Shown here piece by piece: positions 1 through 64,000 of a DNA stretch of 64,000 nucleotides (position 1 is the stretch's first letter; the number at the start of each line of letters is the position of its first letter). This stretch comes from Syntrophales bacterium (GTDB lineage: Bacteria > Desulfobacterota > Syntrophia > Syntrophales > UBA2210). Both the position numbers and the translations under genes were made by a program. The notes under the pieces are model-generated. The model saw nothing but the letters and a program-made list of their open reading frames with translations, did no database searches and had not been told where the DNA came from. The stretch covers positions 256,001 to 320,000 of the forward strand of contig CAXXNF010000002.1 of the NCBI GenBank assembly GCA_963666365.2. The letters run 5' to 3'.

Positions 1-212
1 ACAATGCGGGAGAACCCCTTCAGAGCCACAGAGAATACGGCGCCTTCGAGCTTAAATTCGATTTCCGTTCGCCTTCATCAGGAACACTATGATGGAGAGA
101 AGGGCAGCGGGGTGCGCCCTTCAGGGGGGGCGGTCCTGTCACAATGCGCTCAGGTCATTGCCTATTTACGGTACGCTCAACTTCATGATGCTTCATGGGG
201 CGCCCTCCCTTT

Positions 213-1538
213 CTAAGACAATGGTTCCTGTGTGCCGCAGCTGCCTGACGTTTCCTGTGTTGTTGATTTTTCTGTCTTCTCTGGTGCTCCGGTAAACCAG
301 AAAAAGATAATGGCGATCACGATGGCAGCAATAGAAATTCCAAACGAAACATGATAGCTCGCCGTTAAGTCGAATATCTTGCCGCTCAACCATACCCCTG
401 CTGCACCTCCAATGCCTCCTCCCAGCGAAAGGATCCCCATTATCTTTCCAAAATTGGGTCCCAGAAAGAGGTCGGCCGATCGGGCGGGGAAAAGGGGCGC
501 AATCGATCCGTACCCCAAACCGAACAGTATCGCATAGCCGAAAAGGAGCCATCCTGTTGAGGGGGTGAGTATCATCAGACTCACCACGCCCAGGGCGGCG
601 CATCCCATTCCCATAGTAAAGGCCTTCTCCCTTCCGATAATATCCGAAAGATAGCCGAAAAGGATCTTTCCCACCGATCCTATAATGCCGGCAAGTCCGA
701 AGAAAAAGGCGCCTTGAACCGGCGTGAATCCCCTGTCGATTACGCTGGCCACTTGATGGATCAATGTCCCCTGTACCGCCAGGGGGGTAAAAATAAATGT
801 TGCGCAGAGAAGCCAGAACTGCTTTGTGCGCAGGGTCTCAAGAATCGTCGCGGCAATCGGTGTATGCAGAATGATCGCCTCCCTTTCCCCTGTCTCTGTC
901 TCGGAGTTCCTGTTTCCTCCTGAATGCGGTGTCAATCCATCGGGAATTTCACCGATTGCTGAGGGATTTTTCCGCTGCAGCAGGGCGTTAAGGGGGAAAA
1001 TTGTGACGAGAATAAGTGCAGCAAGGAGGCAATAGGCAGTTCTCCAGCCATAATGATCGATTCCATACTGGGCGGCCGGGACGATGACCTGCATTCCGAT
1101 GCCCACGCCCGCCATTGCAATGCCGATGGCGAGACCCCGTTTACGGGCGAACCACTTGGGAAGCACGATGCTATGGGCAATAAAGCCAACCGCGCAGACC
1201 CCAATCGGCGTCACTACGCCGTACCACAGGTAGAATTCCAGGAGTGAGTGAATCCGGCTTGCGGCGTATAATCCCAGTGCGACAACAAGACTGCCGGCAG
1301 GAATTACCAGTCGGGCGCCGAATTTATCCAGAAGACCGCCGACCATAACCGCTGAGGCGGAGTGTACCAGCATAAAACATGAAAACACGCCCGCCGTGGA
1401 CGCGCGGCTCCAGCCGAATTCGTTGAGAACGGCCACAAAAAACACGGAAAATGAATACCAAATTCCAAAAATAATGGCGAGATTGATAAACGATACCCCT
1501 ACAATGATCCAGCCGTAGAAAAACCTTCGTTGCTTCAT
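213..1538 (-). CDS. MFS transporter (OFA/oxalate-formate antiporter-like)
   Basis: N-terminus 'FFYGWIIVGVSF', MFS motif 'GGLLDKFGARL', 'KWFARKRGLAIG', about 12 hydrophobic segments; start moved to ATG 1538 (MKQRRFFY). Confidence 0.9.
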   Translation of the reverse strand: MKQRRFFYGWIIVGVSFINLAIIFGIWYSFSVFFVAVLNEFGWSRASTAGVFSCFMLVHSASAVMVGGLLDKFGARLVIPAGSLVVALGLYAASRIHSLLEFYLWYGVVTPIGVCAVGFIAHSIVLPKWFARKRGLAIGIAMAGVGIGMQVIVPAAQYGIDHYGWRTAYCLLAALILVTIFPLNALLQRKNPSAIGEIPDGLTPHSGGNRNSETETGEREAIILHTPIAATILETLRTKQFWLLCATFIFTPLAVQGTLIHQVASVIDRGFTPVQGAFFFGLAGIIGSVGKILFGYLSDIIGREKAFTMGMGCAALGVVSLMILTPSTGWLLFGYAILFGLGYGSIAPLFPARSADLFLGPNFGKIMGILSLGGGIGGAAGVWLSGKIFDLTASYHVSFGISIAAIVIAIIFFWFTGAPEKTEKSTTQETSGSCGTQEPLS

Positions 1539-1727
1539 GCACCTTCTCTGTGATGCCAAATTTACGTGAGGGCCGAAAACGTATTGCCTGCTAACATCTG
1601 ACAAAAGGGGGGTGCAAGTCAAGAGGGAAAAGGGATGAGTTGTGAAATTTGAGGCCCCGTGTAAATTGATGTCCAAAAAATTGTATGTTACATGTATCGG
1701 TAAGCTGCGCGTAATGGGGACGAATGT

Positions 1728-2654
1728 ATGAAAGGCGAACCGTCATATAAGAAGCTGTACAGGGAAGGGCAGTTGGAAAGGATAGTGGAAGAGGCCCGTG
1801 CGCGTATGCGGTTCTGCACACTCTGCCCCCATCAATGCCGTGTTGACCGGATAGCCGGTGAAGTTGGTGTCTGCGGGGTCGGAAGAAAGGCCATAGTGGC
1901 GGGCTATAATGCCCATTACGGAGAGGAGCGTCCCCTGGTGGGACAGTGTGGGTCAGGCACTATTTTCTTCAGCTCCTGCAATCTGTTCTGCTCGTTTTGT
2001 CAGAATTACGATATCAGCCATTACAAGGCGGGCGTGGAGGTCGAACCTGCAGAGCTGGCAACCATGATGACGGCGTTGGCTGAAAAAGGCTGCCATAATA
2101 TTAATTTCGTTACCCCGAGTCATGTAGTGCCGCAGATTCTGGAGGGGATCCTGATTGCTGCGGAGAGAGGTTTGTCTGTTCCTCTCGTATATAACACGGG
2201 CGGGTATGACAGTAGTGATACTCTGGCAATGGTCAGTGGAGTCTTTGATATCTATATGCCCGACTTCAAGTTCTGGGATAATAAGTGGGCGCAGCACTTT
2301 TGCCGTGTTTCAGATTATCGTGAACGAGTCATCGCGGCCATTACAGAGATGCATCGCCAGGTTGGCAACCTCGCGTTGGATGATTCAGGGATTGCATTTC
2401 GCGGTCTTCTCATACGGCATCTCGTCATGCCGGGCGGCGTTGCCGGCACGGCGGATGTGATGAAGTTTCTCTCTGAAAAGATATCCCCTGCTACCTACGT
2501 AAATATAATGGATCAATACAGGCCGTGTTTTAAAGCGGAACGTGACAGATATATACATCGCAGGATACGCCCAGAGGAGTACCGTGAGGCCCTCGATGCC
2601 GCCCTGTCTGCGGGCCTCAGACGCCTCGATTCATTATCTGTTCTTTTATACTGA
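1728..2654 (+). CDS. Radical SAM protein, PflX-like (PFL-activating-enzyme homologue)
   Basis: CxxxCxxC 'CNLFCSFCQN', N-terminal 'CTLCPHQCRVDR', 'GSGTIFFS', 'YMPDFKF', 'IRHLVMPG'. Confidence 0.9.
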   Translation: MKGEPSYKKLYREGQLERIVEEARARMRFCTLCPHQCRVDRIAGEVGVCGVGRKAIVAGYNAHYGEERPLVGQCGSGTIFFSSCNLFCSFCQNYDISHYKAGVEVEPAELATMMTALAEKGCHNINFVTPSHVVPQILEGILIAAERGLSVPLVYNTGGYDSSDTLAMVSGVFDIYMPDFKFWDNKWAQHFCRVSDYRERVIAAITEMHRQVGNLALDDSGIAFRGLLIRHLVMPGGVAGTADVMKFLSEKISPATYVNIMDQYRPCFKAERDRYIHRRIRPEEYREALDAALSAGLRRLDSLSVLLY

Positions 2655-2692
2655 CGATTGATAATCTGTCCGTGGGTGTCTCTTCGCCTGCC

Positions 2693-3145
2693 CTATGATT
2701 TCTGCGTGCTTATCAACTCACCGTACTTTTGGGTGATGGTATAAATGCCGTGGTCGAAAATCCTTATGGTGGTGTTGATTGCCCCTACCTTTTGTTTGAT
2801 GTCGAGGCCTGCTAAAAAAGGTGTCTGGAAATCTGCATAGAGCCATAAATGTCTTCGTATCATGATAAGCACGTAGACTGCTTCACTGAGAGGGATCCCT
2901 TCCCGGAATCTGTCTTCAGCGAATTTTGTAAAAAAAATCGCCGATTCTTCATAGGGTTTTTCACTGAAATAAATTGATCGAAGGTTCTTGTAAAAATCTC
3001 TGGCCTGCTGTTTGCACTCCTCTACAGGTACCGAATGGTAGGAGGGAGTCCGTGGGTTTGAAGTGACTGCCCTGGCCCACTGTTCTGCAATGGCGTCCGC
3101 ATTGTGTCGTGTGATATTAATCAACTTGTCGGCGAAGACTTCCAT
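2693..3145 (-). CDS. Hypothetical all-helical protein, possibly RsbRD-N/globin-like sensor domain
   Basis: 150-aa ORF with RBS (AGGAGG on minus strand); 'IAEQW', 'RFREGIPLSEAV' resemble RsbRD-N-type domains. Confidence 0.7.
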   Translation of the reverse strand: MEVFADKLINITRHNADAIAEQWARAVTSNPRTPSYHSVPVEECKQQARDFYKNLRSIYFSEKPYEESAIFFTKFAEDRFREGIPLSEAVYVLIMIRRHLWLYADFQTPFLAGLDIKQKVGAINTTIRIFDHGIYTITQKYGELISTQKS

Positions 3146-3296
3146 TGTGACCTCCTTGTATGCGAAGGAAATATGGCTAATCCTACACCGCTCGTGATGG
3201 ATAAATCAAGATAAAAAAAGAGACCTTATGGAGGTACGCCCATGTGCGTCAGGAAACAAAAAAACAAAACGCCCTGTGATGCTGCAAAAGTATCGC

Positions 3297-3325
3297 TTGA
3301 CAGATGGTTCTTTCATATTCACTAT
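3297..3325 (+). promoter_or_regulatory. Putative sigma70 promoter for the SDR gene
   Basis: TTGACA (3297-3302), 17 nt, CACTAT (3320-3325). Confidence 0.45.
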
Positions 3326-3488
3326 AGCCAAGGGATGGCGGTCCGATTCTTCGATGGGGCAGTTGATGTAACGTATAGAGAGACTTTAGCGTTCCTGAAT
3401 CGAAGACGATGTGCCAGGTCCGGGCGGACAGGATGGATTTCGTGACGGTACCGATTATCTGTGTGGTGAAAATGTAAAAGGAGAATGG

Positions 3489-4292
3489 ATGATGGACTTG
3501 AAAATTCAGAATAAGATCGCGCTGGTTACCGGGGCGGGAAAAGGAATAGGCCGGGCGATTGCACTGCGCCTCGCAGAAGAGGGCGCGACGGTTGCCGTGG
3601 CGGATCTGAACGGCGATGACGCAAAGCAGGTTGCCGAGGAAATAATCGGAAAGAGCGGCGCCGCCATGGCAATTCAGGCCGATGCCACAAGTGAATCGGA
3701 AACGGACCGGATGGTGCGGGATATAGTCGAGGCCTATGGGACGATTGATATTCTTGTGAATAACGTGGGCGGTGGGGGAAAATCGGCGCTGGTGGTTAAG
3801 TTTCCCGTGGAGGACTGGGACAGAACCATAGAAGTGACACTGAAAAGCACCTTTCTTGTTTCCCGTGCGGCGGCGAAAGTGATGATCGAGAAGAGGCAGG
3901 GAAGGATCATCAATATTTCATCGATATCGGGAAAGCTGGGTGAATCGCTTATCGGGGCATACTGTGCCGCAAAGTTCGGTGTTCAGGGTCTCACGCAGGT
4001 AATGGCCAAGGAGCTGGGACGCTATTCAATTACCGTCAACGCAGTCTGTCCGGGCTATGTCTGGACGCCGGGCTGGCAGGAACTCGCACAGTGGCTTAAA
4101 GACAATTTTTCAACCATGGCGGATAAGACCCTTGAGCAGATATTTGAAGACCGGGTGAAACCTCTGACCGTACTGGGTCGTCCACAGACCGCTGAGGATA
4201 TCGCGAGCATGGTCGCCTACCTGGCGTCGGAAGAAGCCAGGAATATTACGGGGCAGGCTATTAGTGTAGATGGTGGCGCTGTTATGCAGTGA
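3489..4292 (+). CDS. Short-chain dehydrogenase/reductase (classical SDR)
   Basis: TGAGKGIG Rossmann motif, 'LVNNVG', YxxxK 'YCAAK', 'VNAVCPG'; RBS AAGGAG before ATG 3489/3492. Confidence 0.92.
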   Translation: MMDLKIQNKIALVTGAGKGIGRAIALRLAEEGATVAVADLNGDDAKQVAEEIIGKSGAAMAIQADATSESETDRMVRDIVEAYGTIDILVNNVGGGGKSALVVKFPVEDWDRTIEVTLKSTFLVSRAAAKVMIEKRQGRIINISSISGKLGESLIGAYCAAKFGVQGLTQVMAKELGRYSITVNAVCPGYVWTPGWQELAQWLKDNFSTMADKTLEQIFEDRVKPLTVLGRPQTAEDIASMVAYLASEEARNITGQAISVDGGAVMQ

Positions 4293-4342
4293 TAGTGAGG
4301 AGCACGGTCTTCGCTGCCGTGAATCCATGTGTGCCGAGTCTT

Positions 4343-5161
4343 CTATTCTTCGGGATCGGGATAGTGCGGGTCTTCCTTGGCAAAGAATGCAGTAATTCCC
4401 CAAAGGCACTCTCCCGATGCGATAAGTGAGACGGCATGATCCGTTTCTATTTCAAGGGCTTCGTGAAGAGGAAGATCGAAGCTGCGTCTGATCATGTCAA
4501 GGGAGTGGCGGACGGCCCGTGGACCGTTTGCGGCAATGACGCCAGCCAGTTTTTCAGCCTCTTCGAGCGCAGCTCCCGGCGCACTGATGCGATTGACGAG
4601 GCCGATTCTCAAGGCTTCATCGGCGGTGACCTTTTTTCCCGTAAGTATCAGTTCCGTGGCCGATGCAAGACCTGTAAGCCGTGTGAGTGCCGCGCCTCCT
4701 CCCCAATCGGGCATCAGGCCGAGCCGCACCTCCGAAAAGCAGAAGACCGCCGCAGGGTCAATTATCCGCAGGTCGCAACGGCAGGCAAGTTCCGCACCTC
4801 CCCCGTAGGCATCTCCGTTTACGGCGGCGATCAAGGGAACCGGCAATGATGTCAGGTCATCCACGATGCCTCTGATTCGTCGTATAAGCCTTTCGATAGG
4901 GCCGGGGTCATGATGCTGTACGGGTTCGATCATCTGTGCCACCTGGGGGTTGTCGGGATTCACATCAAAGCCGGCGCAGAATGCCCCGGTCCCAGCTCCC
5001 GTGATGATCACAGCACGAGGGAGCGCCGCTTTCAGATCGCTGATTACCTTTGAAAGGGAGTTCCACATGGCTTCGTTGAAGGCATTGCGTCGCTCCGGTC
5101 GATTAAGAGTGATTACGGCAATGGAGCCGGTTCGTTGCAGGGTGATAATGGAATGGGCCAT
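4343..5161 (-). CDS. Enoyl-CoA hydratase/isomerase (crotonase family)
   Basis: 'ITLNRPERRNA', 'FCAGFD', 'AYGGGAELA', 'SEVRLGLMP'; start placed at MAHSII. Confidence 0.92.
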   Translation of the reverse strand: MAHSIITLQRTGSIAVITLNRPERRNAFNEAMWNSLSKVISDLKAALPRAVIITGAGTGAFCAGFDVNPDNPQVAQMIEPVQHHDPGPIERLIRRIRGIVDDLTSLPVPLIAAVNGDAYGGGAELACRCDLRIIDPAAVFCFSEVRLGLMPDWGGGAALTRLTGLASATELILTGKKVTADEALRIGLVNRISAPGAALEEAEKLAGVIAANGPRAVRHSLDMIRRSFDLPLHEALEIETDHAVSLIASGECLWGITAFFAKEDPHYPDPEE

Positions 5162-5231
5162 TTCGCTGTCCTTTCTATGAATAGTAGTTTGCCAATCTTC
5201 ATTCTGCCTTATTCGAAGGATCAGCGGCAGG

Positions 5232-5831
5232 TTACCTGTTGTCTGCACTGATGCCCCTGATGAAAATGGACTGAAATGTTCTGATGAATTGCCTTCCATC
5301 CAGATTGTCGCGGTTAAGTATCCATTGATGCAGAGTGCCATCGGCGATGGCGATAAATGTAAGTGCCGCGAGGTCCGGATCCGTATCGCTGCGAATCAAT
5401 CCCTGAGAAATCCCGCTTTGTATCAGGCCGGCGATAAACTTTCGGTACCTTCCATAGGTGCGTTTCAGTACCGGTTGAAAGTCGGCATCCGCGTTGAGCT
5501 CCGTGGTTAAAAAAGTGAGAAACACGGACAGTTCCATATTGTTATTGCCAAAGGAAGTATAAAATTTGATGACCCTCTTCAGCTTTTCGATGGCGTTGCC
5601 GTCGCAGGCCTCGACGGTGCGGATCAATTCTTCGAGAAAGAGGGTTTCATATTCCCTGACGATGCGAAAGATTAATTCACCCTTGTTTTTGAAATGTGCA
5701 TAGAGCGCCCCCTTCGAGAGATTTACTCTGCGCGTAATGTCGTCGATCGAGGTGCCGTGATAGCCCTTTCTGACGAACAACTCAAGTGAGGCCTGAAGGA
5801 TCATCCGTTCCGTCGCTTCACTTTTTTTCAT
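5232..5831 (-). CDS. TetR/AcrR family transcriptional regulator
   Basis: N-terminal HTH 'KGYHGTSIDDITRRVNLSKGALYAHFKNK'. Confidence 0.95.
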   Translation of the reverse strand: MKKSEATERMILQASLELFVRKGYHGTSIDDITRRVNLSKGALYAHFKNKGELIFRIVREYETLFLEELIRTVEACDGNAIEKLKRVIKFYTSFGNNNMELSVFLTFLTTELNADADFQPVLKRTYGRYRKFIAGLIQSGISQGLIRSDTDPDLAALTFIAIADGTLHQWILNRDNLDGRQFIRTFQSIFIRGISADNR

Positions 5832-5924
5832 TTTTCTCCTGTCTGTTCCCTTTTTTATCTCTTCACCCGATGGATGTTCTCGTCAGCATGCGTTGGCTGG
5901 AGTATAACGTAATCCCCTTAAAAA

Positions 5925-5941
5925 TAAACGAACGTTCTGTA
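5925..5941. promoter_or_regulatory. Candidate TetR operator A (TAAACGAACGTTCTGTA)
   Basis: Palindromic core GAACGTTC in the divergent tetR intergenic region; shares TAAACGAnCGnT with site B. Confidence 0.5.
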
Positions 5942-6025
5942 AAATGTTTTTCTTATATTTCAAATTACAGATTATAAATCAAGTAATAATATCTCTATGC
6001 AAAAATTGTGAGATGGCAGTAATAC

Positions 6026-6042
6026 TAAACGACCGGTATTTA
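6026..6042. promoter_or_regulatory. Candidate TetR operator B (TAAACGACCGGTATTTA)
   Basis: Palindromic core ACCGGT with TAAA/TTTA flanks, just upstream of TTGACA at 6047. Confidence 0.5.
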
Positions 6043-6237
6043 AATCTTGACATTGGCGGGGAGATTTTGGTAGTGCATGTGCGGTTTAGTCCCTCTTTTT
6101 TATTGTACTGATAGTAAGATGCAGGAGAGAACAGAATGATGGCGTTGAAAAAATAGCAGGGTCTTTCAAGAAAGTGTTTGACAGGAGATATATAAAACAG
6201 AAGAATGGACAGGATTTTGTCCTCAGGAGGATTCACC

Positions 6238-7734
6238 ATGACTTGCGTAGCGGAAGAACTTACGCCCAATGAACGCTTTGAGAGAATATTCAACCCCCGA
6301 CATCTCGCGATTGTAGGGGTTTCAGCAAGAGGGTCCGGATTTGCGAGCGGAATCATGATATCACTTCAGGCCATAGGGTACGAAGGGACCATGTATCCGG
6401 TAAATCCCCGGGGCGGCACGTTTTTGGGCATGGATATCTATAAAACCATTGAAGATATTCCTCACGAGATCGATTTTGCCATTATCGCCGTTCCCGCAGG
6501 AGAAGTTGCCGGCACCCTGGAGGCATGTATGAAGAAGGGGGCTGCCGGCGCCGAGATCCTCTCTGCCGGCTTCAGCGAGCTTGGGACGGAAGAGGGGATA
6601 AAACTGGAGGAAGAGATTCAGGCGATTGCAGTTCGGGGAATACGCGTAATCGGTCCCAACTGCTTTGGTGTGTACTGCCCCCAAAGTGGGCTCACTCTTC
6701 TGCCGGGGCCGGATCTTTCCCGCGAGAGCGGTCCCGTTGCATTTCTTTCGCAAAGCGGCGGCATGTCTATTGATTACGCACACATGGGGAAATGGATGGG
6801 GGTGAAGTTCAGCAAGGTGATCAGTTTCGGCAACGGCGCCGATCTTCGGGAAACGGAGCTTCTTCGCTATTTGCAAAACGATCCGGAAACGGGCGTCATT
6901 TCCATGTATACAGAAGGGATAACGGATGGGAGCGCCTTTTTTAGAACACTTGCCGACGTGACGCGCGAAAAGCCCGTGATCATCTTCAAGGGAGGGCTTT
7001 CAGAAGCCGGGGGTAGAGCCGTGGCCAGCCACACGGCGTCAATGGGGGGCAACCGGGTTATCTGGGAGTCGTTGCTGTATCAGTGTAATGCAATACAGGT
7101 ACGAAGTCTTCCCGAGATGGCACAGGCCGGCCTTGCATTTTCGATGATTCCCGAGAAGAACTACAAGAATATAGCGGTTATGGGAGGTGGGGGCGCACTC
7201 GGCATTGCTGCCTGCGATGTGGCCGAAAGGATGCACATCGGGATTCCTCCCCTCAGGGCGGATATCTCCGAATCCATTCTTGAGCTGCTTCCCAAACCGG
7301 GATCAAGTGCAAAAAATCCAATCGATGTGGCCAATCCTCATGTGGCGCCGCAGATACTCAAGGAGGTGCTTCTGAGAGCCGCGAAGGATGAGAACATAGA
7401 TTTACAGATAATGATTCAGCTTTTTTATCATTACAAGGTATTGGCGCGCGCAATGGGTGTTTCAGTCAAGGAAGTCACGCCCTATCTGGAATTGGCCGAT
7501 GCCGTCGGCGACGTGGTTAAAAGGACGGGCAAGCCGGTAATTCTCGTTATGCCCAACATCAAGCAGGGAGCGGATTCAATGGACATCGAAGAAATGCGGC
7601 GTGATGCACGGCGCGCGTTCCTGGAAAAGGGAGTGCCGGTTTTTGACGAGCTTGAAGATGCCCTTCGTGCAGTCACCCATGTGTCGCGCTACCACGAACG
7701 GAAGAACGCGCTGGCTGACGCAAAAGCGCAATAA
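6238..7734 (+). CDS. ADP-forming acyl-CoA synthetase alpha-subunit-like CoA-binding protein
   Basis: 'AIVGVS', 'YPVNP', 'IGPNCFG', 'SQSGG', 'SFGNGADL', phospho-His motif 'VASHTAS', 'NPIDV'; no ATP-grasp domain. Confidence 0.88.
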   Translation: MTCVAEELTPNERFERIFNPRHLAIVGVSARGSGFASGIMISLQAIGYEGTMYPVNPRGGTFLGMDIYKTIEDIPHEIDFAIIAVPAGEVAGTLEACMKKGAAGAEILSAGFSELGTEEGIKLEEEIQAIAVRGIRVIGPNCFGVYCPQSGLTLLPGPDLSRESGPVAFLSQSGGMSIDYAHMGKWMGVKFSKVISFGNGADLRETELLRYLQNDPETGVISMYTEGITDGSAFFRTLADVTREKPVIIFKGGLSEAGGRAVASHTASMGGNRVIWESLLYQCNAIQVRSLPEMAQAGLAFSMIPEKNYKNIAVMGGGGALGIAACDVAERMHIGIPPLRADISESILELLPKPGSSAKNPIDVANPHVAPQILKEVLLRAAKDENIDLQIMIQLFYHYKVLARAMGVSVKEVTPYLELADAVGDVVKRTGKPVILVMPNIKQGADSMDIEEMRRDARRAFLEKGVPVFDELEDALRAVTHVSRYHERKNALADAKAQ

Positions 7735-7771
7735 CCCTGTTGGATAGAGGCAAGAACGGCTCTTTTATTCA

Positions 7772-9106
7772 ATGAGCGAGGACGTGCCGAATAAAGGCGC
7801 GCAAGGGGGGATAATGTTGAGTCCAGGTCGGGAAGGCAGGATATACTACGGGTGGTTTATAGTGATGACTGCCTTCATTGCCAATTTCATGGCAATCGGC
7901 ACCAGCTACTACATTATGAATGCCTTTATGGAACCGCTCTGTGAGATGCACGGCTGGAGCCGGACCGATATCAACATTGCCCTCATGCTGGGGATGCTGA
8001 CGAGCTTTGCCAGTCAGTTTCTCTGCGGAACCCTTGTGATGAGAATCGGTCCCCGCAAATTGATGCTTGTGGGTCCCGTTTTTTCAGGCATTGCCTGTAT
8101 CTTGCTCGGCTATGCCGACAGTCTGTGGCAATTTTCATTTCTCTACATTCTGCTTCACGCAGGAAGCATGTCCTTCGGCGGGGTCGTTGCCAACACGGCG
8201 GTCAATAACTGGTTCGTGTTGAAAAAGGGGAAAGCCATGGGCATTGCCGGCGCCGGCATATCCTTTTCGGGCGCGGTACTGCCCCTCGTCGCCATGGCAT
8301 TGATTCTTCATACCACCTTAGGGGAAGCCTTTTTCTGGATAGGCATCGCGACGATGCTTGTGGGGCCCTTTGCCTGGCTGGTAGTGAGGGACTGGCCGGA
8401 GCAGTTCGGCCTGGCGCCTGACGGCATAGATCGAGAACTCGCGCAATTAGTGGATCCGCCCGGACAGCCTGCACGTTCGATCGGGTCGACTGCTTCATCC
8501 GATACCGTCCCCTTCCCGGGAGTATGGCGGATTTCTCAATTAGTGAAAACCGGCGCCTTCTGGAAGGTAGGCATGTCCTTCGCGCTTATTCTGATGGGCA
8601 TCGGGTCCGTTATGTCGCAGCTCAAACCGCGGTTTGTCGATATCGGATTCGATGATGTCACGGCAATGATGATGATGGCGGCTACGGCATTTCTCGGCGC
8701 CATTGCAAAATATGTGTGGGGGATGCTCTGTGATCATTTCGAACCCCGAAAGGTGGTGGCCTCTTTGATGTCGCTTATCGCCTGCGGACTTGTTGTGGGG
8801 CTTTTGTCCCACTCCCTCCCGGCAGTGATTTGTTTTATCATTCTCTTCGGATTTGCGATGGGCGGGGTCATGTCCACCTTCCCGATCATAGTGGCTGACC
8901 TCTTCGGACGCGAGTCATTCGCCGCCGTCTTTCGCTACATAGCGCTGTTTCTGATTCTCCAGATTACGGGATTTCTTATCGCTGGCCAGAGTTATGATCG
9001 AACCGGTTCCTATAATTGCGCCTATATTATCTATGCGGCCCTTGATGTTATTGCCGTATTTCTGATTCTTTCGGTAAAACGACCGATTCGAAGCGCGCGC
9101 ACATAA
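7772..9106 (+). CDS. MFS transporter (OFA-like)
   Basis: 'IYYGWFIV', 'NWFVLKKGKAMG', many TM helices; alternative start ATG 7814. Confidence 0.9.
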   Translation: MSEDVPNKGAQGGIMLSPGREGRIYYGWFIVMTAFIANFMAIGTSYYIMNAFMEPLCEMHGWSRTDINIALMLGMLTSFASQFLCGTLVMRIGPRKLMLVGPVFSGIACILLGYADSLWQFSFLYILLHAGSMSFGGVVANTAVNNWFVLKKGKAMGIAGAGISFSGAVLPLVAMALILHTTLGEAFFWIGIATMLVGPFAWLVVRDWPEQFGLAPDGIDRELAQLVDPPGQPARSIGSTASSDTVPFPGVWRISQLVKTGAFWKVGMSFALILMGIGSVMSQLKPRFVDIGFDDVTAMMMMAATAFLGAIAKYVWGMLCDHFEPRKVVASLMSLIACGLVVGLLSHSLPAVICFIILFGFAMGGVMSTFPIIVADLFGRESFAAVFRYIALFLILQITGFLIAGQSYDRTGSYNCAYIIYAALDVIAVFLILSVKRPIRSART

Positions 9107-9122
9107 CCGCCCCCCCCGGGCA

Positions 9123-10022
9123 TTACCGTGCGTGATCCGCGATGGCGCCGATTACCCTGTCCCACACCGGCTCGGGGAGGGTATGTCCACCCCCTTCGAT
9201 GATCATCAGTTGCGCCCCCGGAATTGCCTCCGCCGTATCGATTCCGCATGCCACCGGCAAGAGAGGGTCTGCGTCGCCGTGAATGACGAGCGACGGCACT
9301 TTGATGGAGCTAAGTGCGTTTTTTCTGCTTCCCGAGGCGTTGATCGCCGCAATTTGCCGCGCAATGCCCGGGGCATGGTTCCCCCGGTCATAGGTAAGTT
9401 CCGCATACCGCGCGACTCTTGTTTCATCAACGGGGAATCGCCCGTTTAGAATTTTCCACATAGTGAAAAAATAATCGATAAATCCCGCTCTGTCCGACGG
9501 GGGAGGTACGGTAATAACGGACAGGGCCTCCGGCGTGGGGGGGGGGAGGGCAGGGTTGCCCGTGGTTGAGGACATGGAAGTGAGCGTTCTGACGCGGTCG
9601 GGACGGTTGAGCGCCATGGTCTGGCCGATCATGCCCCCCATTGAAAAACCTACAATATGGGCGGATTCAATTTCAAGACCGTCGAGAAGACCGAAAGTAT
9701 CATCGGCCATATCGGAAATCAGATAGGGAACGGAGACCTGCTCCCCTTGCAGCAGCGCTGTCAACAGGGCTGCAATATTCGGAACGCCTGCCGCATCGAG
9801 TTTTGTCGAGCGGCCGATGTCTCGATTGTCGAACCGCAGTACGTAATATCCTCGTGAGGCGAGGGCGCGACAGAAATCGTCGTCCCACATGATCATTTGC
9901 CAGCTCAATCCCTGTATCAGGAGAAGCGGTTCCGCATTCCGGTTTCCAAATGTATCATAGACAAGGGTGATGCCGTTGGTCGCGATGCTCTTTTCGGGAG
10001 AATGGGATATTTCGTTCGCCAT
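9123..10022 (-). CDS. Alpha/beta fold hydrolase (esterase-like)
   Basis: 'RFDNRDIGRS', nucleophile 'GFSMGG', 'HGDADPL', 'GGGHTL'; RBS GGAGG before ATG 10022. Confidence 0.92.
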   Translation of the reverse strand: MANEISHSPEKSIATNGITLVYDTFGNRNAEPLLLIQGLSWQMIMWDDDFCRALASRGYYVLRFDNRDIGRSTKLDAAGVPNIAALLTALLQGEQVSVPYLISDMADDTFGLLDGLEIESAHIVGFSMGGMIGQTMALNRPDRVRTLTSMSSTTGNPALPPPTPEALSVITVPPPSDRAGFIDYFFTMWKILNGRFPVDETRVARYAELTYDRGNHAPGIARQIAAINASGSRKNALSSIKVPSLVIHGDADPLLPVACGIDTAEAIPGAQLMIIEGGGHTLPEPVWDRVIGAIADHAR

Positions 10023-10213
10023 GGGGCCTCCGTTCTTCGGTTTCAATACCGGTGGATTATAACCTTATTTTTTTTGTAACGCAATCGCCGTGATGCTGTG
10101 ATATGAAAGGCGATGTGGCGTAGCCCTTCCCAGGTGCGGGAGATCTTTTTTGACTTTTCAAGACTTCGGCTCCTATAATAAAGGCATATTTAATAAAAGG
10201 GTGGCGATATCTT

Positions 10214-11221
10214 TTGCATCAGACAGATCACATCTACCGTACAGTCGAAAAAATCATATCACCGATCTATGAAGTGGGTGGGTCCGTGCGCGACGGGTTG
10301 CGGGGAGTAGAACCGGCGGACTTCGACTTTGCCACGCCACTCAGTCCCGATGCAATCGAACAGTGTATAAGAGCGCACAACCGGCGCCCCTTTTTGACGG
10401 GAAAGCGCTTCGGCACTATCGGCTTTAAACTCGAAGGTCTGCTGGTGGAAGTCACTACCTTCCGGGTGGAACGGTACCGTGAAGGGACGCGAAACCCCGA
10501 AGTGAGCTTCGTGAGAGACCTTGTGGAAGATTTGGGCAGGAGGGATTTCACCATCAATGCAATGGCCAGGGAGGGCGGCCGACTGATCGATCCTTTTGGA
10601 GGCCGGGAAGATTTAGAGGCCCGGAGTATTCGGTGTGTCGGGAATCCGGCATTGCGCTTTAAGGAAGATCCGCTGCGTATGCTCAGAGCGCTCAGATTCG
10701 CGGCACAATTGGGGTTTGAAATCGAAGAGACCTCGAAAAGAGCGATTGCCCGATGGGCGCACCGCATCCTGCAGGTGAGCAAGGAACGGTGGGTTGCGGA
10801 GCTGGACAAGATGCTGTTAGCCAAAGACTGCGATAAGGGCCTGAGGTATTTCATGAATACGGGCCTTTGCCGGTTCATTATACCTGAGCTTTCTTTACAG
10901 AATGGGTATGACCAGAGAAGCGCCTATCATGCGCGTACCCTCTGGGAACATACGATGGCCGTCACGGTATCTGTTCCTGCGGATATTCATATGAAGTGGG
11001 CCGCCTTACTCCATGATATCGCAAAACCCTTCGTGCGAATTGACAAAGAGGATCGCAGCACCTATGAGAAGCACGATCTTCTCGGATATGAAATGGTCCG
11101 CCGTTTGGGTGCGTACCTCCGGTGGTCAAACCAGAGAATAGAAGAAGTGAGTGAGCTGGTAAGGGATCACATGCGGGACACAAGCCCGCTCCGCAGTGCT
11201 GATAACAACTCGAAGATATGA
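10214..11221 (+). CDS. Class II tRNA nucleotidyltransferase (CCA-adding family) with HD domain, short form
   Basis: 'VGGSVRD..DFDFAT', 'EVTTFR', 'DLGRRDFTINAMA', 'EDPLRMLR', HD motif 'LLHDIAKP'; TTG start uncertain. Confidence 0.88.
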   Translation: MHQTDHIYRTVEKIISPIYEVGGSVRDGLRGVEPADFDFATPLSPDAIEQCIRAHNRRPFLTGKRFGTIGFKLEGLLVEVTTFRVERYREGTRNPEVSFVRDLVEDLGRRDFTINAMAREGGRLIDPFGGREDLEARSIRCVGNPALRFKEDPLRMLRALRFAAQLGFEIEETSKRAIARWAHRILQVSKERWVAELDKMLLAKDCDKGLRYFMNTGLCRFIIPELSLQNGYDQRSAYHARTLWEHTMAVTVSVPADIHMKWAALLHDIAKPFVRIDKEDRSTYEKHDLLGYEMVRRLGAYLRWSNQRIEEVSELVRDHMRDTSPLRSADNNSKI

Positions 11222-11262
11222 ACGGTGCGCAGCCTCACGAGAATTTGTGCGATAGTATCCTC

Positions 11263-11733
11263 CTATTTGCCGCTCTTTTGACAGCTCTCATGAAAGGCTG
11301 TCAACGCTTCACGGATGCTGATTCCTATAGCAGTATAGTCGTCGTCCATCAAGTTTGCCAATGAAACGCGAGCGGGCCATCTGGGACCCGCAAAACCGTA
11401 TCCAGGAAGAAGGACCGTCTTCTTCGTATCGGCAAGATAGAGGAGAAAATCGAGCGGTGAGTAAGTATCTTTCATATAGTCGGAGAATTTACTTCCGTAG
11501 CGGGCCTCTGCCATCCGCCCGATGTCTATCAACGCATAATAGCTCGTCTTGTCCGGACCTTCAGGTGGTGTGGAGGAAATAGGCCTGCAGAGATTGCCGA
11601 TTCTCCGCTTGAGGATTTCTTGGATTGATTCTTTGTAGGTTTTTTGTACGTCCAGCAGTTATAAAAGAGAGAAGAGGGCCATTATACACTGTTGTGGTGT
11701 GGAGAGACCGCCGAAGACCGCGGAGGTAGCCAT
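11263..11733 (-). pseudogene. C-terminal remnant of L-aspartate 4-decarboxylase/aminotransferase (AsdA-like)
   Basis: Reads 'GGLSTPQQCIMALFSLL*LLD...YYALIDI...PLDFLLYLA...LLPGYGFAGPRWPARVSLANL'; in-frame TAA at 11659-11661; N-terminal part missing. Confidence 0.8.
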
Positions 11734-12026
11734 TCTATTTCAGGACTGACACGCATTTAAGCTCTCACGTGTGAAAGCTCATCTGTAAATAAAACGGGGG
11801 GCTGCTTAGAGTATTCTCTTTCCAGGTGGCAGCAGGTGTTACCGCCTCCTTTCCATGGATAAGCGGCTCCTCTTGCAGCTGCAGATATGATATTTCCATT
11901 ATTACCCGCAGCATAGCAATGCGTACGTTTTTTTGTCAAACTGTGTTTGTTTATTGAGCGAAAAAGCTGAAAGAAGGTTGACAAAAGAGAAGAGCCCTCT
12001 TACAAGAAGAAAGATAATTGTTCCAG

Positions 12027-12043
12027 GGGTGAGCGCTCGTTCT
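12027..12043. promoter_or_regulatory. Candidate TetR operator C upstream of the acyl-CoA ligase operon
   Basis: Reverse strand AGAACGAGCGCTCACCC, palindromic core GAGCGCTC, matches AACGAnCGnT of sites A and B; downstream of a TTGACA near 11980. Confidence 0.4.
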
Positions 12044-12070
12044 CTTAACATTTTGAAAGGAGGGATTACG

Positions 12071-13618
12071 ATGGTACAGTATTTTTCCAAAGTTGTGGAA
12101 GATCACGCGACTGTGAGACCCGATCATTGCGCCTACATCTTCATGGGCCAGGAAACATCCTACAAAACACTGAACGACAATATCAATCAGGTGGCCCAGT
12201 CCTTTCTCGATCTGGGAATCAGGCCGGGCGACCGGATTGCGACTATTCTTCCCCAGTCACCGGCCTTCGTCAATATTTTCATGGCCTGCGCCGCTATGGG
12301 GCTGGTGCTTGTTCCGCTGGATCCCCGCTTTACTGCAGCGGAGATGATCGCCCTTTGCGAGCGGACATCGCCCACACTTCTCGTCACGCTCGCCTATCCG
12401 GAAAATATCAAACAGGCTGCACAGGAACTGATCAAAACGGTTCCCATCGATAATGTTTTCAGTTTCTTCGGCAACTTCGAGGAGGTAAAAAGCAGGTCCT
12501 ATGAAACACTGCTGGAGTCCTCGCCGAAACCGGTTCCCGATGAAATGCACCCTCAGCCCGACGATCCCCTGGTCATTATTTTTACCAGCGGAACAACAGG
12601 GAAACCCAAAGGCGCGCTTATCAGTCATAAAAACAGCTATGCGATTTCGAAAGTGACGGTAGATGCCGGCGGATTCACCCCTGATGATCGAGTATTTTAT
12701 AATATGCCCACAAGCCATGTCGGGGGGACCCACGACCAGATCACGGCGAATCTTCTGGGCGGCGGTACGGCGGTGATCTGCCCCACCTTCAATCCGCAGG
12801 AAATGCTTGAACTTATGGGAAAGTACCGTATCACCGTATTCGGCGGCGTCCCGACAATGTACCGGCTCATCTTCCGGCAGTGCAACGTGAAAGACTACGA
12901 TGTGTCATCGGCGCGTTATGCCATTGTATCGGGTGAGCCGTCGCCGCCGGAGCTGATTTACAAGATCAAGGAAAACTTCCCCAACGCGACAATCGCCGCG
13001 AGCTGGGGAATGACGGAAACGGCGGGATTTTTCACCTTTACGAAACCTGGTGACGATTTGCAGGTGGTGGCGGAAACGGAGGGAACGCCCTGTCCCGGTT
13101 TCGAAATGAAAGTGCTGAAGCCGGACAGCACCTGGGTGGACCGGGGAGAAACCGGCGAGCTCTGTGTGAAAGGCGACAGCGTCATCTCCAGCTACATGGA
13201 TGAGAAGGACAACGAGAACGCCTTTTTCGACGGATGGCTGAGGACCGGAGACCTGGGATACATGGATGACCGGAATTATATGCATTATGTGGGCCGCTCG
13301 AAGGAGATGTACATCAGCGGCGGTTACAATGTGTACCCTCTGGAAATCGAATCGTTCCTTAACGCGCACCCCAAGATAAACACATCGGCGGTGATCGAAG
13401 TGCCCGACGAGCTGTGGGGAGAGCGGGGCATCGCCTTCGTGGCGCCCGAGGAGGGGGTGGAGGTCGCCGAATCGGAGATCATGGGCTATTGCAAGGAAGG
13501 ATTGGCGGATTACAAGCGTCCCAAAAAGATAGTAGTGGAGAAGGACCTGCCGCGGACCAGAGTGGGGAAGGTCGACAAGCAATCCATCAGAAAAGAAATA
13601 GGGCGGTATGTAGATTAG
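12071..13618 (+). CDS. AMP-forming acyl-CoA ligase (class I adenylate-forming enzyme)
   Basis: 'FTSGTTGKPKG', 'WGMTET', 'TGDLG', 'SGGYNVYPLEIE', 'PRTRVGK'; RBS AAGGAGG. Confidence 0.93.
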   Translation: MVQYFSKVVEDHATVRPDHCAYIFMGQETSYKTLNDNINQVAQSFLDLGIRPGDRIATILPQSPAFVNIFMACAAMGLVLVPLDPRFTAAEMIALCERTSPTLLVTLAYPENIKQAAQELIKTVPIDNVFSFFGNFEEVKSRSYETLLESSPKPVPDEMHPQPDDPLVIIFTSGTTGKPKGALISHKNSYAISKVTVDAGGFTPDDRVFYNMPTSHVGGTHDQITANLLGGGTAVICPTFNPQEMLELMGKYRITVFGGVPTMYRLIFRQCNVKDYDVSSARYAIVSGEPSPPELIYKIKENFPNATIAASWGMTETAGFFTFTKPGDDLQVVAETEGTPCPGFEMKVLKPDSTWVDRGETGELCVKGDSVISSYMDEKDNENAFFDGWLRTGDLGYMDDRNYMHYVGRSKEMYISGGYNVYPLEIESFLNAHPKINTSAVIEVPDELWGERGIAFVAPEEGVEVAESEIMGYCKEGLADYKRPKKIVVEKDLPRTRVGKVDKQSIRKEIGRYVD

Positions 13619-13635
13619 AAAGAAGCGCATGTGCG

Positions 13636-14847
13636 GTGGCGGAGTGGCTGAAGGAGATCGTGGGGCAGGAATGGATTGAAGAAGATCCCGCCGGATACGG
13701 GTCACGAGTGCATCCGAATGACGCCGGGGATGTACGGACCATTCTCATGCATGCGGGAGAAAATGGTACCCATGTGGTAACCGCCGGTGCGGCGCGCCTC
13801 CTTCCTCCGACGGGTAAACCTTTCATCTTGCTCGATTTTTCCCGCCTTAAGGGAATCGAAATTTTCGACGCCGATAGAATCGCCCTTTGCGGCGCCGGGG
13901 TGACGAACAGCACCCTCGAAGCCGCGCTGAGCTCCCAGGCACCGGGGTTAGCCTATTCGCTTCCCGACGAGAAGTCGGCAACGGTCGCGGAAAGCGCCCT
14001 TGGGGCCGATTGCGGGACTCTTGCGGCGGCCTGGGGAACCAACGCCGATATGATCTGCGCGCAGGAACTGGTCCTTGCCAATGGGATGTGCTGTCGGACG
14101 GGTTCGGCATCCATGAATGCAGGCTGGTTTGCACGGGGACCGCTTCCGGATCTTTCCGGCATCACTGTGGGCTGGCTTGATGCCATCGGAGTCGTAACAC
14201 GGCTGTCGATAAAACTCTATCCGAAACCGCCCCTCAGCCTTTTTTTCAGATGCCGGTCCGACGATCCCGAGCGCCTGTCCCACATTGCCGGACGCCTTTC
14301 CCGCACCGAAATCCCCATGGCGCTTACGATCGAGGGGCGCCGAGAAGGGAGGAAACAGAGGGCCTTCATAGAGGCATGCTTCGGCGCCTTCTCGGAAAAA
14401 GAGCGAGATATGAAGTGGAAAATTCTTGCGGACGCCGCCGAAGGATCGATACTCGTTGAACAGGCGGAGAAACTTGACCGGATGACGGACGGCGGCGGCG
14501 AACTTTTCGTCTATCCCGGAACGGTAGGCCGGCTGATGAAAGAAGCCGGCGCGGCAGCGGCTGATGCAGGCCGTGCAGTCTCTTTTCGCATTTCATTTTT
14601 TGATGCCGGACACGGAGCGCTCTTCCGTTTTAATTTCGAAGGGAGCGGAAAAGAATCCGAGCCGTTGAGAAAAATAATGATTCGAAGCATAGGAGAAGGG
14701 GCTGTTCCGCGCAGGCCGGACCGGGAAATGCAGCAGGCACTCATGAAGCACATGAACGCGTCAACAGTGGATATCATGGGCAAGATCAAAAGACGGTTCG
14801 ATCCGAAAGGGATTCTGAATCCCGGCCTCTGGGAGGTGGCGCCATGA
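13636..14847 (+). CDS. FAD-linked oxidoreductase (GlcD/GlcE-like), divergent paralogue of 16031
   Basis: 'LLDFSRL', 'GAGVT', 'ELVLANG', 'PLPDLSG', 'GVVTR', C-terminal 'FDPKGILNPG'; start GTG 13636 inferred from alignment to the paralogue. Confidence 0.78.
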   Translation: MAEWLKEIVGQEWIEEDPAGYGSRVHPNDAGDVRTILMHAGENGTHVVTAGAARLLPPTGKPFILLDFSRLKGIEIFDADRIALCGAGVTNSTLEAALSSQAPGLAYSLPDEKSATVAESALGADCGTLAAAWGTNADMICAQELVLANGMCCRTGSASMNAGWFARGPLPDLSGITVGWLDAIGVVTRLSIKLYPKPPLSLFFRCRSDDPERLSHIAGRLSRTEIPMALTIEGRREGRKQRAFIEACFGAFSEKERDMKWKILADAAEGSILVEQAEKLDRMTDGGGELFVYPGTVGRLMKEAGAAAADAGRAVSFRISFFDAGHGALFRFNFEGSGKESEPLRKIMIRSIGEGAVPRRPDREMQQALMKHMNASTVDIMGKIKRRFDPKGILNPGLWEVAP

Positions 14848-16034
14848 ATATGGCGGAATTTCAGGATCTGCTGCACCGCTGTTTCCGCTGCGGATACTGT
14901 AAATTTACGGCTGATTTCGCCCAGTACAACTGTCCCCCTTACCGAAGGTTCCGGCTGGAAAGCTTCTCCCCGGGCGGCAGAATGTGGCTCATCCGGGCAG
15001 TGCAGGCAGGAGAACTGCCACCGGGACAGGGATTTGCGAAAATCCTCTATACCTGTACCATGTGCGGAAATTGCGTCGAAGAATGCCGCTTCAAGTTTCA
15101 TGATGACCTCATGAAAATCATCACGGCGGCCCGCACCGACCTGGTCGAGCGAAGCATCGTGCCTCCGGCGGTAAGAGATTTCTTCAAGAACATCTATACC
15201 AGCGGGAATCCCTGGAAGGCGTCTCAGGAAGAGCGGGGCCGCTGGGCCGAAGAAGCGGGTATTCCTCTTTTTGACGGAAGTCAGGACTATCTCCTGTACG
15301 TGGGGTGCATCGGCTCCTATGACAGGCGCGCCCGGAAGATCGTGCTGGCCCTGGCTGAACTCTTCAGTGAGGGGGATCTCTCATTCGGGATTCTGGGCGA
15401 GCAGGAATCCTGTGACGGAAACGAGGTTTTCCGCATGGGAGAGGACGGCCTCTTTCAGTATCTGGCCGAGCGAAATATCGCCTCCTTCCGCTCGAAGGGG
15501 GTGAAAAAAATAGTGACCCTCTCGCCCCATGCCTTCAATATCATGACCCATGAATATCCGAAACTGGGCGGCGCTTTTGACATTGTCCATTATACAGAGC
15601 TTTTAAGCAAGTTCATTAATGATGGGAAACTCGCGGAACGTTCCCCGGCCCCGCCTCTGCGGGTGACCTATCACGATCCCTGTTTCCTGGGACGGTGGAA
15701 CAGGCGCTATGATGATCCGCGAAGCATCCTTCATGGCCTGCCGGGAGTTTTACTGGTCGAAATGGAGGCGAATCGCGAAAACGCCCGATGCTGCGGCGGC
15801 GGAGGCGGCAATTTTTACACCGATTTTCTCGGAAGCGGCGAAGACAGCCCCGCGCGTTTGAGAATCAGGGAAGCCGCGGCAACCGGCGCGGATAGACTGG
15901 TGCTTGCCTGTCCCACCTGCATGACCATGTTTGCCGACGCCGTCAAGGTCGAGGGGCTGGAAGAACGGCTCGCCGTTCTGGATATCGCGGAACTCCTTCT
16001 AGAGAGGCGGAAAGAGACGGGGGAAAAGCGATGA
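14844..16034 (+). CDS. Fe-S/CCG-domain oxidoreductase (GlcF/GlpC/HdrD-like)
   Basis: 'CFRCGYC...CP', 'CTMCGNCVEEC', CCG domain 'YHDPC...CCGGGGG...ACPTC'. Confidence 0.92.
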   Translation: MNMAEFQDLLHRCFRCGYCKFTADFAQYNCPPYRRFRLESFSPGGRMWLIRAVQAGELPPGQGFAKILYTCTMCGNCVEECRFKFHDDLMKIITAARTDLVERSIVPPAVRDFFKNIYTSGNPWKASQEERGRWAEEAGIPLFDGSQDYLLYVGCIGSYDRRARKIVLALAELFSEGDLSFGILGEQESCDGNEVFRMGEDGLFQYLAERNIASFRSKGVKKIVTLSPHAFNIMTHEYPKLGGAFDIVHYTELLSKFINDGKLAERSPAPPLRVTYHDPCFLGRWNRRYDDPRSILHGLPGVLLVEMEANRENARCCGGGGGNFYTDFLGSGEDSPARLRIREAAATGADRLVLACPTCMTMFADAVKVEGLEERLAVLDIAELLLERRKETGEKR

Positions 16035-17434
16035 ACGAAGATGCCTTCTATGAAAAGCTGACAAAGATCGTCGGAGCGGATTTTGCATCGAACCGCCCGG
16101 AAGAGCTTTTTCTTTATTCCCGCGATTCCGGCGCCACCGTGCCTCGCAGAGCGGATTATGCGACCATGCCGAAGACGGTGGAAGAACTGAAAAGCATTGT
16201 TCTGTTAGCGGGTGAATACTCGGTGCCGGTGGTTCCGCTGGGCGGCGGTCTTACCCTGTCGGCGCTGGCCGTGCCGGTCAGAGGCGGCGTCGTCCTCGAC
16301 CTGAAACGGATGGACCGGATCATCGAAATTGACGAAGAGGCCGGCTATGCCCTGATAGAACCGGGCGTCACCCAGGGGGCGCTCATTGCCTGTCTGGAAA
16401 GGGATCATCCCCATTTGCGCCACTCGGCGCCCGACGCCCCGCCGGCGGCAACCGTGGCGGGAAACGCCCTGATTTACGGTTCGGGACATCTATCGAAATA
16501 CGGCGCCCACTCCGAGATGATCACCGGTCTCGAGACGGTCCTTTCGGACGGGCGGATCTGCCGCATCGGGTCGTGCAGTACCGGCGGGCATTGGTTCTGC
16601 CGGTGGCCGCTTCCCGATCTTTCGTCTTTCTTCCTCAACTGGTTCGGCACCACAGGGATCGTGACAAAGCTGGCATACAAACTCTATCCGCGGCACAGGT
16701 ACCGGGATATGATCCCCTTTGTCGTAGAAGGCCCCGACCGGGTGCCCGAGGCGATCGGAAAGATCACCGCGACGGGGATGATGGAGGACGTGCTTATAGT
16801 GGTGGGAAAGCCGCCCAGGATTCCTTTTCTCGTTGCGATGCTGATCGTCTATGTGACCGCCGACACCGAAGAGGAACTGGCAATGAAAGAAGAGGTGTTC
16901 CGGGAGATGTTTGCCGGCTTCGGCGAGGAGGGTTCGCGGATTATCCATCATGCGAAGGAACTGTTTCCGCCGAAAATCGTCAAAGGGTTCATGGAGGAGC
17001 CGCAATACGCGGCGGCGGCGGCCGATTTTCTCCAGGGGGGCGGCTTCGAGTATCTCGGCATTGCCCTGCCGGTTGCGAAAATTCCCGAGGTATGGCGATG
17101 CGGCATGCAGATAGCCGCCGACTACGGTTTCGATGCGCCCCAGTATACGATAAGGAACATCGGCTGCGGCCATGGCGTGATCTTCGCCATCGGCTATCCC
17201 TTCAACCGCGCCGATGAGGCGAGCATGGAGCGCTCGCGCAAGGCGCTCTATGCGACGAACAGAATGGCCCTGAAGGTGGGTGGGGTGCACTGGAAACCGG
17301 AGCTCGACGGACAGAAATGCATACTTGACAATATCGATACCGGCGCCCGCGCCCTCATGGGAGAGGTAAAAGAGCTTTTCGATCCCGCCTCCATCATGAA
17401 CCCAGGCAACTGGACCGGGGTCGGACCCAACTAA
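16031..17434 (+). CDS. FAD-binding oxidoreductase (GlcD/FAD_binding_4 family)
   Basis: 'PVVPLGGGLTL', 'LDLKRMDRI', 'IEPGVT', 'GTTGIVTK', 'FDPASIMNPG'. Confidence 0.92.
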   Translation: MNEDAFYEKLTKIVGADFASNRPEELFLYSRDSGATVPRRADYATMPKTVEELKSIVLLAGEYSVPVVPLGGGLTLSALAVPVRGGVVLDLKRMDRIIEIDEEAGYALIEPGVTQGALIACLERDHPHLRHSAPDAPPAATVAGNALIYGSGHLSKYGAHSEMITGLETVLSDGRICRIGSCSTGGHWFCRWPLPDLSSFFLNWFGTTGIVTKLAYKLYPRHRYRDMIPFVVEGPDRVPEAIGKITATGMMEDVLIVVGKPPRIPFLVAMLIVYVTADTEEELAMKEEVFREMFAGFGEEGSRIIHHAKELFPPKIVKGFMEEPQYAAAAADFLQGGGFEYLGIALPVAKIPEVWRCGMQIAADYGFDAPQYTIRNIGCGHGVIFAIGYPFNRADEASMERSRKALYATNRMALKVGGVHWKPELDGQKCILDNIDTGARALMGEVKELFDPASIMNPGNWTGVGPN

Positions 17435-17536
17435 CCCCGCTTCTTCTTCCAGCCGCTGGGGATTTCTTGCCGCGGCATTGAAGATTGAAGTGGTGTTAAT
17501 GAGCATTATTTAACAGTGTACCCGGAAACGACCACT

Positions 17537-18859
17537 ATGAAAACCAGAAAGAATGTGAGAAGCGGAAAGCCAATGGCGCCCAGTAAAAGGACAGCCGGTT
17601 CGGAAATACTGCAAAAATTTTTGAATGGCAGCAGGAAAAGCTATGCCACTTCACTTAATATAGATTTCATACTGGAAAATGCACCCGAGGCCATTTATGT
17701 GGTGCAGGACGGAAAATTCAAATACGTCAACAAAAAGGTGTCGGAGATTCTTGGATTTTCAAAAGAGGAGATGTTGACCAAACAACCTCAGGATTTTGTC
17801 CATCCCGAAGATAAAAAACGGGTTATTGACAATTATTTCAGGAGATTGAAGGGGGAGGACATCGAACCCTATCTGTATAAAGGGTATGACAAATACGGTA
17901 ATTTGCAGTGGAGAAAAATCGCGGACCTGGTGATACTCTGGGAGGGCCGGCCGGCGACACTCAATTTTGTAAGCGATGCAACGCCGCGGGTGAAAGCGGA
18001 AGAGGCGTTCAAAAAATCCGAGCGGCAGCTGGCTGATATAATGGATTTTTTGCCCGACGCCACTTTCGCCCGGGATGTGGAAGGAACAGTAATTGCCTGG
18101 AATAAGGAAATGGAAAAGATGTCGGGAATCAAAGCGGCCGATATAATAGGAAAAGGAAACTACGAGTATGCCCTTCCCTTTTACGGAATCAGAAGGCCGA
18201 TGCTTATCGATCTTATTCTCAAACCGGACAGGGAAATAGAAAAAGACTATGTCTATTTCAAGAGGGAAAAAAATTTCATCTATGCCGTAAGCCGCTTTAT
18301 GTCCAAAGGGGCGCCTGTCTGGATCTGGGCCAAGTCAAGCATCATTTACGATCATCATGAAAATATCATCGGCGCCGTTGCTTCGATCCGGGATATAACC
18401 GATTCGAAGATCGCCGAAGATGAACTGACGGAAAAAACAGCCAATCTGGAGGCGGCAAATACTGCCTTGAAGGTGCTGCTGAAACACAGAGAGAACGACC
18501 AGAACGAACTCGAAGATAAAATAATACGAAATATACGAGAATTGGTTCTGCCCTATATCGAGAACCTGAAGATTGCCGGACTGAGTTCCGCTCAGGCCCG
18601 GTATGTCAATATCGCTGAAAGGCATTTAAACGAGATCGTTTCTCCTTTTCTGGTTAAAATGGCGCACAAGCATCGAAAATTAACCCCCCGAGAGCTGCAG
18701 ATCGCCAGCTTGATCAAGGACGGAAAAACCACAAAAGAAATTGCCGAAATACTCAATCTCGAAACCACTACCATTAATAATCACAGAGGTCGCCTCAGGA
18801 AAAAACTCGAACTGAAGGGCAAAGATAAAAATCTTCGCTCCTACCTGCTGTCCTTCTAA
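17537..18859 (+). CDS. PAS-PAS-LuxR transcriptional regulator
   Basis: Two PAS domains ('FVHPED', 'FLPDATF..VIAWN'), coiled coil 'NTALKVLL', LuxR HTH 'LTPRELQIASLIKDGKTTKEIAEIL'; start uncertain (17516/17537/17573). Confidence 0.92.
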   Translation: MKTRKNVRSGKPMAPSKRTAGSEILQKFLNGSRKSYATSLNIDFILENAPEAIYVVQDGKFKYVNKKVSEILGFSKEEMLTKQPQDFVHPEDKKRVIDNYFRRLKGEDIEPYLYKGYDKYGNLQWRKIADLVILWEGRPATLNFVSDATPRVKAEEAFKKSERQLADIMDFLPDATFARDVEGTVIAWNKEMEKMSGIKAADIIGKGNYEYALPFYGIRRPMLIDLILKPDREIEKDYVYFKREKNFIYAVSRFMSKGAPVWIWAKSSIIYDHHENIIGAVASIRDITDSKIAEDELTEKTANLEAANTALKVLLKHRENDQNELEDKIIRNIRELVLPYIENLKIAGLSSAQARYVNIAERHLNEIVSPFLVKMAHKHRKLTPRELQIASLIKDGKTTKEIAEILNLETTTINNHRGRLRKKLELKGKDKNLRSYLLSF

Positions 18860-19092
18860 TTAAGTGGTACACTGCTCATGTAGTTTCCGATGCAGGGGCA
18901 CGAGGAGTTTCTGAAGAGACGTCATCTCCTGTTTCAGGCTGATCCTGTCTTGTCTGATAAATCGAATTAGATACATCAGTGTTATACTGAGAAACACTAA
19001 TACATTGGGCAGTAAAAAATGCGTATATGCCCAGCTGTATTTTTTCGCCTTTTCGAACTATAGGCATAGGCAATAAGATGGTTTGCATGTGA

Positions 19093-19290
19093 CATACGTA
19101 TAAGACACTGAACAGCGTGGCTCATGTGTGTGCCTGCGACCATCAGGTTGTACGCGATGTCTACGTAGCGGAATATGAATTCCCGTGCAGATACTATGAT
19201 AATGCCGGCGCTCCGGCAAAACCGGTTGTGATGCCTGCCGAATACGTCATGCCGGCACCTCCGGCTGATCTCGAACGGTGCACCAGATAG
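19093..19290 (+). pseudogene. 3' remnant of a third ABC substrate-binding protein paralogue
   Basis: Translates 'TYKTLNSVAHVCACDHQVVRDVYVAEYEFP..YYD..APAKP..PPADLERCTR*', collinear with the C-termini of 21427 and 26470; preceded by TGA, 5' part absent. Confidence 0.9.
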
Positions 19291-19392
19291 GAAAAAAGTT
19301 GATTGCAGACTGCAAAATAAGAGCGGGACTCGGGGGGAATGTTCGGGGGCCGCTTTATTTTTAATATGTTATGCAAGGGAGGTACTATAACA

Positions 19393-21060
19393 ATGGGAAG
19401 TAACACATATCTTGAACATTACGATTACTGTGTGCCGGCGAGCCTTCGCACGCCGCGTCTGTCCGTGGCCGAGCTTCTGCAGATACCCGCAAATGCCTAT
19501 CCCGACAAGGCGGCAACGAATTTTTACGGTACGGAGATTACCTTCTGGGAGCTTCGGGCGCTTTCAATTCGCATGGCCAATGCGCTGGCGAAATTGGGAA
19601 TAGAGAAAGGCGATCGCGTGGGACTGCATCTTCCCACCTGTCCCCAGTATGTCATCGCCTACTATGCCATTCTCACACTGGGAGCGATCGTGGTGAATCT
19701 CAATCCCATCTACACGGAAGAGGAGATCAAAGAGGTTGCCGAGAATGTGGACATGAAGGGGCTCGTTACCTCTGATCTTTCACTTGCCACGATACGTGCA
19801 CTCTGCAAAGCGACGTCGATCCCCCTGGTGATCGTCACAAAAATATCCGATTTTATGGATGGAAAAGAAAAAAGCACGGCAGAAAGCCTCGATCTCGAAG
19901 AGGGCTGGTATCATTATTCAACCATTCTGGATGGTTGTACCGATACCACCCGTCCTCGCGTCGAAGTAGATCCCGACGATCCGGCCCTCCTGCAGTTTAC
20001 GGGGGGCACCACCGGCGTGCCCAAGGGGGCCATTCTGACTCACTACAATGTGGTGTCGTCAATATTGCGCTGTTCCGTCTGGGGTAACGCGGCAATCCAG
20101 AATATTCCGCCGGAGCGGCGTTATGTGCTCTTGGTGCTGCCGCTTTTCCATGTGTACGGCAACATCGTGACCATGAATTGGGCTATATTCAACTGCACGA
20201 CCCAGATTCTGGTTCCCCGCTTCGATCTCGATGAAATAATGGGTATTCTGGCAAGCTTCAAGGAGATAACTTATTTTCCTGCCGTGCCGACCATGTTGAC
20301 GGCGATCATCAACCACCCCGATGTGGCTGAGCTGGGGCTTGGCAAGAAAATTGGATTTGTCAATTCGGGTGCCGCCCCCATGCCGGTGGAGCTTATCGAA
20401 AAAATCAAAGATATGGGCGTGTATTTCAGTGAGGGCTGGGGCATGACCGAGACCTGTTCCGCAGGAATCTCCAGTCCCACTTTGGGCCGTAAGAAGGTTG
20501 GGAGCATCGGCATCCCCTATCCCGACATGGAGGTTCGGTTGGTCGATGTGGAGGATGGTGTCACCGATGTGAAACAGGGCGAGCCCGGCGAGATCATCAT
20601 CAAGGGTCCCATGGTGATGAAAGGCTATTGGAACAATCCTGAAGAGACGGCAAACCAACTCAAAGATGGCTGGCTTTACACCGGCGACATTGCGGTTCAG
20701 GACGAGGACGGCTACTACTTTATCGTAGATCGCAAAAAGGACATGATCATTGCCGGTGGGTTCAACATCTATCCGCGAGAGATCGACGAAGTACTGCACC
20801 AGCATCAGAAGATCGCCCAGGCGATATCGGTGGGTGTCCATGACGACTACCGCGGCGAAACGGTAAAGGCCTTCATCGTATTAAAGGAAGGTGAAGCGAT
20901 GACCGAGAGGGAGGTGATCGCCTTCTGCAAGGAAAAGCTGGTGGCCTACAAGGTGCCGAAGCTGGTTGAGTTCCGTGATTCTCTTCCCCAGTCCGCCGTG
21001 GGCAAGGTCCTGCGAAAGGTGTTGAGAGAGGAAGAAGAAGCGAAGAAGAAAAAGAGTTAG
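19393..21060 (+). CDS. Long-chain-fatty-acid--CoA ligase family protein (copy 1)
   Basis: 'QFTGGTTGVPKG', 'GWGMTET', 'YTGD', 'GGFNIYPREI', 'PQSAVGK'; RBS GGGAGG. Confidence 0.94.
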   Translation: MGSNTYLEHYDYCVPASLRTPRLSVAELLQIPANAYPDKAATNFYGTEITFWELRALSIRMANALAKLGIEKGDRVGLHLPTCPQYVIAYYAILTLGAIVVNLNPIYTEEEIKEVAENVDMKGLVTSDLSLATIRALCKATSIPLVIVTKISDFMDGKEKSTAESLDLEEGWYHYSTILDGCTDTTRPRVEVDPDDPALLQFTGGTTGVPKGAILTHYNVVSSILRCSVWGNAAIQNIPPERRYVLLVLPLFHVYGNIVTMNWAIFNCTTQILVPRFDLDEIMGILASFKEITYFPAVPTMLTAIINHPDVAELGLGKKIGFVNSGAAPMPVELIEKIKDMGVYFSEGWGMTETCSAGISSPTLGRKKVGSIGIPYPDMEVRLVDVEDGVTDVKQGEPGEIIIKGPMVMKGYWNNPEETANQLKDGWLYTGDIAVQDEDGYYFIVDRKKDMIIAGGFNIYPREIDEVLHQHQKIAQAISVGVHDDYRGETVKAFIVLKEGEAMTEREVIAFCKEKLVAYKVPKLVEFRDSLPQSAVGKVLRKVLREEEEAKKKKS

Positions 21061-21067
21061 CGGAAGA

Positions 21068-21103
21068 GGCTCTCCCTGGAATGCGTGCATTGTGGGGAGA
21101 GCC
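21068..21103 (+). terminator. Stem-loop after ligase copy 1
   Basis: GGCTCTCCC...GGGAGAGCC 9-bp stem followed by GTTCTCT. Confidence 0.5.
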
Positions 21104-21426
21104 GTTCTCTATGATAATCTCGCGACAATCCAATGGTGCCAGTCTGCTAAGAGATATCCTTAGTTCTTACAACATTGAGCTCAAAAATCTAAGATATTAG
21201 TTAACTGTAAATCCGTGTCTCGCCGATTATATTGGGTGCTGATTTCGCGTATTAAGTATCATGATTCGGATGAGATGAAGCCCTGTATGAATATGGGTGC
21301 CACGGGTCCTTTTGGGGATTGTCTTTAATGTGACGGAGCCTGGGTTATCGAAGAATTAGAGAGGGTGGACTGCTTATTTTTGCAGATGAAAGAAAATGCG
21401 TTTTTAGGAAGAAAGGAGATGGTAGT

Positions 21427-22782
21427 ATGAAAAGTATATGGAAAAGTCGTTTCACAGTAGTGTGTCTCGTGTGCCTCTGTGCCGTGGGCATATCATTAAT
21501 GGGAGTATCCGGCGTACAGGCGGCAATGCCGGCCTTCGATTTCAGTAAGATGTCCGATATGTCGGGGTTTGATCCGAGCAGCTTTGAAAACCCCACCGGC
21601 GATGTGGTCAAGATCGGTGTTGTCGAGGCCTTTTCGGGACCCGGCGCCTTTAACGGACAGATTTACTGGATGGTCAACAGCTGGGTTGCCTACGACTACA
21701 ACAAGCGGGGCGGCGTCATGGTGGACGGTAAAAAGAAACAGATCGCCGTCATCAAGGGAGACAGCCAGGGTAAACCGGCCATCTGCAAAAAGATTACGGA
21801 GAAACTCTGTCTCGAAGATAAAGTCGATCTGATCTTTGGAACGGCGGGAAGTCATCTGACGCTGATCGTGCAACAGACTGCGAAGAAATACAAAACTGTT
21901 TTCATGAATACGTTGTCGGTTTCTGATGCCCTCATGGATGCAAAAAACTTCAATCGCTATTCATTCAGAACCACCCTCACCACAAAATCGATCGGTATGG
22001 GCATGGCCTATTTCTATTCCAAACGGCCGGAAACAAAATTTTATATTCTGAATCAGGATTATTCTTTTGGACATGATGCGGCGCAGGTGTTTAAAGATGC
22101 ACTGAAAAAATATAAACCGGAAGCCCAGGTTGTGGGTGAAGATTATCATCCCCTTTTCCTGAAAGATTTTGCACCCTATATCACAAAGATTATGGCCTCG
22201 GGGGCGGAAGTCATCTTCACCGGCGACTGGTCGCCCGATGCACAGAATCTGCTGGTGCAGTCACGCCAGTTGGGATGTAAACTGCCCTATGCCAATGTAT
22301 ACATGGATGCGCCGGCAACACTGGCCGCCGTCGGTGGAGAAGGCACAAGAGGACTGGTGAATCTGAACGACCATCATATGACAACCGGTACACCGGAGCT
22401 GGAAAAGTATATAGAAGTAGTTCACAACACCTGGAAAAACTGGAAGGCGCCCTATGACACCATCATGTGGGCCTGGCCTGTCGGCGCCGGTTATAAAGCA
22501 CTGGTAATGGATTACTGGATGATGGACGTAGTTGAGCGGGCCGGCAGCACCGATCCGGAAAAGATCATCAAAACCTGGGAAGGGGATACCTATAAGGCAA
22601 TCAATGGCGTGGTGCACATGCGTGCCTGCGATCATCAGATGGTCCGTGATCTTTTTGTGGCGGAATACGAATTCCCCAACAAATACTATGATGACGCCGC
22701 CGCGCCCGGCAAGCCCTTTATCGTGCCGGCTGAACATGCGTTTGCGGCTCCTCCTGCCGACCTCGAACGGTGCAAGAAGTAG
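21427..22782 (+). CDS. ABC substrate-binding protein, LivK/PBP1 branched-chain/aromatic acid type (copy 2)
   Basis: Signal peptide ending 'VQAA', 'KIGVVEAFSGP', 'NQDYSFG', 'DFAPYITKI', 'MRACDHQ'. Confidence 0.92.
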   Translation: MKSIWKSRFTVVCLVCLCAVGISLMGVSGVQAAMPAFDFSKMSDMSGFDPSSFENPTGDVVKIGVVEAFSGPGAFNGQIYWMVNSWVAYDYNKRGGVMVDGKKKQIAVIKGDSQGKPAICKKITEKLCLEDKVDLIFGTAGSHLTLIVQQTAKKYKTVFMNTLSVSDALMDAKNFNRYSFRTTLTTKSIGMGMAYFYSKRPETKFYILNQDYSFGHDAAQVFKDALKKYKPEAQVVGEDYHPLFLKDFAPYITKIMASGAEVIFTGDWSPDAQNLLVQSRQLGCKLPYANVYMDAPATLAAVGGEGTRGLVNLNDHHMTTGTPELEKYIEVVHNTWKNWKAPYDTIMWAWPVGAGYKALVMDYWMMDVVERAGSTDPEKIIKTWEGDTYKAINGVVHMRACDHQMVRDLFVAEYEFPNKYYDDAAAPGKPFIVPAEHAFAAPPADLERCKK

Positions 22783-22813
22783 AACGGCAGCACTACAACA
22801 GAATGTGTAACAC

Positions 22814-22851
22814 AAAAGCGGCGCTCGGGAGGTTCGGGCGCCGCCTTTTTT
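22814..22851 (+). terminator. Rho-independent terminator
   Basis: GCGGCGCTCG...CGGGCGCCGC stem followed by T run. Confidence 0.7.
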
Positions 22852-22948
22852 CTGAAAAGCAGACAATGAAAAACCCTGTATGAGTTGGACAGAGCAATAT
22901 GATTGCGATATAGAAGTAATCTAATGAAATGCACGAGGCAGAAGAAAA

Positions 22949-23200
22949 GGCAACGCACGTTTCGTCAATCAGCCTATTGGGGGTAATGTGAGGCAATGAC
23001 AGGAGATTACGGGGTATGAGGAGCAAGAGCTTTTGACGCACCACCGCATGAAGTTTGTCCATCCCGACGATAGGGATGCGATTTATGAACGTGTGCAGCG
23101 AAGGTTCCAGGGTGAGTTGATTCCCCGCATGTACCCCTACCGGATTGTCTGCAAAAACGGTTCTGTTAAGTGGGTTGAGGTGAATACGGTTTTTATTATC
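22949..23200 (+). pseudogene. Isolated PAS-domain remnant
   Basis: 'RFVNQ..*QEITGYEEQELL..KFVHPDDR..RRFQGE..YPYRIVCKNGSVKWVE'; in-frame TGA 22997-22999; resembles the PAS domains of 17537 and 33711. Confidence 0.7.
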
Positions 23201-23286
23201 CATTCAAAAACAGGCATAAAATGCCAAAGTCTTTTTAATAGTTTAATCGGTACCAAAATAATTCTTACATAGGGAGATAGACCTCA

Positions 23287-24582
23287 ATGGAAACAGTAAA
23301 ACCAGGACCCCTTTCCAATGTGAACGTACTGGATTTCACATGGGTGCTTGCGGGGCCGCATGCAGCAAAGACGTTGACGGACATGGGCGCACAGGTCATC
23401 AAAGTGGAGAAGTATAAAGCGGGCACCAATGAGCGGCATCAGGCGCTTCAGGTGGAAAAAAACGGCATCACCCAGTGTTCTTATCATCTTAATTTAAATC
23501 GCGGAAAAAAGAGCGTCTGTATCAATCTGAAACATCCCAAAGGTATAGAGCTGATCCACGAGTTGATAAAAAAAAGCGACATTATCATAGAAAACTTTTC
23601 TCCCCTGGTGATGGGCAGGCTGGGATTGGATTATGAGGGTGCCAGAAAAATCAAACCGAACATCATCTATTGTTCCATTTCTGCATGGGGGCATTTTGGC
23701 CCCAATAGCGACAAACCCGGTTATGACGCCATCGCCCAGGCGGCGAGCGGATGGATCGGACTTACTGCGAAGAAAGTGGGAGCGCCCGTGGCTATAGGAG
23801 ATACTATGGCGGCCATGCACGCCTGTACAGCCATATTGGGAGCCCTGTATCACAGAACACTTACGGGCGAGGGGCAGAACATTGATATTTCGCTGGTAGA
23901 CTGTCTTTTTTCTATCCACGAAACCTCTTTTCCCGCCTACTGGATCAGCGAGGCGGCAGGTAAACCTTTCATCATGCCGGGAACCGACCAGAAAAGTCCC
24001 ACGTCGTCCCCCTATGGGGTCTATAATGGTAAAAACGGCGCCATATCGATTGCGCTGCTCTCGGATAACCGATGGCCGGAGCTTGTGGATCTTATGGGAC
24101 CCGGCTATGAATGGCTGAAAACGGATCCTCGTACCATCGATGTTGCAGCGCGCTGTAAAAACGAGAATGTCTTCCTCGTCCATGACGCCCTGGAGTCATG
24201 GGTCATGTCGCAGGGTTCGGTGGAGGAGGCGGAAGGAAAACTGGAAGGGGTCGGGATACCCTGCTGTCGCGTGAAGACCATACCCGAATTGGCTACTACC
24301 GATCCCCATCTGGGGGCGCGCGGGATGCGCGTAAAGAAGGTGCAACCGTTCATTGGACCGATCACCATGAGCGGAAGCCCTCTGAAGTTTTCCGAAACAC
24401 CTGCCATGATACGGGGGTACGCCCCGTTTCTGGGGGAACACAACCGTGAAGTTCTCGGTTCCTTTCTTGACTATTCGAAGGAACAAATCGAGGCGCTTTA
24501 CAAAGAAGATGTGCTCTATCATGCCCCGGAGGTGGAAAAACTGCCGGAGGAATTAAAAAGGATTGCGGAGAACGCCGCGTGA
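23287..24582 (+). CDS. Family III CoA-transferase (CaiB/BaiF)
   Basis: 'VLDFTWVLAGP', 'MGAQVIKVE', 'NRGKKS', 'ENF', 'GYDAIAQA', catalytic Asp in 'IGDTMAA', 'APFLGEH'. Confidence 0.95.
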   Translation: METVKPGPLSNVNVLDFTWVLAGPHAAKTLTDMGAQVIKVEKYKAGTNERHQALQVEKNGITQCSYHLNLNRGKKSVCINLKHPKGIELIHELIKKSDIIIENFSPLVMGRLGLDYEGARKIKPNIIYCSISAWGHFGPNSDKPGYDAIAQAASGWIGLTAKKVGAPVAIGDTMAAMHACTAILGALYHRTLTGEGQNIDISLVDCLFSIHETSFPAYWISEAAGKPFIMPGTDQKSPTSSPYGVYNGKNGAISIALLSDNRWPELVDLMGPGYEWLKTDPRTIDVAARCKNENVFLVHDALESWVMSQGSVEEAEGKLEGVGIPCCRVKTIPELATTDPHLGARGMRVKKVQPFIGPITMSGSPLKFSETPAMIRGYAPFLGEHNREVLGSFLDYSKEQIEALYKEDVLYHAPEVEKLPEELKRIAENAA

Positions 24583-24626
24583 AACTGAACGTAACTATCG
24601 TTTAATAACAGGAAGGAGAAGTTGTA

Positions 24627-26168
24627 ATGATCAAAACAGTAGAACAGTACCTTGAAAGTTTAAATGACGGGCGTGAAGTCTGGTGCCTGGGAGAAAAGGT
24701 TGCCGACGTGCGGACCCATCCGACAATCAGCACCATCATCAGAATGGCTACGATGGATTATGTCCTGCCGAATCATCAGGATTACAGGGATATCTTTGTG
24801 ACTCAGGACGAAGACGGTGAGGATATCAATTTTCTTCTCACGTCGCCGAAGACGTCTGAAGACATGCTGCGGCGCCGCGAATGCTATCTGGCGGGCATGA
24901 GATCGGGCGGTGGCGTTCTCGTTCATTGCATGGGCGCCGATGCGCTGGCCTCATTCAGTGTCGCCGCCGAGGTTATGGACAAGAAACTGGGCACGGGATA
25001 CATGGAGCGTGTCGAGCAGTACCGTAGGCACCTTCAGAAGAACGACCTGGCCCTGACCGGTGCCATTACGGATGTGAAGGGAGACAGAAGCCTGCATCCC
25101 TCACAGCAGAAGCAGCACCAGGACTTTTATGTGCGAGTAGTGGATAAACAGAAGGATGGCATTATAGTCCGCGGAGCCAAGGTGCATATCAGCGCATCCC
25201 CCTGCGCCAACGAACTGCTCTGCCTGCCCTGCCGGACCCACGGGGAAGCGGACCAGGATTACGCCCTTGCCTTTGCCGTGCCCGTCAATACGCCTGGGGT
25301 GAAGCTTCTGGGCGTGGAGCCGAATGTCCGTTTGTACGGCGAAGAATGCGAATTCGACTATCCCTATTCGGATCATTTGCAGCCGTCGGAGTCTCTGGTC
25401 ATTTTCGATGACGTATTTGTGCCTTGGGAGCGTGTATTCATGTGCGGCGAGTGGCAGTATTCCCAGGTGCTGGCCTATGCCTTTGCCAGCTATCACCGCC
25501 TTTTCGGTACCTGCAAGATGACGAGTACCCTCGAGATAATGACCGGTGCGGCGAGTCTGATCGCCGAATACAATGGTGTCCGGAATGTGCCCCACGTGAG
25601 GAAGAAACTGGCCTGGATGGCCTATATCACCGAAACGGTGCAGATGCTGGGGAAACAGGCCTGTCTCGATCCGGTCACGGAATTCGGCATGGATGTGATG
25701 ATGCCGAACCGCATGGCCATCAATTCGTCGAAATTCACCTATGCGAGTAATTTCCATCAGATGGTACAGCACATGCAGGATATCGGCGGCGGATTGACCA
25801 CCACCGTACCGGCCTTCCGTGATTGGAAGAACCCGGAGATACAGCCCTTCATCGAGAAATATCTGGCGGCGAAAGACGGGATTTCCACAGAGGAACGGAT
25901 GCGCATGTTGCGGCTCATCAAGGATGTAACGGGAAATCACTGGGAAACCGACACCATTCACGGGGAAGGATCCATGGCGGCGCAGGAGATGTTCCTGTTC
26001 GGCAGTGCCGACTGGAATAAGCTGCATTCGGCGGCGAAACGGGCTGCCCATATCGACGGGTGGCAGGATGATGCCGTATACGGCAAGCTTCCCCTGCGGA
26101 AGGATTATGTAACTATGCCTTCTATCGATGAATCCTATGAAAGCATCGCAATGACGGCAAAGAAATAA
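24627..26168 (+). CDS. 4-hydroxybutyryl-CoA dehydratase (AbfD)/HpaB-family flavoprotein, divergent
   Basis: 'YLESL', 'CMGADA', 'AITDVKGDRS', 'RGAKVH', 'FDDVFVPWERVF', 'YHR...CK', 'HGEGSMAAQ'. Confidence 0.88.
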   Translation: MIKTVEQYLESLNDGREVWCLGEKVADVRTHPTISTIIRMATMDYVLPNHQDYRDIFVTQDEDGEDINFLLTSPKTSEDMLRRRECYLAGMRSGGGVLVHCMGADALASFSVAAEVMDKKLGTGYMERVEQYRRHLQKNDLALTGAITDVKGDRSLHPSQQKQHQDFYVRVVDKQKDGIIVRGAKVHISASPCANELLCLPCRTHGEADQDYALAFAVPVNTPGVKLLGVEPNVRLYGEECEFDYPYSDHLQPSESLVIFDDVFVPWERVFMCGEWQYSQVLAYAFASYHRLFGTCKMTSTLEIMTGAASLIAEYNGVRNVPHVRKKLAWMAYITETVQMLGKQACLDPVTEFGMDVMMPNRMAINSSKFTYASNFHQMVQHMQDIGGGLTTTVPAFRDWKNPEIQPFIEKYLAAKDGISTEERMRMLRLIKDVTGNHWETDTIHGEGSMAAQEMFLFGSADWNKLHSAAKRAAHIDGWQDDAVYGKLPLRKDYVTMPSIDESYESIAMTAKK

Positions 26169-26173
26169 CTCGC

Positions 26174-26215
26174 TCCTTTTCCGCCCGGGAATGTGCTTCC
26201 CGGGTGGAAAAGGGA
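26174..26215 (+). terminator. Strong stem-loop after the dehydratase-like gene
   Basis: TCCTTTTCCGCCCGGGAA...TTCCCGGGTGGAAAAGGGA inverted repeat. Confidence 0.65.
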
Positions 26216-26271
26216 CTTCAGATTTGCAAATAACCTGCCCATACGTGCATCACAACGGTCAAATAGATAGG

Positions 26272-26284
26272 CAATTAATTGATT
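26272..26284. promoter_or_regulatory. Candidate IHF binding site
   Basis: CAATTAATTGATT matches YAANNNNTTGATW in an AT-rich region upstream of 26470. Confidence 0.35.
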
Positions 26285-26469
26285 ATTAGTTGATTATTTT
26301 ATTGGCCAAATATATCTTCACATATCAACCAAAATATTATATTGTACTAAGCAAAAAGAAGAGGTATATACTCCATACGCGGAGCGATATATTAACCGAT
26401 GGTGTTGATGATGTGTTACACCGGGCAACTGCAAGTGGTTGGTAAAACCACCCAAAAAGGAGGACATGC

Positions 26470-27825
26470 ATGGGTTTTTTAATTAGAAGAAAGATTACTT
26501 TTGTGGGTTTGATCTGTCTTTGCGCCATTGCGGCAGCGACAATTGGCGCAGTGGGCGTACAGGCGGCCATGCCGGCATTTGACGTCAATAAAGTGTCCGA
26601 TATGAGCGGGTACGATCCGACCACCTTCGAAAACCCAACCGGTGATGTTATAAAGATCGGTGTGGTCGAGGCGTTTTCCGGTCCTGCTGCCTTTAACGGC
26701 CAGATTTACTGGATGGTGAATACGTGGCTTGCCTATGATATCAACAAACGCGGCGGCATTATGGTAGACGGCAAGAAGAAAAAGATTGCCGTCATCAAGG
26801 GTGACAGCCAGGCAAAACCGGCAAATTGCAAAAAGGTTACAGAAAAGCTCTGTCTTGAGGACAAGGTGGATCTGCTCTTTGGAACTGCAGGCAGCCATCT
26901 GACCCTGATCGTTCAGCAGGTGGCGGAGAAATACAAAACAGTATTCATGAATCCCATGTCGCTTTCCGATGCACTGATGGATGCGAAAAACTTCAGCCCC
27001 TATACCTTCAGGACGACGATTACGACGAAGTCAATCGGTATGGGAATGGCCTATTTCTACTCGAAAAGACCGGAAAATAAATTTTACATATTGAACCAGG
27101 ATTATTCCTACGGTCATCTCATGGCGGAGGCCTTTAAGGAGTCATTGAAAAAATACAAACCCAACGCGGAAATCGTGGGAGAAGATTTTCACCCCCTCTT
27201 CATCAAGGATTTCGCGCCCTATCTTACAAAAATACAGGCTTCGGGCGCCGAGGTGATTTTCAGCGGCGATTGGGCCCCCGACGCACAGAATCTCCTGATG
27301 CAGGCCCGTCAGATGAAATGCATGCTTCCCTTCGCCAATATCTATATGGATGCGCCGGCACAGCTTGTCGCAGTGGGTGTCGAGGGGTCGAAGGGAATGG
27401 TGAATCTTAACGATCACCATATGACGATCGGAACGCCGGAAATGGATAAATTTATCGATCTTTACCACAATGTAGCGACGAAATGGAAAGCCCCCTACGA
27501 CACCATCATGTGGGTGTGGCCGCTGGGCGCCGGCGCCAAGACAATGATCATGGGCTACTGGATGTGGGATGTGGTCGAACGTGCGGAAAGCGCAGATGCC
27601 GAGAAAATAATCAAAACCTGGGAGGGAGACACTTACAAGGCCCTCAACGGCATAGTCCATATGAGGGCCTGCGATCATCAGGTCGTACGCGATGTCTACG
27701 TTGCGGAGTATGTCTATCCCAACCCGTACTACAAGGATGCAGCCGCGCCGGGAAAACCCTTTGTCGTACCGGCCGAATTCGCTATTCCCCCACCGCCGGC
27801 TGATCTGGAACGGTGCAAGAAGTAA
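26470..27825 (+). CDS. ABC substrate-binding protein, LivK/PBP1 type (copy 3)
   Basis: Collinear 451-aa paralogue of 21427 with the same motifs. Confidence 0.92.
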   Translation: MGFLIRRKITFVGLICLCAIAAATIGAVGVQAAMPAFDVNKVSDMSGYDPTTFENPTGDVIKIGVVEAFSGPAAFNGQIYWMVNTWLAYDINKRGGIMVDGKKKKIAVIKGDSQAKPANCKKVTEKLCLEDKVDLLFGTAGSHLTLIVQQVAEKYKTVFMNPMSLSDALMDAKNFSPYTFRTTITTKSIGMGMAYFYSKRPENKFYILNQDYSYGHLMAEAFKESLKKYKPNAEIVGEDFHPLFIKDFAPYLTKIQASGAEVIFSGDWAPDAQNLLMQARQMKCMLPFANIYMDAPAQLVAVGVEGSKGMVNLNDHHMTIGTPEMDKFIDLYHNVATKWKAPYDTIMWVWPLGAGAKTMIMGYWMWDVVERAESADAEKIIKTWEGDTYKALNGIVHMRACDHQVVRDVYVAEYVYPNPYYKDAAAPGKPFVVPAEFAIPPPPADLERCKK

Positions 27826-27849
27826 GGTGCGCGTTTAGAATGTTGATCC

Positions 27850-27886
27850 AAACGGTACTCGAGATGGCCTTCGAGTACCGTTTTTT
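27850..27886 (+). terminator. Terminator/attenuating hairpin between binding protein and ligase
   Basis: AAACGGTACTCGA...TCGAGTACCGTTT followed by T run. Confidence 0.7.
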
Positions 27887-27915
27887 AATATCTTCATAAA
27901 GGAAAGGTTCATAAA

Positions 27916-29583
27916 ATGAGCAATAAAAACTATCTGGAGTTTTACGACTACTGCGTGCCCGAGACAGTGCGGACACCAAGACTTTCCGTTGCTGACCTGC
28001 TGCAGATTCCGGCGAATGCCTATCCCGACAAGGCGGCTACTGACTTTTACGGAACCGAGATTACCTTCTGGGAACTGCGAACCCTGACCCTGCGCATGGC
28101 CAATGCCCTGGCGAAACTGGGAATAGGAAAAGGCGACCGGGTGGGACTGCATCTTCCTACCTGCCCTCAGTACCCGATCGCCTATTATGCGGTGCTTTCG
28201 CTGGGCGCGATAGTGGTGAATCTCAATCCCATCTACACAAATGATGAAATCAAGGGAGTTGCCGAGAATGTCGATATGAAGGCCCTCATCACATCGGATG
28301 TGTCCCTGCCGATTGTGCGGGTACTCTGCAAGACCGTTTCCATTCCGATTGTAATCGTGACAAAAGTTACCGATTTTATCGCAGGTCTGGGCGTCAGTAC
28401 GGCCAAGAGCCTCGATCTTCAGGAAGGGTGGCATCATTATTCAACGATTCTGGACGACTGTACCGATACGCGGCGCCCCCGGGTTGACATACATCCCGAC
28501 GATCCGGCCCTGATTCAGTTTACGGGAGGCACCACGGGAATTCCCAAGGGCGCCATCCTGACCCACTACAACACTCTCAGTTCCATTCTGCGCGGGTTTA
28601 TCTGGGGGACGGCGGCAATCCAGAATATACCGCCCGAACGCCGCCACGTCCTTGAGGTACTTCCGCTGTTTCACGTATACGGAAATGTGACCATGAACTG
28701 GTCCATGCTCAGTTGCACCACTCAGATTATGGTTCCCCGCTTTGATCTTGAAGAGCTGATGGGCATTATGGCACGATTCAAGGAAATTACCTATTTCCCT
28801 GCCGTGCCCACAATGCTGACGGCGATTATCAATCATCCAAAAGTGGAGGAGCTGGGTCTCGATAAAAAGATCGGCTTCGTCAATTCCGGGGCCGCTCCCA
28901 TGCCGGTGGAGCTGATCGAACGCATCAAGGATATGGGCATCTACTTCAGCGAAGGCTGGGGCATGACCGAGACCTGCTCTGTAGGGATTCAGTGTCCGAC
29001 ACTGGGACTCAAAAAGGTCGGCAGCATCGGCATCCCTTACCCCGATACGGAAGTCCGTCTGGTCAATGTCGAGGATGAGGTCACCGATGTAAAGCAGGGA
29101 GAACCGGGGGAGATCGTCATCAAAGGACCCATGGTGATGAAGGGTTACTGGAACAATCCCGAAGAGACGGCAAATCAGCTCAGAGACGGCTGGCTCTACA
29201 CCGGTGACGTTGCCGTCCAGGACGAGGACGGCTACATCTTCATCGTCGACCGCAAGAAGGATATGATAATCGCCGGCGGATTCAATATCTATCCGCGTGA
29301 GATTGACGAGGTGCTCCACCAGCATCCGAAGATTGCCCAGGCCGTCGCCGTTGGCGTGCATGATGCGTATCGTGGTGAAACGGTAAAGGCATTTATTGTT
29401 GCCGTAGCAGGGGAAACATTAGTGGAAAAGGAAGTTATTGATTTTTGTAGAGAAAAACTTGTGGCATACAAGGTTCCTAAACTCGTTGAATTTCGTGACA
29501 GCTTGCCCCAGTCGGCCGTGGGGAAGGTGTTGCGAAAGGTTCTCAGGGAAGAGGAGGAGGCAAAAAGAAAAAAAGGAGAATGA
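27916..29583 (+). CDS. Long-chain-fatty-acid--CoA ligase family protein (copy 2)
   Basis: Collinear paralogue of 19393 with the same adenylation motifs. Confidence 0.94.
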   Translation: MSNKNYLEFYDYCVPETVRTPRLSVADLLQIPANAYPDKAATDFYGTEITFWELRTLTLRMANALAKLGIGKGDRVGLHLPTCPQYPIAYYAVLSLGAIVVNLNPIYTNDEIKGVAENVDMKALITSDVSLPIVRVLCKTVSIPIVIVTKVTDFIAGLGVSTAKSLDLQEGWHHYSTILDDCTDTRRPRVDIHPDDPALIQFTGGTTGIPKGAILTHYNTLSSILRGFIWGTAAIQNIPPERRHVLEVLPLFHVYGNVTMNWSMLSCTTQIMVPRFDLEELMGIMARFKEITYFPAVPTMLTAIINHPKVEELGLDKKIGFVNSGAAPMPVELIERIKDMGIYFSEGWGMTETCSVGIQCPTLGLKKVGSIGIPYPDTEVRLVNVEDEVTDVKQGEPGEIVIKGPMVMKGYWNNPEETANQLRDGWLYTGDVAVQDEDGYIFIVDRKKDMIIAGGFNIYPREIDEVLHQHPKIAQAVAVGVHDAYRGETVKAFIVAVAGETLVEKEVIDFCREKLVAYKVPKLVEFRDSLPQSAVGKVLRKVLREEEEAKRKKGE

Positions 29584-29818
29584 TGTTCTGAATAAATTTT
29601 TTTCCTGTACGGCTTTTTTTCAGGAAGATACAGGTGTCTGCGCTTTCAATAAAGGGTCTCAGAAATAGGTATATCAGATTGATAATATAATATGAAATCG
29701 ACCAGTTGCCGAAATTGCGCCCAGTTGACTTCCCTGAGTCTTTCTGTTATAGATCCCTGCACTTTTGAAATAAATTTCATCAATTGTTCGCAATATACAG
29801 AATGAGCGGGGATAGAGA

Positions 29819-30826
29819 GTGGAAAAAAAGCGTATTTTGAGTGGAATGCGTCCCACCGGCAAGCTTCACTTGGGTAATCTTCACGGAGCATTGTCGAACT
29901 GGGTAAATCTTCAAAATAAAGACGAGTACGAGTGCTTTTACTTTGTTGCCGATTGGCATGCACTGACAAGCGACTACAAAGATACCTCGCGTATCGGCGA
30001 AAATACCATCGATATGGTGATCGACTGGCTCAGCGCCGGGCTCGATCCGGAAAAAAGCACCCTTTTCATTCAGTCGGAAGTGGTGGAACATGCCGAATTG
30101 CATCTTATATTGTCGATGATTACCCCCCTTGCCTGGCTGGAGCGAAATCCCACCTACAAGGAGATGAAGACTGAACTTTCCGACCGTGATCTTTCGACGG
30201 CCGGATTTCTCGGGTATCCCGTACTTCAGGCAGCTGATATTATCATGTACAAGGCTTATGGAGTCCCTGTGGGCGTTGACCAGCTTCCCCATGTAGAGCT
30301 TACCCGCGAAATTGCACGTCGATTTAACTTTCTTTATAGAGAAATCTTTCCCATTCCGGAGCCGCTTCTTGCCGAAGTACCGAAACTTCTTGGTACCGAT
30401 GGGAGGAAAATGAGCAAATCTTATGATAATTCAATATATGTGAGCGACAGGGGAAAGGTCTTGCAGCAAAAGATTCTTGCCATGTTTACTGATCCACAGC
30501 GCCGGAAAAAGAGTGATCCCGGGAGGCCTGAAATCTGCAACGTATTCGCTTTCCATGGTCTTTACACTTCGCCTGATGCAGTGTGTCAGATAGAAGAAGA
30601 CTGCAGAAAGGCAGCCATAGGGTGTGTCGAGTGTAAAAAACGGCTGGCCGCAAGAATTTCCGAGCGCATGGCCCCAATCCACGAAAGGCGGGACTATTAC
30701 GTCGCCCATCCCGGGGTGGTGAAAGAAATTATCGCAGAGGGGATTTCCGTTGCTGAGGGACATGCGCGCCGTACAATGGATGAAGTGCGGGAGGCGGTGA
30801 GGATTTACCGTATAGTCGACCGATGA
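29819..30826 (+). CDS. trpS: Tryptophan--tRNA ligase
   Basis: 'SGMRPTGKLHLGN', 'YPVLQAADI', 'VPVGVDQ', 'KMSKS'. Confidence 0.97.
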   Translation: MEKKRILSGMRPTGKLHLGNLHGALSNWVNLQNKDEYECFYFVADWHALTSDYKDTSRIGENTIDMVIDWLSAGLDPEKSTLFIQSEVVEHAELHLILSMITPLAWLERNPTYKEMKTELSDRDLSTAGFLGYPVLQAADIIMYKAYGVPVGVDQLPHVELTREIARRFNFLYREIFPIPEPLLAEVPKLLGTDGRKMSKSYDNSIYVSDRGKVLQQKILAMFTDPQRRKKSDPGRPEICNVFAFHGLYTSPDAVCQIEEDCRKAAIGCVECKKRLAARISERMAPIHERRDYYVAHPGVVKEIIAEGISVAEGHARRTMDEVREAVRIYRIVDR

Positions 30827-30913
30827 AAACCGTCTTTCCTGAAGGTCGGACATGTCTGCAATGAGGGCGGAACAGGTAGGTGAGTCTTCACAATCCACGA
30901 ACGGTTATATGCC

Positions 30914-31642
30914 ATGACCTATCAATTCAAGCTGGATGTGTTTGAGGGGCCTCTTGATCTTCTGCTCTATCTGATTAGAAAAAACGAAATTGATATATAC
31001 GACATCCCCATTTCATTGATCACCGAACAATATATGGAGTATGTCGAAGCGATGAAGTCATTAAATCTCGATATGGCGGGGGAGTATCTCCTTCTTGCCG
31101 CCACGCTGCTCCATATCAAGTCTCGAATGCTGCTTCCTGTCCATGAGGATGAAGAACCGGAAGAAGAGGATCCAAGGTCGGAACTGGTAAAACAACTTCT
31201 CGAGTATCAAGCCTTTAAAGAGGCGGCGTTAAATCTTGGCGCCATGCGAATGCTCAATAGAGATGTATTTGCCCGGACTGCGGTCTCCGATGAAGAGCTT
31301 GGCGACATTGAACGTCCCATCAGGGAAATAGGCATCTTTGAACTTGTTGAAGTCTTTCAGAAAATTCTTGCGGATGCGGGAGAGGACTATCGTATCGAGA
31401 TAGACATGGAAAAAATATCCCTTTCGCAGCGAATTAACGAGATTATGGATGAACTGAGCCGGAAGAAGGTCTTGACCTTTGAAGAACTGCTGGGCGTCGC
31501 GCGCAGTCGAAGGGGGATTGTTTACACCTTTCTCGCCCTGCTGGAACTGATGAAGCTGAGATTGGCCAAGGCCTTCCAGACAGATCCCAACGGGCCCATC
31601 CGTGTGTACCTTGCCGTTGAGGAGGGGGAAATCGATGAATGA
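30914..31642 (+). CDS. scpA: Segregation and condensation protein A
   Basis: 'FEGPLDLLLYLI', 'IKSRMLLP', 'FLALLEL'. Confidence 0.96.
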   Translation: MTYQFKLDVFEGPLDLLLYLIRKNEIDIYDIPISLITEQYMEYVEAMKSLNLDMAGEYLLLAATLLHIKSRMLLPVHEDEEPEEEDPRSELVKQLLEYQAFKEAALNLGAMRMLNRDVFARTAVSDEELGDIERPIREIGIFELVEVFQKILADAGEDYRIEIDMEKISLSQRINEIMDELSRKKVLTFEELLGVARSRRGIVYTFLALLELMKLRLAKAFQTDPNGPIRVYLAVEEGEIDE

Positions 31643-32156
31643 GGTAAAGGCGGTTCTCGAGGCGCTGATTTTTGTTTCCGATGCGCCGGTATCGGTAAAG
31701 AAATTGAAGGAACTCCTTGAAGATGCTGCAGAGGGGCAGGTGGAAATAATGCTCGATGAACTGGTCTGTGAGTATCACGCACGGGGAGGAGGGATCGTTC
31801 TTCAGAAAGTTGCAGGGGGCTATCAGTTCAGGACGCCCGAGACTGTGGGCCCGTGGATCAAGAAACTGAAAGGGGGAAAGCCCCTGGCCCTCAGCCAAGC
31901 GGCTATGGAAACATTAGCCGTAATCGCCTATCGGCAGCCGGTAATGAAAGCTGAAATAGAAACAGTGCGCGGGGTCGATGCAAGTGCTGCCTTGAGGGGG
32001 TTGCTGGAGAAAAATCTTGTACGGATTGTGGGGAGAAAGGATGTGCCGGGAAGACCCATCATGTACGGTACGACAAAACGATTTTTAGAGGTATTCACTC
32101 TGAACGATCTTTCCGAATTGCCCACTCTGCGGGAAATCAGAGAACTGGAGGAATAA
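31635..32156 (+). CDS. scpB: Segregation and condensation protein B
   Basis: 'LEALIF', 'ETLAVIAYRQPV', 'RGVD', 'PGRPIMYGTT'. Confidence 0.96.
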   Translation: MNEVKAVLEALIFVSDAPVSVKKLKELLEDAAEGQVEIMLDELVCEYHARGGGIVLQKVAGGYQFRTPETVGPWIKKLKGGKPLALSQAAMETLAVIAYRQPVMKAEIETVRGVDASAALRGLLEKNLVRIVGRKDVPGRPIMYGTTKRFLEVFTLNDLSELPTLREIRELEE

Positions 32157-32160
32157 CCTT

Positions 32161-32901
32161 ATGGGGGCAGAGCGGCTCCAGAAAATACTTGCCCGTGCCG
32201 GTATTGCCTCTCGGCGGAAAGCGGAAGAGTTGATTCAAAGGGGCAAGGTAAGCGTGAACGGCGAAATAGTGACGGAACTGGGACGAAAGGCAGATGCCGC
32301 CTTGGATATGATCCGGGTGGGGGATGCGCTCATTACCACAGATACCGTAACAGTATACCTCATGGTGCACAAGCCGGCGGGCGTCCTCACCTCGATGAAG
32401 GATCCAAGGGAACGGAAAGTGGTGGCCCAGTTGGTTCAGGATGTGCCTGAAAGGGTGTTTCCCGTAGGACGGCTCGATTATCATTCCGAAGGCCTGCTCC
32501 TCATGACCAATGACGGGGAATTCGCATATCGCGTTACCCACCCGAAATTCAGAATTGCCAAAACCTATAGGGTGAAAATAAAGGGCGCCATTCCCCCAGG
32601 AGGACTCAAGGCGATTAACAATGGGATAAGCCTGAGCGACGGTTTTTTTAAACCGGCAAAGGTTGCCGTCGAGCGGGCGAATCCGAAAAGCACGTGGTTG
32701 AAATTCACTATTTTCGAAGGGAAAAACAGAATTATTCGAAGATTCTTACAGGCCTTCGGCTACACTGTTCTGCGACTGGTGCGAACGGCGATTGCCGATA
32801 TTGAACTGGGCGACCTCAAACCGGGAGGCTATCGCTATCTTACCAGGAAGGAGGTGCAGAGGCTTCTTGGATTTGCACAGAAAGAAGCCGGCGAAAATTA
32901 A
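32161..32901 (+). CDS. rluB: rRNA pseudouridine synthase (RluB/RsuA family)
   Basis: S4 domain 'RLQKILARAGIASRR', 'PVGRLD', 'EGKNR'; follows scpAB. Confidence 0.88.
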   Translation: MGAERLQKILARAGIASRRKAEELIQRGKVSVNGEIVTELGRKADAALDMIRVGDALITTDTVTVYLMVHKPAGVLTSMKDPRERKVVAQLVQDVPERVFPVGRLDYHSEGLLLMTNDGEFAYRVTHPKFRIAKTYRVKIKGAIPPGGLKAINNGISLSDGFFKPAKVAVERANPKSTWLKFTIFEGKNRIIRRFLQAFGYTVLRLVRTAIADIELGDLKPGGYRYLTRKEVQRLLGFAQKEAGEN

Positions 32902-33021
32902 CTTGACATTATAATCAAAATAAATAATACCTAGACCCTAAATAATCGCATCAAATCAAGATCATTGATTAATTTGTCTGGTCTTGACGGCACATTCAAT
33001 ATCTTCAGCAAAGGGGGCTAT

Positions 33022-33303
33022 ATGAACAAGTCGGAACTGATCGCTGCATTGAGTAAAAAGGAAGGCCTCACGGAAAAACAGGCTGCCGATACGGTCAATC
33101 TTATTTTCAAGAATTTCAATGAGGAGCTCAAAAAGGGAAATCGTATTGAAATAAGGGGGTTTGGAAGTTTCGTAGTCAGGGATTACGGCGCCTATACCGG
33201 ACGAAATCCCAAAACAGGAGGGGTTATAGAGGTATCTCCCAAAAAACTGCCCTTTTTCAAAGTGGGGAAGGAGCTTAAGGAAAGAGTTAACTCAGGTAAG
33301 TAA
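33022..33303 (+). CDS. ihfB: Integration host factor beta subunit (HU/IHF family)
   Basis: 'MNKSELI', 'RIEIRGFGSF', 'GRNPKTG', 'PFFKVGKELKERV'. Confidence 0.85.
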   Translation: MNKSELIAALSKKEGLTEKQAADTVNLIFKNFNEELKKGNRIEIRGFGSFVVRDYGAYTGRNPKTGGVIEVSPKKLPFFKVGKELKERVNSGK

Positions 33304-33379
33304 CATCGTTCTTCCCGGGTTTCACCGCGAGCGGCAATACGTCAAAGGGGTGAGGGACTCGGCGGAAAGTGTGGTTGCC

Positions 33380-33403
33380 AAAGGGGGCATAGCCCCCTTT
33401 TTT
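33380..33403 (+). terminator. Rho-independent terminator after ihfB
   Basis: AAAGGGGGC-ATA-GCCCCCTTTTTT. Confidence 0.75.
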
Positions 33404-33710
33404 GTCGTGTACGATTTTCTACTGCGGGGGAATCATTTCATAATTTGTAGATCTCGATTGGCCGGGACACATAATCATCACTCATTCATTTTCACGGGTA
33501 CATGCCACGCCTATGCTCGATGTTTAATAGACCATTTTAAGAAGGTGCTCCCCTGATATGGAATGCCGGCGCCTGTATGTCACATATTCCCGTGGTGTTC
33601 TCCATGCCGGGAATGCAACGGGGGGGCGATCACGATAGACAGGAATTTATATTTTTGTTGGGTGCGCACATATTGTTTTTCTTGATTTTCAGTGTGATGT
33701 CCATGCTAAG

Positions 33711-35945
33711 ATGAGCTGCAGCAGGGGGACGGGTATGAAAAAACAGAACAGGGGAAAGAGCCAATTGGAAGAGTCGGTATCCATAGAACAAAAAAAAATG
33801 CGAGAAAAGTCCGCCGGCGCCGGCGATAACAATGATCTTTACGATGCGCTGGCAAAAAGTTCACAGACCGGCGTGTATATTGTCCAGGACGGAGCATTCC
33901 AGTTTGTCAATCCATATATTTTGAATTACACCGGTTACACTGAGAAGGAGTGGCTGGGGAAACACTGCCTTACCTTTCTGTGTCCTGAAGATAAAGAAAA
34001 AACAAGGAAAAATGCCATTGCAATGTTGCGGGGAGAACGGAACGCTCCCTATGAGTATCGTGTCAAGACGAAAAAGGGCGAGGTGCGCTGGATTCTGGAA
34101 AACATTATTGCGGTACAATACCGGGGCAGAAGAGCGGTGCTGGGCAACACCATGAATATCACCGAGGAGAAACTCGCCAAGGCAAAACTCGCAGAAGCGG
34201 AAAAGCTGTACCGTGATTTCGCAAATAACACACAAACGGGCGTATTTGTTGCACAGAAAGGAAGAGTGAAGTTTGCCAATCCTCATTTATTGACATATTC
34301 CAGATATGATACGATGGAAGAGCTGCTCGATACCGAACTGATCAGTTTTGTCCACCCCGACGATAGGGAGAAAACAAAAAAGAATGCCAAAGAGATGCTG
34401 CGTGGCGCACGGACCTATCCATACGAATACCGAATGATTGCCCGCGACGGATCAATCCGGTGGATTCTGGAAACGGTGACGCACATAGACTATTTCGGTG
34501 AGCCGGCCGTATTGGGAAGTTCCGTCGATATCACCCAGCTTGTGGAAACGACGGAACACCTCGTTGCCGCGCAGGCGCTGGAATCATCCATTCTTTCCGC
34601 AATGCCTCATGCCGTAATCGGGTTGGAAAACAGGAAAATAATATTTGCCAACGATTCCGTGGAGGCCGTATTCGGATGGAAACCGCATGAATTGATTGGT
34701 CAGAGGACCCGGCTTCTTTATAGAAACAAGGCCGATTACGAGGCCATTGCAAAACGGTTTTATCCGATTCTCGAACATGAAAAGACCTACAGCGAAGAGT
34801 TCCCCTGCAGAACAAAAGACGGGACCGACATCGTCTGTATGGTAAATACGGCCAGGGTGGGAGATGTCCTCAGAAACAAGAAAGTAGTCGTCATTTATGA
34901 AGACATCACAGAGCGAAAAAAGGCGGAACAGGCCCTGCGCGAAAGCGAAGAGAAATATGCCGCTGTTGTTGAACAGGCCATGGACGGTATTATCATTGTG
35001 CAGAACGATATCTATCGTTTTGCCAACAGAGCCATGGCCGATATGTCGGGATATGCCGTAGAGGAGTTGGTCGGAATGCCCGTTGCCGACATATTTGCCT
35101 CTGAGGATCGAGATCCTGCCTATCAGCGTTATAAGAAGAGAGTGGCGGGAGAGGAAGTGCTGCCCGCCTACGAAGCGAAGCTTCTCTGCAAGGACGGCGC
35201 CGTCAAGGATGTGGAAATCGTCTTCGGAATTATTAAAATCGACGGTAAACGGGCCGATATGGGCTATGTCCGGGATATCACATTCAGGAAAAAGGCGCAG
35301 GAGGAGATTAAAAGAACCGTTGAACGTCTCAAAAAGCGTCTTGAAGAAACCGTGAATGCCCTTGCCTCGATTGCGGAAAAGAGAGATCCCTATACGGCGG
35401 GACACCAGCAGCGTGTGGCGCAGCTTGCGGGGGCAATTGCCCGTGAAATGAATCTTCCCGAGGATCGTGTCGAAAGTGTCGTTGTGGCTGCAACGCTCCA
35501 CGACATCGGCAAGATCTACGAGCCCTCTGAAATCTTGAGCAAACCGGATATTCTGACCGATATAGAGTTTCTCATGATGAAGGTGCATCCCGAAATCGGG
35601 TATGATATTTTAAAAAATATCGATTTTCCCTGGCCCGTGGCCCGGATCGTCCGACAACACCACGAACGCATTGACGGGTCGGGCTATCCCGATAATCTTA
35701 CCGACAAGGAGATACTCCTGGAGGCCAAGATTCTGGCTGTTGCAGACGTGGTTGAGGCCATGGCCTCCCATCGGCCGTACCGGTCAGCGCTCGGTGTTGA
35801 AACGGCGCTCAAGGAGATATCCAAAAACAGAGGTATCATTTATGACCGCGAGGTGGTGAACGTATGCCTGCGGTTGTTCAGAAAAAAGGGCTTTGCCTTC
35901 AAGCTCCGGGGTGCTCCGGACGTGCGCATTACGCGGGGATTGTAA
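33711..35945 (+). CDS. Multi-PAS HD-GYP cyclic-dinucleotide phosphodiesterase
   Basis: Four PAS repeats, then 'RDPYTAGHQQRV', 'LHDIGK', 'HHERIDGSGYP'; start may be 33735. Confidence 0.93.
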   Translation: MSCSRGTGMKKQNRGKSQLEESVSIEQKKMREKSAGAGDNNDLYDALAKSSQTGVYIVQDGAFQFVNPYILNYTGYTEKEWLGKHCLTFLCPEDKEKTRKNAIAMLRGERNAPYEYRVKTKKGEVRWILENIIAVQYRGRRAVLGNTMNITEEKLAKAKLAEAEKLYRDFANNTQTGVFVAQKGRVKFANPHLLTYSRYDTMEELLDTELISFVHPDDREKTKKNAKEMLRGARTYPYEYRMIARDGSIRWILETVTHIDYFGEPAVLGSSVDITQLVETTEHLVAAQALESSILSAMPHAVIGLENRKIIFANDSVEAVFGWKPHELIGQRTRLLYRNKADYEAIAKRFYPILEHEKTYSEEFPCRTKDGTDIVCMVNTARVGDVLRNKKVVVIYEDITERKKAEQALRESEEKYAAVVEQAMDGIIIVQNDIYRFANRAMADMSGYAVEELVGMPVADIFASEDRDPAYQRYKKRVAGEEVLPAYEAKLLCKDGAVKDVEIVFGIIKIDGKRADMGYVRDITFRKKAQEEIKRTVERLKKRLEETVNALASIAEKRDPYTAGHQQRVAQLAGAIAREMNLPEDRVESVVVAATLHDIGKIYEPSEILSKPDILTDIEFLMMKVHPEIGYDILKNIDFPWPVARIVRQHHERIDGSGYPDNLTDKEILLEAKILAVADVVEAMASHRPYRSALGVETALKEISKNRGIIYDREVVNVCLRLFRKKGFAFKLRGAPDVRITRGL

Positions 35946-35967
35946 GCAGTCAGTGTGAAAGAACGAG

Positions 35968-37332
35968 ATGAAGGATTGTCTGTGCGTGACGAACGGAGAA
36001 CAGTATAACTCTTTTTATATCCATACCTTCGGGTGTCAAATGAATGTGAGTGATTCGGAGAAGGTGGCCTTTCTGCTTGAACGCAGAGGCTACCGTCGGA
36101 TCGAGGATATGGAAAAAGCGGACATCGTGATTGTCAATACCTGCAGTGTCAGGGACAAGGCGGAGCAGAAAGCGCATAGTCTGCTGGGGCGATTGCGGCA
36201 GATCAAAAAAACCAGGCCGCACCTCATGGTGGGCGTTGTTGGATGTCTGGCACAACAGTGGGGAAAAAAATATTTTAAAAAAATGCCCCAGCTTGATTTT
36301 GTCTGCGGGACCCACAACATAGATAAAATTCCTTCCATGATCGAGGCGGTCATTGAAGGAGAACGCAGGATTGAAGAAACACGTTTTTACGCCCATGTGC
36401 CCTCACTGGATCTATGTGTGCCCTCAACCAATGGACACATCGGCGCCTTTGTCACCATAATGCAGGGATGCAATAATTTCTGTGCCTATTGTATTGTCCC
36501 CTATGTGCGGGGTAGGGAGGAAAGCAGGCCGTCCGGCGATATCCTTCGCGAGATAAGGGCATTGGCCCGACAGGGCGTAAAGGAAGTAACGCTTCTTGGA
36601 CAGAATGTAAATTCATACGGAAGTACTCTTGCGGAAGCTGTTGACTTTCCCACGCTTCTGAGGATGATCGGCGCCATCGAGGGGATAGAAAGAATCCGCT
36701 TCACTACCTCTCATCCCAAGGATTTTTCCGAGGCTCTGATCAATTCCTTTGTGAGCATTGAAAAGGTATGCGAGCACATACATCTTCCCGTGCAGTCCGG
36801 TTCCAACGAGGTGCTGAAAAGGATGGGACGCGGATATACCATAGAGGACTATATCGGCAAGCTGGAACGTCTGAAATCAGTATGCCCATCAATAAGTATT
36901 ACCACGGATATTATTGTGGGATTCCCCGGTGAAAGCGATAAATATTTTCAAAAAACTATTGACCTTATGAAGAAAGTGCGGTTTGATAATATTTTTTCTT
37001 TTAAATACTCCGACAGGTTGGGTGTCGCCGCCTCCGGCTATGACGGCAAAGTGCCTGAAGAAGTGAAAACGGAACGTTTACAGATACTTCAGGCCTTTCA
37101 GTCGTCTATTGCCGTGGACAAGAACAGAGCGCAAGAGGGGAAGATCGAGCCTGTACTGGTGGAGGGGACAAGTAAGGGGTCTCCTGCCGATGTAACGGGC
37201 CGGACACGGGGCAACAGAATCGTAAACTTCACCGGCAGCAGCTCCCTTGTAGGAACTACCGTTCCGGTGAGAATTGTACGAGGGTATGCCCATTCGCTGA
37301 GAGGTCGGACACTTTCAGGGGAAGAGAGGTAA
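35968..37332 (+). CDS. miaB: tRNA methylthiotransferase MiaB
   Basis: 'TFGCQMN', 'NTCSVR', 'GCNNFCAYCIVP', 'RFTTSHP', C-terminal TRAM domain. Confidence 0.96.
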   Translation: MKDCLCVTNGEQYNSFYIHTFGCQMNVSDSEKVAFLLERRGYRRIEDMEKADIVIVNTCSVRDKAEQKAHSLLGRLRQIKKTRPHLMVGVVGCLAQQWGKKYFKKMPQLDFVCGTHNIDKIPSMIEAVIEGERRIEETRFYAHVPSLDLCVPSTNGHIGAFVTIMQGCNNFCAYCIVPYVRGREESRPSGDILREIRALARQGVKEVTLLGQNVNSYGSTLAEAVDFPTLLRMIGAIEGIERIRFTTSHPKDFSEALINSFVSIEKVCEHIHLPVQSGSNEVLKRMGRGYTIEDYIGKLERLKSVCPSISITTDIIVGFPGESDKYFQKTIDLMKKVRFDNIFSFKYSDRLGVAASGYDGKVPEEVKTERLQILQAFQSSIAVDKNRAQEGKIEPVLVEGTSKGSPADVTGRTRGNRIVNFTGSSSLVGTTVPVRIVRGYAHSLRGRTLSGEER

Positions 37333-37334
37333 AC

Positions 37335-37835
37335 ATGTTGGTCGAGATGAAAGTTTTCGGATTGGCTATTGATCCGATAACAAGTACCCCCATTGTGATT
37401 TTAAAAGATCTTCAGGAAAAAAAGGTCGTTCCTATATGGATTGGATTGTTTGAAGCGAGTGCGATTGCGACACAGCTCGAGAAGATAGATCTTTCAAGGC
37501 CCATGACCCACGATCTGATGAATGACATACTGAATGCCCTGGAGGTGAAGGTAAGCAGAATTGTGATTACCGATTTGAAAAATAATACCTTTTTTGCCCT
37601 TATTGACATGGTAAAAAACGGAGACGATCTTATGATTGATTCCCGTCCGAGCGATGCGATCGCACTTGCCTTAAGGGCCGGTGCGCCTATATTTGTGGAT
37701 GAAACGGTAATCGAGAAGTCGACGGATATCAATTTTGGAAACAGGACAGGCGATCTGAATAATTATACAAAGGAGCAGTTAAGGGAGTTTTTGGAAAATC
37801 TTACCCCTGAGGATTTTGGAAAATACAAGATGTAG
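37335..37835 (+). CDS. Bifunctional nuclease family protein (DUF151)
   Basis: 'PIWIGLFEA', 'RPMTHDL', 'DSRPSDAIALALR'. Confidence 0.93.
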   Translation: MLVEMKVFGLAIDPITSTPIVILKDLQEKKVVPIWIGLFEASAIATQLEKIDLSRPMTHDLMNDILNALEVKVSRIVITDLKNNTFFALIDMVKNGDDLMIDSRPSDAIALALRAGAPIFVDETVIEKSTDINFGNRTGDLNNYTKEQLREFLENLTPEDFGKYKM

Positions 37836-37862
37836 CTTCAGTTATTTTGACGCACTGTTACT

Positions 37863-38093
37863 ATGAAGGAAGAAATTCGAAGATTGTATCTCAAGGCAGG
37901 TGATCAAGTGGTTCATCTCCGGTTTCCAGAATGGGGGTTCGGGGTTGTCGTGGAGGAGCGTAACTCGGGAGTAGTGGGCGGCATGTCCTATGTGAAGGTA
38001 ACCTTCAGAGATGGTCGCACCAGGATATTTGACAACAACTTTGACAACGCCTGCTGCTGCTATTATGCCGGTATACGCAGATGCACCGATTGA
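37863..38093 (+). CDS. Small conserved protein (DUF3553-like)
   Basis: 'VVHLRFPEWGFGVV', 'CCCYYAGIR'; fills the gap in the operon before xerC. Confidence 0.7.
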   Translation: MKEEIRRLYLKAGDQVVHLRFPEWGFGVVVEERNSGVVGGMSYVKVTFRDGRTRIFDNNFDNACCCYYAGIRRCTD

Positions 38094-38116
38094 CGGTGGT
38101 GGTAAAGGAAAGATCG

Positions 38117-39025
38117 ATGGAACAGGCCGTCGTGAACTTTGAACGACACATTGCAGTTGAAAAAAATCTCTCCGCCCATACCGTCAGAAACTATATCGCG
38201 GATATCAGGCAGTTTGGAGCATTTCTAAAAGGGCGGAGCAAAGAGACCGTTACCGAAATAGATCAGGATGACATACGGTCCTACCTGGCCCGGCTCTACC
38301 GAAGCAAGGTCAAAAAGGCGACAATTTCGCGAAAACTTGCAAGTGTGAGAGCATTTTTCAAATTTCTTCTCCGTGAAGGGAAAATCCGTGAGAACCCCGC
38401 CGAGACGCTGCAGGGCCCTAAGTCGGAAAAATACCTTCCCGCTTTCCTGTCGGTTGACGAAGCCTTCGGGCTCCTGGGAGTGACATTTGCCCCCGACATA
38501 ATGGGATCGCGCGACAAAGCCATGCTTGAAATGCTCTATTCGACCGGTATGCGTGTGGGAGAACTTGCCGGGATGAATGTGAGCGAGGTAGATTTTTCAA
38601 CATCTTTGGCAAGAGTCCGGGGCAAGGGAAGAAAGGAGCGGATGGTGCCCATTGGCGAACCGGCCCTGCGGGCTCTTGAAGCATATCTGGAGAGGAGATG
38701 GGGCGCCTTTCCTGACAGTCGCACCAACGATGGGATGCAGGCGCCGCTATTTCTGAACAGGCGAGGAACGAGGCTTTCCTCGAGAAGCATGGCGCGCATT
38801 CTTGACAAATATGCACGGGCCAGCGGTATGGGAAAGAGGATCAGCCCTCACGTGATGCGGCATACCTTTGCAACGCACCTGTTAGATGCAGGCGCGGACT
38901 TGCGGGCGATTCAGGAACTGTTAGGTCACAAAAGCCTTTCGACGACGCAGAAATACACTTCGCTGAGCCTGTCGAAATTATTGGAAGTATACGATAAAAG
39001 CCATCCGATGGCGCACAAGGGATAA
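38117..39025 (+). CDS. xerC: Tyrosine recombinase XerC
   Basis: '[10 protein letters not shown]', 'GKGRKER', '[10 protein letters not shown]', 'LLGH', 'TQKY'; xerC-hslVU synteny. Confidence 0.9.
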
Positions 39026-39579
39026 TGACGGAAATGACGATACGAAGTACTACTATTTTGGCAGTCAAACATCGCGGCAAGGTTGTGGTTGCCGGGGACG
39101 GGCAGGTGACCCTGGATATCACCGTACTCAAACACGGGGCACGAAAGGTGCGGAGGCTCTATCACAACAGGGTGATCGTCGGTTTCGCCGGCGCAACCGC
39201 CGATGCCTTCACCCTTTTCGACCGTTTTGATCAAAAATTGGAGCAATACGGCGGCAATCTTCTCAGAGCCGCAGTCGAGCTTACAAAGGACTGGAGAACC
39301 GATCGCGTTCTGCGTCATCTCGAGGCCCTCATGATTGCGGTAAGCGCCGAAGATTCTCTTATAATCTCGGGAAACGGGGATGTAATCGAGTCGGATGATG
39401 ATATCCTGGCAATTGGATCGGGAGGGCCCTACGCATTGGCGGCCGCTCGCGCGCTGGTCGCTCACAGTGAACTCGATACGGTGGAAATTGTAAAAGAGGC
39501 AATGAAAATAGCGGCGGATATTTGCATTTATACAAACCACTCTCTCACTATTGAAGAGTTGGATGTGCCGGAGGAATGA
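39025..39579 (+). CDS. hslV: ATP-dependent protease peptidase subunit HslV
   Basis: 'TTILAV', 'GDGQVT', '[10 protein letters not shown]', 'IGSGG'. Confidence 0.97.
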
Positions 39580-39726
39580 TCAGGAAGTGACGCAAAGGCA
39601 TCATACATGAGAACCGGTCATGTACCGTCGCATGAGGCAAAACCCCCGTAACGGCCTGAGGCCATGGGGGTTTAATGCTTGTGCCTTGTGCCTACAATGG
39701 AATGAAAAGGAGAACAAAACAGACAT

Positions 39727-42083
<2,357 letters not shown>

Positions 42084-42118
42084 TAAGAGACGGCTTAAAT
42101 ACTGAGGGAAGACCAAAT

Positions 42119-43305
<1,187 letters not shown>

Positions 43306-43309
<4 letters not shown>

Positions 43310-44235
43310 AAAAAGATTTTGTGACGCTCTATGGTCTTGAAAAGGCCGTCATGGATGAAATTATGGATCGGGCCGCGCGGCTGAAGGCATTCAACAAAAA
43401 GGGGATCAGCTATCAGCCCCTGAAGGGGAAGACCCTGGGTATGATCTTTGACAAGTCGTCAACGCGCACGAGACTTTCCTTCGAAGTGGGTATGTATCAG
43501 CTGGGAGGGATCGCAACGTTTCTGAGTCGACGGGATATTCAACTGGGCCGTGGAGAGACTGTGCCCGATACGGCCCGTATTATGTCCTGCTATCTCGATT
43601 GTGTGATGATACGGACATTCGAACAGAGTCTTGTCGATGAATTTGCGCGCTGCGCCTCGATTCCGGTGATCAACGGTCTTACCGATCTGCTTCATCCCTG
43701 TCAGATTGCGGCAGATCTCTTTACCATAAAGGAAAAGAAGCATGCCTGCGAAGGGCTTACCATCGCCTATATAGGGGACGGGAACAATATGGCGAACTCC
43801 TGGATCAATGCGGCGACAGTGCTCCCCTTCAGACTGACGCTGGCCTGTCCCGAAGGGTACGACCCCGACACGACAATTCTCGATCGGGGCATAAAGGAGG
43901 CAAAAAGGGGTGTCGAACTCTTTCGATCTCCCGAAGATGCTGTTCGGAACGCCGATGTGATCTACACCGATGTGTGGGCAAGCATGGGGCAGGAAAGCGA
44001 GCACGAAGCGCGCTTGAAGATTTTTAAAGGGTACCAGGTCAATGACAGGCTGCTGGGCGGTGCGAAACCCGATGCGATTGTGATGCATTGCCTGCCGGCG
44101 CATAGAGGCGAAGAGATAACGGCGGAGGTGCTCGAAGGCCCCCGCTCCGTAGTAATAGATGAAGCGGAAAACAGACTTCACGTGCAAAAAGCAATAATGG
44201 AGATGCTTTTGGAAGGAGGAAAAACAAGTGAGTGA
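43306..44235 (+). CDS. argF: Ornithine carbamoyltransferase
   Basis: 'SSTRTR', 'HPCQ', 'DVWASMGQE', 'HCLP', 'AENRLH'. Confidence 0.97.
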
Positions 44236-45442
44236 ACAGGTTAAAAAAGTAGTTCTTGCCTATTCGGGGGGGTTGGATACGTCGGTGATCGTCAAATGGC
44301 TTCTTGATGTGTTCAATTGTGAGGTCATCGCCTTTGCCGCCGATGTGGGGCAGAAAGAGGAATTGGCCGGTCTTGATAAAAAGGCGATACAGACGGGGGC
44401 AAGTAAAATATATATTGAAGACCTGCGGGAAGAATTTGTGCAGGATTTCGTGTTTCCGGCACTGCGGGCAAACGCCGTCTATGAGGGAACCTATCTTCTG
44501 GGAACATCCCTTGCCCGTCCCCTCATTGCAAAGCGACAGATCGAAATCGCAAGGGCTGAGGGCGCCGATGCCGTATGTCACGGCGCAACGGGTAAAGGAA
44601 ACGACCAGGTCCGGTTCGAAATGACCTATATGGCCCTGAATCCTTCCATACGGATCATTTCGCCCTGGAAGGACGACCGCTGGACCCTCCGGTCCCGCGA
44701 CGCCATGATCGATTATGCGGAGCAACACAACATTCCTGTCACCATCACAAAGAAGAAACCCTACAGTGAGGACAGGAATCTTCTGCACATATCCCATGAA
44801 GGCGGCATCCTGGAGGACCTGTGGTCGGAGCCGCCGGAAGATATGTTTGTGTTGACCCAGTCGCCGGAGAAAGCCCCCGAAAGGCCCACCTACATGGAGC
44901 TTGATTTCGAACGGGGAAACCCCGTGGCCGTTGACGGAAAGGCCATGAGTCCGGCTTCGCTGCTGGACTATGTCAACGAAGCGGCAGGCGTCAACGGTAT
45001 CGGACGGCTCGATATGGTGGAAAACCGGTTCGTGGGCATGAAATCGCGCGGCGTCTATGAAACTCCCGGCGGCACGCTTCTGTGGAGAGCGCACCGCGCC
45101 ATGGAGACGATTACGATGGACAGGGAAGTCATGCTGCTGAGGGATTCCCTCATTCCCAAGTACGCACAGCTTGCCTATAACGGTTTCTGGTACGCGCCCG
45201 AGATGGTGTTGCTGCAGAAACTGATAGACGAGTCCCAGGCGACGGTGAACGGCACGGTCCGTATGAAGCTTTACAAGGGGAATTGCACCCCGGTGGGATT
45301 GAAATCTCCTGATTCATTATACCGTGAAGATTTTGCCACCTTTGACCAGGACGCCGTCTACGACCATAAAGATGCAACCGGGTTTATCCGGCTCAACGCC
45401 CTGAGGATGAAAATCAGGGCGCTGAAAGAGGCTGAAAAGTAG
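44228..45442 (+). CDS. argG: Argininosuccinate synthase
   Basis: '[10 protein letters not shown]', '[13 protein letters not shown]', '[11 protein letters not shown]'. Confidence 0.97.
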
Positions 45443-45447
45443 ATGTT

Positions 45448-46833
45448 ATGACGAACAAAAAACCCTGGGGCGGTCGATTCAAGGAAACCACCGACAGCCG
45501 CGTGGAAGCGTTTACCGCCTCTATTCACTATGATCGGCGTCTCTTTCGCCACGACATCGCCGGGAGCATTGCCCACGCAAGGATGCTGGCGAAGGTGGGC
45601 ATTATCACCGAGGCGGAAGCCGACCGGATCGTGTCCGCTCTTGAGGGCATTTGCGATGACATGGAAAAAGGCGCCTTCACCTTCAGGCAGGATCTGGAAG
45701 ACATTCACATGACGGTGGAGAGCGCCCTGACCGAGCGAATCGGCGAGACAGGAGGGAAACTCCATACAGCCCGAAGCAGAAACGATCAGGTGGCCCTGGA
45801 CATGCGGCTCTACCTCAGGGAGGAGATAGTGCATGTCATCGGACTGATCGGGCAGTTGAAAAAAACCCTGGTCGAGAGGGCAAAGGAAGAGATCGACACC
45901 GTCATGCCAGGGTATACCCACCTGCAGAAGGCCCAGCCGGTGCTGCTCTCCCATCACCTTCTGGCCTATTGGGAAATGTTCCATCGAGACGAACTGCGTC
46001 TGCACTCATGTCATGAGCGGGTCAATGTGATGCCCCTGGGATCGGCGGCCCTTGCCGGCACAAGCATTCCCATTGATCGGGCCTATGTGGCGGAGCTTCT
46101 CGAGTTCCCGAGTATTTCAGGGAACAGTATGGACGCCGTTTCGGACCGGGATTTTGTGGCGGAATTCATTTTTGATGCGTCGCTTGTCATGATGCACCTT
46201 TCCCGTTTCTGCGAAGATCTCATCCTCTGGTCCACCGACCGGTTCGACTTTGTGGAAATGGCCGATTCCTTCACTACGGGAAGCAGCATAATGCCGCAGA
46301 AGAAAAATCCTGATGTGGCGGAACTGATACGGGGAAAAACAGGGCGCGTATACGGCAGTCTGATGTCCATTCTGACCGTGATGAAGGGACTTCCCATGAC
46401 CTATGATCGCGACCTTCAGGAGGATAAAGAGCCCTTGTTCGATACGGTGGATACGGTGAAGGCAAGTCTCGAAGTCTTTGAGGCGCTGGTGGGGGCTCTC
46501 GCATTCAATAAAGAGAGGATGGAGGAAGAGGCCCTGGAGGGATTTGCGGCGGCGACCGATGTGGCCGAATACCTCGTAACCAAAGGGATGCCCTTTCGGA
46601 AGGCCCATCATATTGTGGGGCAACTGGTCGGGTATTGTCTCGATCAAAAAAAGGACTTTGCCGCGTTAAGGCTTGACGAAATCAGGAATTTCTATGACGG
46701 GGCGACGGAGGAGATATTTCAGTATTTCGATATTCATAAATCGGTTGAACGACGATCGGCTGTCGGGGGGACGGCACGCGACGCGGTGCTTCGAAGAATC
46801 AGGGAAATTGAAGAGACCTATGGATCAGTATAG
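45448..46833 (+). CDS. argH: Argininosuccinate lyase
   Basis: 'WGGRF', 'RSRNDQV', 'GYTHLQ', 'GSSIMPQKKNPD'. Confidence 0.97.
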   Translation: MTNKKPWGGRFKETTDSRVEAFTASIHYDRRLFRHDIAGSIAHARMLAKVGIITEAEADRIVSALEGICDDMEKGAFTFRQDLEDIHMTVESALTERIGETGGKLHTARSRNDQVALDMRLYLREEIVHVIGLIGQLKKTLVERAKEEIDTVMPGYTHLQKAQPVLLSHHLLAYWEMFHRDELRLHSCHERVNVMPLGSAALAGTSIPIDRAYVAELLEFPSISGNSMDAVSDRDFVAEFIFDASLVMMHLSRFCEDLILWSTDRFDFVEMADSFTTGSSIMPQKKNPDVAELIRGKTGRVYGSLMSILTVMKGLPMTYDRDLQEDKEPLFDTVDTVKASLEVFEALVGALAFNKERMEEEALEGFAAATDVAEYLVTKGMPFRKAHHIVGQLVGYCLDQKKDFAALRLDEIRNFYDGATEEIFQYFDIHKSVERRSAVGGTARDAVLRRIREIEETYGSV

Positions 46834-47272
46834 CCGAAAGGCACTATACGCCGGTATCGCCTTGTTGCTCTCTCTTATTGTTGCCGCAGCTGGATGCGGT
46901 AAAAAGGGGGACCCCCGGTTCACCGGCATAGGAAGGGGAATTCCGGCGCCCGTCCAGGATCTCAGAGTGCATCTGGAAGGCGGAGCGCCCCTTTTACAGT
47001 GGAGCGGGAGCTGGGAAGATGCGGCTGAGCTCAGGTTTAGGATTCTGCGAAGCGCTCTTCGACGGGGTGACTGCATTGAATGCCCCCATGAGTTTTCCGA
47101 ACTTGCAGAGCAGGACGGGAGCGAGCTTGTGCGCGAAAAAGAGGGGGGTGCGGCATGGCGTTATCGGGACAGCTCCGCGGGCACAGGGAAAGGGTATATC
47201 TACAGGGTCGTCGTCTGTGATCGCTTCGGCAACTGCAGCGATCCTTCAAATGCTGTAACAGTCGGCCGATAA
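46820..47272 (+). CDS. Lipoprotein with fibronectin-III-like domain (YifL/LptM-type lipobox)
   Basis: Signal peptide and 'AAGCGKKGDP' lipobox, CxxC 'CIECP', 'YIYRVV..SDPSN'; lies between argH and lysA. Confidence 0.75.
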   Translation: MDQYSRKALYAGIALLLSLIVAAAGCGKKGDPRFTGIGRGIPAPVQDLRVHLEGGAPLLQWSGSWEDAAELRFRILRSALRRGDCIECPHEFSELAEQDGSELVREKEGGAAWRYRDSSAGTGKGYIYRVVVCDRFGNCSDPSNAVTVGR

Positions 47273-47392
47273 GGGGCGGCGAAGATTTTTTCAAAAACAG
47301 TGGCATAAAGCCCTTGAGATTGAGCGGGGAGAATTTTCCCTTTCTGAAGACGGAGAAAAGGAACTACAAGAATGAAGGGGAACGCCGGATAG

Positions 47393-48649
47393 ATGAATTA
47401 TTTTCATTATGTCGACAATGAACTTTTTTGCGAGGATGTGCCGGTAGCGCGGATTGCCGAACGTGAAGGCACGCCCTTTTATCTATACAGTCTGAAAACA
47501 CTGAAGAGGCACTACCGGGTGTTTGATCAGGCCTTCACCGAAGTGCCGCACCTGATATGCTTTTCCGCAAAGGCCAATTCCAATATTGCAATCCTGAAGG
47601 CCCTTGTCAACGATGGGGGAGGCGTGGATATCGTGTCCGGAGGAGAACTGTACCGGGCGTGCAAGGCCGGTGCGGATCCCCAGAAGATTGTCTATTCCGG
47701 TGTGGGGAAGCGCATCGATGAAATAGAATATGCGCTTGCCACGGGAATATTGATGTTTAACATCGAATCGTCGCAGGAGCTGGAAGCAATCAACAGCGTT
47801 GCGAGAAAAGTGGGCAAAAGAGCGCCCATCGCACTGCGCGTCAATCCCGATGTGAATCCCATGACCCATCCCCATATATCCACGGGAATGAAGGAAAACA
47901 AGTTCGGTATCGACATAGAAGGATCACTTGAAGCCTACCGGTGGGCCCGCACGCTCGACCATATAGACATTATCGGAATGGACTGCCATATCGGATCGCA
48001 GATTACCGAAATTACACCCTTTCTTGATGCCCTTGATCGTCTGAAGCGGCTCATTGTTACTCTCCATCATGAGGGAATTGTAATTCGCTATCTCGATATG
48101 GGCGGTGGACTGGGCATTACCTACGACAGGGAGGAGCCGCCCCATCCGAAGGAATATGCCCGCGCGATACTGCAAAAGACCGGTGACATGGACTGTACCT
48201 TTATCTTCGAGCCCGGAAGGGTCATTGCTGGAAACACGGGAATTCTCGTCACCAAAGTGCTTTATACGAAGAAGAGGGAAGATAAAAATTTTATTATTGT
48301 TGATGCCGGCATGAACGACCTTATCCGTCCCAGCCTTTACGGTTCCTATCACCAGATCCAGCCGGTGAAGCGGAAGGAAGGAGCGTTGATTGTTGCGGAT
48401 GTGGTGGGACCCATTTGCGAATCGGGCGACTTCATTGTAAAGGCGAGAGAAATGCCGCCATTTGAGCGTGACGATCTCATTGCGGTGATGAGTGCGGGTG
48501 CATACGGATTTACCATGTCGTCAAACTATAATTCGAGACCGCGCGTTGCCGAGATACTGGTACAGGGGGATCGTGTGGATGTGATACGGGAACGGGAAGG
48601 CTATGCAGATCTTACGGACAATGAGAGGATTCCCGATTATCTGCTCTAG
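47393..48649 (+). CDS. lysA: Diaminopimelate decarboxylase
   Basis: 'SAKAN', 'DIVSGGEL', 'HIGSQI', 'GGGLG', 'EPGR', 'GPICESGD'. Confidence 0.97.
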   Translation: MNYFHYVDNELFCEDVPVARIAEREGTPFYLYSLKTLKRHYRVFDQAFTEVPHLICFSAKANSNIAILKALVNDGGGVDIVSGGELYRACKAGADPQKIVYSGVGKRIDEIEYALATGILMFNIESSQELEAINSVARKVGKRAPIALRVNPDVNPMTHPHISTGMKENKFGIDIEGSLEAYRWARTLDHIDIIGMDCHIGSQITEITPFLDALDRLKRLIVTLHHEGIVIRYLDMGGGLGITYDREEPPHPKEYARAILQKTGDMDCTFIFEPGRVIAGNTGILVTKVLYTKKREDKNFIIVDAGMNDLIRPSLYGSYHQIQPVKRKEGALIVADVVGPICESGDFIVKAREMPPFERDDLIAVMSAGAYGFTMSSNYNSRPRVAEILVQGDRVDVIREREGYADLTDNERIPDYLL

Positions 48650-48729
48650 GATCTGCAAACGCCCTTACAAGGGTGAGAATTACATTAAAAAAAGCGATGA
48701 GCAAGTAACGGTCTACAAGGAGGATAGAT

Positions 48730-49608
48730 ATGTTCGGAGGAGCAATCGTAGCAATTGTGACACCTTTCAAAAACGGGGAAGTCGACGAAGCAAGGCTGAG
48801 AGAGCTGATCGAGTTCCAGATTGAAAACGGAACGGACGGCATTGTCCCCTGCGGCACTACAGGGGAGTCAACGACTCTTTCTCATGAAGAGCATGACCGG
48901 GTGATTGAAATTACGATTGATGCCGTGAAAAAAAGGGTTCCCGTCATCGCTGGCACGGGATCGAACAGCACCGCCGAAGCAATCAGGCTTACCAGGCATG
49001 CCTATGAGGCCGGCGCCGATGGGGTGCTCATGGTATCACCTTATTACAACAAACCCAGCCAGGAAGGACTCTATCAGCATTTCAAGGCGGTTGCTGACGC
49101 GGTGCCCGTTCCCATTATCCTCTACAATGTGCCGGGAAGAACGAGCAGCAATGTGCTGCCCGAAACGGTGGCCCGGCTGTCAAAAATCAGCAACATTGTA
49201 GGAATCAAAGAGGCAACCGGCGATCTGCGTCAGATAAGTTCCGTGGCGGCCTTATCTGAAAAGGATTTTTACATCCTCTCCGGTGATGACTTTACCGTCC
49301 TGCCCATTATGGCGATAGGGGGGAAGGGCGTCATCTCGGTAGTCGCGAATGTGATACCGGCGGATATGGCCGCGATGGTCGACGCCTATAATGCCGGCAA
49401 TACTGATGAGGCCCGGAGACTTCATTTTAAGATGTGGCCCTTCATGGAAGCCTGTTTTTATGAAACAAACCCGATTCCGGTAAAAGCGGCACTTGCCATT
49501 ACAGGAAAGATCGAGTACGAATACCGGCTCCCGCTGTGTCCTCTGTCCAATGCGAATTATGAAAAGCTGAGAAAGGTGATGGTCGACTACGGACTGATAG
49601 ACCGTTAA
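48730..49608 (+). CDS. dapA: 4-hydroxy-tetrahydrodipicolinate synthase
   Basis: 'GTTGES', 'PYYNKP', 'YNVPGRT', 'GIKEA', 'TNPIPVK'. Confidence 0.97.
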   Translation: MFGGAIVAIVTPFKNGEVDEARLRELIEFQIENGTDGIVPCGTTGESTTLSHEEHDRVIEITIDAVKKRVPVIAGTGSNSTAEAIRLTRHAYEAGADGVLMVSPYYNKPSQEGLYQHFKAVADAVPVPIILYNVPGRTSSNVLPETVARLSKISNIVGIKEATGDLRQISSVAALSEKDFYILSGDDFTVLPIMAIGGKGVISVVANVIPADMAAMVDAYNAGNTDEARRLHFKMWPFMEACFYETNPIPVKAALAITGKIEYEYRLPLCPLSNANYEKLRKVMVDYGLIDR

Positions 49609-49675
49609 GGGGACCTGTGTTCCGCCTGGAACAAGAGCACTGTCGAAAGAACGCACGGAAAGAAGGAGCGATGCC

Positions 49676-50482
49676 ATGGTAAAAGCAATTGTCATGGGGG
49701 CAGGCGGCAAGATGGGGGGAAGGATTGCAACCCTCATTGCCGCCGCCGACGGGATTGAAGTTGCCGGCGCCGTTGAGGTGGCCGGCCACTCTCTCATAGG
49801 CGCTGACATCGGCGACGCGCTTGCCCTGGGGCGGACGGGCGTCGTGGTGAGCGACACACTCGACGCCTGTATCGAACACGGTGACGTGGTGATAGATTTC
49901 ACTCATCACGACGCAGCGGTACACAATGTCAGGATTGCGGCGGATCATGGAAAGGCCATCGTCATCGGCACCACCGGTCTGACCTCGGAAGAGACGGCGG
50001 AGCTGGAAAGCCTTGCGAGGAAAACCCGTTGCGTGCTGGCGCCGAATATGAGCGTGGGCGTTAATGTGATGCTGAAAGTGCTCGATTCGGTGGCGCGCAT
50101 CCTCGGCGACGACTATGATGTGGAGATCGTGGAGGCCCATCATAATCTGAAGAAAGATGCACCGAGCGGCACCGCGATGAAAATGGCCCAGTGCATAGCC
50201 GAAGCACTGGGAAGAAACCTCGAAGAGGTTGGAAACTACGGTCGTAAGGGCATGATTGGTGCGCGGCCGAAGCCGGAGATCGGCATACAGACGGTCCGCG
50301 CCGGTGATATCGTGGGCGAGCACACGGTGATATTCGGCGGCATGGGAGAACGGCTGGAGTTTATTCACCGGGCCCACAGCAGGGATAATTTTGCCCGGGG
50401 CGCCGTCAGGGCTGCCCTGTGGATCATGGGACAGCCCAATGGTCTCTATGATATGCAGGACGTGCTCGGCCTGAAGGATTGA
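49676..50482 (+). CDS. dapB: 4-hydroxy-tetrahydrodipicolinate reductase
   Basis: 'GAGGKMG', 'IGTTG', 'EAHHNLKKDAPSGTA'. Confidence 0.97.
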   Translation: MVKAIVMGAGGKMGGRIATLIAAADGIEVAGAVEVAGHSLIGADIGDALALGRTGVVVSDTLDACIEHGDVVIDFTHHDAAVHNVRIAADHGKAIVIGTTGLTSEETAELESLARKTRCVLAPNMSVGVNVMLKVLDSVARILGDDYDVEIVEAHHNLKKDAPSGTAMKMAQCIAEALGRNLEEVGNYGRKGMIGARPKPEIGIQTVRAGDIVGEHTVIFGGMGERLEFIHRAHSRDNFARGAVRAALWIMGQPNGLYDMQDVLGLKD

Positions 50483-50501
50483 GTGCAGGCATGGATGTGC
50501 A

Positions 50502-51029
50502 GTGAGACGCGACGGGTTTGATATCGTCTCTTTTCTTGGAGTCGGTTCCAACATGGGGGATGCCCCTGCGAACTGTCGAAACGCCTTTGCACGGATCGGC
50601 GCCTGTGAAGGGATCAGCCTCCTTCGAACATCGTCGCTCTACCTGACGGAACCGGTGGGAGACATGCAGCAGAACTGGTTCGTGAATGCCGTCTGCGAAA
50701 TCAGGACGACGCTTTTACCTGAGAGTCTTCTTTCAAAAACCCGGGAGATAGAGCAGGTGATGGGCCGTCTTGAAAAGGGAACCGGTGGTCCCCGTACAAT
50801 CGACATAGACATCCTGCTGTACGGCCAGGAGGTCATAGCATCACGGAATCTGGCAATCCCTCATGCCGCGCTTCACAGGAGAGGCTTTGTCCTTGTTCCT
50901 TTAAATGAACTGGCGCCCTATGCGGTACACCCGCTCTATGGCATTTCCATGCGGGGGCTTCTGGAGCGGCTGGAGGATGACAAGAGGGTTGAGAGATTAG
51001 AAGAAGGCGACGGGCGTTTCCGTCACTGA
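50502..51029 (+). CDS. folK: 2-amino-4-hydroxy-6-hydroxymethyldihydropteridine diphosphokinase
   Basis: 'GVGSNMG', 'GPRTIDIDILLY', 'IPH...RGFVLVPL'. Confidence 0.95.
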   Translation: MRRDGFDIVSFLGVGSNMGDAPANCRNAFARIGACEGISLLRTSSLYLTEPVGDMQQNWFVNAVCEIRTTLLPESLLSKTREIEQVMGRLEKGTGGPRTIDIDILLYGQEVIASRNLAIPHAALHRRGFVLVPLNELAPYAVHPLYGISMRGLLERLEDDKRVERLEEGDGRFRH

Positions 51030-51090
51030 CTTCAGTGGTGACGGGAATGAGAGGTTTCTCGGGGTTCCGGCGGTGTCGGGGTAACATGTC

Positions 51091-51354
51091 ATGATTATTC
51101 GTTTAATAGTTGCCATTGTGATTGTATATCTGCTATACCGTATCGGCAAGATAGTCTTTCTTCCCCGACAGGAGAGGCGAAGTGCCTTTCCTGGACGGCG
51201 TTCGGAGATCGGAAACGAAGATCTGGTGAAAGATCCTCAGTGCGGTGTCTATGTGCCCATTGGCAGCGCAGTTCGGACAACTATTCGGGGGGAGACGCTC
51301 TATTTCTGCAGCAAAGAATGTCGTGACGCCTACCTGGCGCACCACAGAGAATAA
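51091..51354 (+). CDS. Membrane-anchored YHS/TRASH-domain protein
   Basis: N-terminal TM helix, 'LVKDPQCGVYV...YFCSKEC'. Confidence 0.85.
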   Translation: MIIRLIVAIVIVYLLYRIGKIVFLPRQERRSAFPGRRSEIGNEDLVKDPQCGVYVPIGSAVRTTIRGETLYFCSKECRDAYLAHHRE

Positions 51355-51380
51355 ACTCGACAGCATTCGAGTAAATGGGC

Positions 51381-51514
51381 GAGACCTTTGCATAATTCCC
51401 TTTTCTGTCATTCCGGGCTTGACCCGGAATACAGAAAGTGCTTGAAAAAACTGAATACCGACCTTCACCGGTATGACGAAATTGACCATTTTATGAGGTT
51501 CTGCAAAGCGTCTC
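51381..51514. mobile_element. Non-autonomous palindromic element (MITE/REP-like) with terminal inverted repeats
   Basis: Ends GAGACCTTTGCA ... TGCAAAGCGTCTC (1-nt indel) enclosing GTCATTCCGGGCTTGACCCGGAAT and an inverted degenerate copy ending CCGGTATGAC. Confidence 0.7.
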
Positions 51515-51623
51515 CGGGCGGCAACGCGGCCGCGTAAAAAAATATTACTTGTTCCGTGCAGGCAATCCTGTGTACATCGTATACTTCACAAGTGTGACAT
51601 GATTATTACGGAGGATGATGAGT

Positions 51624-52271
51624 ATGAAATTTTTTCTCGATACGGGGAACATCGAAGAAATCAAAGAGGGGCTTTCCATGGGGATGGTGGACGGGGTAAC
51701 CACTAACCCGAGCCTCGTTTCTAAAGAAAAAAAAGATTTTGATACGGTTGTGCGTGAGATACTTGCGGTGGTGAAAGGTCCCGTGAGTCTCGAAGTGATA
51801 AGCGAGCACTCGTCCGGCATGATTGAAGAGGGAAGACAGCTTGCAGCGCGGGCCTCAAATGTGGTGGTGAAAATCCCCATGACAGTGGAAGGATTGAAAG
51901 CCACCAAGGCATTGAAGGATGAGGGAATTGCCGTAAATCAGACGCTTGTGTTTTCTCCCCTTCAGGCCCTTCTTGCCGCAAAGGCGGGCGCCGCCTATGT
52001 GAGCCCCTTCATCGGAAGACTCGATGACATATCCCATTACGGCATGGATCTGGTGGAACAGATAATTACTATTTTCAGCAACTATGCCTTCGAATGCCAG
52101 GTGCTCGTGGCCAGTGTGCGCAATCCGGTCCATGTGCTTGACGCGGCCATGATGGGCGCCGATGTGGCAACCATCCCTTTCAGCGTCATGAAGCAGCTGG
52201 CAAACCACCCATTAACCGATGCGGGGCTTAAAAAGTTTCTGGCGGACTGGGAGAAAGTGCCCGGAAAATAA
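51624..52271 (+). CDS. Transaldolase / fructose-6-phosphate aldolase (short TalC/Fsa type)
   Basis: 'FFLDTG', 'GVTTNPSL', 'VVKIP', '[11 protein letters not shown]', 'ASVR'. Confidence 0.93.
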
Positions 52272-52276
52272 GGCAA

Positions 52277-52879
52277 ATGATTGACACCTTAAAAAGATAC
52301 TTCGACCGATTGCCCATTCCTCATGAGAAAAGGGAGATTTTCAATCTACCCAACTGTATTACCATGCTCAGAATCGGGGTGATTCCCATTCTGTTCCTGT
52401 TGATTCTTTCACCGGGGAGGATGTTGAGCCTGATCATCGCGATTTTATTTATTATCGCCGCCCTGACGGATCTGCTTGACGGGTACATTGCCCGGAAATA
52501 CAACATTGTGACCACCATGGGGAAACTGCTGGACCCTATTGCCGACAAGCTCATCGTCAGCACCGCCATGATCATGATGATTCCCATCGGACGCATACCG
52601 GCCTGGGTCGTGGCGATCATTATCATGCGCGATGTGATTGTCGACGGCATACGGAGCATCGCGTCATCCGACGGCATCATCATGCAGGCGAGCGCCCTGG
52701 GCAAACGAAAAACCCTCTGCCAGATCATCGCAGTTTCGGCGTTGTTGATCCACTATCCCCTCTTCGGACTTGACGCCCATGTGGTGGGAAGCGTGGTGCT
52801 TTATGTGGCCCTTGTCCTCACCCTGTGGTCGGGAGTGGATTACGCAATGAAGTTTCACAAGGCGGCCTTTAAAAAATAA
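52277..52879 (+). CDS. pgsA: CDP-diacylglycerol--glycerol-3-phosphate 3-phosphatidyltransferase
   Basis: 'NLPNCIT', 'TDLLDGYIAR...GKLLDPIADK'. Confidence 0.95.
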   Translation: MIDTLKRYFDRLPIPHEKREIFNLPNCITMLRIGVIPILFLLILSPGRMLSLIIAILFIIAALTDLLDGYIARKYNIVTTMGKLLDPIADKLIVSTAMIMMIPIGRIPAWVVAIIIMRDVIVDGIRSIASSDGIIMQASALGKRKTLCQIIAVSALLIHYPLFGLDAHVVGSVVLYVALVLTLWSGVDYAMKFHKAAFKK

Positions 52880-52911
52880 TGAAACGTGGACACCGATCAC
52901 AAAAGTTTTTG

Positions 52912-52940
52912 TTGACAGGACGAACGTATTTTATTATTAC
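52912..52940 (+). promoter_or_regulatory. Putative sigma70 promoter of the tRNA pair
   Basis: TTGACA-17nt-TATTAC, 13 nt before tRNA-Gly. Confidence 0.55.
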
Positions 52941-52953
52941 TAGCCCACATTGA

Positions 52954-53028
52954 GCGGGCGTAACTCAGTGGTAGAGTGCCACCTTGCCAAGGTGGACGTC
53001 GTGGGTTCAAATCCCATCGCCCGCTCCA
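52954..53028 (+). tRNA. tRNA-Gly (GCC)
   Basis: Cloverleaf GCGGGCG.../CGCCCGC, anticodon loop TTGCCAA, T loop GTTCAAATC, encoded CCA. Confidence 0.97.
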
Positions 53029-53037
53029 TTTTATTAG

Positions 53038-53113
53038 GGCGGCATAGCCAAGTGGCCAAGGCAGCGGTCTGCAAAACCGTTATTCCCCGGTTCGAATCCG
53101 GGTGCCGCCTCCA
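53038..53113 (+). tRNA. tRNA-Cys (GCA)
   Basis: GGCGGCA.../TGCCGCC acceptor stem, anticodon loop CTGCAAA, GTTCGAATC, U73 discriminator, encoded CCA. Confidence 0.97.
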
Positions 53114-53121
53114 GCGATTGC

Positions 53122-53157
53122 AAGGGGTTGTGATTTGATAGAAATCCAACCCCTTTT
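53122..53157 (+). terminator. Terminator after the tRNAs
   Basis: AAGGGGTTG...CAACCCCTTTT. Confidence 0.6.
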
Positions 53158-53439
53158 CAATCTTCAGTCCTTTCACCCTGCGGAATACTGTTCCACACCT
53201 CGTACGCGTCAAGGGCTTTGAAAACATTTTCATCATTGACTTCATCAAAATGATTGGTTTATAACCCTACACGGGGTATCTGTGTATCCCGCAATTCGTG
53301 TCTCATGTCGCCTGTCCGGTGGGGGAGTAAAAAAGGCGCGTCACTTGATCAACGGCATCTCTGTACGCGCCGGTCATAGTCAACTTTTTTCTGCAGTGTA
53401 AATATAACGGAATCGTAACATCGAAAGGGGGGACTTTCT

Positions 53440-54909
53440 ATGATCGGAATTACGTCCTATGGGGGGTATATTCCTCGATTGCGGCTCAGCAGAATGAAAA
53501 TCGTAGAACACATGGCCTGGTATTTTCCGGTGATCATGGCAGTGGCGGGGGGAGAAAAGGCGGTGGCACACTGGGATGAAGATGCCTTGACCATGGCGGT
53601 GGCCGCCGCCTATGACTGTCTTTCGGGGAGGGAAAGAAACGCGCTCGATGGCATCTATCTCGCCTCTACGACTCTTCCCTTTGCCGATATGCTCAATTCA
53701 TCCATTCTTGCCACGGCGGTAAATGCAGGCGAAAAGGGGTTGGACTGTGCCGATATGACCGGTTCGCTCAGAGCGGGGACCATTGCCATGTGCAGGGCCC
53801 TGGACGCCGTCGCGTCGGGGACGAAGGAGAATGTCCTTGTGGTTGCCTCGGATCAGAGGAGAACGAAAATGGCAACCATGTACGAGATGTTTCTCGGTGA
53901 CGGCGCCGCGGCTCTTCAATTCGGGAAGGAGCATGTGATTGCCCGTTACCTGGGCGGCTATTCCTATACCAGCTGCTTTGCCGACCATTACCGTGGATGG
54001 GACAAGGCGTTCGATTATGCTTGGGAGGAACGGTGGGTGCGGGATGAGGGCTTCGCGAAGATCATTCCCGAGGCAATTTCGGAATTCTGTGACACGATGC
54101 ATATGTCGCCGGGTGATTTTGACAGGATCGTCTATCCCTGTTATTTTTCCGGTACGCACCGATCCATAGCGAAGTCGCTTGGGGTGGATTACGGACGAGT
54201 TCAGGACAATCTCCATTCCCTTACAGGTGATACCGGCACAGCCCATCCGCTGATCATGTGTGCGGCGGCACTGGAGGCGGCACAGCCGGGGGATCGGCTT
54301 CTCGTCGCGGGATTCGGTCAAGGGTGCGACGTGCTTGCCTTTGAAGTGACGGAAGAGTTTGCCGGTTTCGAAAGATCCCGAGGGATAGCCCGGTCGCTTG
54401 CTCGAAAGGCCGAACTGACGAATTACCTGAAGTATGCGAAGTTCAGAGACCTGATCATGGCGGACCTCGGGATTCGGGGAGAGGCGAATCCGAATACTTC
54501 CCTTACCGATTTATGGAGAAAACGGAAGATGATCACGGGTCTAGTGGGAGCGAAATGCCGGGTCTGCGGCACGCCGCAATATGCAACCACATCGGTCTGC
54601 GTGAATCCGGAGTGCAATGCCGTTGACAATTTTGAGGAGTACCGTTTTGCCGACAAAGAGGGAAAGGTGCTCATGTATACGGGGGATCTCCTGGCGCCTT
54701 CGGTGGACCCTCCCGCCGTGTACGGAATGGTGGAATTCAACGGAGGAGGGCGCATCTTTCTTGATTTTACCGATTGCACACTGGAGGAATTGTCGGTGGG
54801 GATGCCCGTGTCGCTTTCTTTCAGGATAAAATCGCGGGATCGCATGCGAGGATTTACCCGCTATTTCTGGAAAGCAGTGTCGCAGGTACAGGAAGGGAAG
54901 GGGGTGTAA
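53440..54909 (+). CDS. HMG-CoA-synthase-like fold fused to DUF35 (Zn-ribbon + OB fold)
   Basis: 'GITSYGGYIPRLR', 'DEDALTMAV', 'GDGAAA', 'GDTGTAH'; C-terminal 'CRVCGTPQY...CVNPEC' and 'YFWKA'. Confidence 0.88.
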   Translation: MIGITSYGGYIPRLRLSRMKIVEHMAWYFPVIMAVAGGEKAVAHWDEDALTMAVAAAYDCLSGRERNALDGIYLASTTLPFADMLNSSILATAVNAGEKGLDCADMTGSLRAGTIAMCRALDAVASGTKENVLVVASDQRRTKMATMYEMFLGDGAAALQFGKEHVIARYLGGYSYTSCFADHYRGWDKAFDYAWEERWVRDEGFAKIIPEAISEFCDTMHMSPGDFDRIVYPCYFSGTHRSIAKSLGVDYGRVQDNLHSLTGDTGTAHPLIMCAAALEAAQPGDRLLVAGFGQGCDVLAFEVTEEFAGFERSRGIARSLARKAELTNYLKYAKFRDLIMADLGIRGEANPNTSLTDLWRKRKMITGLVGAKCRVCGTPQYATTSVCVNPECNAVDNFEEYRFADKEGKVLMYTGDLLAPSVDPPAVYGMVEFNGGGRIFLDFTDCTLEELSVGMPVSLSFRIKSRDRMRGFTRYFWKAVSQVQEGKGV

Positions 54910-54912
54910 GCG

Positions 54913-56121
54913 ATGGCCAGAGGTATTAAAGACACGGTTGCGATTATCGGCATGGGCTGCACCGCCTTTGGCGAACGGTGGGATATGGGGTCGGAAGACC
55001 TTATTGTGGAAGCATTTCAGGAATGTCTCGCCGATGCGGGAATCGAGAAGCGCGAAATTGAGGCGGCCTGGTTCGGTTCCTGCTTTGATGAGATAAATGT
55101 GGGGAAAAGCGGAATTCCCCTTTCCGTCTCGCTGCGTCTGCCCAACATTTCCGTTACCCGTGTGGAAAATTACTGTGCCACCGGCACCGAGGCCTTTCGC
55201 GGCGCCTGTTATGCCGTCGCCGCGGGCGCCTATGATATCGTGCTGGCACTGGGGTGTGAAAAGTTGAAGGACATAGGATACGGCGGACTGCCCGAATTCA
55301 GTTCCGCCATGGGAGTGACCACGCAGATGATGTTTCCCAATGTGACCGCCCCCGGCGGGTTTGCCATGCTTGCCACGGCCTATGCCGCACAATACGGTCT
55401 TGACATGAACGATGTCAAAAGGGCGATGGCCCATGTCTCAGCAAAGAGCCATGCCAATGGTGCGCTCAATCCCAAGGCGCACTTGAGAAAACCGGTGACG
55501 GAAGAACAGATTCTGGGCGCCCCCATGATTGCCTATCCGCTGGGCCTTTTCGATTGCTGCGGTGTCAGCGACGGCGCCGCCTGCGCGATTATCACGACGA
55601 CGGATATGGCGAAAAAACTGGGGAAGAGGGATTTCGTCACTGTCAAGGCCCTGCAGCTTTCGCTGAGCAACGGCGAGGAAATGCAGTACAGCAACTGGAA
55701 CGGTGCCCATTTTGTCACGGCATCGAAGGCGAGCGCCGAAGCCTACAGGGAGGCCGGCATCGCACATCCGAGAGAAGAGATCAGCATGATGGAAGTGCAC
55801 GACTGTTTCTCAATTACCGAGCTCGTCACCATGGAGGATCTCCACATATCGGAGCGAGGGAAGGCTTCCATCGATGTGATGGACGGCTTTTTTGATCGTG
55901 ACGGCACACTTCCCTGTCAGATCGACGGGGGACTCAAATGTTTTGGTCATCCCATCGGGGCATCGGGACTTCGCATGCTCTATGAGATGTATCTGCAGCT
56001 TCAGGGGAGGGCGGGCGAAAGGCAGCTTCCGGACCCCCGATACGGTCTTACGCATAATCTGGGGGGATTTCCCTTTATGAACGTCTGCAGCGTCGCCATC
56101 GTCGGAAGGTATGGTGCATGA
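54913..56121 (+). CDS. SCP2-type thiolase (acetyl-CoA acetyltransferase family)
   Basis: 'VENYCATG', 'DCCGVSDGAA', 'EVHDCF', 'GHPIGASG', 'THNLGG'. Confidence 0.92.
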   Translation: MARGIKDTVAIIGMGCTAFGERWDMGSEDLIVEAFQECLADAGIEKREIEAAWFGSCFDEINVGKSGIPLSVSLRLPNISVTRVENYCATGTEAFRGACYAVAAGAYDIVLALGCEKLKDIGYGGLPEFSSAMGVTTQMMFPNVTAPGGFAMLATAYAAQYGLDMNDVKRAMAHVSAKSHANGALNPKAHLRKPVTEEQILGAPMIAYPLGLFDCCGVSDGAACAIITTTDMAKKLGKRDFVTVKALQLSLSNGEEMQYSNWNGAHFVTASKASAEAYREAGIAHPREEISMMEVHDCFSITELVTMEDLHISERGKASIDVMDGFFDRDGTLPCQIDGGLKCFGHPIGASGLRMLYEMYLQLQGRAGERQLPDPRYGLTHNLGGFPFMNVCSVAIVGRYGA

Positions 56122-57266
56122 AGATGGAGATCATACACTACAGTGAAGCCCATCGAATATTCAGAGAGACCTTGAGAAAATACCTGGAAAGGGAAGTGAT
56201 TCCCTTTGTAGATGCCTGGGAAGAGGAGGGCATCGTTCCCCGCAATGTCTGGAAAAAGCTTGGAGCGCAGGGCTATCTCTGTATGGATGTGCCCGAGGAA
56301 TACGGAGGGGCGGGGGCCGATTTTCTCTATTCTGTCATATTGACGGAAGAAATAACGAAGACCAATCAATCGGGGCTGTGTACGACCCTTCACAATGACA
56401 TCGTGGTACCTTATATTACAGCATTCGCTTCGGAGGAACTTAAACGGAAATACCTGCCCGGCTGTATATCGGGTGACATCATCACGGCAATTGCCATGAC
56501 GGAGCCCGATGCGGGGAGCGATCTTGCCGCAATGCGGACTACTGCCCGTGAGGAGGGTGATGATATCGTAATAAACGGCCAAAAAACCTTTATCAGTAAC
56601 GGCATCAACTGCGGAATCGTAATTGTGGCGACAAAGGATCCGAAAATAAAAGATCCCTACAGGGCAGTAGATCTTTACATCGTCGAAGAAGGGACCCCGG
56701 GTTTTGACAAGGGGAAAAAGATCAAAAAGGTAGGCTGGCACAGCCAGGATACGGCGGAGCTTTATTTTACGGACTGCAGAATTCCCAAAGCGAATCGCCT
56801 CGGCGACAAGGGATCGGGTTTTTTGTATCTCATGCAGAAACTGCAGCAGGAACGACTCGTCTGCGCCATAGGCGCCCAGGCGGCGGCGGAATACATGCTC
56901 GAGATTACCACAGAGTACTGCAAGAAAAGAACCGCTTTCGGCAGGGCCATTTCAAAATTTCAACACGTCCAGTTCGAACTTGTCGAAATGGCGACGGAAG
57001 TAAAACTCGGAAGGACGTTTCTGGACAAACTCGTCTGTGAGCATATGGAAAAGAACGACATTGTGGTTGACGTATCAATGGCAAAGTATTGGATTACGGA
57101 GATGGCAAATCGGGTGGCCGATCGGTGCGTGCAGCTTCACGGTGGGTACGGCTACTGCGAGGAGTACCCCATTGCCCGTGCATGGCGCGATATCAGGGTC
57201 ACACGCATATTTGCAGGCGCCAATGAAATCATGAAAGGAATTGCCGCCAAGTGTATGGGCTTGTGA
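56118..57266 (+). CDS. Acyl-CoA dehydrogenase (long-chain-type)
   Basis: 'IAMTEPDAGSDL', 'NGQKTFISNG', 'QDTAELYF', 'QERL', 'QLHGGYGY'. Confidence 0.95.
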   Translation: MKMEIIHYSEAHRIFRETLRKYLEREVIPFVDAWEEEGIVPRNVWKKLGAQGYLCMDVPEEYGGAGADFLYSVILTEEITKTNQSGLCTTLHNDIVVPYITAFASEELKRKYLPGCISGDIITAIAMTEPDAGSDLAAMRTTAREEGDDIVINGQKTFISNGINCGIVIVATKDPKIKDPYRAVDLYIVEEGTPGFDKGKKIKKVGWHSQDTAELYFTDCRIPKANRLGDKGSGFLYLMQKLQQERLVCAIGAQAAAEYMLEITTEYCKKRTAFGRAISKFQHVQFELVEMATEVKLGRTFLDKLVCEHMEKNDIVVDVSMAKYWITEMANRVADRCVQLHGGYGYCEEYPIARAWRDIRVTRIFAGANEIMKGIAAKCMGL

Positions 57267-57406
57267 GTGTTGCTTTATCGATGTGAGACAATTGTTTGAA
57301 AACTTATTGGCGGAGTACCGTGAAGTCTTTCGTTTCCATAGTGCCCCTCCCGGGAAGAGACCATAAGGTTTTTAAAGGACCTGCTAATCAATATACCCTC
57401 TGAATT

Positions 57407-57441
57407 TCCTGCGCTTCGACATTCCTTGTCGAAGCGCAGGA
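57407..57441. terminator. Perfect 15-bp hairpin (terminator or repeat)
   Basis: TCCTGCGCTTCGACA-TTCCT-TGTCGAAGCGCAGGA followed by a pyrimidine tract. Confidence 0.55.
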
Positions 57442-57668
57442 CTTCCGCTTCCTTTCTTTTTTCTTAACCGTACAATCTTTTTACATAATCTTTATAGCGA
57501 AAATAGACCCGCCAGTGCAGGTGTTCTTTCCATAAAAGAAAGGTGTTGGTCCGAAAGGTTTTCAGAATTTGCGAACTCATAAATCCGGATTCTGCCTATT
57601 GTGAAAAGTTATAAGATTTTTTAAATAATACCAACAATTTAAGATGCACCTGCGAATTGGAGGATATA

Positions 57669-59795
57669 ATGGAAGATAAATCAGACGATATGAAACGCCT
57701 CTTCGAACCGAAATCGGTTCTCGTTGTCGGAGCATCCCGTGAAGAGACAAAAATCGGATATAAGGTTATTCGGAATATGGTGTATGCAGGATACAATGGG
57801 TTGGTATTCCCCGTTAATCCGAAGGGAGGTGAGGTTCTCGGATACCCTATCTACACGAGTATTGATGAGATAGAGGTAGGGGACGAGGGCATCGACATGG
57901 GGATCATAATTGTTCCGGCAAAGTTTGTCTACCAAGCCATTGAAAGTTGTGCACGAAAGAAAGTAAAACACAATCTTATAATTTCTTCGGGGTTTTCCGA
58001 AATAGGCAACAATAAGGAAGAAACAAGGATTGTACGCTTTGCCCGTGAAAACGGAATGCGTGTACTTGGACCGAATATGTTCGGTATCTACTCAAGAAAC
58101 GCTCCTATCAACTGTACTTTCGGTGTCAAGGATGTGAATCCGGGAGAGGTTGCCATTATTACGCAAAGCGGCGCAATCGGCTTGTCAATGATGGGAAGAA
58201 CCGTGGTAGAGAACATAGGCCTATCGGCAATAGCGGCCGTTGGAAACAAGGCCGACCTCGATGAAGCGGATCTATTACAATATCTGATGTATGATGATAA
58301 TACGAGAGTCGTTCTCATGTACATCGAGGGAATCAAAAACGGTGATCGTTTTGTCGAAGCACTTGAAGGGACGACAAAAGTAAAACCGGTTATTATTATA
58401 AAGTCGGGTCGTTCCAAGAGAGGTGCCATGGCAGCCGCTTCGCATACAGGGTCTCTTGCGGGAGAAGATAATGTATTTGACGATATTATGCGTCAATGCG
58501 GTGTGTTGAGAGCGGACACAATCAACGAGGCGTTGAGTTGGTGTAAGTTCATATCTCACAACCCGCTGCCACGGGGAGAAAATTCGGTCATTGTGACAAA
58601 TGGGGGAGGGGTTGGCGTTCTCTGCACCGATGCGTGCGAAAAGTATAACATACAACTTTACGATGATGCCCAAACATTGCGGGAGGTCTTTACTCCGGTA
58701 ACCCCGGAACTCGGTTCCGTGAAAAATCCCATCGATATCACCGGGCAGGCCATGTCCGGAGCGTACAGCGAAGCGCTTGATGCTGCGCTCTCGTGCGATG
58801 GTATCGATACTGTTTTTGCCCTCTATTGCGAAAAAGAAGGATTCTCCGAACAAGAATTTTCGAAAATGATAAAGGACAACTATGATAAGTTTCAAAAGAC
58901 AGACAAGGTCATTTCATTTTCCATATTTGGCGGCGAAGTCGTTGATCACTGTTTGAAAGGCTTGGGAAAAATGAAAATCCCGGTGTACGGCGATGTCTAC
59001 GACGCCGTATCGCCCGTTGGCGCCGTCTACTCCTATTATAGGTATTTGAAGAATTGTGGCGGCGTGAAGGTCGATATCGATCTGAATTTTGATTCAATTG
59101 ACAAGATAGTTGCTGATGTAAAGAAACAGGACCGTTTTTTCCTGCTTGCCCATGAAGCACAGAAAATTATGAATATCGCCGGTATCAAAATCCCTGAGAC
59201 CCGAATTGCGTCCTCCCTCAAGGATGCGGTGCAGTCGGCCGAAGAGATAGGCTATCCTGTGGTTATGAAAGTTGTTTCGAAGGATATCATTCATAAAAGC
59301 GATGCCGGAGGCATTGCTCTCGATCTCATAAACGAAAGTGAAGTGGCCGACGCCTACGAAGCAATCATGAAAAACTGTCGTGCCAAAGTTCCAAACGCGC
59401 TTATTGAAGGGGTAGAAGTTGCTGAAATGGTGCAAGAAGGAACTGAATTTATTGTAGGGGCAAAAATCGACAAGTCCTTCGGACCTATCGTAATGGTAGG
59501 TCTCGGGGGCATCTATGTGGAGGTTATGAAGGACGTTGCATTTAGAGCTTTTCCCCTTAAGCAAAAAGACGTAGTGTCAATGATACAACAAATCAGATCG
59601 TATCCGCTTCTTTTGGGTGTTCGGGGCGAGGAACGCAAGGATATTGAAGCGCTCGTTGATTCGATCATCAAACTCGGATCGATCATATATAGATGCCACG
59701 GAATAAGCGATATAGAAGTTAACCCCGTTCTTGTTTATGAGCAGGGAATGGGAGTCAAAGCGTTAGATGTAAGGATTTTACTTTCAAGAGACTAG
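57669..59795 (+). CDS. ADP-forming acetate/acyl-CoA ligase, alpha-beta fusion
   Basis: CoA-binding N-terminus, 'AASHTGSLAG' (His-alpha), 'TNGGGVG', ATP-grasp domain with 'IHKSDAGG' (His-beta), 'GLGGIYVE'. Confidence 0.93.
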   Translation: MEDKSDDMKRLFEPKSVLVVGASREETKIGYKVIRNMVYAGYNGLVFPVNPKGGEVLGYPIYTSIDEIEVGDEGIDMGIIIVPAKFVYQAIESCARKKVKHNLIISSGFSEIGNNKEETRIVRFARENGMRVLGPNMFGIYSRNAPINCTFGVKDVNPGEVAIITQSGAIGLSMMGRTVVENIGLSAIAAVGNKADLDEADLLQYLMYDDNTRVVLMYIEGIKNGDRFVEALEGTTKVKPVIIIKSGRSKRGAMAAASHTGSLAGEDNVFDDIMRQCGVLRADTINEALSWCKFISHNPLPRGENSVIVTNGGGVGVLCTDACEKYNIQLYDDAQTLREVFTPVTPELGSVKNPIDITGQAMSGAYSEALDAALSCDGIDTVFALYCEKEGFSEQEFSKMIKDNYDKFQKTDKVISFSIFGGEVVDHCLKGLGKMKIPVYGDVYDAVSPVGAVYSYYRYLKNCGGVKVDIDLNFDSIDKIVADVKKQDRFFLLAHEAQKIMNIAGIKIPETRIASSLKDAVQSAEEIGYPVVMKVVSKDIIHKSDAGGIALDLINESEVADAYEAIMKNCRAKVPNALIEGVEVAEMVQEGTEFIVGAKIDKSFGPIVMVGLGGIYVEVMKDVAFRAFPLKQKDVVSMIQQIRSYPLLLGVRGEERKDIEALVDSIIKLGSIIYRCHGISDIEVNPVLVYEQGMGVKALDVRILLSRD

Positions 59796-59799
59796 AGAG

Positions 59800-60843
59800 G
59801 TGACAAGGATGGATACAACAATTATTGCATCGACTCGCAAGAATGCCGGCAAAACCAGTCTTATCGTCGGTATTGCGAAATATTTGGATAAGGACTTTAA
59901 ATATCTGAAACCTTACGGCGATAAGCTTTATTACCGGAAGAAACTGCTCTGGGATTACGATGCGGCGTTGATGACCAACATATTTGACATGGGCGAGAAT
60001 CCCGAGCGTATGAGTATCGGCTTCGAGCATTCAAAGATCAGGTATAGATACACGGAAGAGACGCTCATTGCAAAGCTGAAGGAAATGGTTGCCGATGTCG
60101 AGCGGGACTGCAAATGTCTTTTCATAGAGGCGGCAGAAACGCTTTCCTATGGGGCCTATGCGCACCTCGACGCCCTTTCTCTTGCCCGCCATACCAAAGG
60201 AAAACTTGTCGTTGTGGTGAGTGGCGATGACCAAGCCATAATGGATGATATCCTTTTTCTGAAAAGATACATTAACTTGGAGGACGTTGATTTTGAGGGA
60301 ATAATCATAAACAAGGTGCTCGACATGGCCGATTTTAAGGACAAAAACATTGAGGAAATCGAGAAACTGGGAGTCAAAGTAATAGGTCTTGTTCCTCATC
60401 AGGAGGAACTGATGCATTTAACCGTTAATAATCTCATCGATCGTCTCTTTCCCAAGATTGTTGCGGGAAGCAATGGCAGCGAAAGGGTAATTAAAACCAT
60501 TTTCATCGGAGCCATGAGTGGTTCATCAGCGCTTCAAAACCTTAATTTTATACAGGGCGCCAAGAAATTGGTGATAACCAGTGGCGACAGAAGCGATATG
60601 ATTCTTGCAGCATTGGAAAGCGATACCTCTTGTATTGTCCTGACAAATGACGTGCTGCCGGATCCGACTATCATTTCGAAGGCATCGGAGCTGAGTATAC
60701 CGCTTTTGCTTGTAGCTGAAGATACCTATGCAATTGCAAAGCAAATCGAAAAAATGGAAGCGGTCCTTACGAGAGGGGATCTTGGAAAGATCGATATGCT
60801 CAAATCGACTGTCGGCGAGTATGTCAATATAAAAATGTTTTAA
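59800..60843 (+). CDS. Stand-alone Pta N-terminal protein (BioD-like P-loop + DRTGG domain)
   Basis: 'STRKNAGKT', 'YLKP', 'GIIINKV', 'ITSGDRSD'; no catalytic PTA domain. Confidence 0.85.
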   Translation: MTRMDTTIIASTRKNAGKTSLIVGIAKYLDKDFKYLKPYGDKLYYRKKLLWDYDAALMTNIFDMGENPERMSIGFEHSKIRYRYTEETLIAKLKEMVADVERDCKCLFIEAAETLSYGAYAHLDALSLARHTKGKLVVVVSGDDQAIMDDILFLKRYINLEDVDFEGIIINKVLDMADFKDKNIEEIEKLGVKVIGLVPHQEELMHLTVNNLIDRLFPKIVAGSNGSERVIKTIFIGAMSGSSALQNLNFIQGAKKLVITSGDRSDMILAALESDTSCIVLTNDVLPDPTIISKASELSIPLLLVAEDTYAIAKQIEKMEAVLTRGDLGKIDMLKSTVGEYVNIKMF

Positions 60844-61017
60844 CCATAGGTAATAAAAGTCCGTAACGTTCCGGAAATGAAGGAGACGCTCCGTTCACAG
60901 CGTGGAGCGCCTCGCACCGGGTGGCAGGTAGTGTTGTTTTTTTCACGTGACGATATGCAAGGGATAATTGATGTTGATAGGTATCAAGTTCATCGTAAAT
61001 AAGGGGACCGGAAGGTT

Positions 61018-62898
61018 ATGAGCAACGGATGGCATCAGATATACGCCAGCCGACTTACCACGGCAAAGAAGGCTTTGGGGCGGATCAAAAAAGGCGGAAG
61101 AGTGCTGATCGGTTCCGCCTGTGGTGAACCGCAGCTTCTGGTGAAGACGCTTATCGAGATAGCTCCCGATATTGCCGACACGGAAATTATTCATTTTCTC
61201 GATTTCGGTCTGGCCTCCTATACGGAGAAACGGTATACAAACCGGTTCCGTCACAATGCGCTCTTTATGGGAGAGAGGATCAGAGAAGTGATAAAGGAGG
61301 GAAGGGCCGATTATACCCCCATATTCCTCTCGGAGATCCCGCAGTTGATCCTTTCCGGTAGAATGCATCTCGATGTGGCCCTGATTCAGGTATCGCCCCC
61401 CGACGATCACGGATATGTAAGCTTGGGCATTTCCGTGGACATTACCAAGACCGCTGCTGAAGCGGCCGATTACGTGGTTGCGGAAGTGAATCCTCATATG
61501 CCGAGAACCATGGGAGATACTTTTCTCCATGTCATTGATATCGATGCCTTTGTGGAAAGCGCCGAACCGCTCCTTGAATTTCAATCCCGGTCGCCCAGCG
61601 ACATTGCGCAGAGGATCGGAGAACATATCGCACATATCATTGAAAACGAGTCTACGATTCAGACGGGTGTGGGCCGTATACCGAACTCCATATTTCCCTT
61701 TCTGAAGGATAAGAAACATCTGGGTATTCATACGGAAACGTTTACGGACGGTGTGATAGATCTCATTGAAAGCGGCGTTGTGACATGCCGCAAGAAGACG
61801 CTTCACCCGAATAAAATAATTGCCAGTTTCTGCATTGGGTCGAAAGAATTATACGAGTATGTAAACGATAACCCCTTGTTCGAGTTTCACCCCTCCCGCT
61901 ATGTAAACAACCCCTATGTGATCGCACAGAACGAAAAGATGGTATCCATCAATGCTGCCTTGACCGTCGATCTTACCGGGCAGGTCAGTTCGGATTCGCT
62001 GGGATTCAGTTTTTACAGCGGTATCGGCGGGCAGGTTGATTTTGTAAGGGGCGCCGCCATGTCGAAGCGGGGAAGATCGATTATTACGCTTCCCTCTACC
62101 ACCGACGACGGAGAGAAATCACGCATTGTACCTTTTCTTAGTGAAGGAAGCGGTGTGGTAGTAACTCGTGGCGACGTGCACTACGTGGTGACGGAATACG
62201 GGGCCGCCTATATTCATGGAAAATCCATACGGGATCGGGCCATGGCACTCATCAATATCGCCCATCCGAAATTTAGAGAAGAGTTGCTTGAGTCGGCGAA
62301 GATGCAGGGATACGTCTTTCGTGACCAGGTGCTTCCGGTCGCGATATACCCCAAGGAACTGGAAACCTACTTTACCGACAAGAAGGGGGGCGAGATATTT
62401 TTCAGGCCTGTAAGATCTACCGATGAACGAGGCATTCAGGAAATGATCTACTCGCTTCCCGAACAGGATGTCTATACCCGTTTTTTTCACAATCTCAAAT
62501 CATTTTCACACAAGATCGCCATGCCCCTTGCCGCAATCAACTACAAGGACGAGATGGCGATTGCCGGGGTCATCGGACGGGAAGAACCGGAAAGTAAGGA
62601 GGAGATAATTGCCGTGGGACGGTACATGAGAGATCCCATGACCAACTTGGCGGAAGTGGCCTTTACCGTACGTGATGAATGGCAGAACCGGGGTGTTGGC
62701 ACCTTTTTGCTTCAGTATCTCGTCAGAATCGCGAAAGAGAGGAATGTGGAAGGGTTTACCGCGAATGTACTGGCGAGAAATGATGCCATGATGGCAGTTT
62801 TTCACAAGGTGGGAAAACCCCTTCAGAGCCGTATGGAATACGGTACGTACGAGTTGAAATTCAACTTCGTCAATAATAATCAGGAAACACCAGCATAA
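61018..62898 (+). CDS. Acetyl-CoA hydrolase/CoA-transferase fused to a C-terminal GNAT acetyltransferase
   Basis: 'DVALIQVSPPD', 'LGIHTE', 'GIGGQVDFVRGA', 'VVTEYG'; GNAT 'AEVAFTVRDEWQNRGVGT..VLARN'. Confidence 0.92.
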   Translation: MSNGWHQIYASRLTTAKKALGRIKKGGRVLIGSACGEPQLLVKTLIEIAPDIADTEIIHFLDFGLASYTEKRYTNRFRHNALFMGERIREVIKEGRADYTPIFLSEIPQLILSGRMHLDVALIQVSPPDDHGYVSLGISVDITKTAAEAADYVVAEVNPHMPRTMGDTFLHVIDIDAFVESAEPLLEFQSRSPSDIAQRIGEHIAHIIENESTIQTGVGRIPNSIFPFLKDKKHLGIHTETFTDGVIDLIESGVVTCRKKTLHPNKIIASFCIGSKELYEYVNDNPLFEFHPSRYVNNPYVIAQNEKMVSINAALTVDLTGQVSSDSLGFSFYSGIGGQVDFVRGAAMSKRGRSIITLPSTTDDGEKSRIVPFLSEGSGVVVTRGDVHYVVTEYGAAYIHGKSIRDRAMALINIAHPKFREELLESAKMQGYVFRDQVLPVAIYPKELETYFTDKKGGEIFFRPVRSTDERGIQEMIYSLPEQDVYTRFFHNLKSFSHKIAMPLAAINYKDEMAIAGVIGREEPESKEEIIAVGRYMRDPMTNLAEVAFTVRDEWQNRGVGTFLLQYLVRIAKERNVEGFTANVLARNDAMMAVFHKVGKPLQSRMEYGTYELKFNFVNNNQETPA

Positions 62899-62988
62899 AT
62901 TATCATAGGCATTGCCGCCGCGTCTATTTGGGCATGACCCATGTCTTGGCAAAAAGTCATGCCAACATGGAGGCTGCGCCGGGTTGCG

Positions 62989-64000
62989 TCAAAACTCGCG
63001 ATGCTTCAACTTCCGGTATCCCAGGACAAGAGGGAGGATACCCACTGCCCCGGTAGCGGCGACGGTCGTGATCCAGGCGAGTGCGATCAGGACATGGAAT
63101 GTTCCTGCCGAGATGGAACGGCGTATTTCGTAACTGAAGGTGGGGGCGGCGAAGATAATGATAATGATAAAGATGTAGACGAGGGCAACCACAAAATTGA
63201 GTGTTCCCCCGAATCCCGAGACGATGCGTGACGGATTGTCTTCCCTGAAGTTCGGATAGATCGATCCCAGACCGATGGAAAGTCCCACCAGGCCGATGCT
63301 GACCAGCCCGGCGAGCACACAGGATGTATAAAAAAGCATCGGCGACGTGTCGAGCATCACGTTGGTCGATATCATGAGGAATTCGGATACGCAGAGGACC
63401 ACGGCGAGGTTGATGATAAATTTTTGAAATATCAGTCCGCGAAAGGTAATGGGCGCGAGCCCCAGTATCCAGATCTTGGTTCCTTCAAGGCTGATCAGAG
63501 GATAGAGAAACCGGACGGTAAACCCGGCAAGCACAAGGGCCGTCGCTGAGAGATTGAGAAACGTCACGATCAGCGTCCAGTAGGGATTTCCCTGTGACAT
63601 GGGGATGCTTCGCAGGTTGAAGATATAGACGCCCAGAATTGCGACATATATCATAAACTGCGACCACTGGGCAAAGTCACGGACAAAGACCTTAATGTCC
63701 TTTATGACAAGCGCTGCTGTCGGCCGGGGAAGAATTGCAAAGACACGCAGCAGTCTATTCAAAACGCCACGATCGGGGGGATAATTGTGTGTGCCGGTTC
63801 CGCTTTTTGATGACAGCCACCCCTGGTAGTAGACGTTTTCTGCCATGAACCAGTTTATTTGAAGCGCGACCAGCGTTGTGGCGATAAAGCTGCCGTAGTA
63901 AAAGAATGCCTGCGAAGGATCTCCGGCGCCGGCGCCTATCACGGATTTTGCCATCCAATATCCGGGGAAGAGGGGGTGCTTCAACAGGCGTAAGTGCGAC
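62989..64000 (-). CDS. Putative ABC transporter permease (5' part outside the window)
   Basis: Multi-TM ORF open at the window edge; 'KDIKVFVRD..QWSQ', 'RFLYPLISLEG', 'PNFREDNP..SGFGG'. Confidence 0.8.
   Translation of the reverse strand, partial: SHLRLLKHPLFPGYWMAKSVIGAGAGDPSQAFFYYGSFIATTLVALQINWFMAENVYYQGWLSSKSGTGTHNYPPDRGVLNRLLRVFAILPRPTAALVIKDIKVFVRDFAQWSQFMIYVAILGVYIFNLRSIPMSQGNPYWTLIVTFLNLSATALVLAGFTVRFLYPLISLEGTKIWILGLAPITFRGLIFQKFIINLAVVLCVSEFLMISTNVMLDTSPMLFYTSCVLAGLVSIGLVGLSIGLGSIYPNFREDNPSRIVSGFGGTLNFVVALVYIFIIIIIFAAPTFSYEIRRSISAGTFHVLIALAWITTVAATGAVGILPLVLGYRKLKHREF

What the first reader, a model, noticed from the sequence alone, without database searches (positions are those of the whole stretch)
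17537..29583. Triplicated, partly decayed 'binding protein + CoA-activation' cassette with no permease or ATPase
Seen: three serial units. Unit 1 is a binding-protein tail (19093-19290), a hairpin and a ligase (19393). Unit 2 is a binding protein (21427), a hairpin, a PAS remnant, a CoA-transferase and an AbfD-like gene. Unit 3 is a binding protein (26470), a hairpin and a ligase (27916). Each binding-protein copy is followed by a related GC hairpin plus T tract. No LivH/M/G/F genes are in the window. A PAS-LuxR regulator heads the block. Inference: an expandable specificity module in which paralogous binding proteins and ligases widen the range of carboxylates captured and activated (vectorial acylation or a shared transporter elsewhere), feeding a radical-type dehydratase step. 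This could be an undescribed catabolic pathway.
Basis: partly seen in the sequence, partly recalled or inferred. Interest (0 to 1): 0.7.

Follow-up and report, generated by a model that had tools for sequence, protein, structure and literature searches.

The report
Duplicated uptake-and-activation gene modules
This stretch holds old, partly decayed copies of a repeated gene module (sensor-regulator, periplasmic binding protein, CoA ligase) that this syntrophic bacterium's genus has multiplied throughout its genome, and the missing membrane transporter is most likely shared and encoded elsewhere.

Summary
The region carries two intact LivJ-type binding proteins (75% identical), a 64-codon tail of a third, two FadD-like CoA ligases (83% identical), homologous terminator hairpins, a PAS-domain remnant, a family III CoA-transferase and an AbfD-like gene. 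There is no permease in the window.

It is not a local oddity. It is one of about a dozen loci of a module that has expanded across this genome:
- 28 intact and 3 truncated paralogous binding proteins
- 15 paralogous ligases
- PAS-LuxR regulators beside 12 of the 31 binding-protein hits

The congener has 10 binding proteins and 6 ligases. 24 other relatives have 0-1 of each.

26 of 30 family binding proteins lie more than 5 kb from any LivHM permease. Three of the four LivHMGF systems that do adjoin family members fall in one four-member permease clade. In low-copy genera the binding protein sits beside LivHMGF in 4 of 8 loci. A shared transporter elsewhere is therefore the supported reading.

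The copies are old (synonymous sites saturated), under purifying selection (dN/dS about 0.05), and confirmed by independent contigs.

The AbfD-like enzyme lacks one of the four canonical Fe-S ligands, so a radical dehydratase step is unproven. Substrates are unknown.

Verdict: a new member of a known kind, of moderate interest.

The parts
17516..18859 (+). PAS-PAS-LuxR (GerE HTH) one-component regulator. ATG at 17537. Soluble, with no membrane segment seen in the translation.
   Evidence: Pfam PAS 68.8 bits and GerE 53 bits. Translation. Paralogues of 49-74% identity lie beside other modules.
19096..19290 (+). 5'-truncated remnant of a family binding-protein gene: the last 64 codons plus the stop.
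   Evidence: Repeat family D1. E = 1.6e-23 to SBP3 residues 387-450. 41-44 of 64 residues match the SBP2/SBP3 subclade, with an in-frame stop just upstream. dN is raised to 0.165-0.214, against 0.089-0.144 between intact tails.
19321..19363 (+). GC hairpin plus U tract after the remnant. It is homologous to the hairpins of units 2 and 3.
   Evidence: Fold (z = -1.6) and alignment. The terminator scan did not call it.
19393..21060 (+). FadD-like AMP-forming acyl-CoA ligase 1.
   Evidence: Pfam AMP-binding 282 bits plus AMP-binding_C. 83% identical to ligase 3. No NCBIfam cut-off reached.
21062..21108 (+). Strong hairpin after ligase 1, with no clear U tract.
   Evidence: -28 kcal/mol, z = -3.35.
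21427..22782 (+). Binding protein 2, a LivJ-type Peripla_BP_6 protein with an N-terminal hydrophobic leader.
   Evidence: Pfam 177.8 bits. 75% identical to SBP3. Placed in the subclade with SBP3 and C2:663807.
22818..22854 (+). Intrinsic-terminator-like hairpin plus T run after SBP2.
   Evidence: 12-pair stem with 9 GC pairs, then CTTTTTTCTG. Fold.
23000..23272 (+). Remnant of a module-type PAS-LuxR regulator. About 67 residues of one PAS domain are followed by an unrelated tail.
   Evidence: PF08447 E = 6.8e-10. The best matches are regulators beside other modules: 55% to C1:282168-282362 and 46% to C2:1622131-1621931. It is only 33% identical to the window's own regulator.
23287..24582 (+). 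Family III CoA-transferase.
   Evidence: PF02515 320.8 bits. No NCBIfam cut-off reached. Nearest solved relatives are formyl-CoA transferase and succinate-hydroxymethylglutarate CoA-transferase. Apart from a 60% paralogue in this genome and a partial 68% match in G019, matches in the 25 relatives were at most 36% identical.
24627..26168 (+). AbfD-like flavoenzyme (HpaB_N/HpaB) of a subfamily with Val in place of the first cluster cysteine.
   Evidence: Pfam 274.9 and 162.6 bits. 1u8v E = 9.8e-75, with alignment. Ligand columns examined. Orthologues of 83-90% identity occur across Syntrophales MAGs.
26174..26214 (+). Strong hairpin after the AbfD-like gene.
   Evidence: -33.2 kcal/mol, z = -5.2.
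26470..27825 (+). Binding protein 3.
   Evidence: Pfam 179.1 bits. AlphaFold model with pLDDT 90.2 and a type I periplasmic-binding-protein fold. 83% identical to C2:662455-663807.
27850..27893 (+). Intrinsic-terminator-like hairpin plus T run after SBP3.
   Evidence: 14-pair stem, then TTTAATATCT after a run of T. z = -3.98.
27916..29583 (+). FadD-like AMP-forming acyl-CoA ligase 3.
   Evidence: Pfam 268.6 bits. Nearest solved relatives are a fatty-acyl/feruloyl-CoA synthetase, FadD13 and 4-coumarate ligases.

Best explanation
The region is a patchwork of about two and a half copies of a module made of three parts: a PAS-LuxR regulator, an exported LivJ-type solute-binding protein and a FadD-like acyl-CoA ligase. 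A CoA-transferase/AbfD-like gene pair sits between the copies. This genus has multiplied the module throughout its genome by birth-and-death duplication.

Proposed mechanism:
1. The binding proteins are orphans. Each captures a carboxylate in the periplasm and hands it to one of a few shared LivHMGF translocators encoded elsewhere. The best candidates form one four-member permease clade: C2:578473-580193, C2:668267-669999, C2:947356-949086 and C2:2058164-2059899.
2. The cytoplasmic ligase traps the imported acid as a CoA thioester, which enters beta-oxidation-type enzymes.
3. The hairpin after each binding-protein gene is an inherited intrinsic terminator or attenuator. It lets the binding protein be made in excess over the ligase.

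Shown: the gene families, the copy relationships, the genome-wide and genus-level expansion, the orphan status, the existence of complete operons, and purifying selection.

Inferred: which translocator is used, that the paralogues differ in ligand, the substrates, and the role of the regulator.
For: - Copy relationships.
- Genome-wide family: 53 PF13458 hits, 30 of them in this paralogue family. Only 4 of those 30 lie within 5 kb of a PF02653 permease, against 20 of 23 for the other binding proteins.
- Pairing with ligases: 13 of 31 family binding-protein hits have an AMP ligase within 600 bp. 9 of 15 family ligases have a family binding protein within 250 bp. A LuxR-type regulator lies within 3.2 kb of 12 of the 31. 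The Pfam scans I ran confirm the module at seven further loci.
- Complete operons with the same families: SBP-LivHMGF-ligase (69% identical to lig1) at C2:2053001-2066000, and SBP-LivHMGF at C2:576001-584000. SBP-ligase-beta-oxidation genes-AbfD-like-LivHMGF-ACAD in L040.
- Permeases: LivH and LivM of three of the four systems that adjoin family binding proteins fall in one four-member clade, with support 100 and 98.
- Low-copy genera: the binding protein lies beside LivHMGF in 4 of 8 loci.
- Expansion: binding proteins number 29 (G000), 10 (congener) and 0-1 (24 other relatives). Ligases number 15, 6 and 0-1. Only 6 of 120 other genomes of the order hold 1-4 copies.
- Selection: dN/dS is 0.05 for lig1/lig3 and 0.06 for SBP2/SBP3, with pS about 0.7.
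- Fold: model pLDDT 90.2, with structural neighbours that are LivJ-type binding proteins for amino acids, urea and aromatic acids.
- Precedent, from passages of PMC3223731 read: R. palustris COG0683 binding proteins bind fatty, dicarboxylic and aromatic acids. Paralogous binding proteins sit next to the PimA ligase with matching profiles. Orphan binding proteins are common.
Against: - No ligand, transport or expression data exist. No RNA run was listed, which is neutral.
- The nearest family-type permease is hundreds of kb away, so pairing rests only on paralogy and phylogeny.
- The fourth system adjoining a family binding protein (C2:2325841-2327590) falls outside the permease clade.
- The binding-protein and ligase trees agree for only some adjacent pairs, so the module is reshuffled as well as copied.
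- No shared operator motif was found upstream of the 43 family genes, so common control by the PAS-LuxR regulators is unsupported.
- Solved relatives are only 17-22% identical, so the ligand class cannot be inferred.
Confidence: 0.7

Rival explanations
1. Redundant duplicates in neutral decay. The cassette is simply dying tandem copies with no functional diversification, and only one binding protein and one ligase matter.
For: One binding-protein copy is reduced to 64 codons and one regulator to a PAS fragment. Other modules in the genome are also broken: a split regulator and a 203-aa binding-protein fragment in L093, and a 287-aa fragment in L090.
Against: The intact copies are old (pS about 0.7) yet strongly constrained, with dN/dS 0.05-0.08. 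All intact genes have full-length open frames and full Pfam coverage. The congener keeps several members of the same subclade at 71-86% identity.
Confidence: 0.12
2. The orphan binding proteins are sensors rather than transport components. They would signal substrate availability, for example to a membrane partner, with the PAS-LuxR regulators as the output.
For: 26 of 30 family binding proteins have no adjacent permease. Regulators are frequent neighbours, beside 12 of 31. The fold family includes a cytoplasmic amide sensor, AmiC.
Against: The PAS-LuxR protein has no membrane or periplasmic part, so it cannot contact an exported binding protein directly. Family members sit in canonical SBP-LivHMGF operons in this genome and in other genera. 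The constant partner is a ligase, an enzyme of catabolism.
Confidence: 0.08
3. Permease-free uptake by vectorial acylation. The acids cross the membrane passively or through a porin-like route and are trapped by the ligases, while the binding proteins only concentrate them in the periplasm.
For: No permease or obvious ATPase lies near the cluster. The ligases are FadD-like, and FadD drives vectorial acylation in E. coli (recalled knowledge).
Against: The same binding-protein family is encoded with LivHMGF in complete operons. No FadL-type gene was noticed in the cluster. A periplasmic binding protein has no known role without a membrane partner.
Confidence: 0.05
4. Assembly artefact: the repeats are collapsed or mis-joined copies.
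For: None found.
Against: The copies are only 72-80% identical in DNA. Logan contigs from two studies bridge the units with 0-2 differences.
Confidence: 0.01

Closest known systems
Rhodopseudomonas palustris binding proteins RPA3723-3725 beside the pimFABCDE operon and the PimA ligase (PMC3223731, passages read)
   Same: Several paralogous COG0683/LivJ-type binding proteins are clustered with a broad-range acyl-CoA ligase and beta-oxidation genes. The binding profiles for fatty and dicarboxylic acids match the ligase's substrate range.
   Different: In R. palustris the binding proteins lie next to their ABC transporter genes. Here most are orphans, the family has 28 intact members, and PAS-LuxR regulators accompany them. 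The window ligases score 354-371 bits against the pimA model, below its cut-off of 705.6, and solved R. palustris binding proteins are only 15-21% identical.
R. palustris CouP (RPA1789) with p-coumarate-CoA ligase RPA1787 (PMC3223731; PDB 4jb0)
   Same: A binding protein is encoded beside the CoA ligase for the same substrate, with the transporter in a separate unit.
   Different: It is a single module, not an expanded family. It is 15% identical to SBP3, and its ligand is known, whereas the ligands here are not.
E. coli LivJ and LivK sharing one LivHMGF translocator (recalled textbook knowledge; PDB 1z15 and 1usg appear)
   Same: More than one binding protein of this fold docks on one LivHMGF translocator.
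   Different: The ratio there is two to one, for amino acids. Here it would be about 28 to 3-4, for unknown and probably non-amino-acid carboxylates.
4-hydroxybutyryl-CoA dehydratase/vinylacetyl-CoA isomerase AbfD of Clostridium aminobutyricum (PDB 1u8v)
   Same: Same fold and family (E = 9.8e-75). The equivalents of C103, H292 and C299 are kept.
   Different: The equivalent of C99 is Val, with a conserved His next to the retained Cys. The neighbouring CoA-transferase is family III, whereas the AbfT type is recalled to be family I.
Family III CoA-transferases (formyl-CoA transferase Frc, succinate-hydroxymethylglutarate CoA-transferase, benzylsuccinate CoA-transferase BbsEF)
   Same: PF02515 across the full length. 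168-200 bits to solved members.
   Different: It reaches no NCBIfam equivalog cut-off. No match above 36% identity was found in the 25 relatives, apart from a partial 68% match in G019.

Membership tests
LivJ-type (Peripla_BP_6, cluster B) ABC-importer binding protein | Peripla_BP_6 domain over the full length and a two-lobed type I periplasmic-binding-protein fold | tested here: met
   177.8 and 179.1 bits against a cut-off of 31.7. Model pLDDT 90.2. Foldseek target-normalised TM-score 0.73-0.86 to most LivJ-type binding proteins listed (closed forms).
LivJ-type (Peripla_BP_6, cluster B) ABC-importer binding protein | N-terminal export signal | tested here: inconclusive
   A hydrophobic N-terminal stretch ends in VQA-A and is modelled as a low-confidence helix over residues 2-32. 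No signal-peptide predictor was available.
LivJ-type (Peripla_BP_6, cluster B) ABC-importer binding protein | Encoded with its LivHMGF permease and ATPase genes | tested here: not met
   The nearest PF02653 hit is 51.6-56.7 kb away. The feature is met for paralogues in L088 and L089, and in 4 of 8 loci in low-copy genera.
LivJ-type (Peripla_BP_6, cluster B) ABC-importer binding protein | Binds a defined ligand and delivers it to the translocator | not testable with these tools
   Solved relatives are 17-22% identical and bind amino acids, urea or aromatic acids.
AMP-forming acyl-CoA ligase (ANL superfamily, FadD-like) | AMP-binding plus AMP-binding_C domains | tested here: met
   282.2/65.4 bits and 268.6/63.8 bits.
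AMP-forming acyl-CoA ligase (ANL superfamily, FadD-like) | Membership of a named equivalog (FadD, PimA, MenE and others) | tested here: not met
   Best scores are below the cut-offs: PRK06710 468.8 against 1116, PRK06187 421.7 against 476, pimA 370.6 against 705.6.
4-hydroxybutyryl-CoA dehydratase (AbfD) | HpaB_N plus HpaB fold and homology to 1u8v | tested here: met
   274.9 and 162.6 bits. E = 9.8e-75 over residues 1-474.
4-hydroxybutyryl-CoA dehydratase (AbfD) | All four [4Fe-4S] ligands (C99, C103, H292, C299; residue numbers and roles recalled, not from a call) | tested here: not met
   The four columns read V-C-H-C in the window protein and in 58 of 61 orthologues of at least 80% identity (3 of 61 read VCHA). 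Nine of the 12 near-full-length paralogues in the same genome read C-C-H-C.
4-hydroxybutyryl-CoA dehydratase (AbfD) | Dehydratase or isomerase activity on 4-hydroxybutyryl-CoA or vinylacetyl-CoA | not testable with these tools
Family III CoA-transferase | CoA_transf_3 domain over the full length | tested here: met
   320.8 bits, profile positions 1-366 of 366.
Rho-independent terminator | GC-rich stem-loop followed directly by a U run | tested here: met
   Units 2 and 3 are called by the scan. Unit 1 has an interrupted stem and a UUUAUUUUU tail and was not called. The total number of scan hits in the region (13) does not exceed shuffles (14.0 +/- 3.7).

The most novel reading that the evidence does not exclude
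The recurring trio of this binding-protein family, this ligase family and the V-H-C type AbfD-like enzyme may encode an undescribed anaerobic route in Syntrophales for a class of 4-hydroxy, 4-oxo or unsaturated carboxylates. The three are found together here. Within 3.2 kb upstream (adjacent in 10), a family ligase and the enzyme are paired in 12 of 78 related loci. All three sit in one complete operon with LivHMGF and beta-oxidation genes in L040. In this reading an AbfD relative with an altered or absent Fe-S site carries out a non-canonical dehydration or double-bond shift. The burst of about 28 binding proteins and 15 ligases in this genus would then be an adaptive widening of substrate range in an organism usually regarded as a narrow specialist.
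Probability: 0.22. Interest if true: 0.6.

Novelty: new member of a known kind. Interest (0 to 1): 0.32.

Why it matters
Syntrophic Syntrophales are usually seen as metabolic specialists with small genomes. A genus that has multiplied an uptake-plus-activation module about thirty-fold, while keeping only a few matching translocators, points to an unexpectedly broad menu of organic acids. It also offers a natural system for studying how many binding proteins share one ABC translocator. For annotation, these genes should not be called branched-chain amino-acid binding proteins or long-chain fatty-acid ligases. The AbfD-like subfamily, 83-90% conserved across Syntrophales MAGs and lacking one cluster ligand, is an uncharacterised enzyme worth assaying.

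Tried and rejected
- **Shared operator for the PAS-LuxR regulators.** 8-mer enrichment over the 350 nt upstream of 43 family genes gave only ribosome-binding-site-like words. The best other word occurred in 7 of 43.
- **Structured RNAs and tRNAs.** No Rfam match at E <= 0.1 in 11000-34000. No tRNA or tmRNA in 9000-40000.
- **Expression.** No RNA holder was listed for 19000-28999, so nothing can be said.
- **Conserved synteny.** In the congener G001 the TrpRS-ScpAB-RluB flank adjoins other genes, and a binding-protein/ligase pair sits on another contig. The CoA-transferase had matches of at most 36% identity in 25 relatives, apart from a partial 68% match in G019.
- **Binding-protein traces near lone ligases.** None within 3 kb of the four ligases that lack a neighbouring binding protein.
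- **Ligand class from solved relatives.** Sequence, profile and fold searches gave only 17-22% identical neighbours with mixed ligands.
- **Atlas look-up of the AbfD-like protein.** Only generic AbfD/HpaB clusters came back.
- **'Magic' benzene cluster.** I considered that the upstream ligase plus FAD/FeS/FAD block is a relative of the 'Magic' benzene cluster (PMC13101534, sections 10-12 and passages read). The paper reports close homologues in only a handful of genomes, and I could not obtain its sequences, so this is untested.
- **Not run.** Complex prediction of a binding protein with LivHM, because the chains exceed the size limit and the test has low power for transient docking.
- **Literature.** Searches found no paper describing this expansion. 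One search also found no open paper that gives the AbfD ligand numbering.

Full report
**What is there.** On the + strand between 17.5 and 29.6 kb the window encodes the following:
- a PAS-PAS-LuxR regulator (17516/17537-18859)
- a FadD-like AMP-forming ligase (19393-21060)
- a Peripla_BP_6 binding protein (21427-22782)
- a family III CoA-transferase (23287-24582)
- an HpaB_N/HpaB protein of the AbfD type (24627-26168)
- a second binding protein (26470-27825)
- a second ligase (27916-29583)

The two binding proteins share 340 of 451 residues. The two ligases share 459 of 554. The last 192 nt of the binding-protein gene occur three times at 72-73% identity.

The first of those three copies (19096-19290) is a 64-codon tail that keeps its frame and stop codon. 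An in-frame stop precedes it, and it has no ATG; its in-frame GTG codons lack a ribosome-binding site. It shares 41-44 of 64 residues with members of the SBP2/SBP3 subclade, against at most 29 of 63 with other paralogues.

A 67-residue piece of a PAS domain lies at 23000-23200. An in-frame stop precedes it and an unrelated tail follows. Its best matches are regulators that flank other ligase/binding-protein modules (55% and 46%). It is only 33% identical to the window's own regulator.

The hairpins after the three binding-protein copies align with each other, and unit 3 keeps pairing through changes on both arms. The terminator scan calls two of them. Across the region, though, the scan finds no more sites than in shuffled sequence: 13 against 14.0 +/- 3.7. 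Strong hairpins also follow ligase 1 and the AbfD-like gene.

**Not an artefact, and not recent.** The copies are 72-80% identical in DNA. Public contigs from two studies bridge them. X1 covers 16500-25501 with no differences. X3 covers 23922-29721 with two.

Between the intact copies the synonymous sites are saturated (pS about 0.7), while dN/dS is 0.05-0.08. The duplicates are therefore old and both are constrained. The remnant has a higher dN, 0.165-0.214 against 0.089-0.144 for intact tails. That comparison rests on only 64 codons.

SBP3's closest relative is not SBP2 (76%) but a gene about 380 kb away, C2:662455-663807 (83%). The congener G001 holds five members of the same subclade at 71-86% identity. 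The ligase tree groups lig1, lig3 and the single close G001 ligase with support 100. Within that group lig1 pairs with the G001 copy at support 89. The duplications therefore predate the split of the two species.

My binding-protein tree contained only one of the G001 copies. It cannot be used to order these events.

**The locus is one of many.** The genome has 53 PF13458 matches and 40 PF02653 matches, that is 20 LivHM pairs. Thirty of the 53 belong to one paralogue family, at least 47% identical to SBP3. The family comprises 28 full-length genes, three truncated ones and a few tiny traces.
- Only 4 of the 30 lie within 5 kb of a permease, against 20 of 23 for the remaining binding proteins.
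- The ligases belong to a family of 15, at 55-83% identity to ligase 3.
- 9 of the 15 ligases have a family binding protein within 250 bp, and 11 within 4.5 kb.
- 13 of 31 binding-protein hits have an AMP ligase within 600 bp.
- 12 of 31 have a LuxR-type regulator paralogue within 3.2 kb.

My Pfam scans of 43 of 52 ORFs from seven other loci show the same parts in varying order. The neighbours there include acyl-CoA dehydrogenases, NMO-type reductases, an enoyl-CoA hydratase and an aldehyde dehydrogenase. One further decayed module has a split regulator and a 203-residue binding-protein fragment.

**Where the transporter is.** Complete operons with the same families exist.
- At C2:2053001-2066000 the order is SBP, LivH, LivM, LivG, LivF, ligase. 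That ligase is the closest relative of lig1 and lig3 outside the window (67-69%).
- At C2:576001-584000 there is SBP-LivHMGF.
- The 83% paralogue of SBP3 lies downstream of a LivHMGF plus CoA-transferase operon (which covered 64 of 74 ORFs listed).

In a tree of all 40 permease domains, the LivH and LivM proteins of these three systems form one clade with C2:947356-949086. Support is 100 for the LivH half and 98 for the LivM half. The fourth system next to a family member falls outside the clade.

In other genera of the order that carry 1-4 family members, the binding protein adjoins LivHMGF in 4 of 8 loci. A MAG locus, L040, carries one operon: SBP, ligase, NMO, 3-hydroxyacyl-CoA dehydrogenase, SDR, enoyl-CoA hydratase, AbfD-like, LivHMGF, acyl-CoA dehydrogenase. 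L042 shows the same order by similarity, but its neighbours were not scanned against Pfam (in one search I scanned 57 of 134 ORFs, from 12 of 15 chosen loci).

The family is therefore a genuine ABC-importer binding protein. Its orphan members here most likely use a few shared translocators. Sharing of one translocator by several binding proteins, orphan binding proteins, and COG0683 proteins that bind fatty, dicarboxylic and aromatic acids beside a CoA ligase are all documented in R. palustris (PMC3223731, passages read).

**The expansion is genus-specific.**
- At E <= 1e-100 the binding-protein family has 29 matches in this genome, 10 in the congener and 0-1 in 24 other relatives.
- In a wider sample of 120 genomes of the order, 6 have 1-4 copies at E <= 1e-110. 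At most 14 candidates per genome were scored there.
- The ligase family gives 15, 6 and 0-1 at E <= 1e-150.

Some adjacent pairs have matching positions in both trees, for example C1:660028/C1:661658 with C2:1619628/C2:1621320. Others do not. Modules are therefore both copied whole and reshuffled.

**The CoA-transferase and AbfD-like pair.** The AbfD-like protein aligns to 1u8v at E = 9.8e-75. By my recollection the cluster ligands of that enzyme are C99, C103, H292 and C299. No open paper confirming the numbering was found.

At these four columns the window protein reads V, C, H, C. So do its 91% and 77% paralogues. Among orthologues of at least 80% identity, 58 of 61 read VCHC and 3 of 61 read VCHA. 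Nine of the 12 near-full-length paralogues in this genome read C, C, H, C.

The gene is 83-90% conserved across many Syntrophales MAGs, but its neighbourhoods vary. A ligase of the module family (58-65% identical) lies within 3.2 kb upstream, on the same strand, in 12 of 78 loci. It is directly adjacent in 10 of them. A family binding protein is present in 12 of 78. Many of these loci are short, so both figures are lower bounds.

A functional link between ligase and AbfD-like enzyme is therefore plausible. A radical dehydratase mechanism is not established.

The CoA-transferase reaches no NCBIfam cut-off. Apart from a 60% paralogue in this genome and a partial 68% match in G019, matches in the 25 relatives searched were at most 36% identical. 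Its paralogue sits in a different cluster with a TRAP transporter and two canonical AbfD-type genes.

**What could not be resolved.** Ligands and substrates remain unknown. The SBP3 model is confident (pLDDT 90.2). Its structural neighbours are only 17-22% identical and bind amino acids, urea or aromatic acids. The ligases' nearest solved relatives are fatty-acyl, feruloyl and 4-coumarate ligases. No common operator, no Rfam family and no RNA data set were found.

**Verdict.** This is an expandable uptake-and-activation module with a shared transporter elsewhere. It is a known design (orphan binding proteins plus CoA ligases), carried here to an unusual, genus-specific scale and undergoing birth-and-death turnover. 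The most novel reading still open concerns the AbfD-like subfamily and the unknown acids it and the modules serve.

Noticed in passing
window 11933-17434: An AMP-forming ligase (11933-13618) is followed by a translationally coupled FAD_binding_4 / CCG-type Fe-S / FAD_binding_4 trio of GlcDEF type. Its G+C is 0.55-0.60, against 0.43-0.46 just downstream. The composition recalls the 'Magic' cluster proposed for anaerobic benzene activation (PMC13101534). No sequence comparison was possible, and that paper reports close homologues in few genomes.
   Followed up: partly
G000 genome-wide; L087 (C1:1324001-1343000), L131 (C2:1726001-1745000): The genome holds 13 tblastn matches to the AbfD/HpaB family, 12 of them near full length. 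They include a tandem pair 91% and 77% identical to the window gene. Another cluster carries a 60% CoA-transferase paralogue, a sigma-54 activator, TRAP transporter genes and two canonical AbfD-type genes with C_GCAxxG_C_C proteins. That is an unusually large set for a strict anaerobe.
   Followed up: partly
L093 (G000:C1:280001-287000) and L090 (G000:C2:2322001-2336000): Other modules are decayed too. In L093 a regulator is split into separate PAS and GerE ORFs beside a ligase and a 203-aa binding-protein fragment. In L090 a 287-aa binding-protein fragment lies beside an AbfD-type gene.
   Followed up: partly
L095 (G000:C2:343001-353000): Two PAS-PAS-LuxR regulators, each 55% identical to the window's regulator, flank one family ligase and precede a family binding protein. 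This is a module with a duplicated regulator.
   Followed up: no
window 33711-35945: A 744-aa protein with four PAS domains and an HD-GYP-type HD_5 domain lies downstream of the housekeeping TrpRS-ScpAB-RluB genes.
   Followed up: no
alignment A2 (19 family binding proteins): Invariant motifs M-R-A-C-D-H (residues 398-403 of SBP3) and a C-terminal Cys449 suggest a conserved disulfide or metal site near the C-terminal extension. This extension makes these proteins about 70 residues longer than typical LivJ proteins.
   Followed up: no
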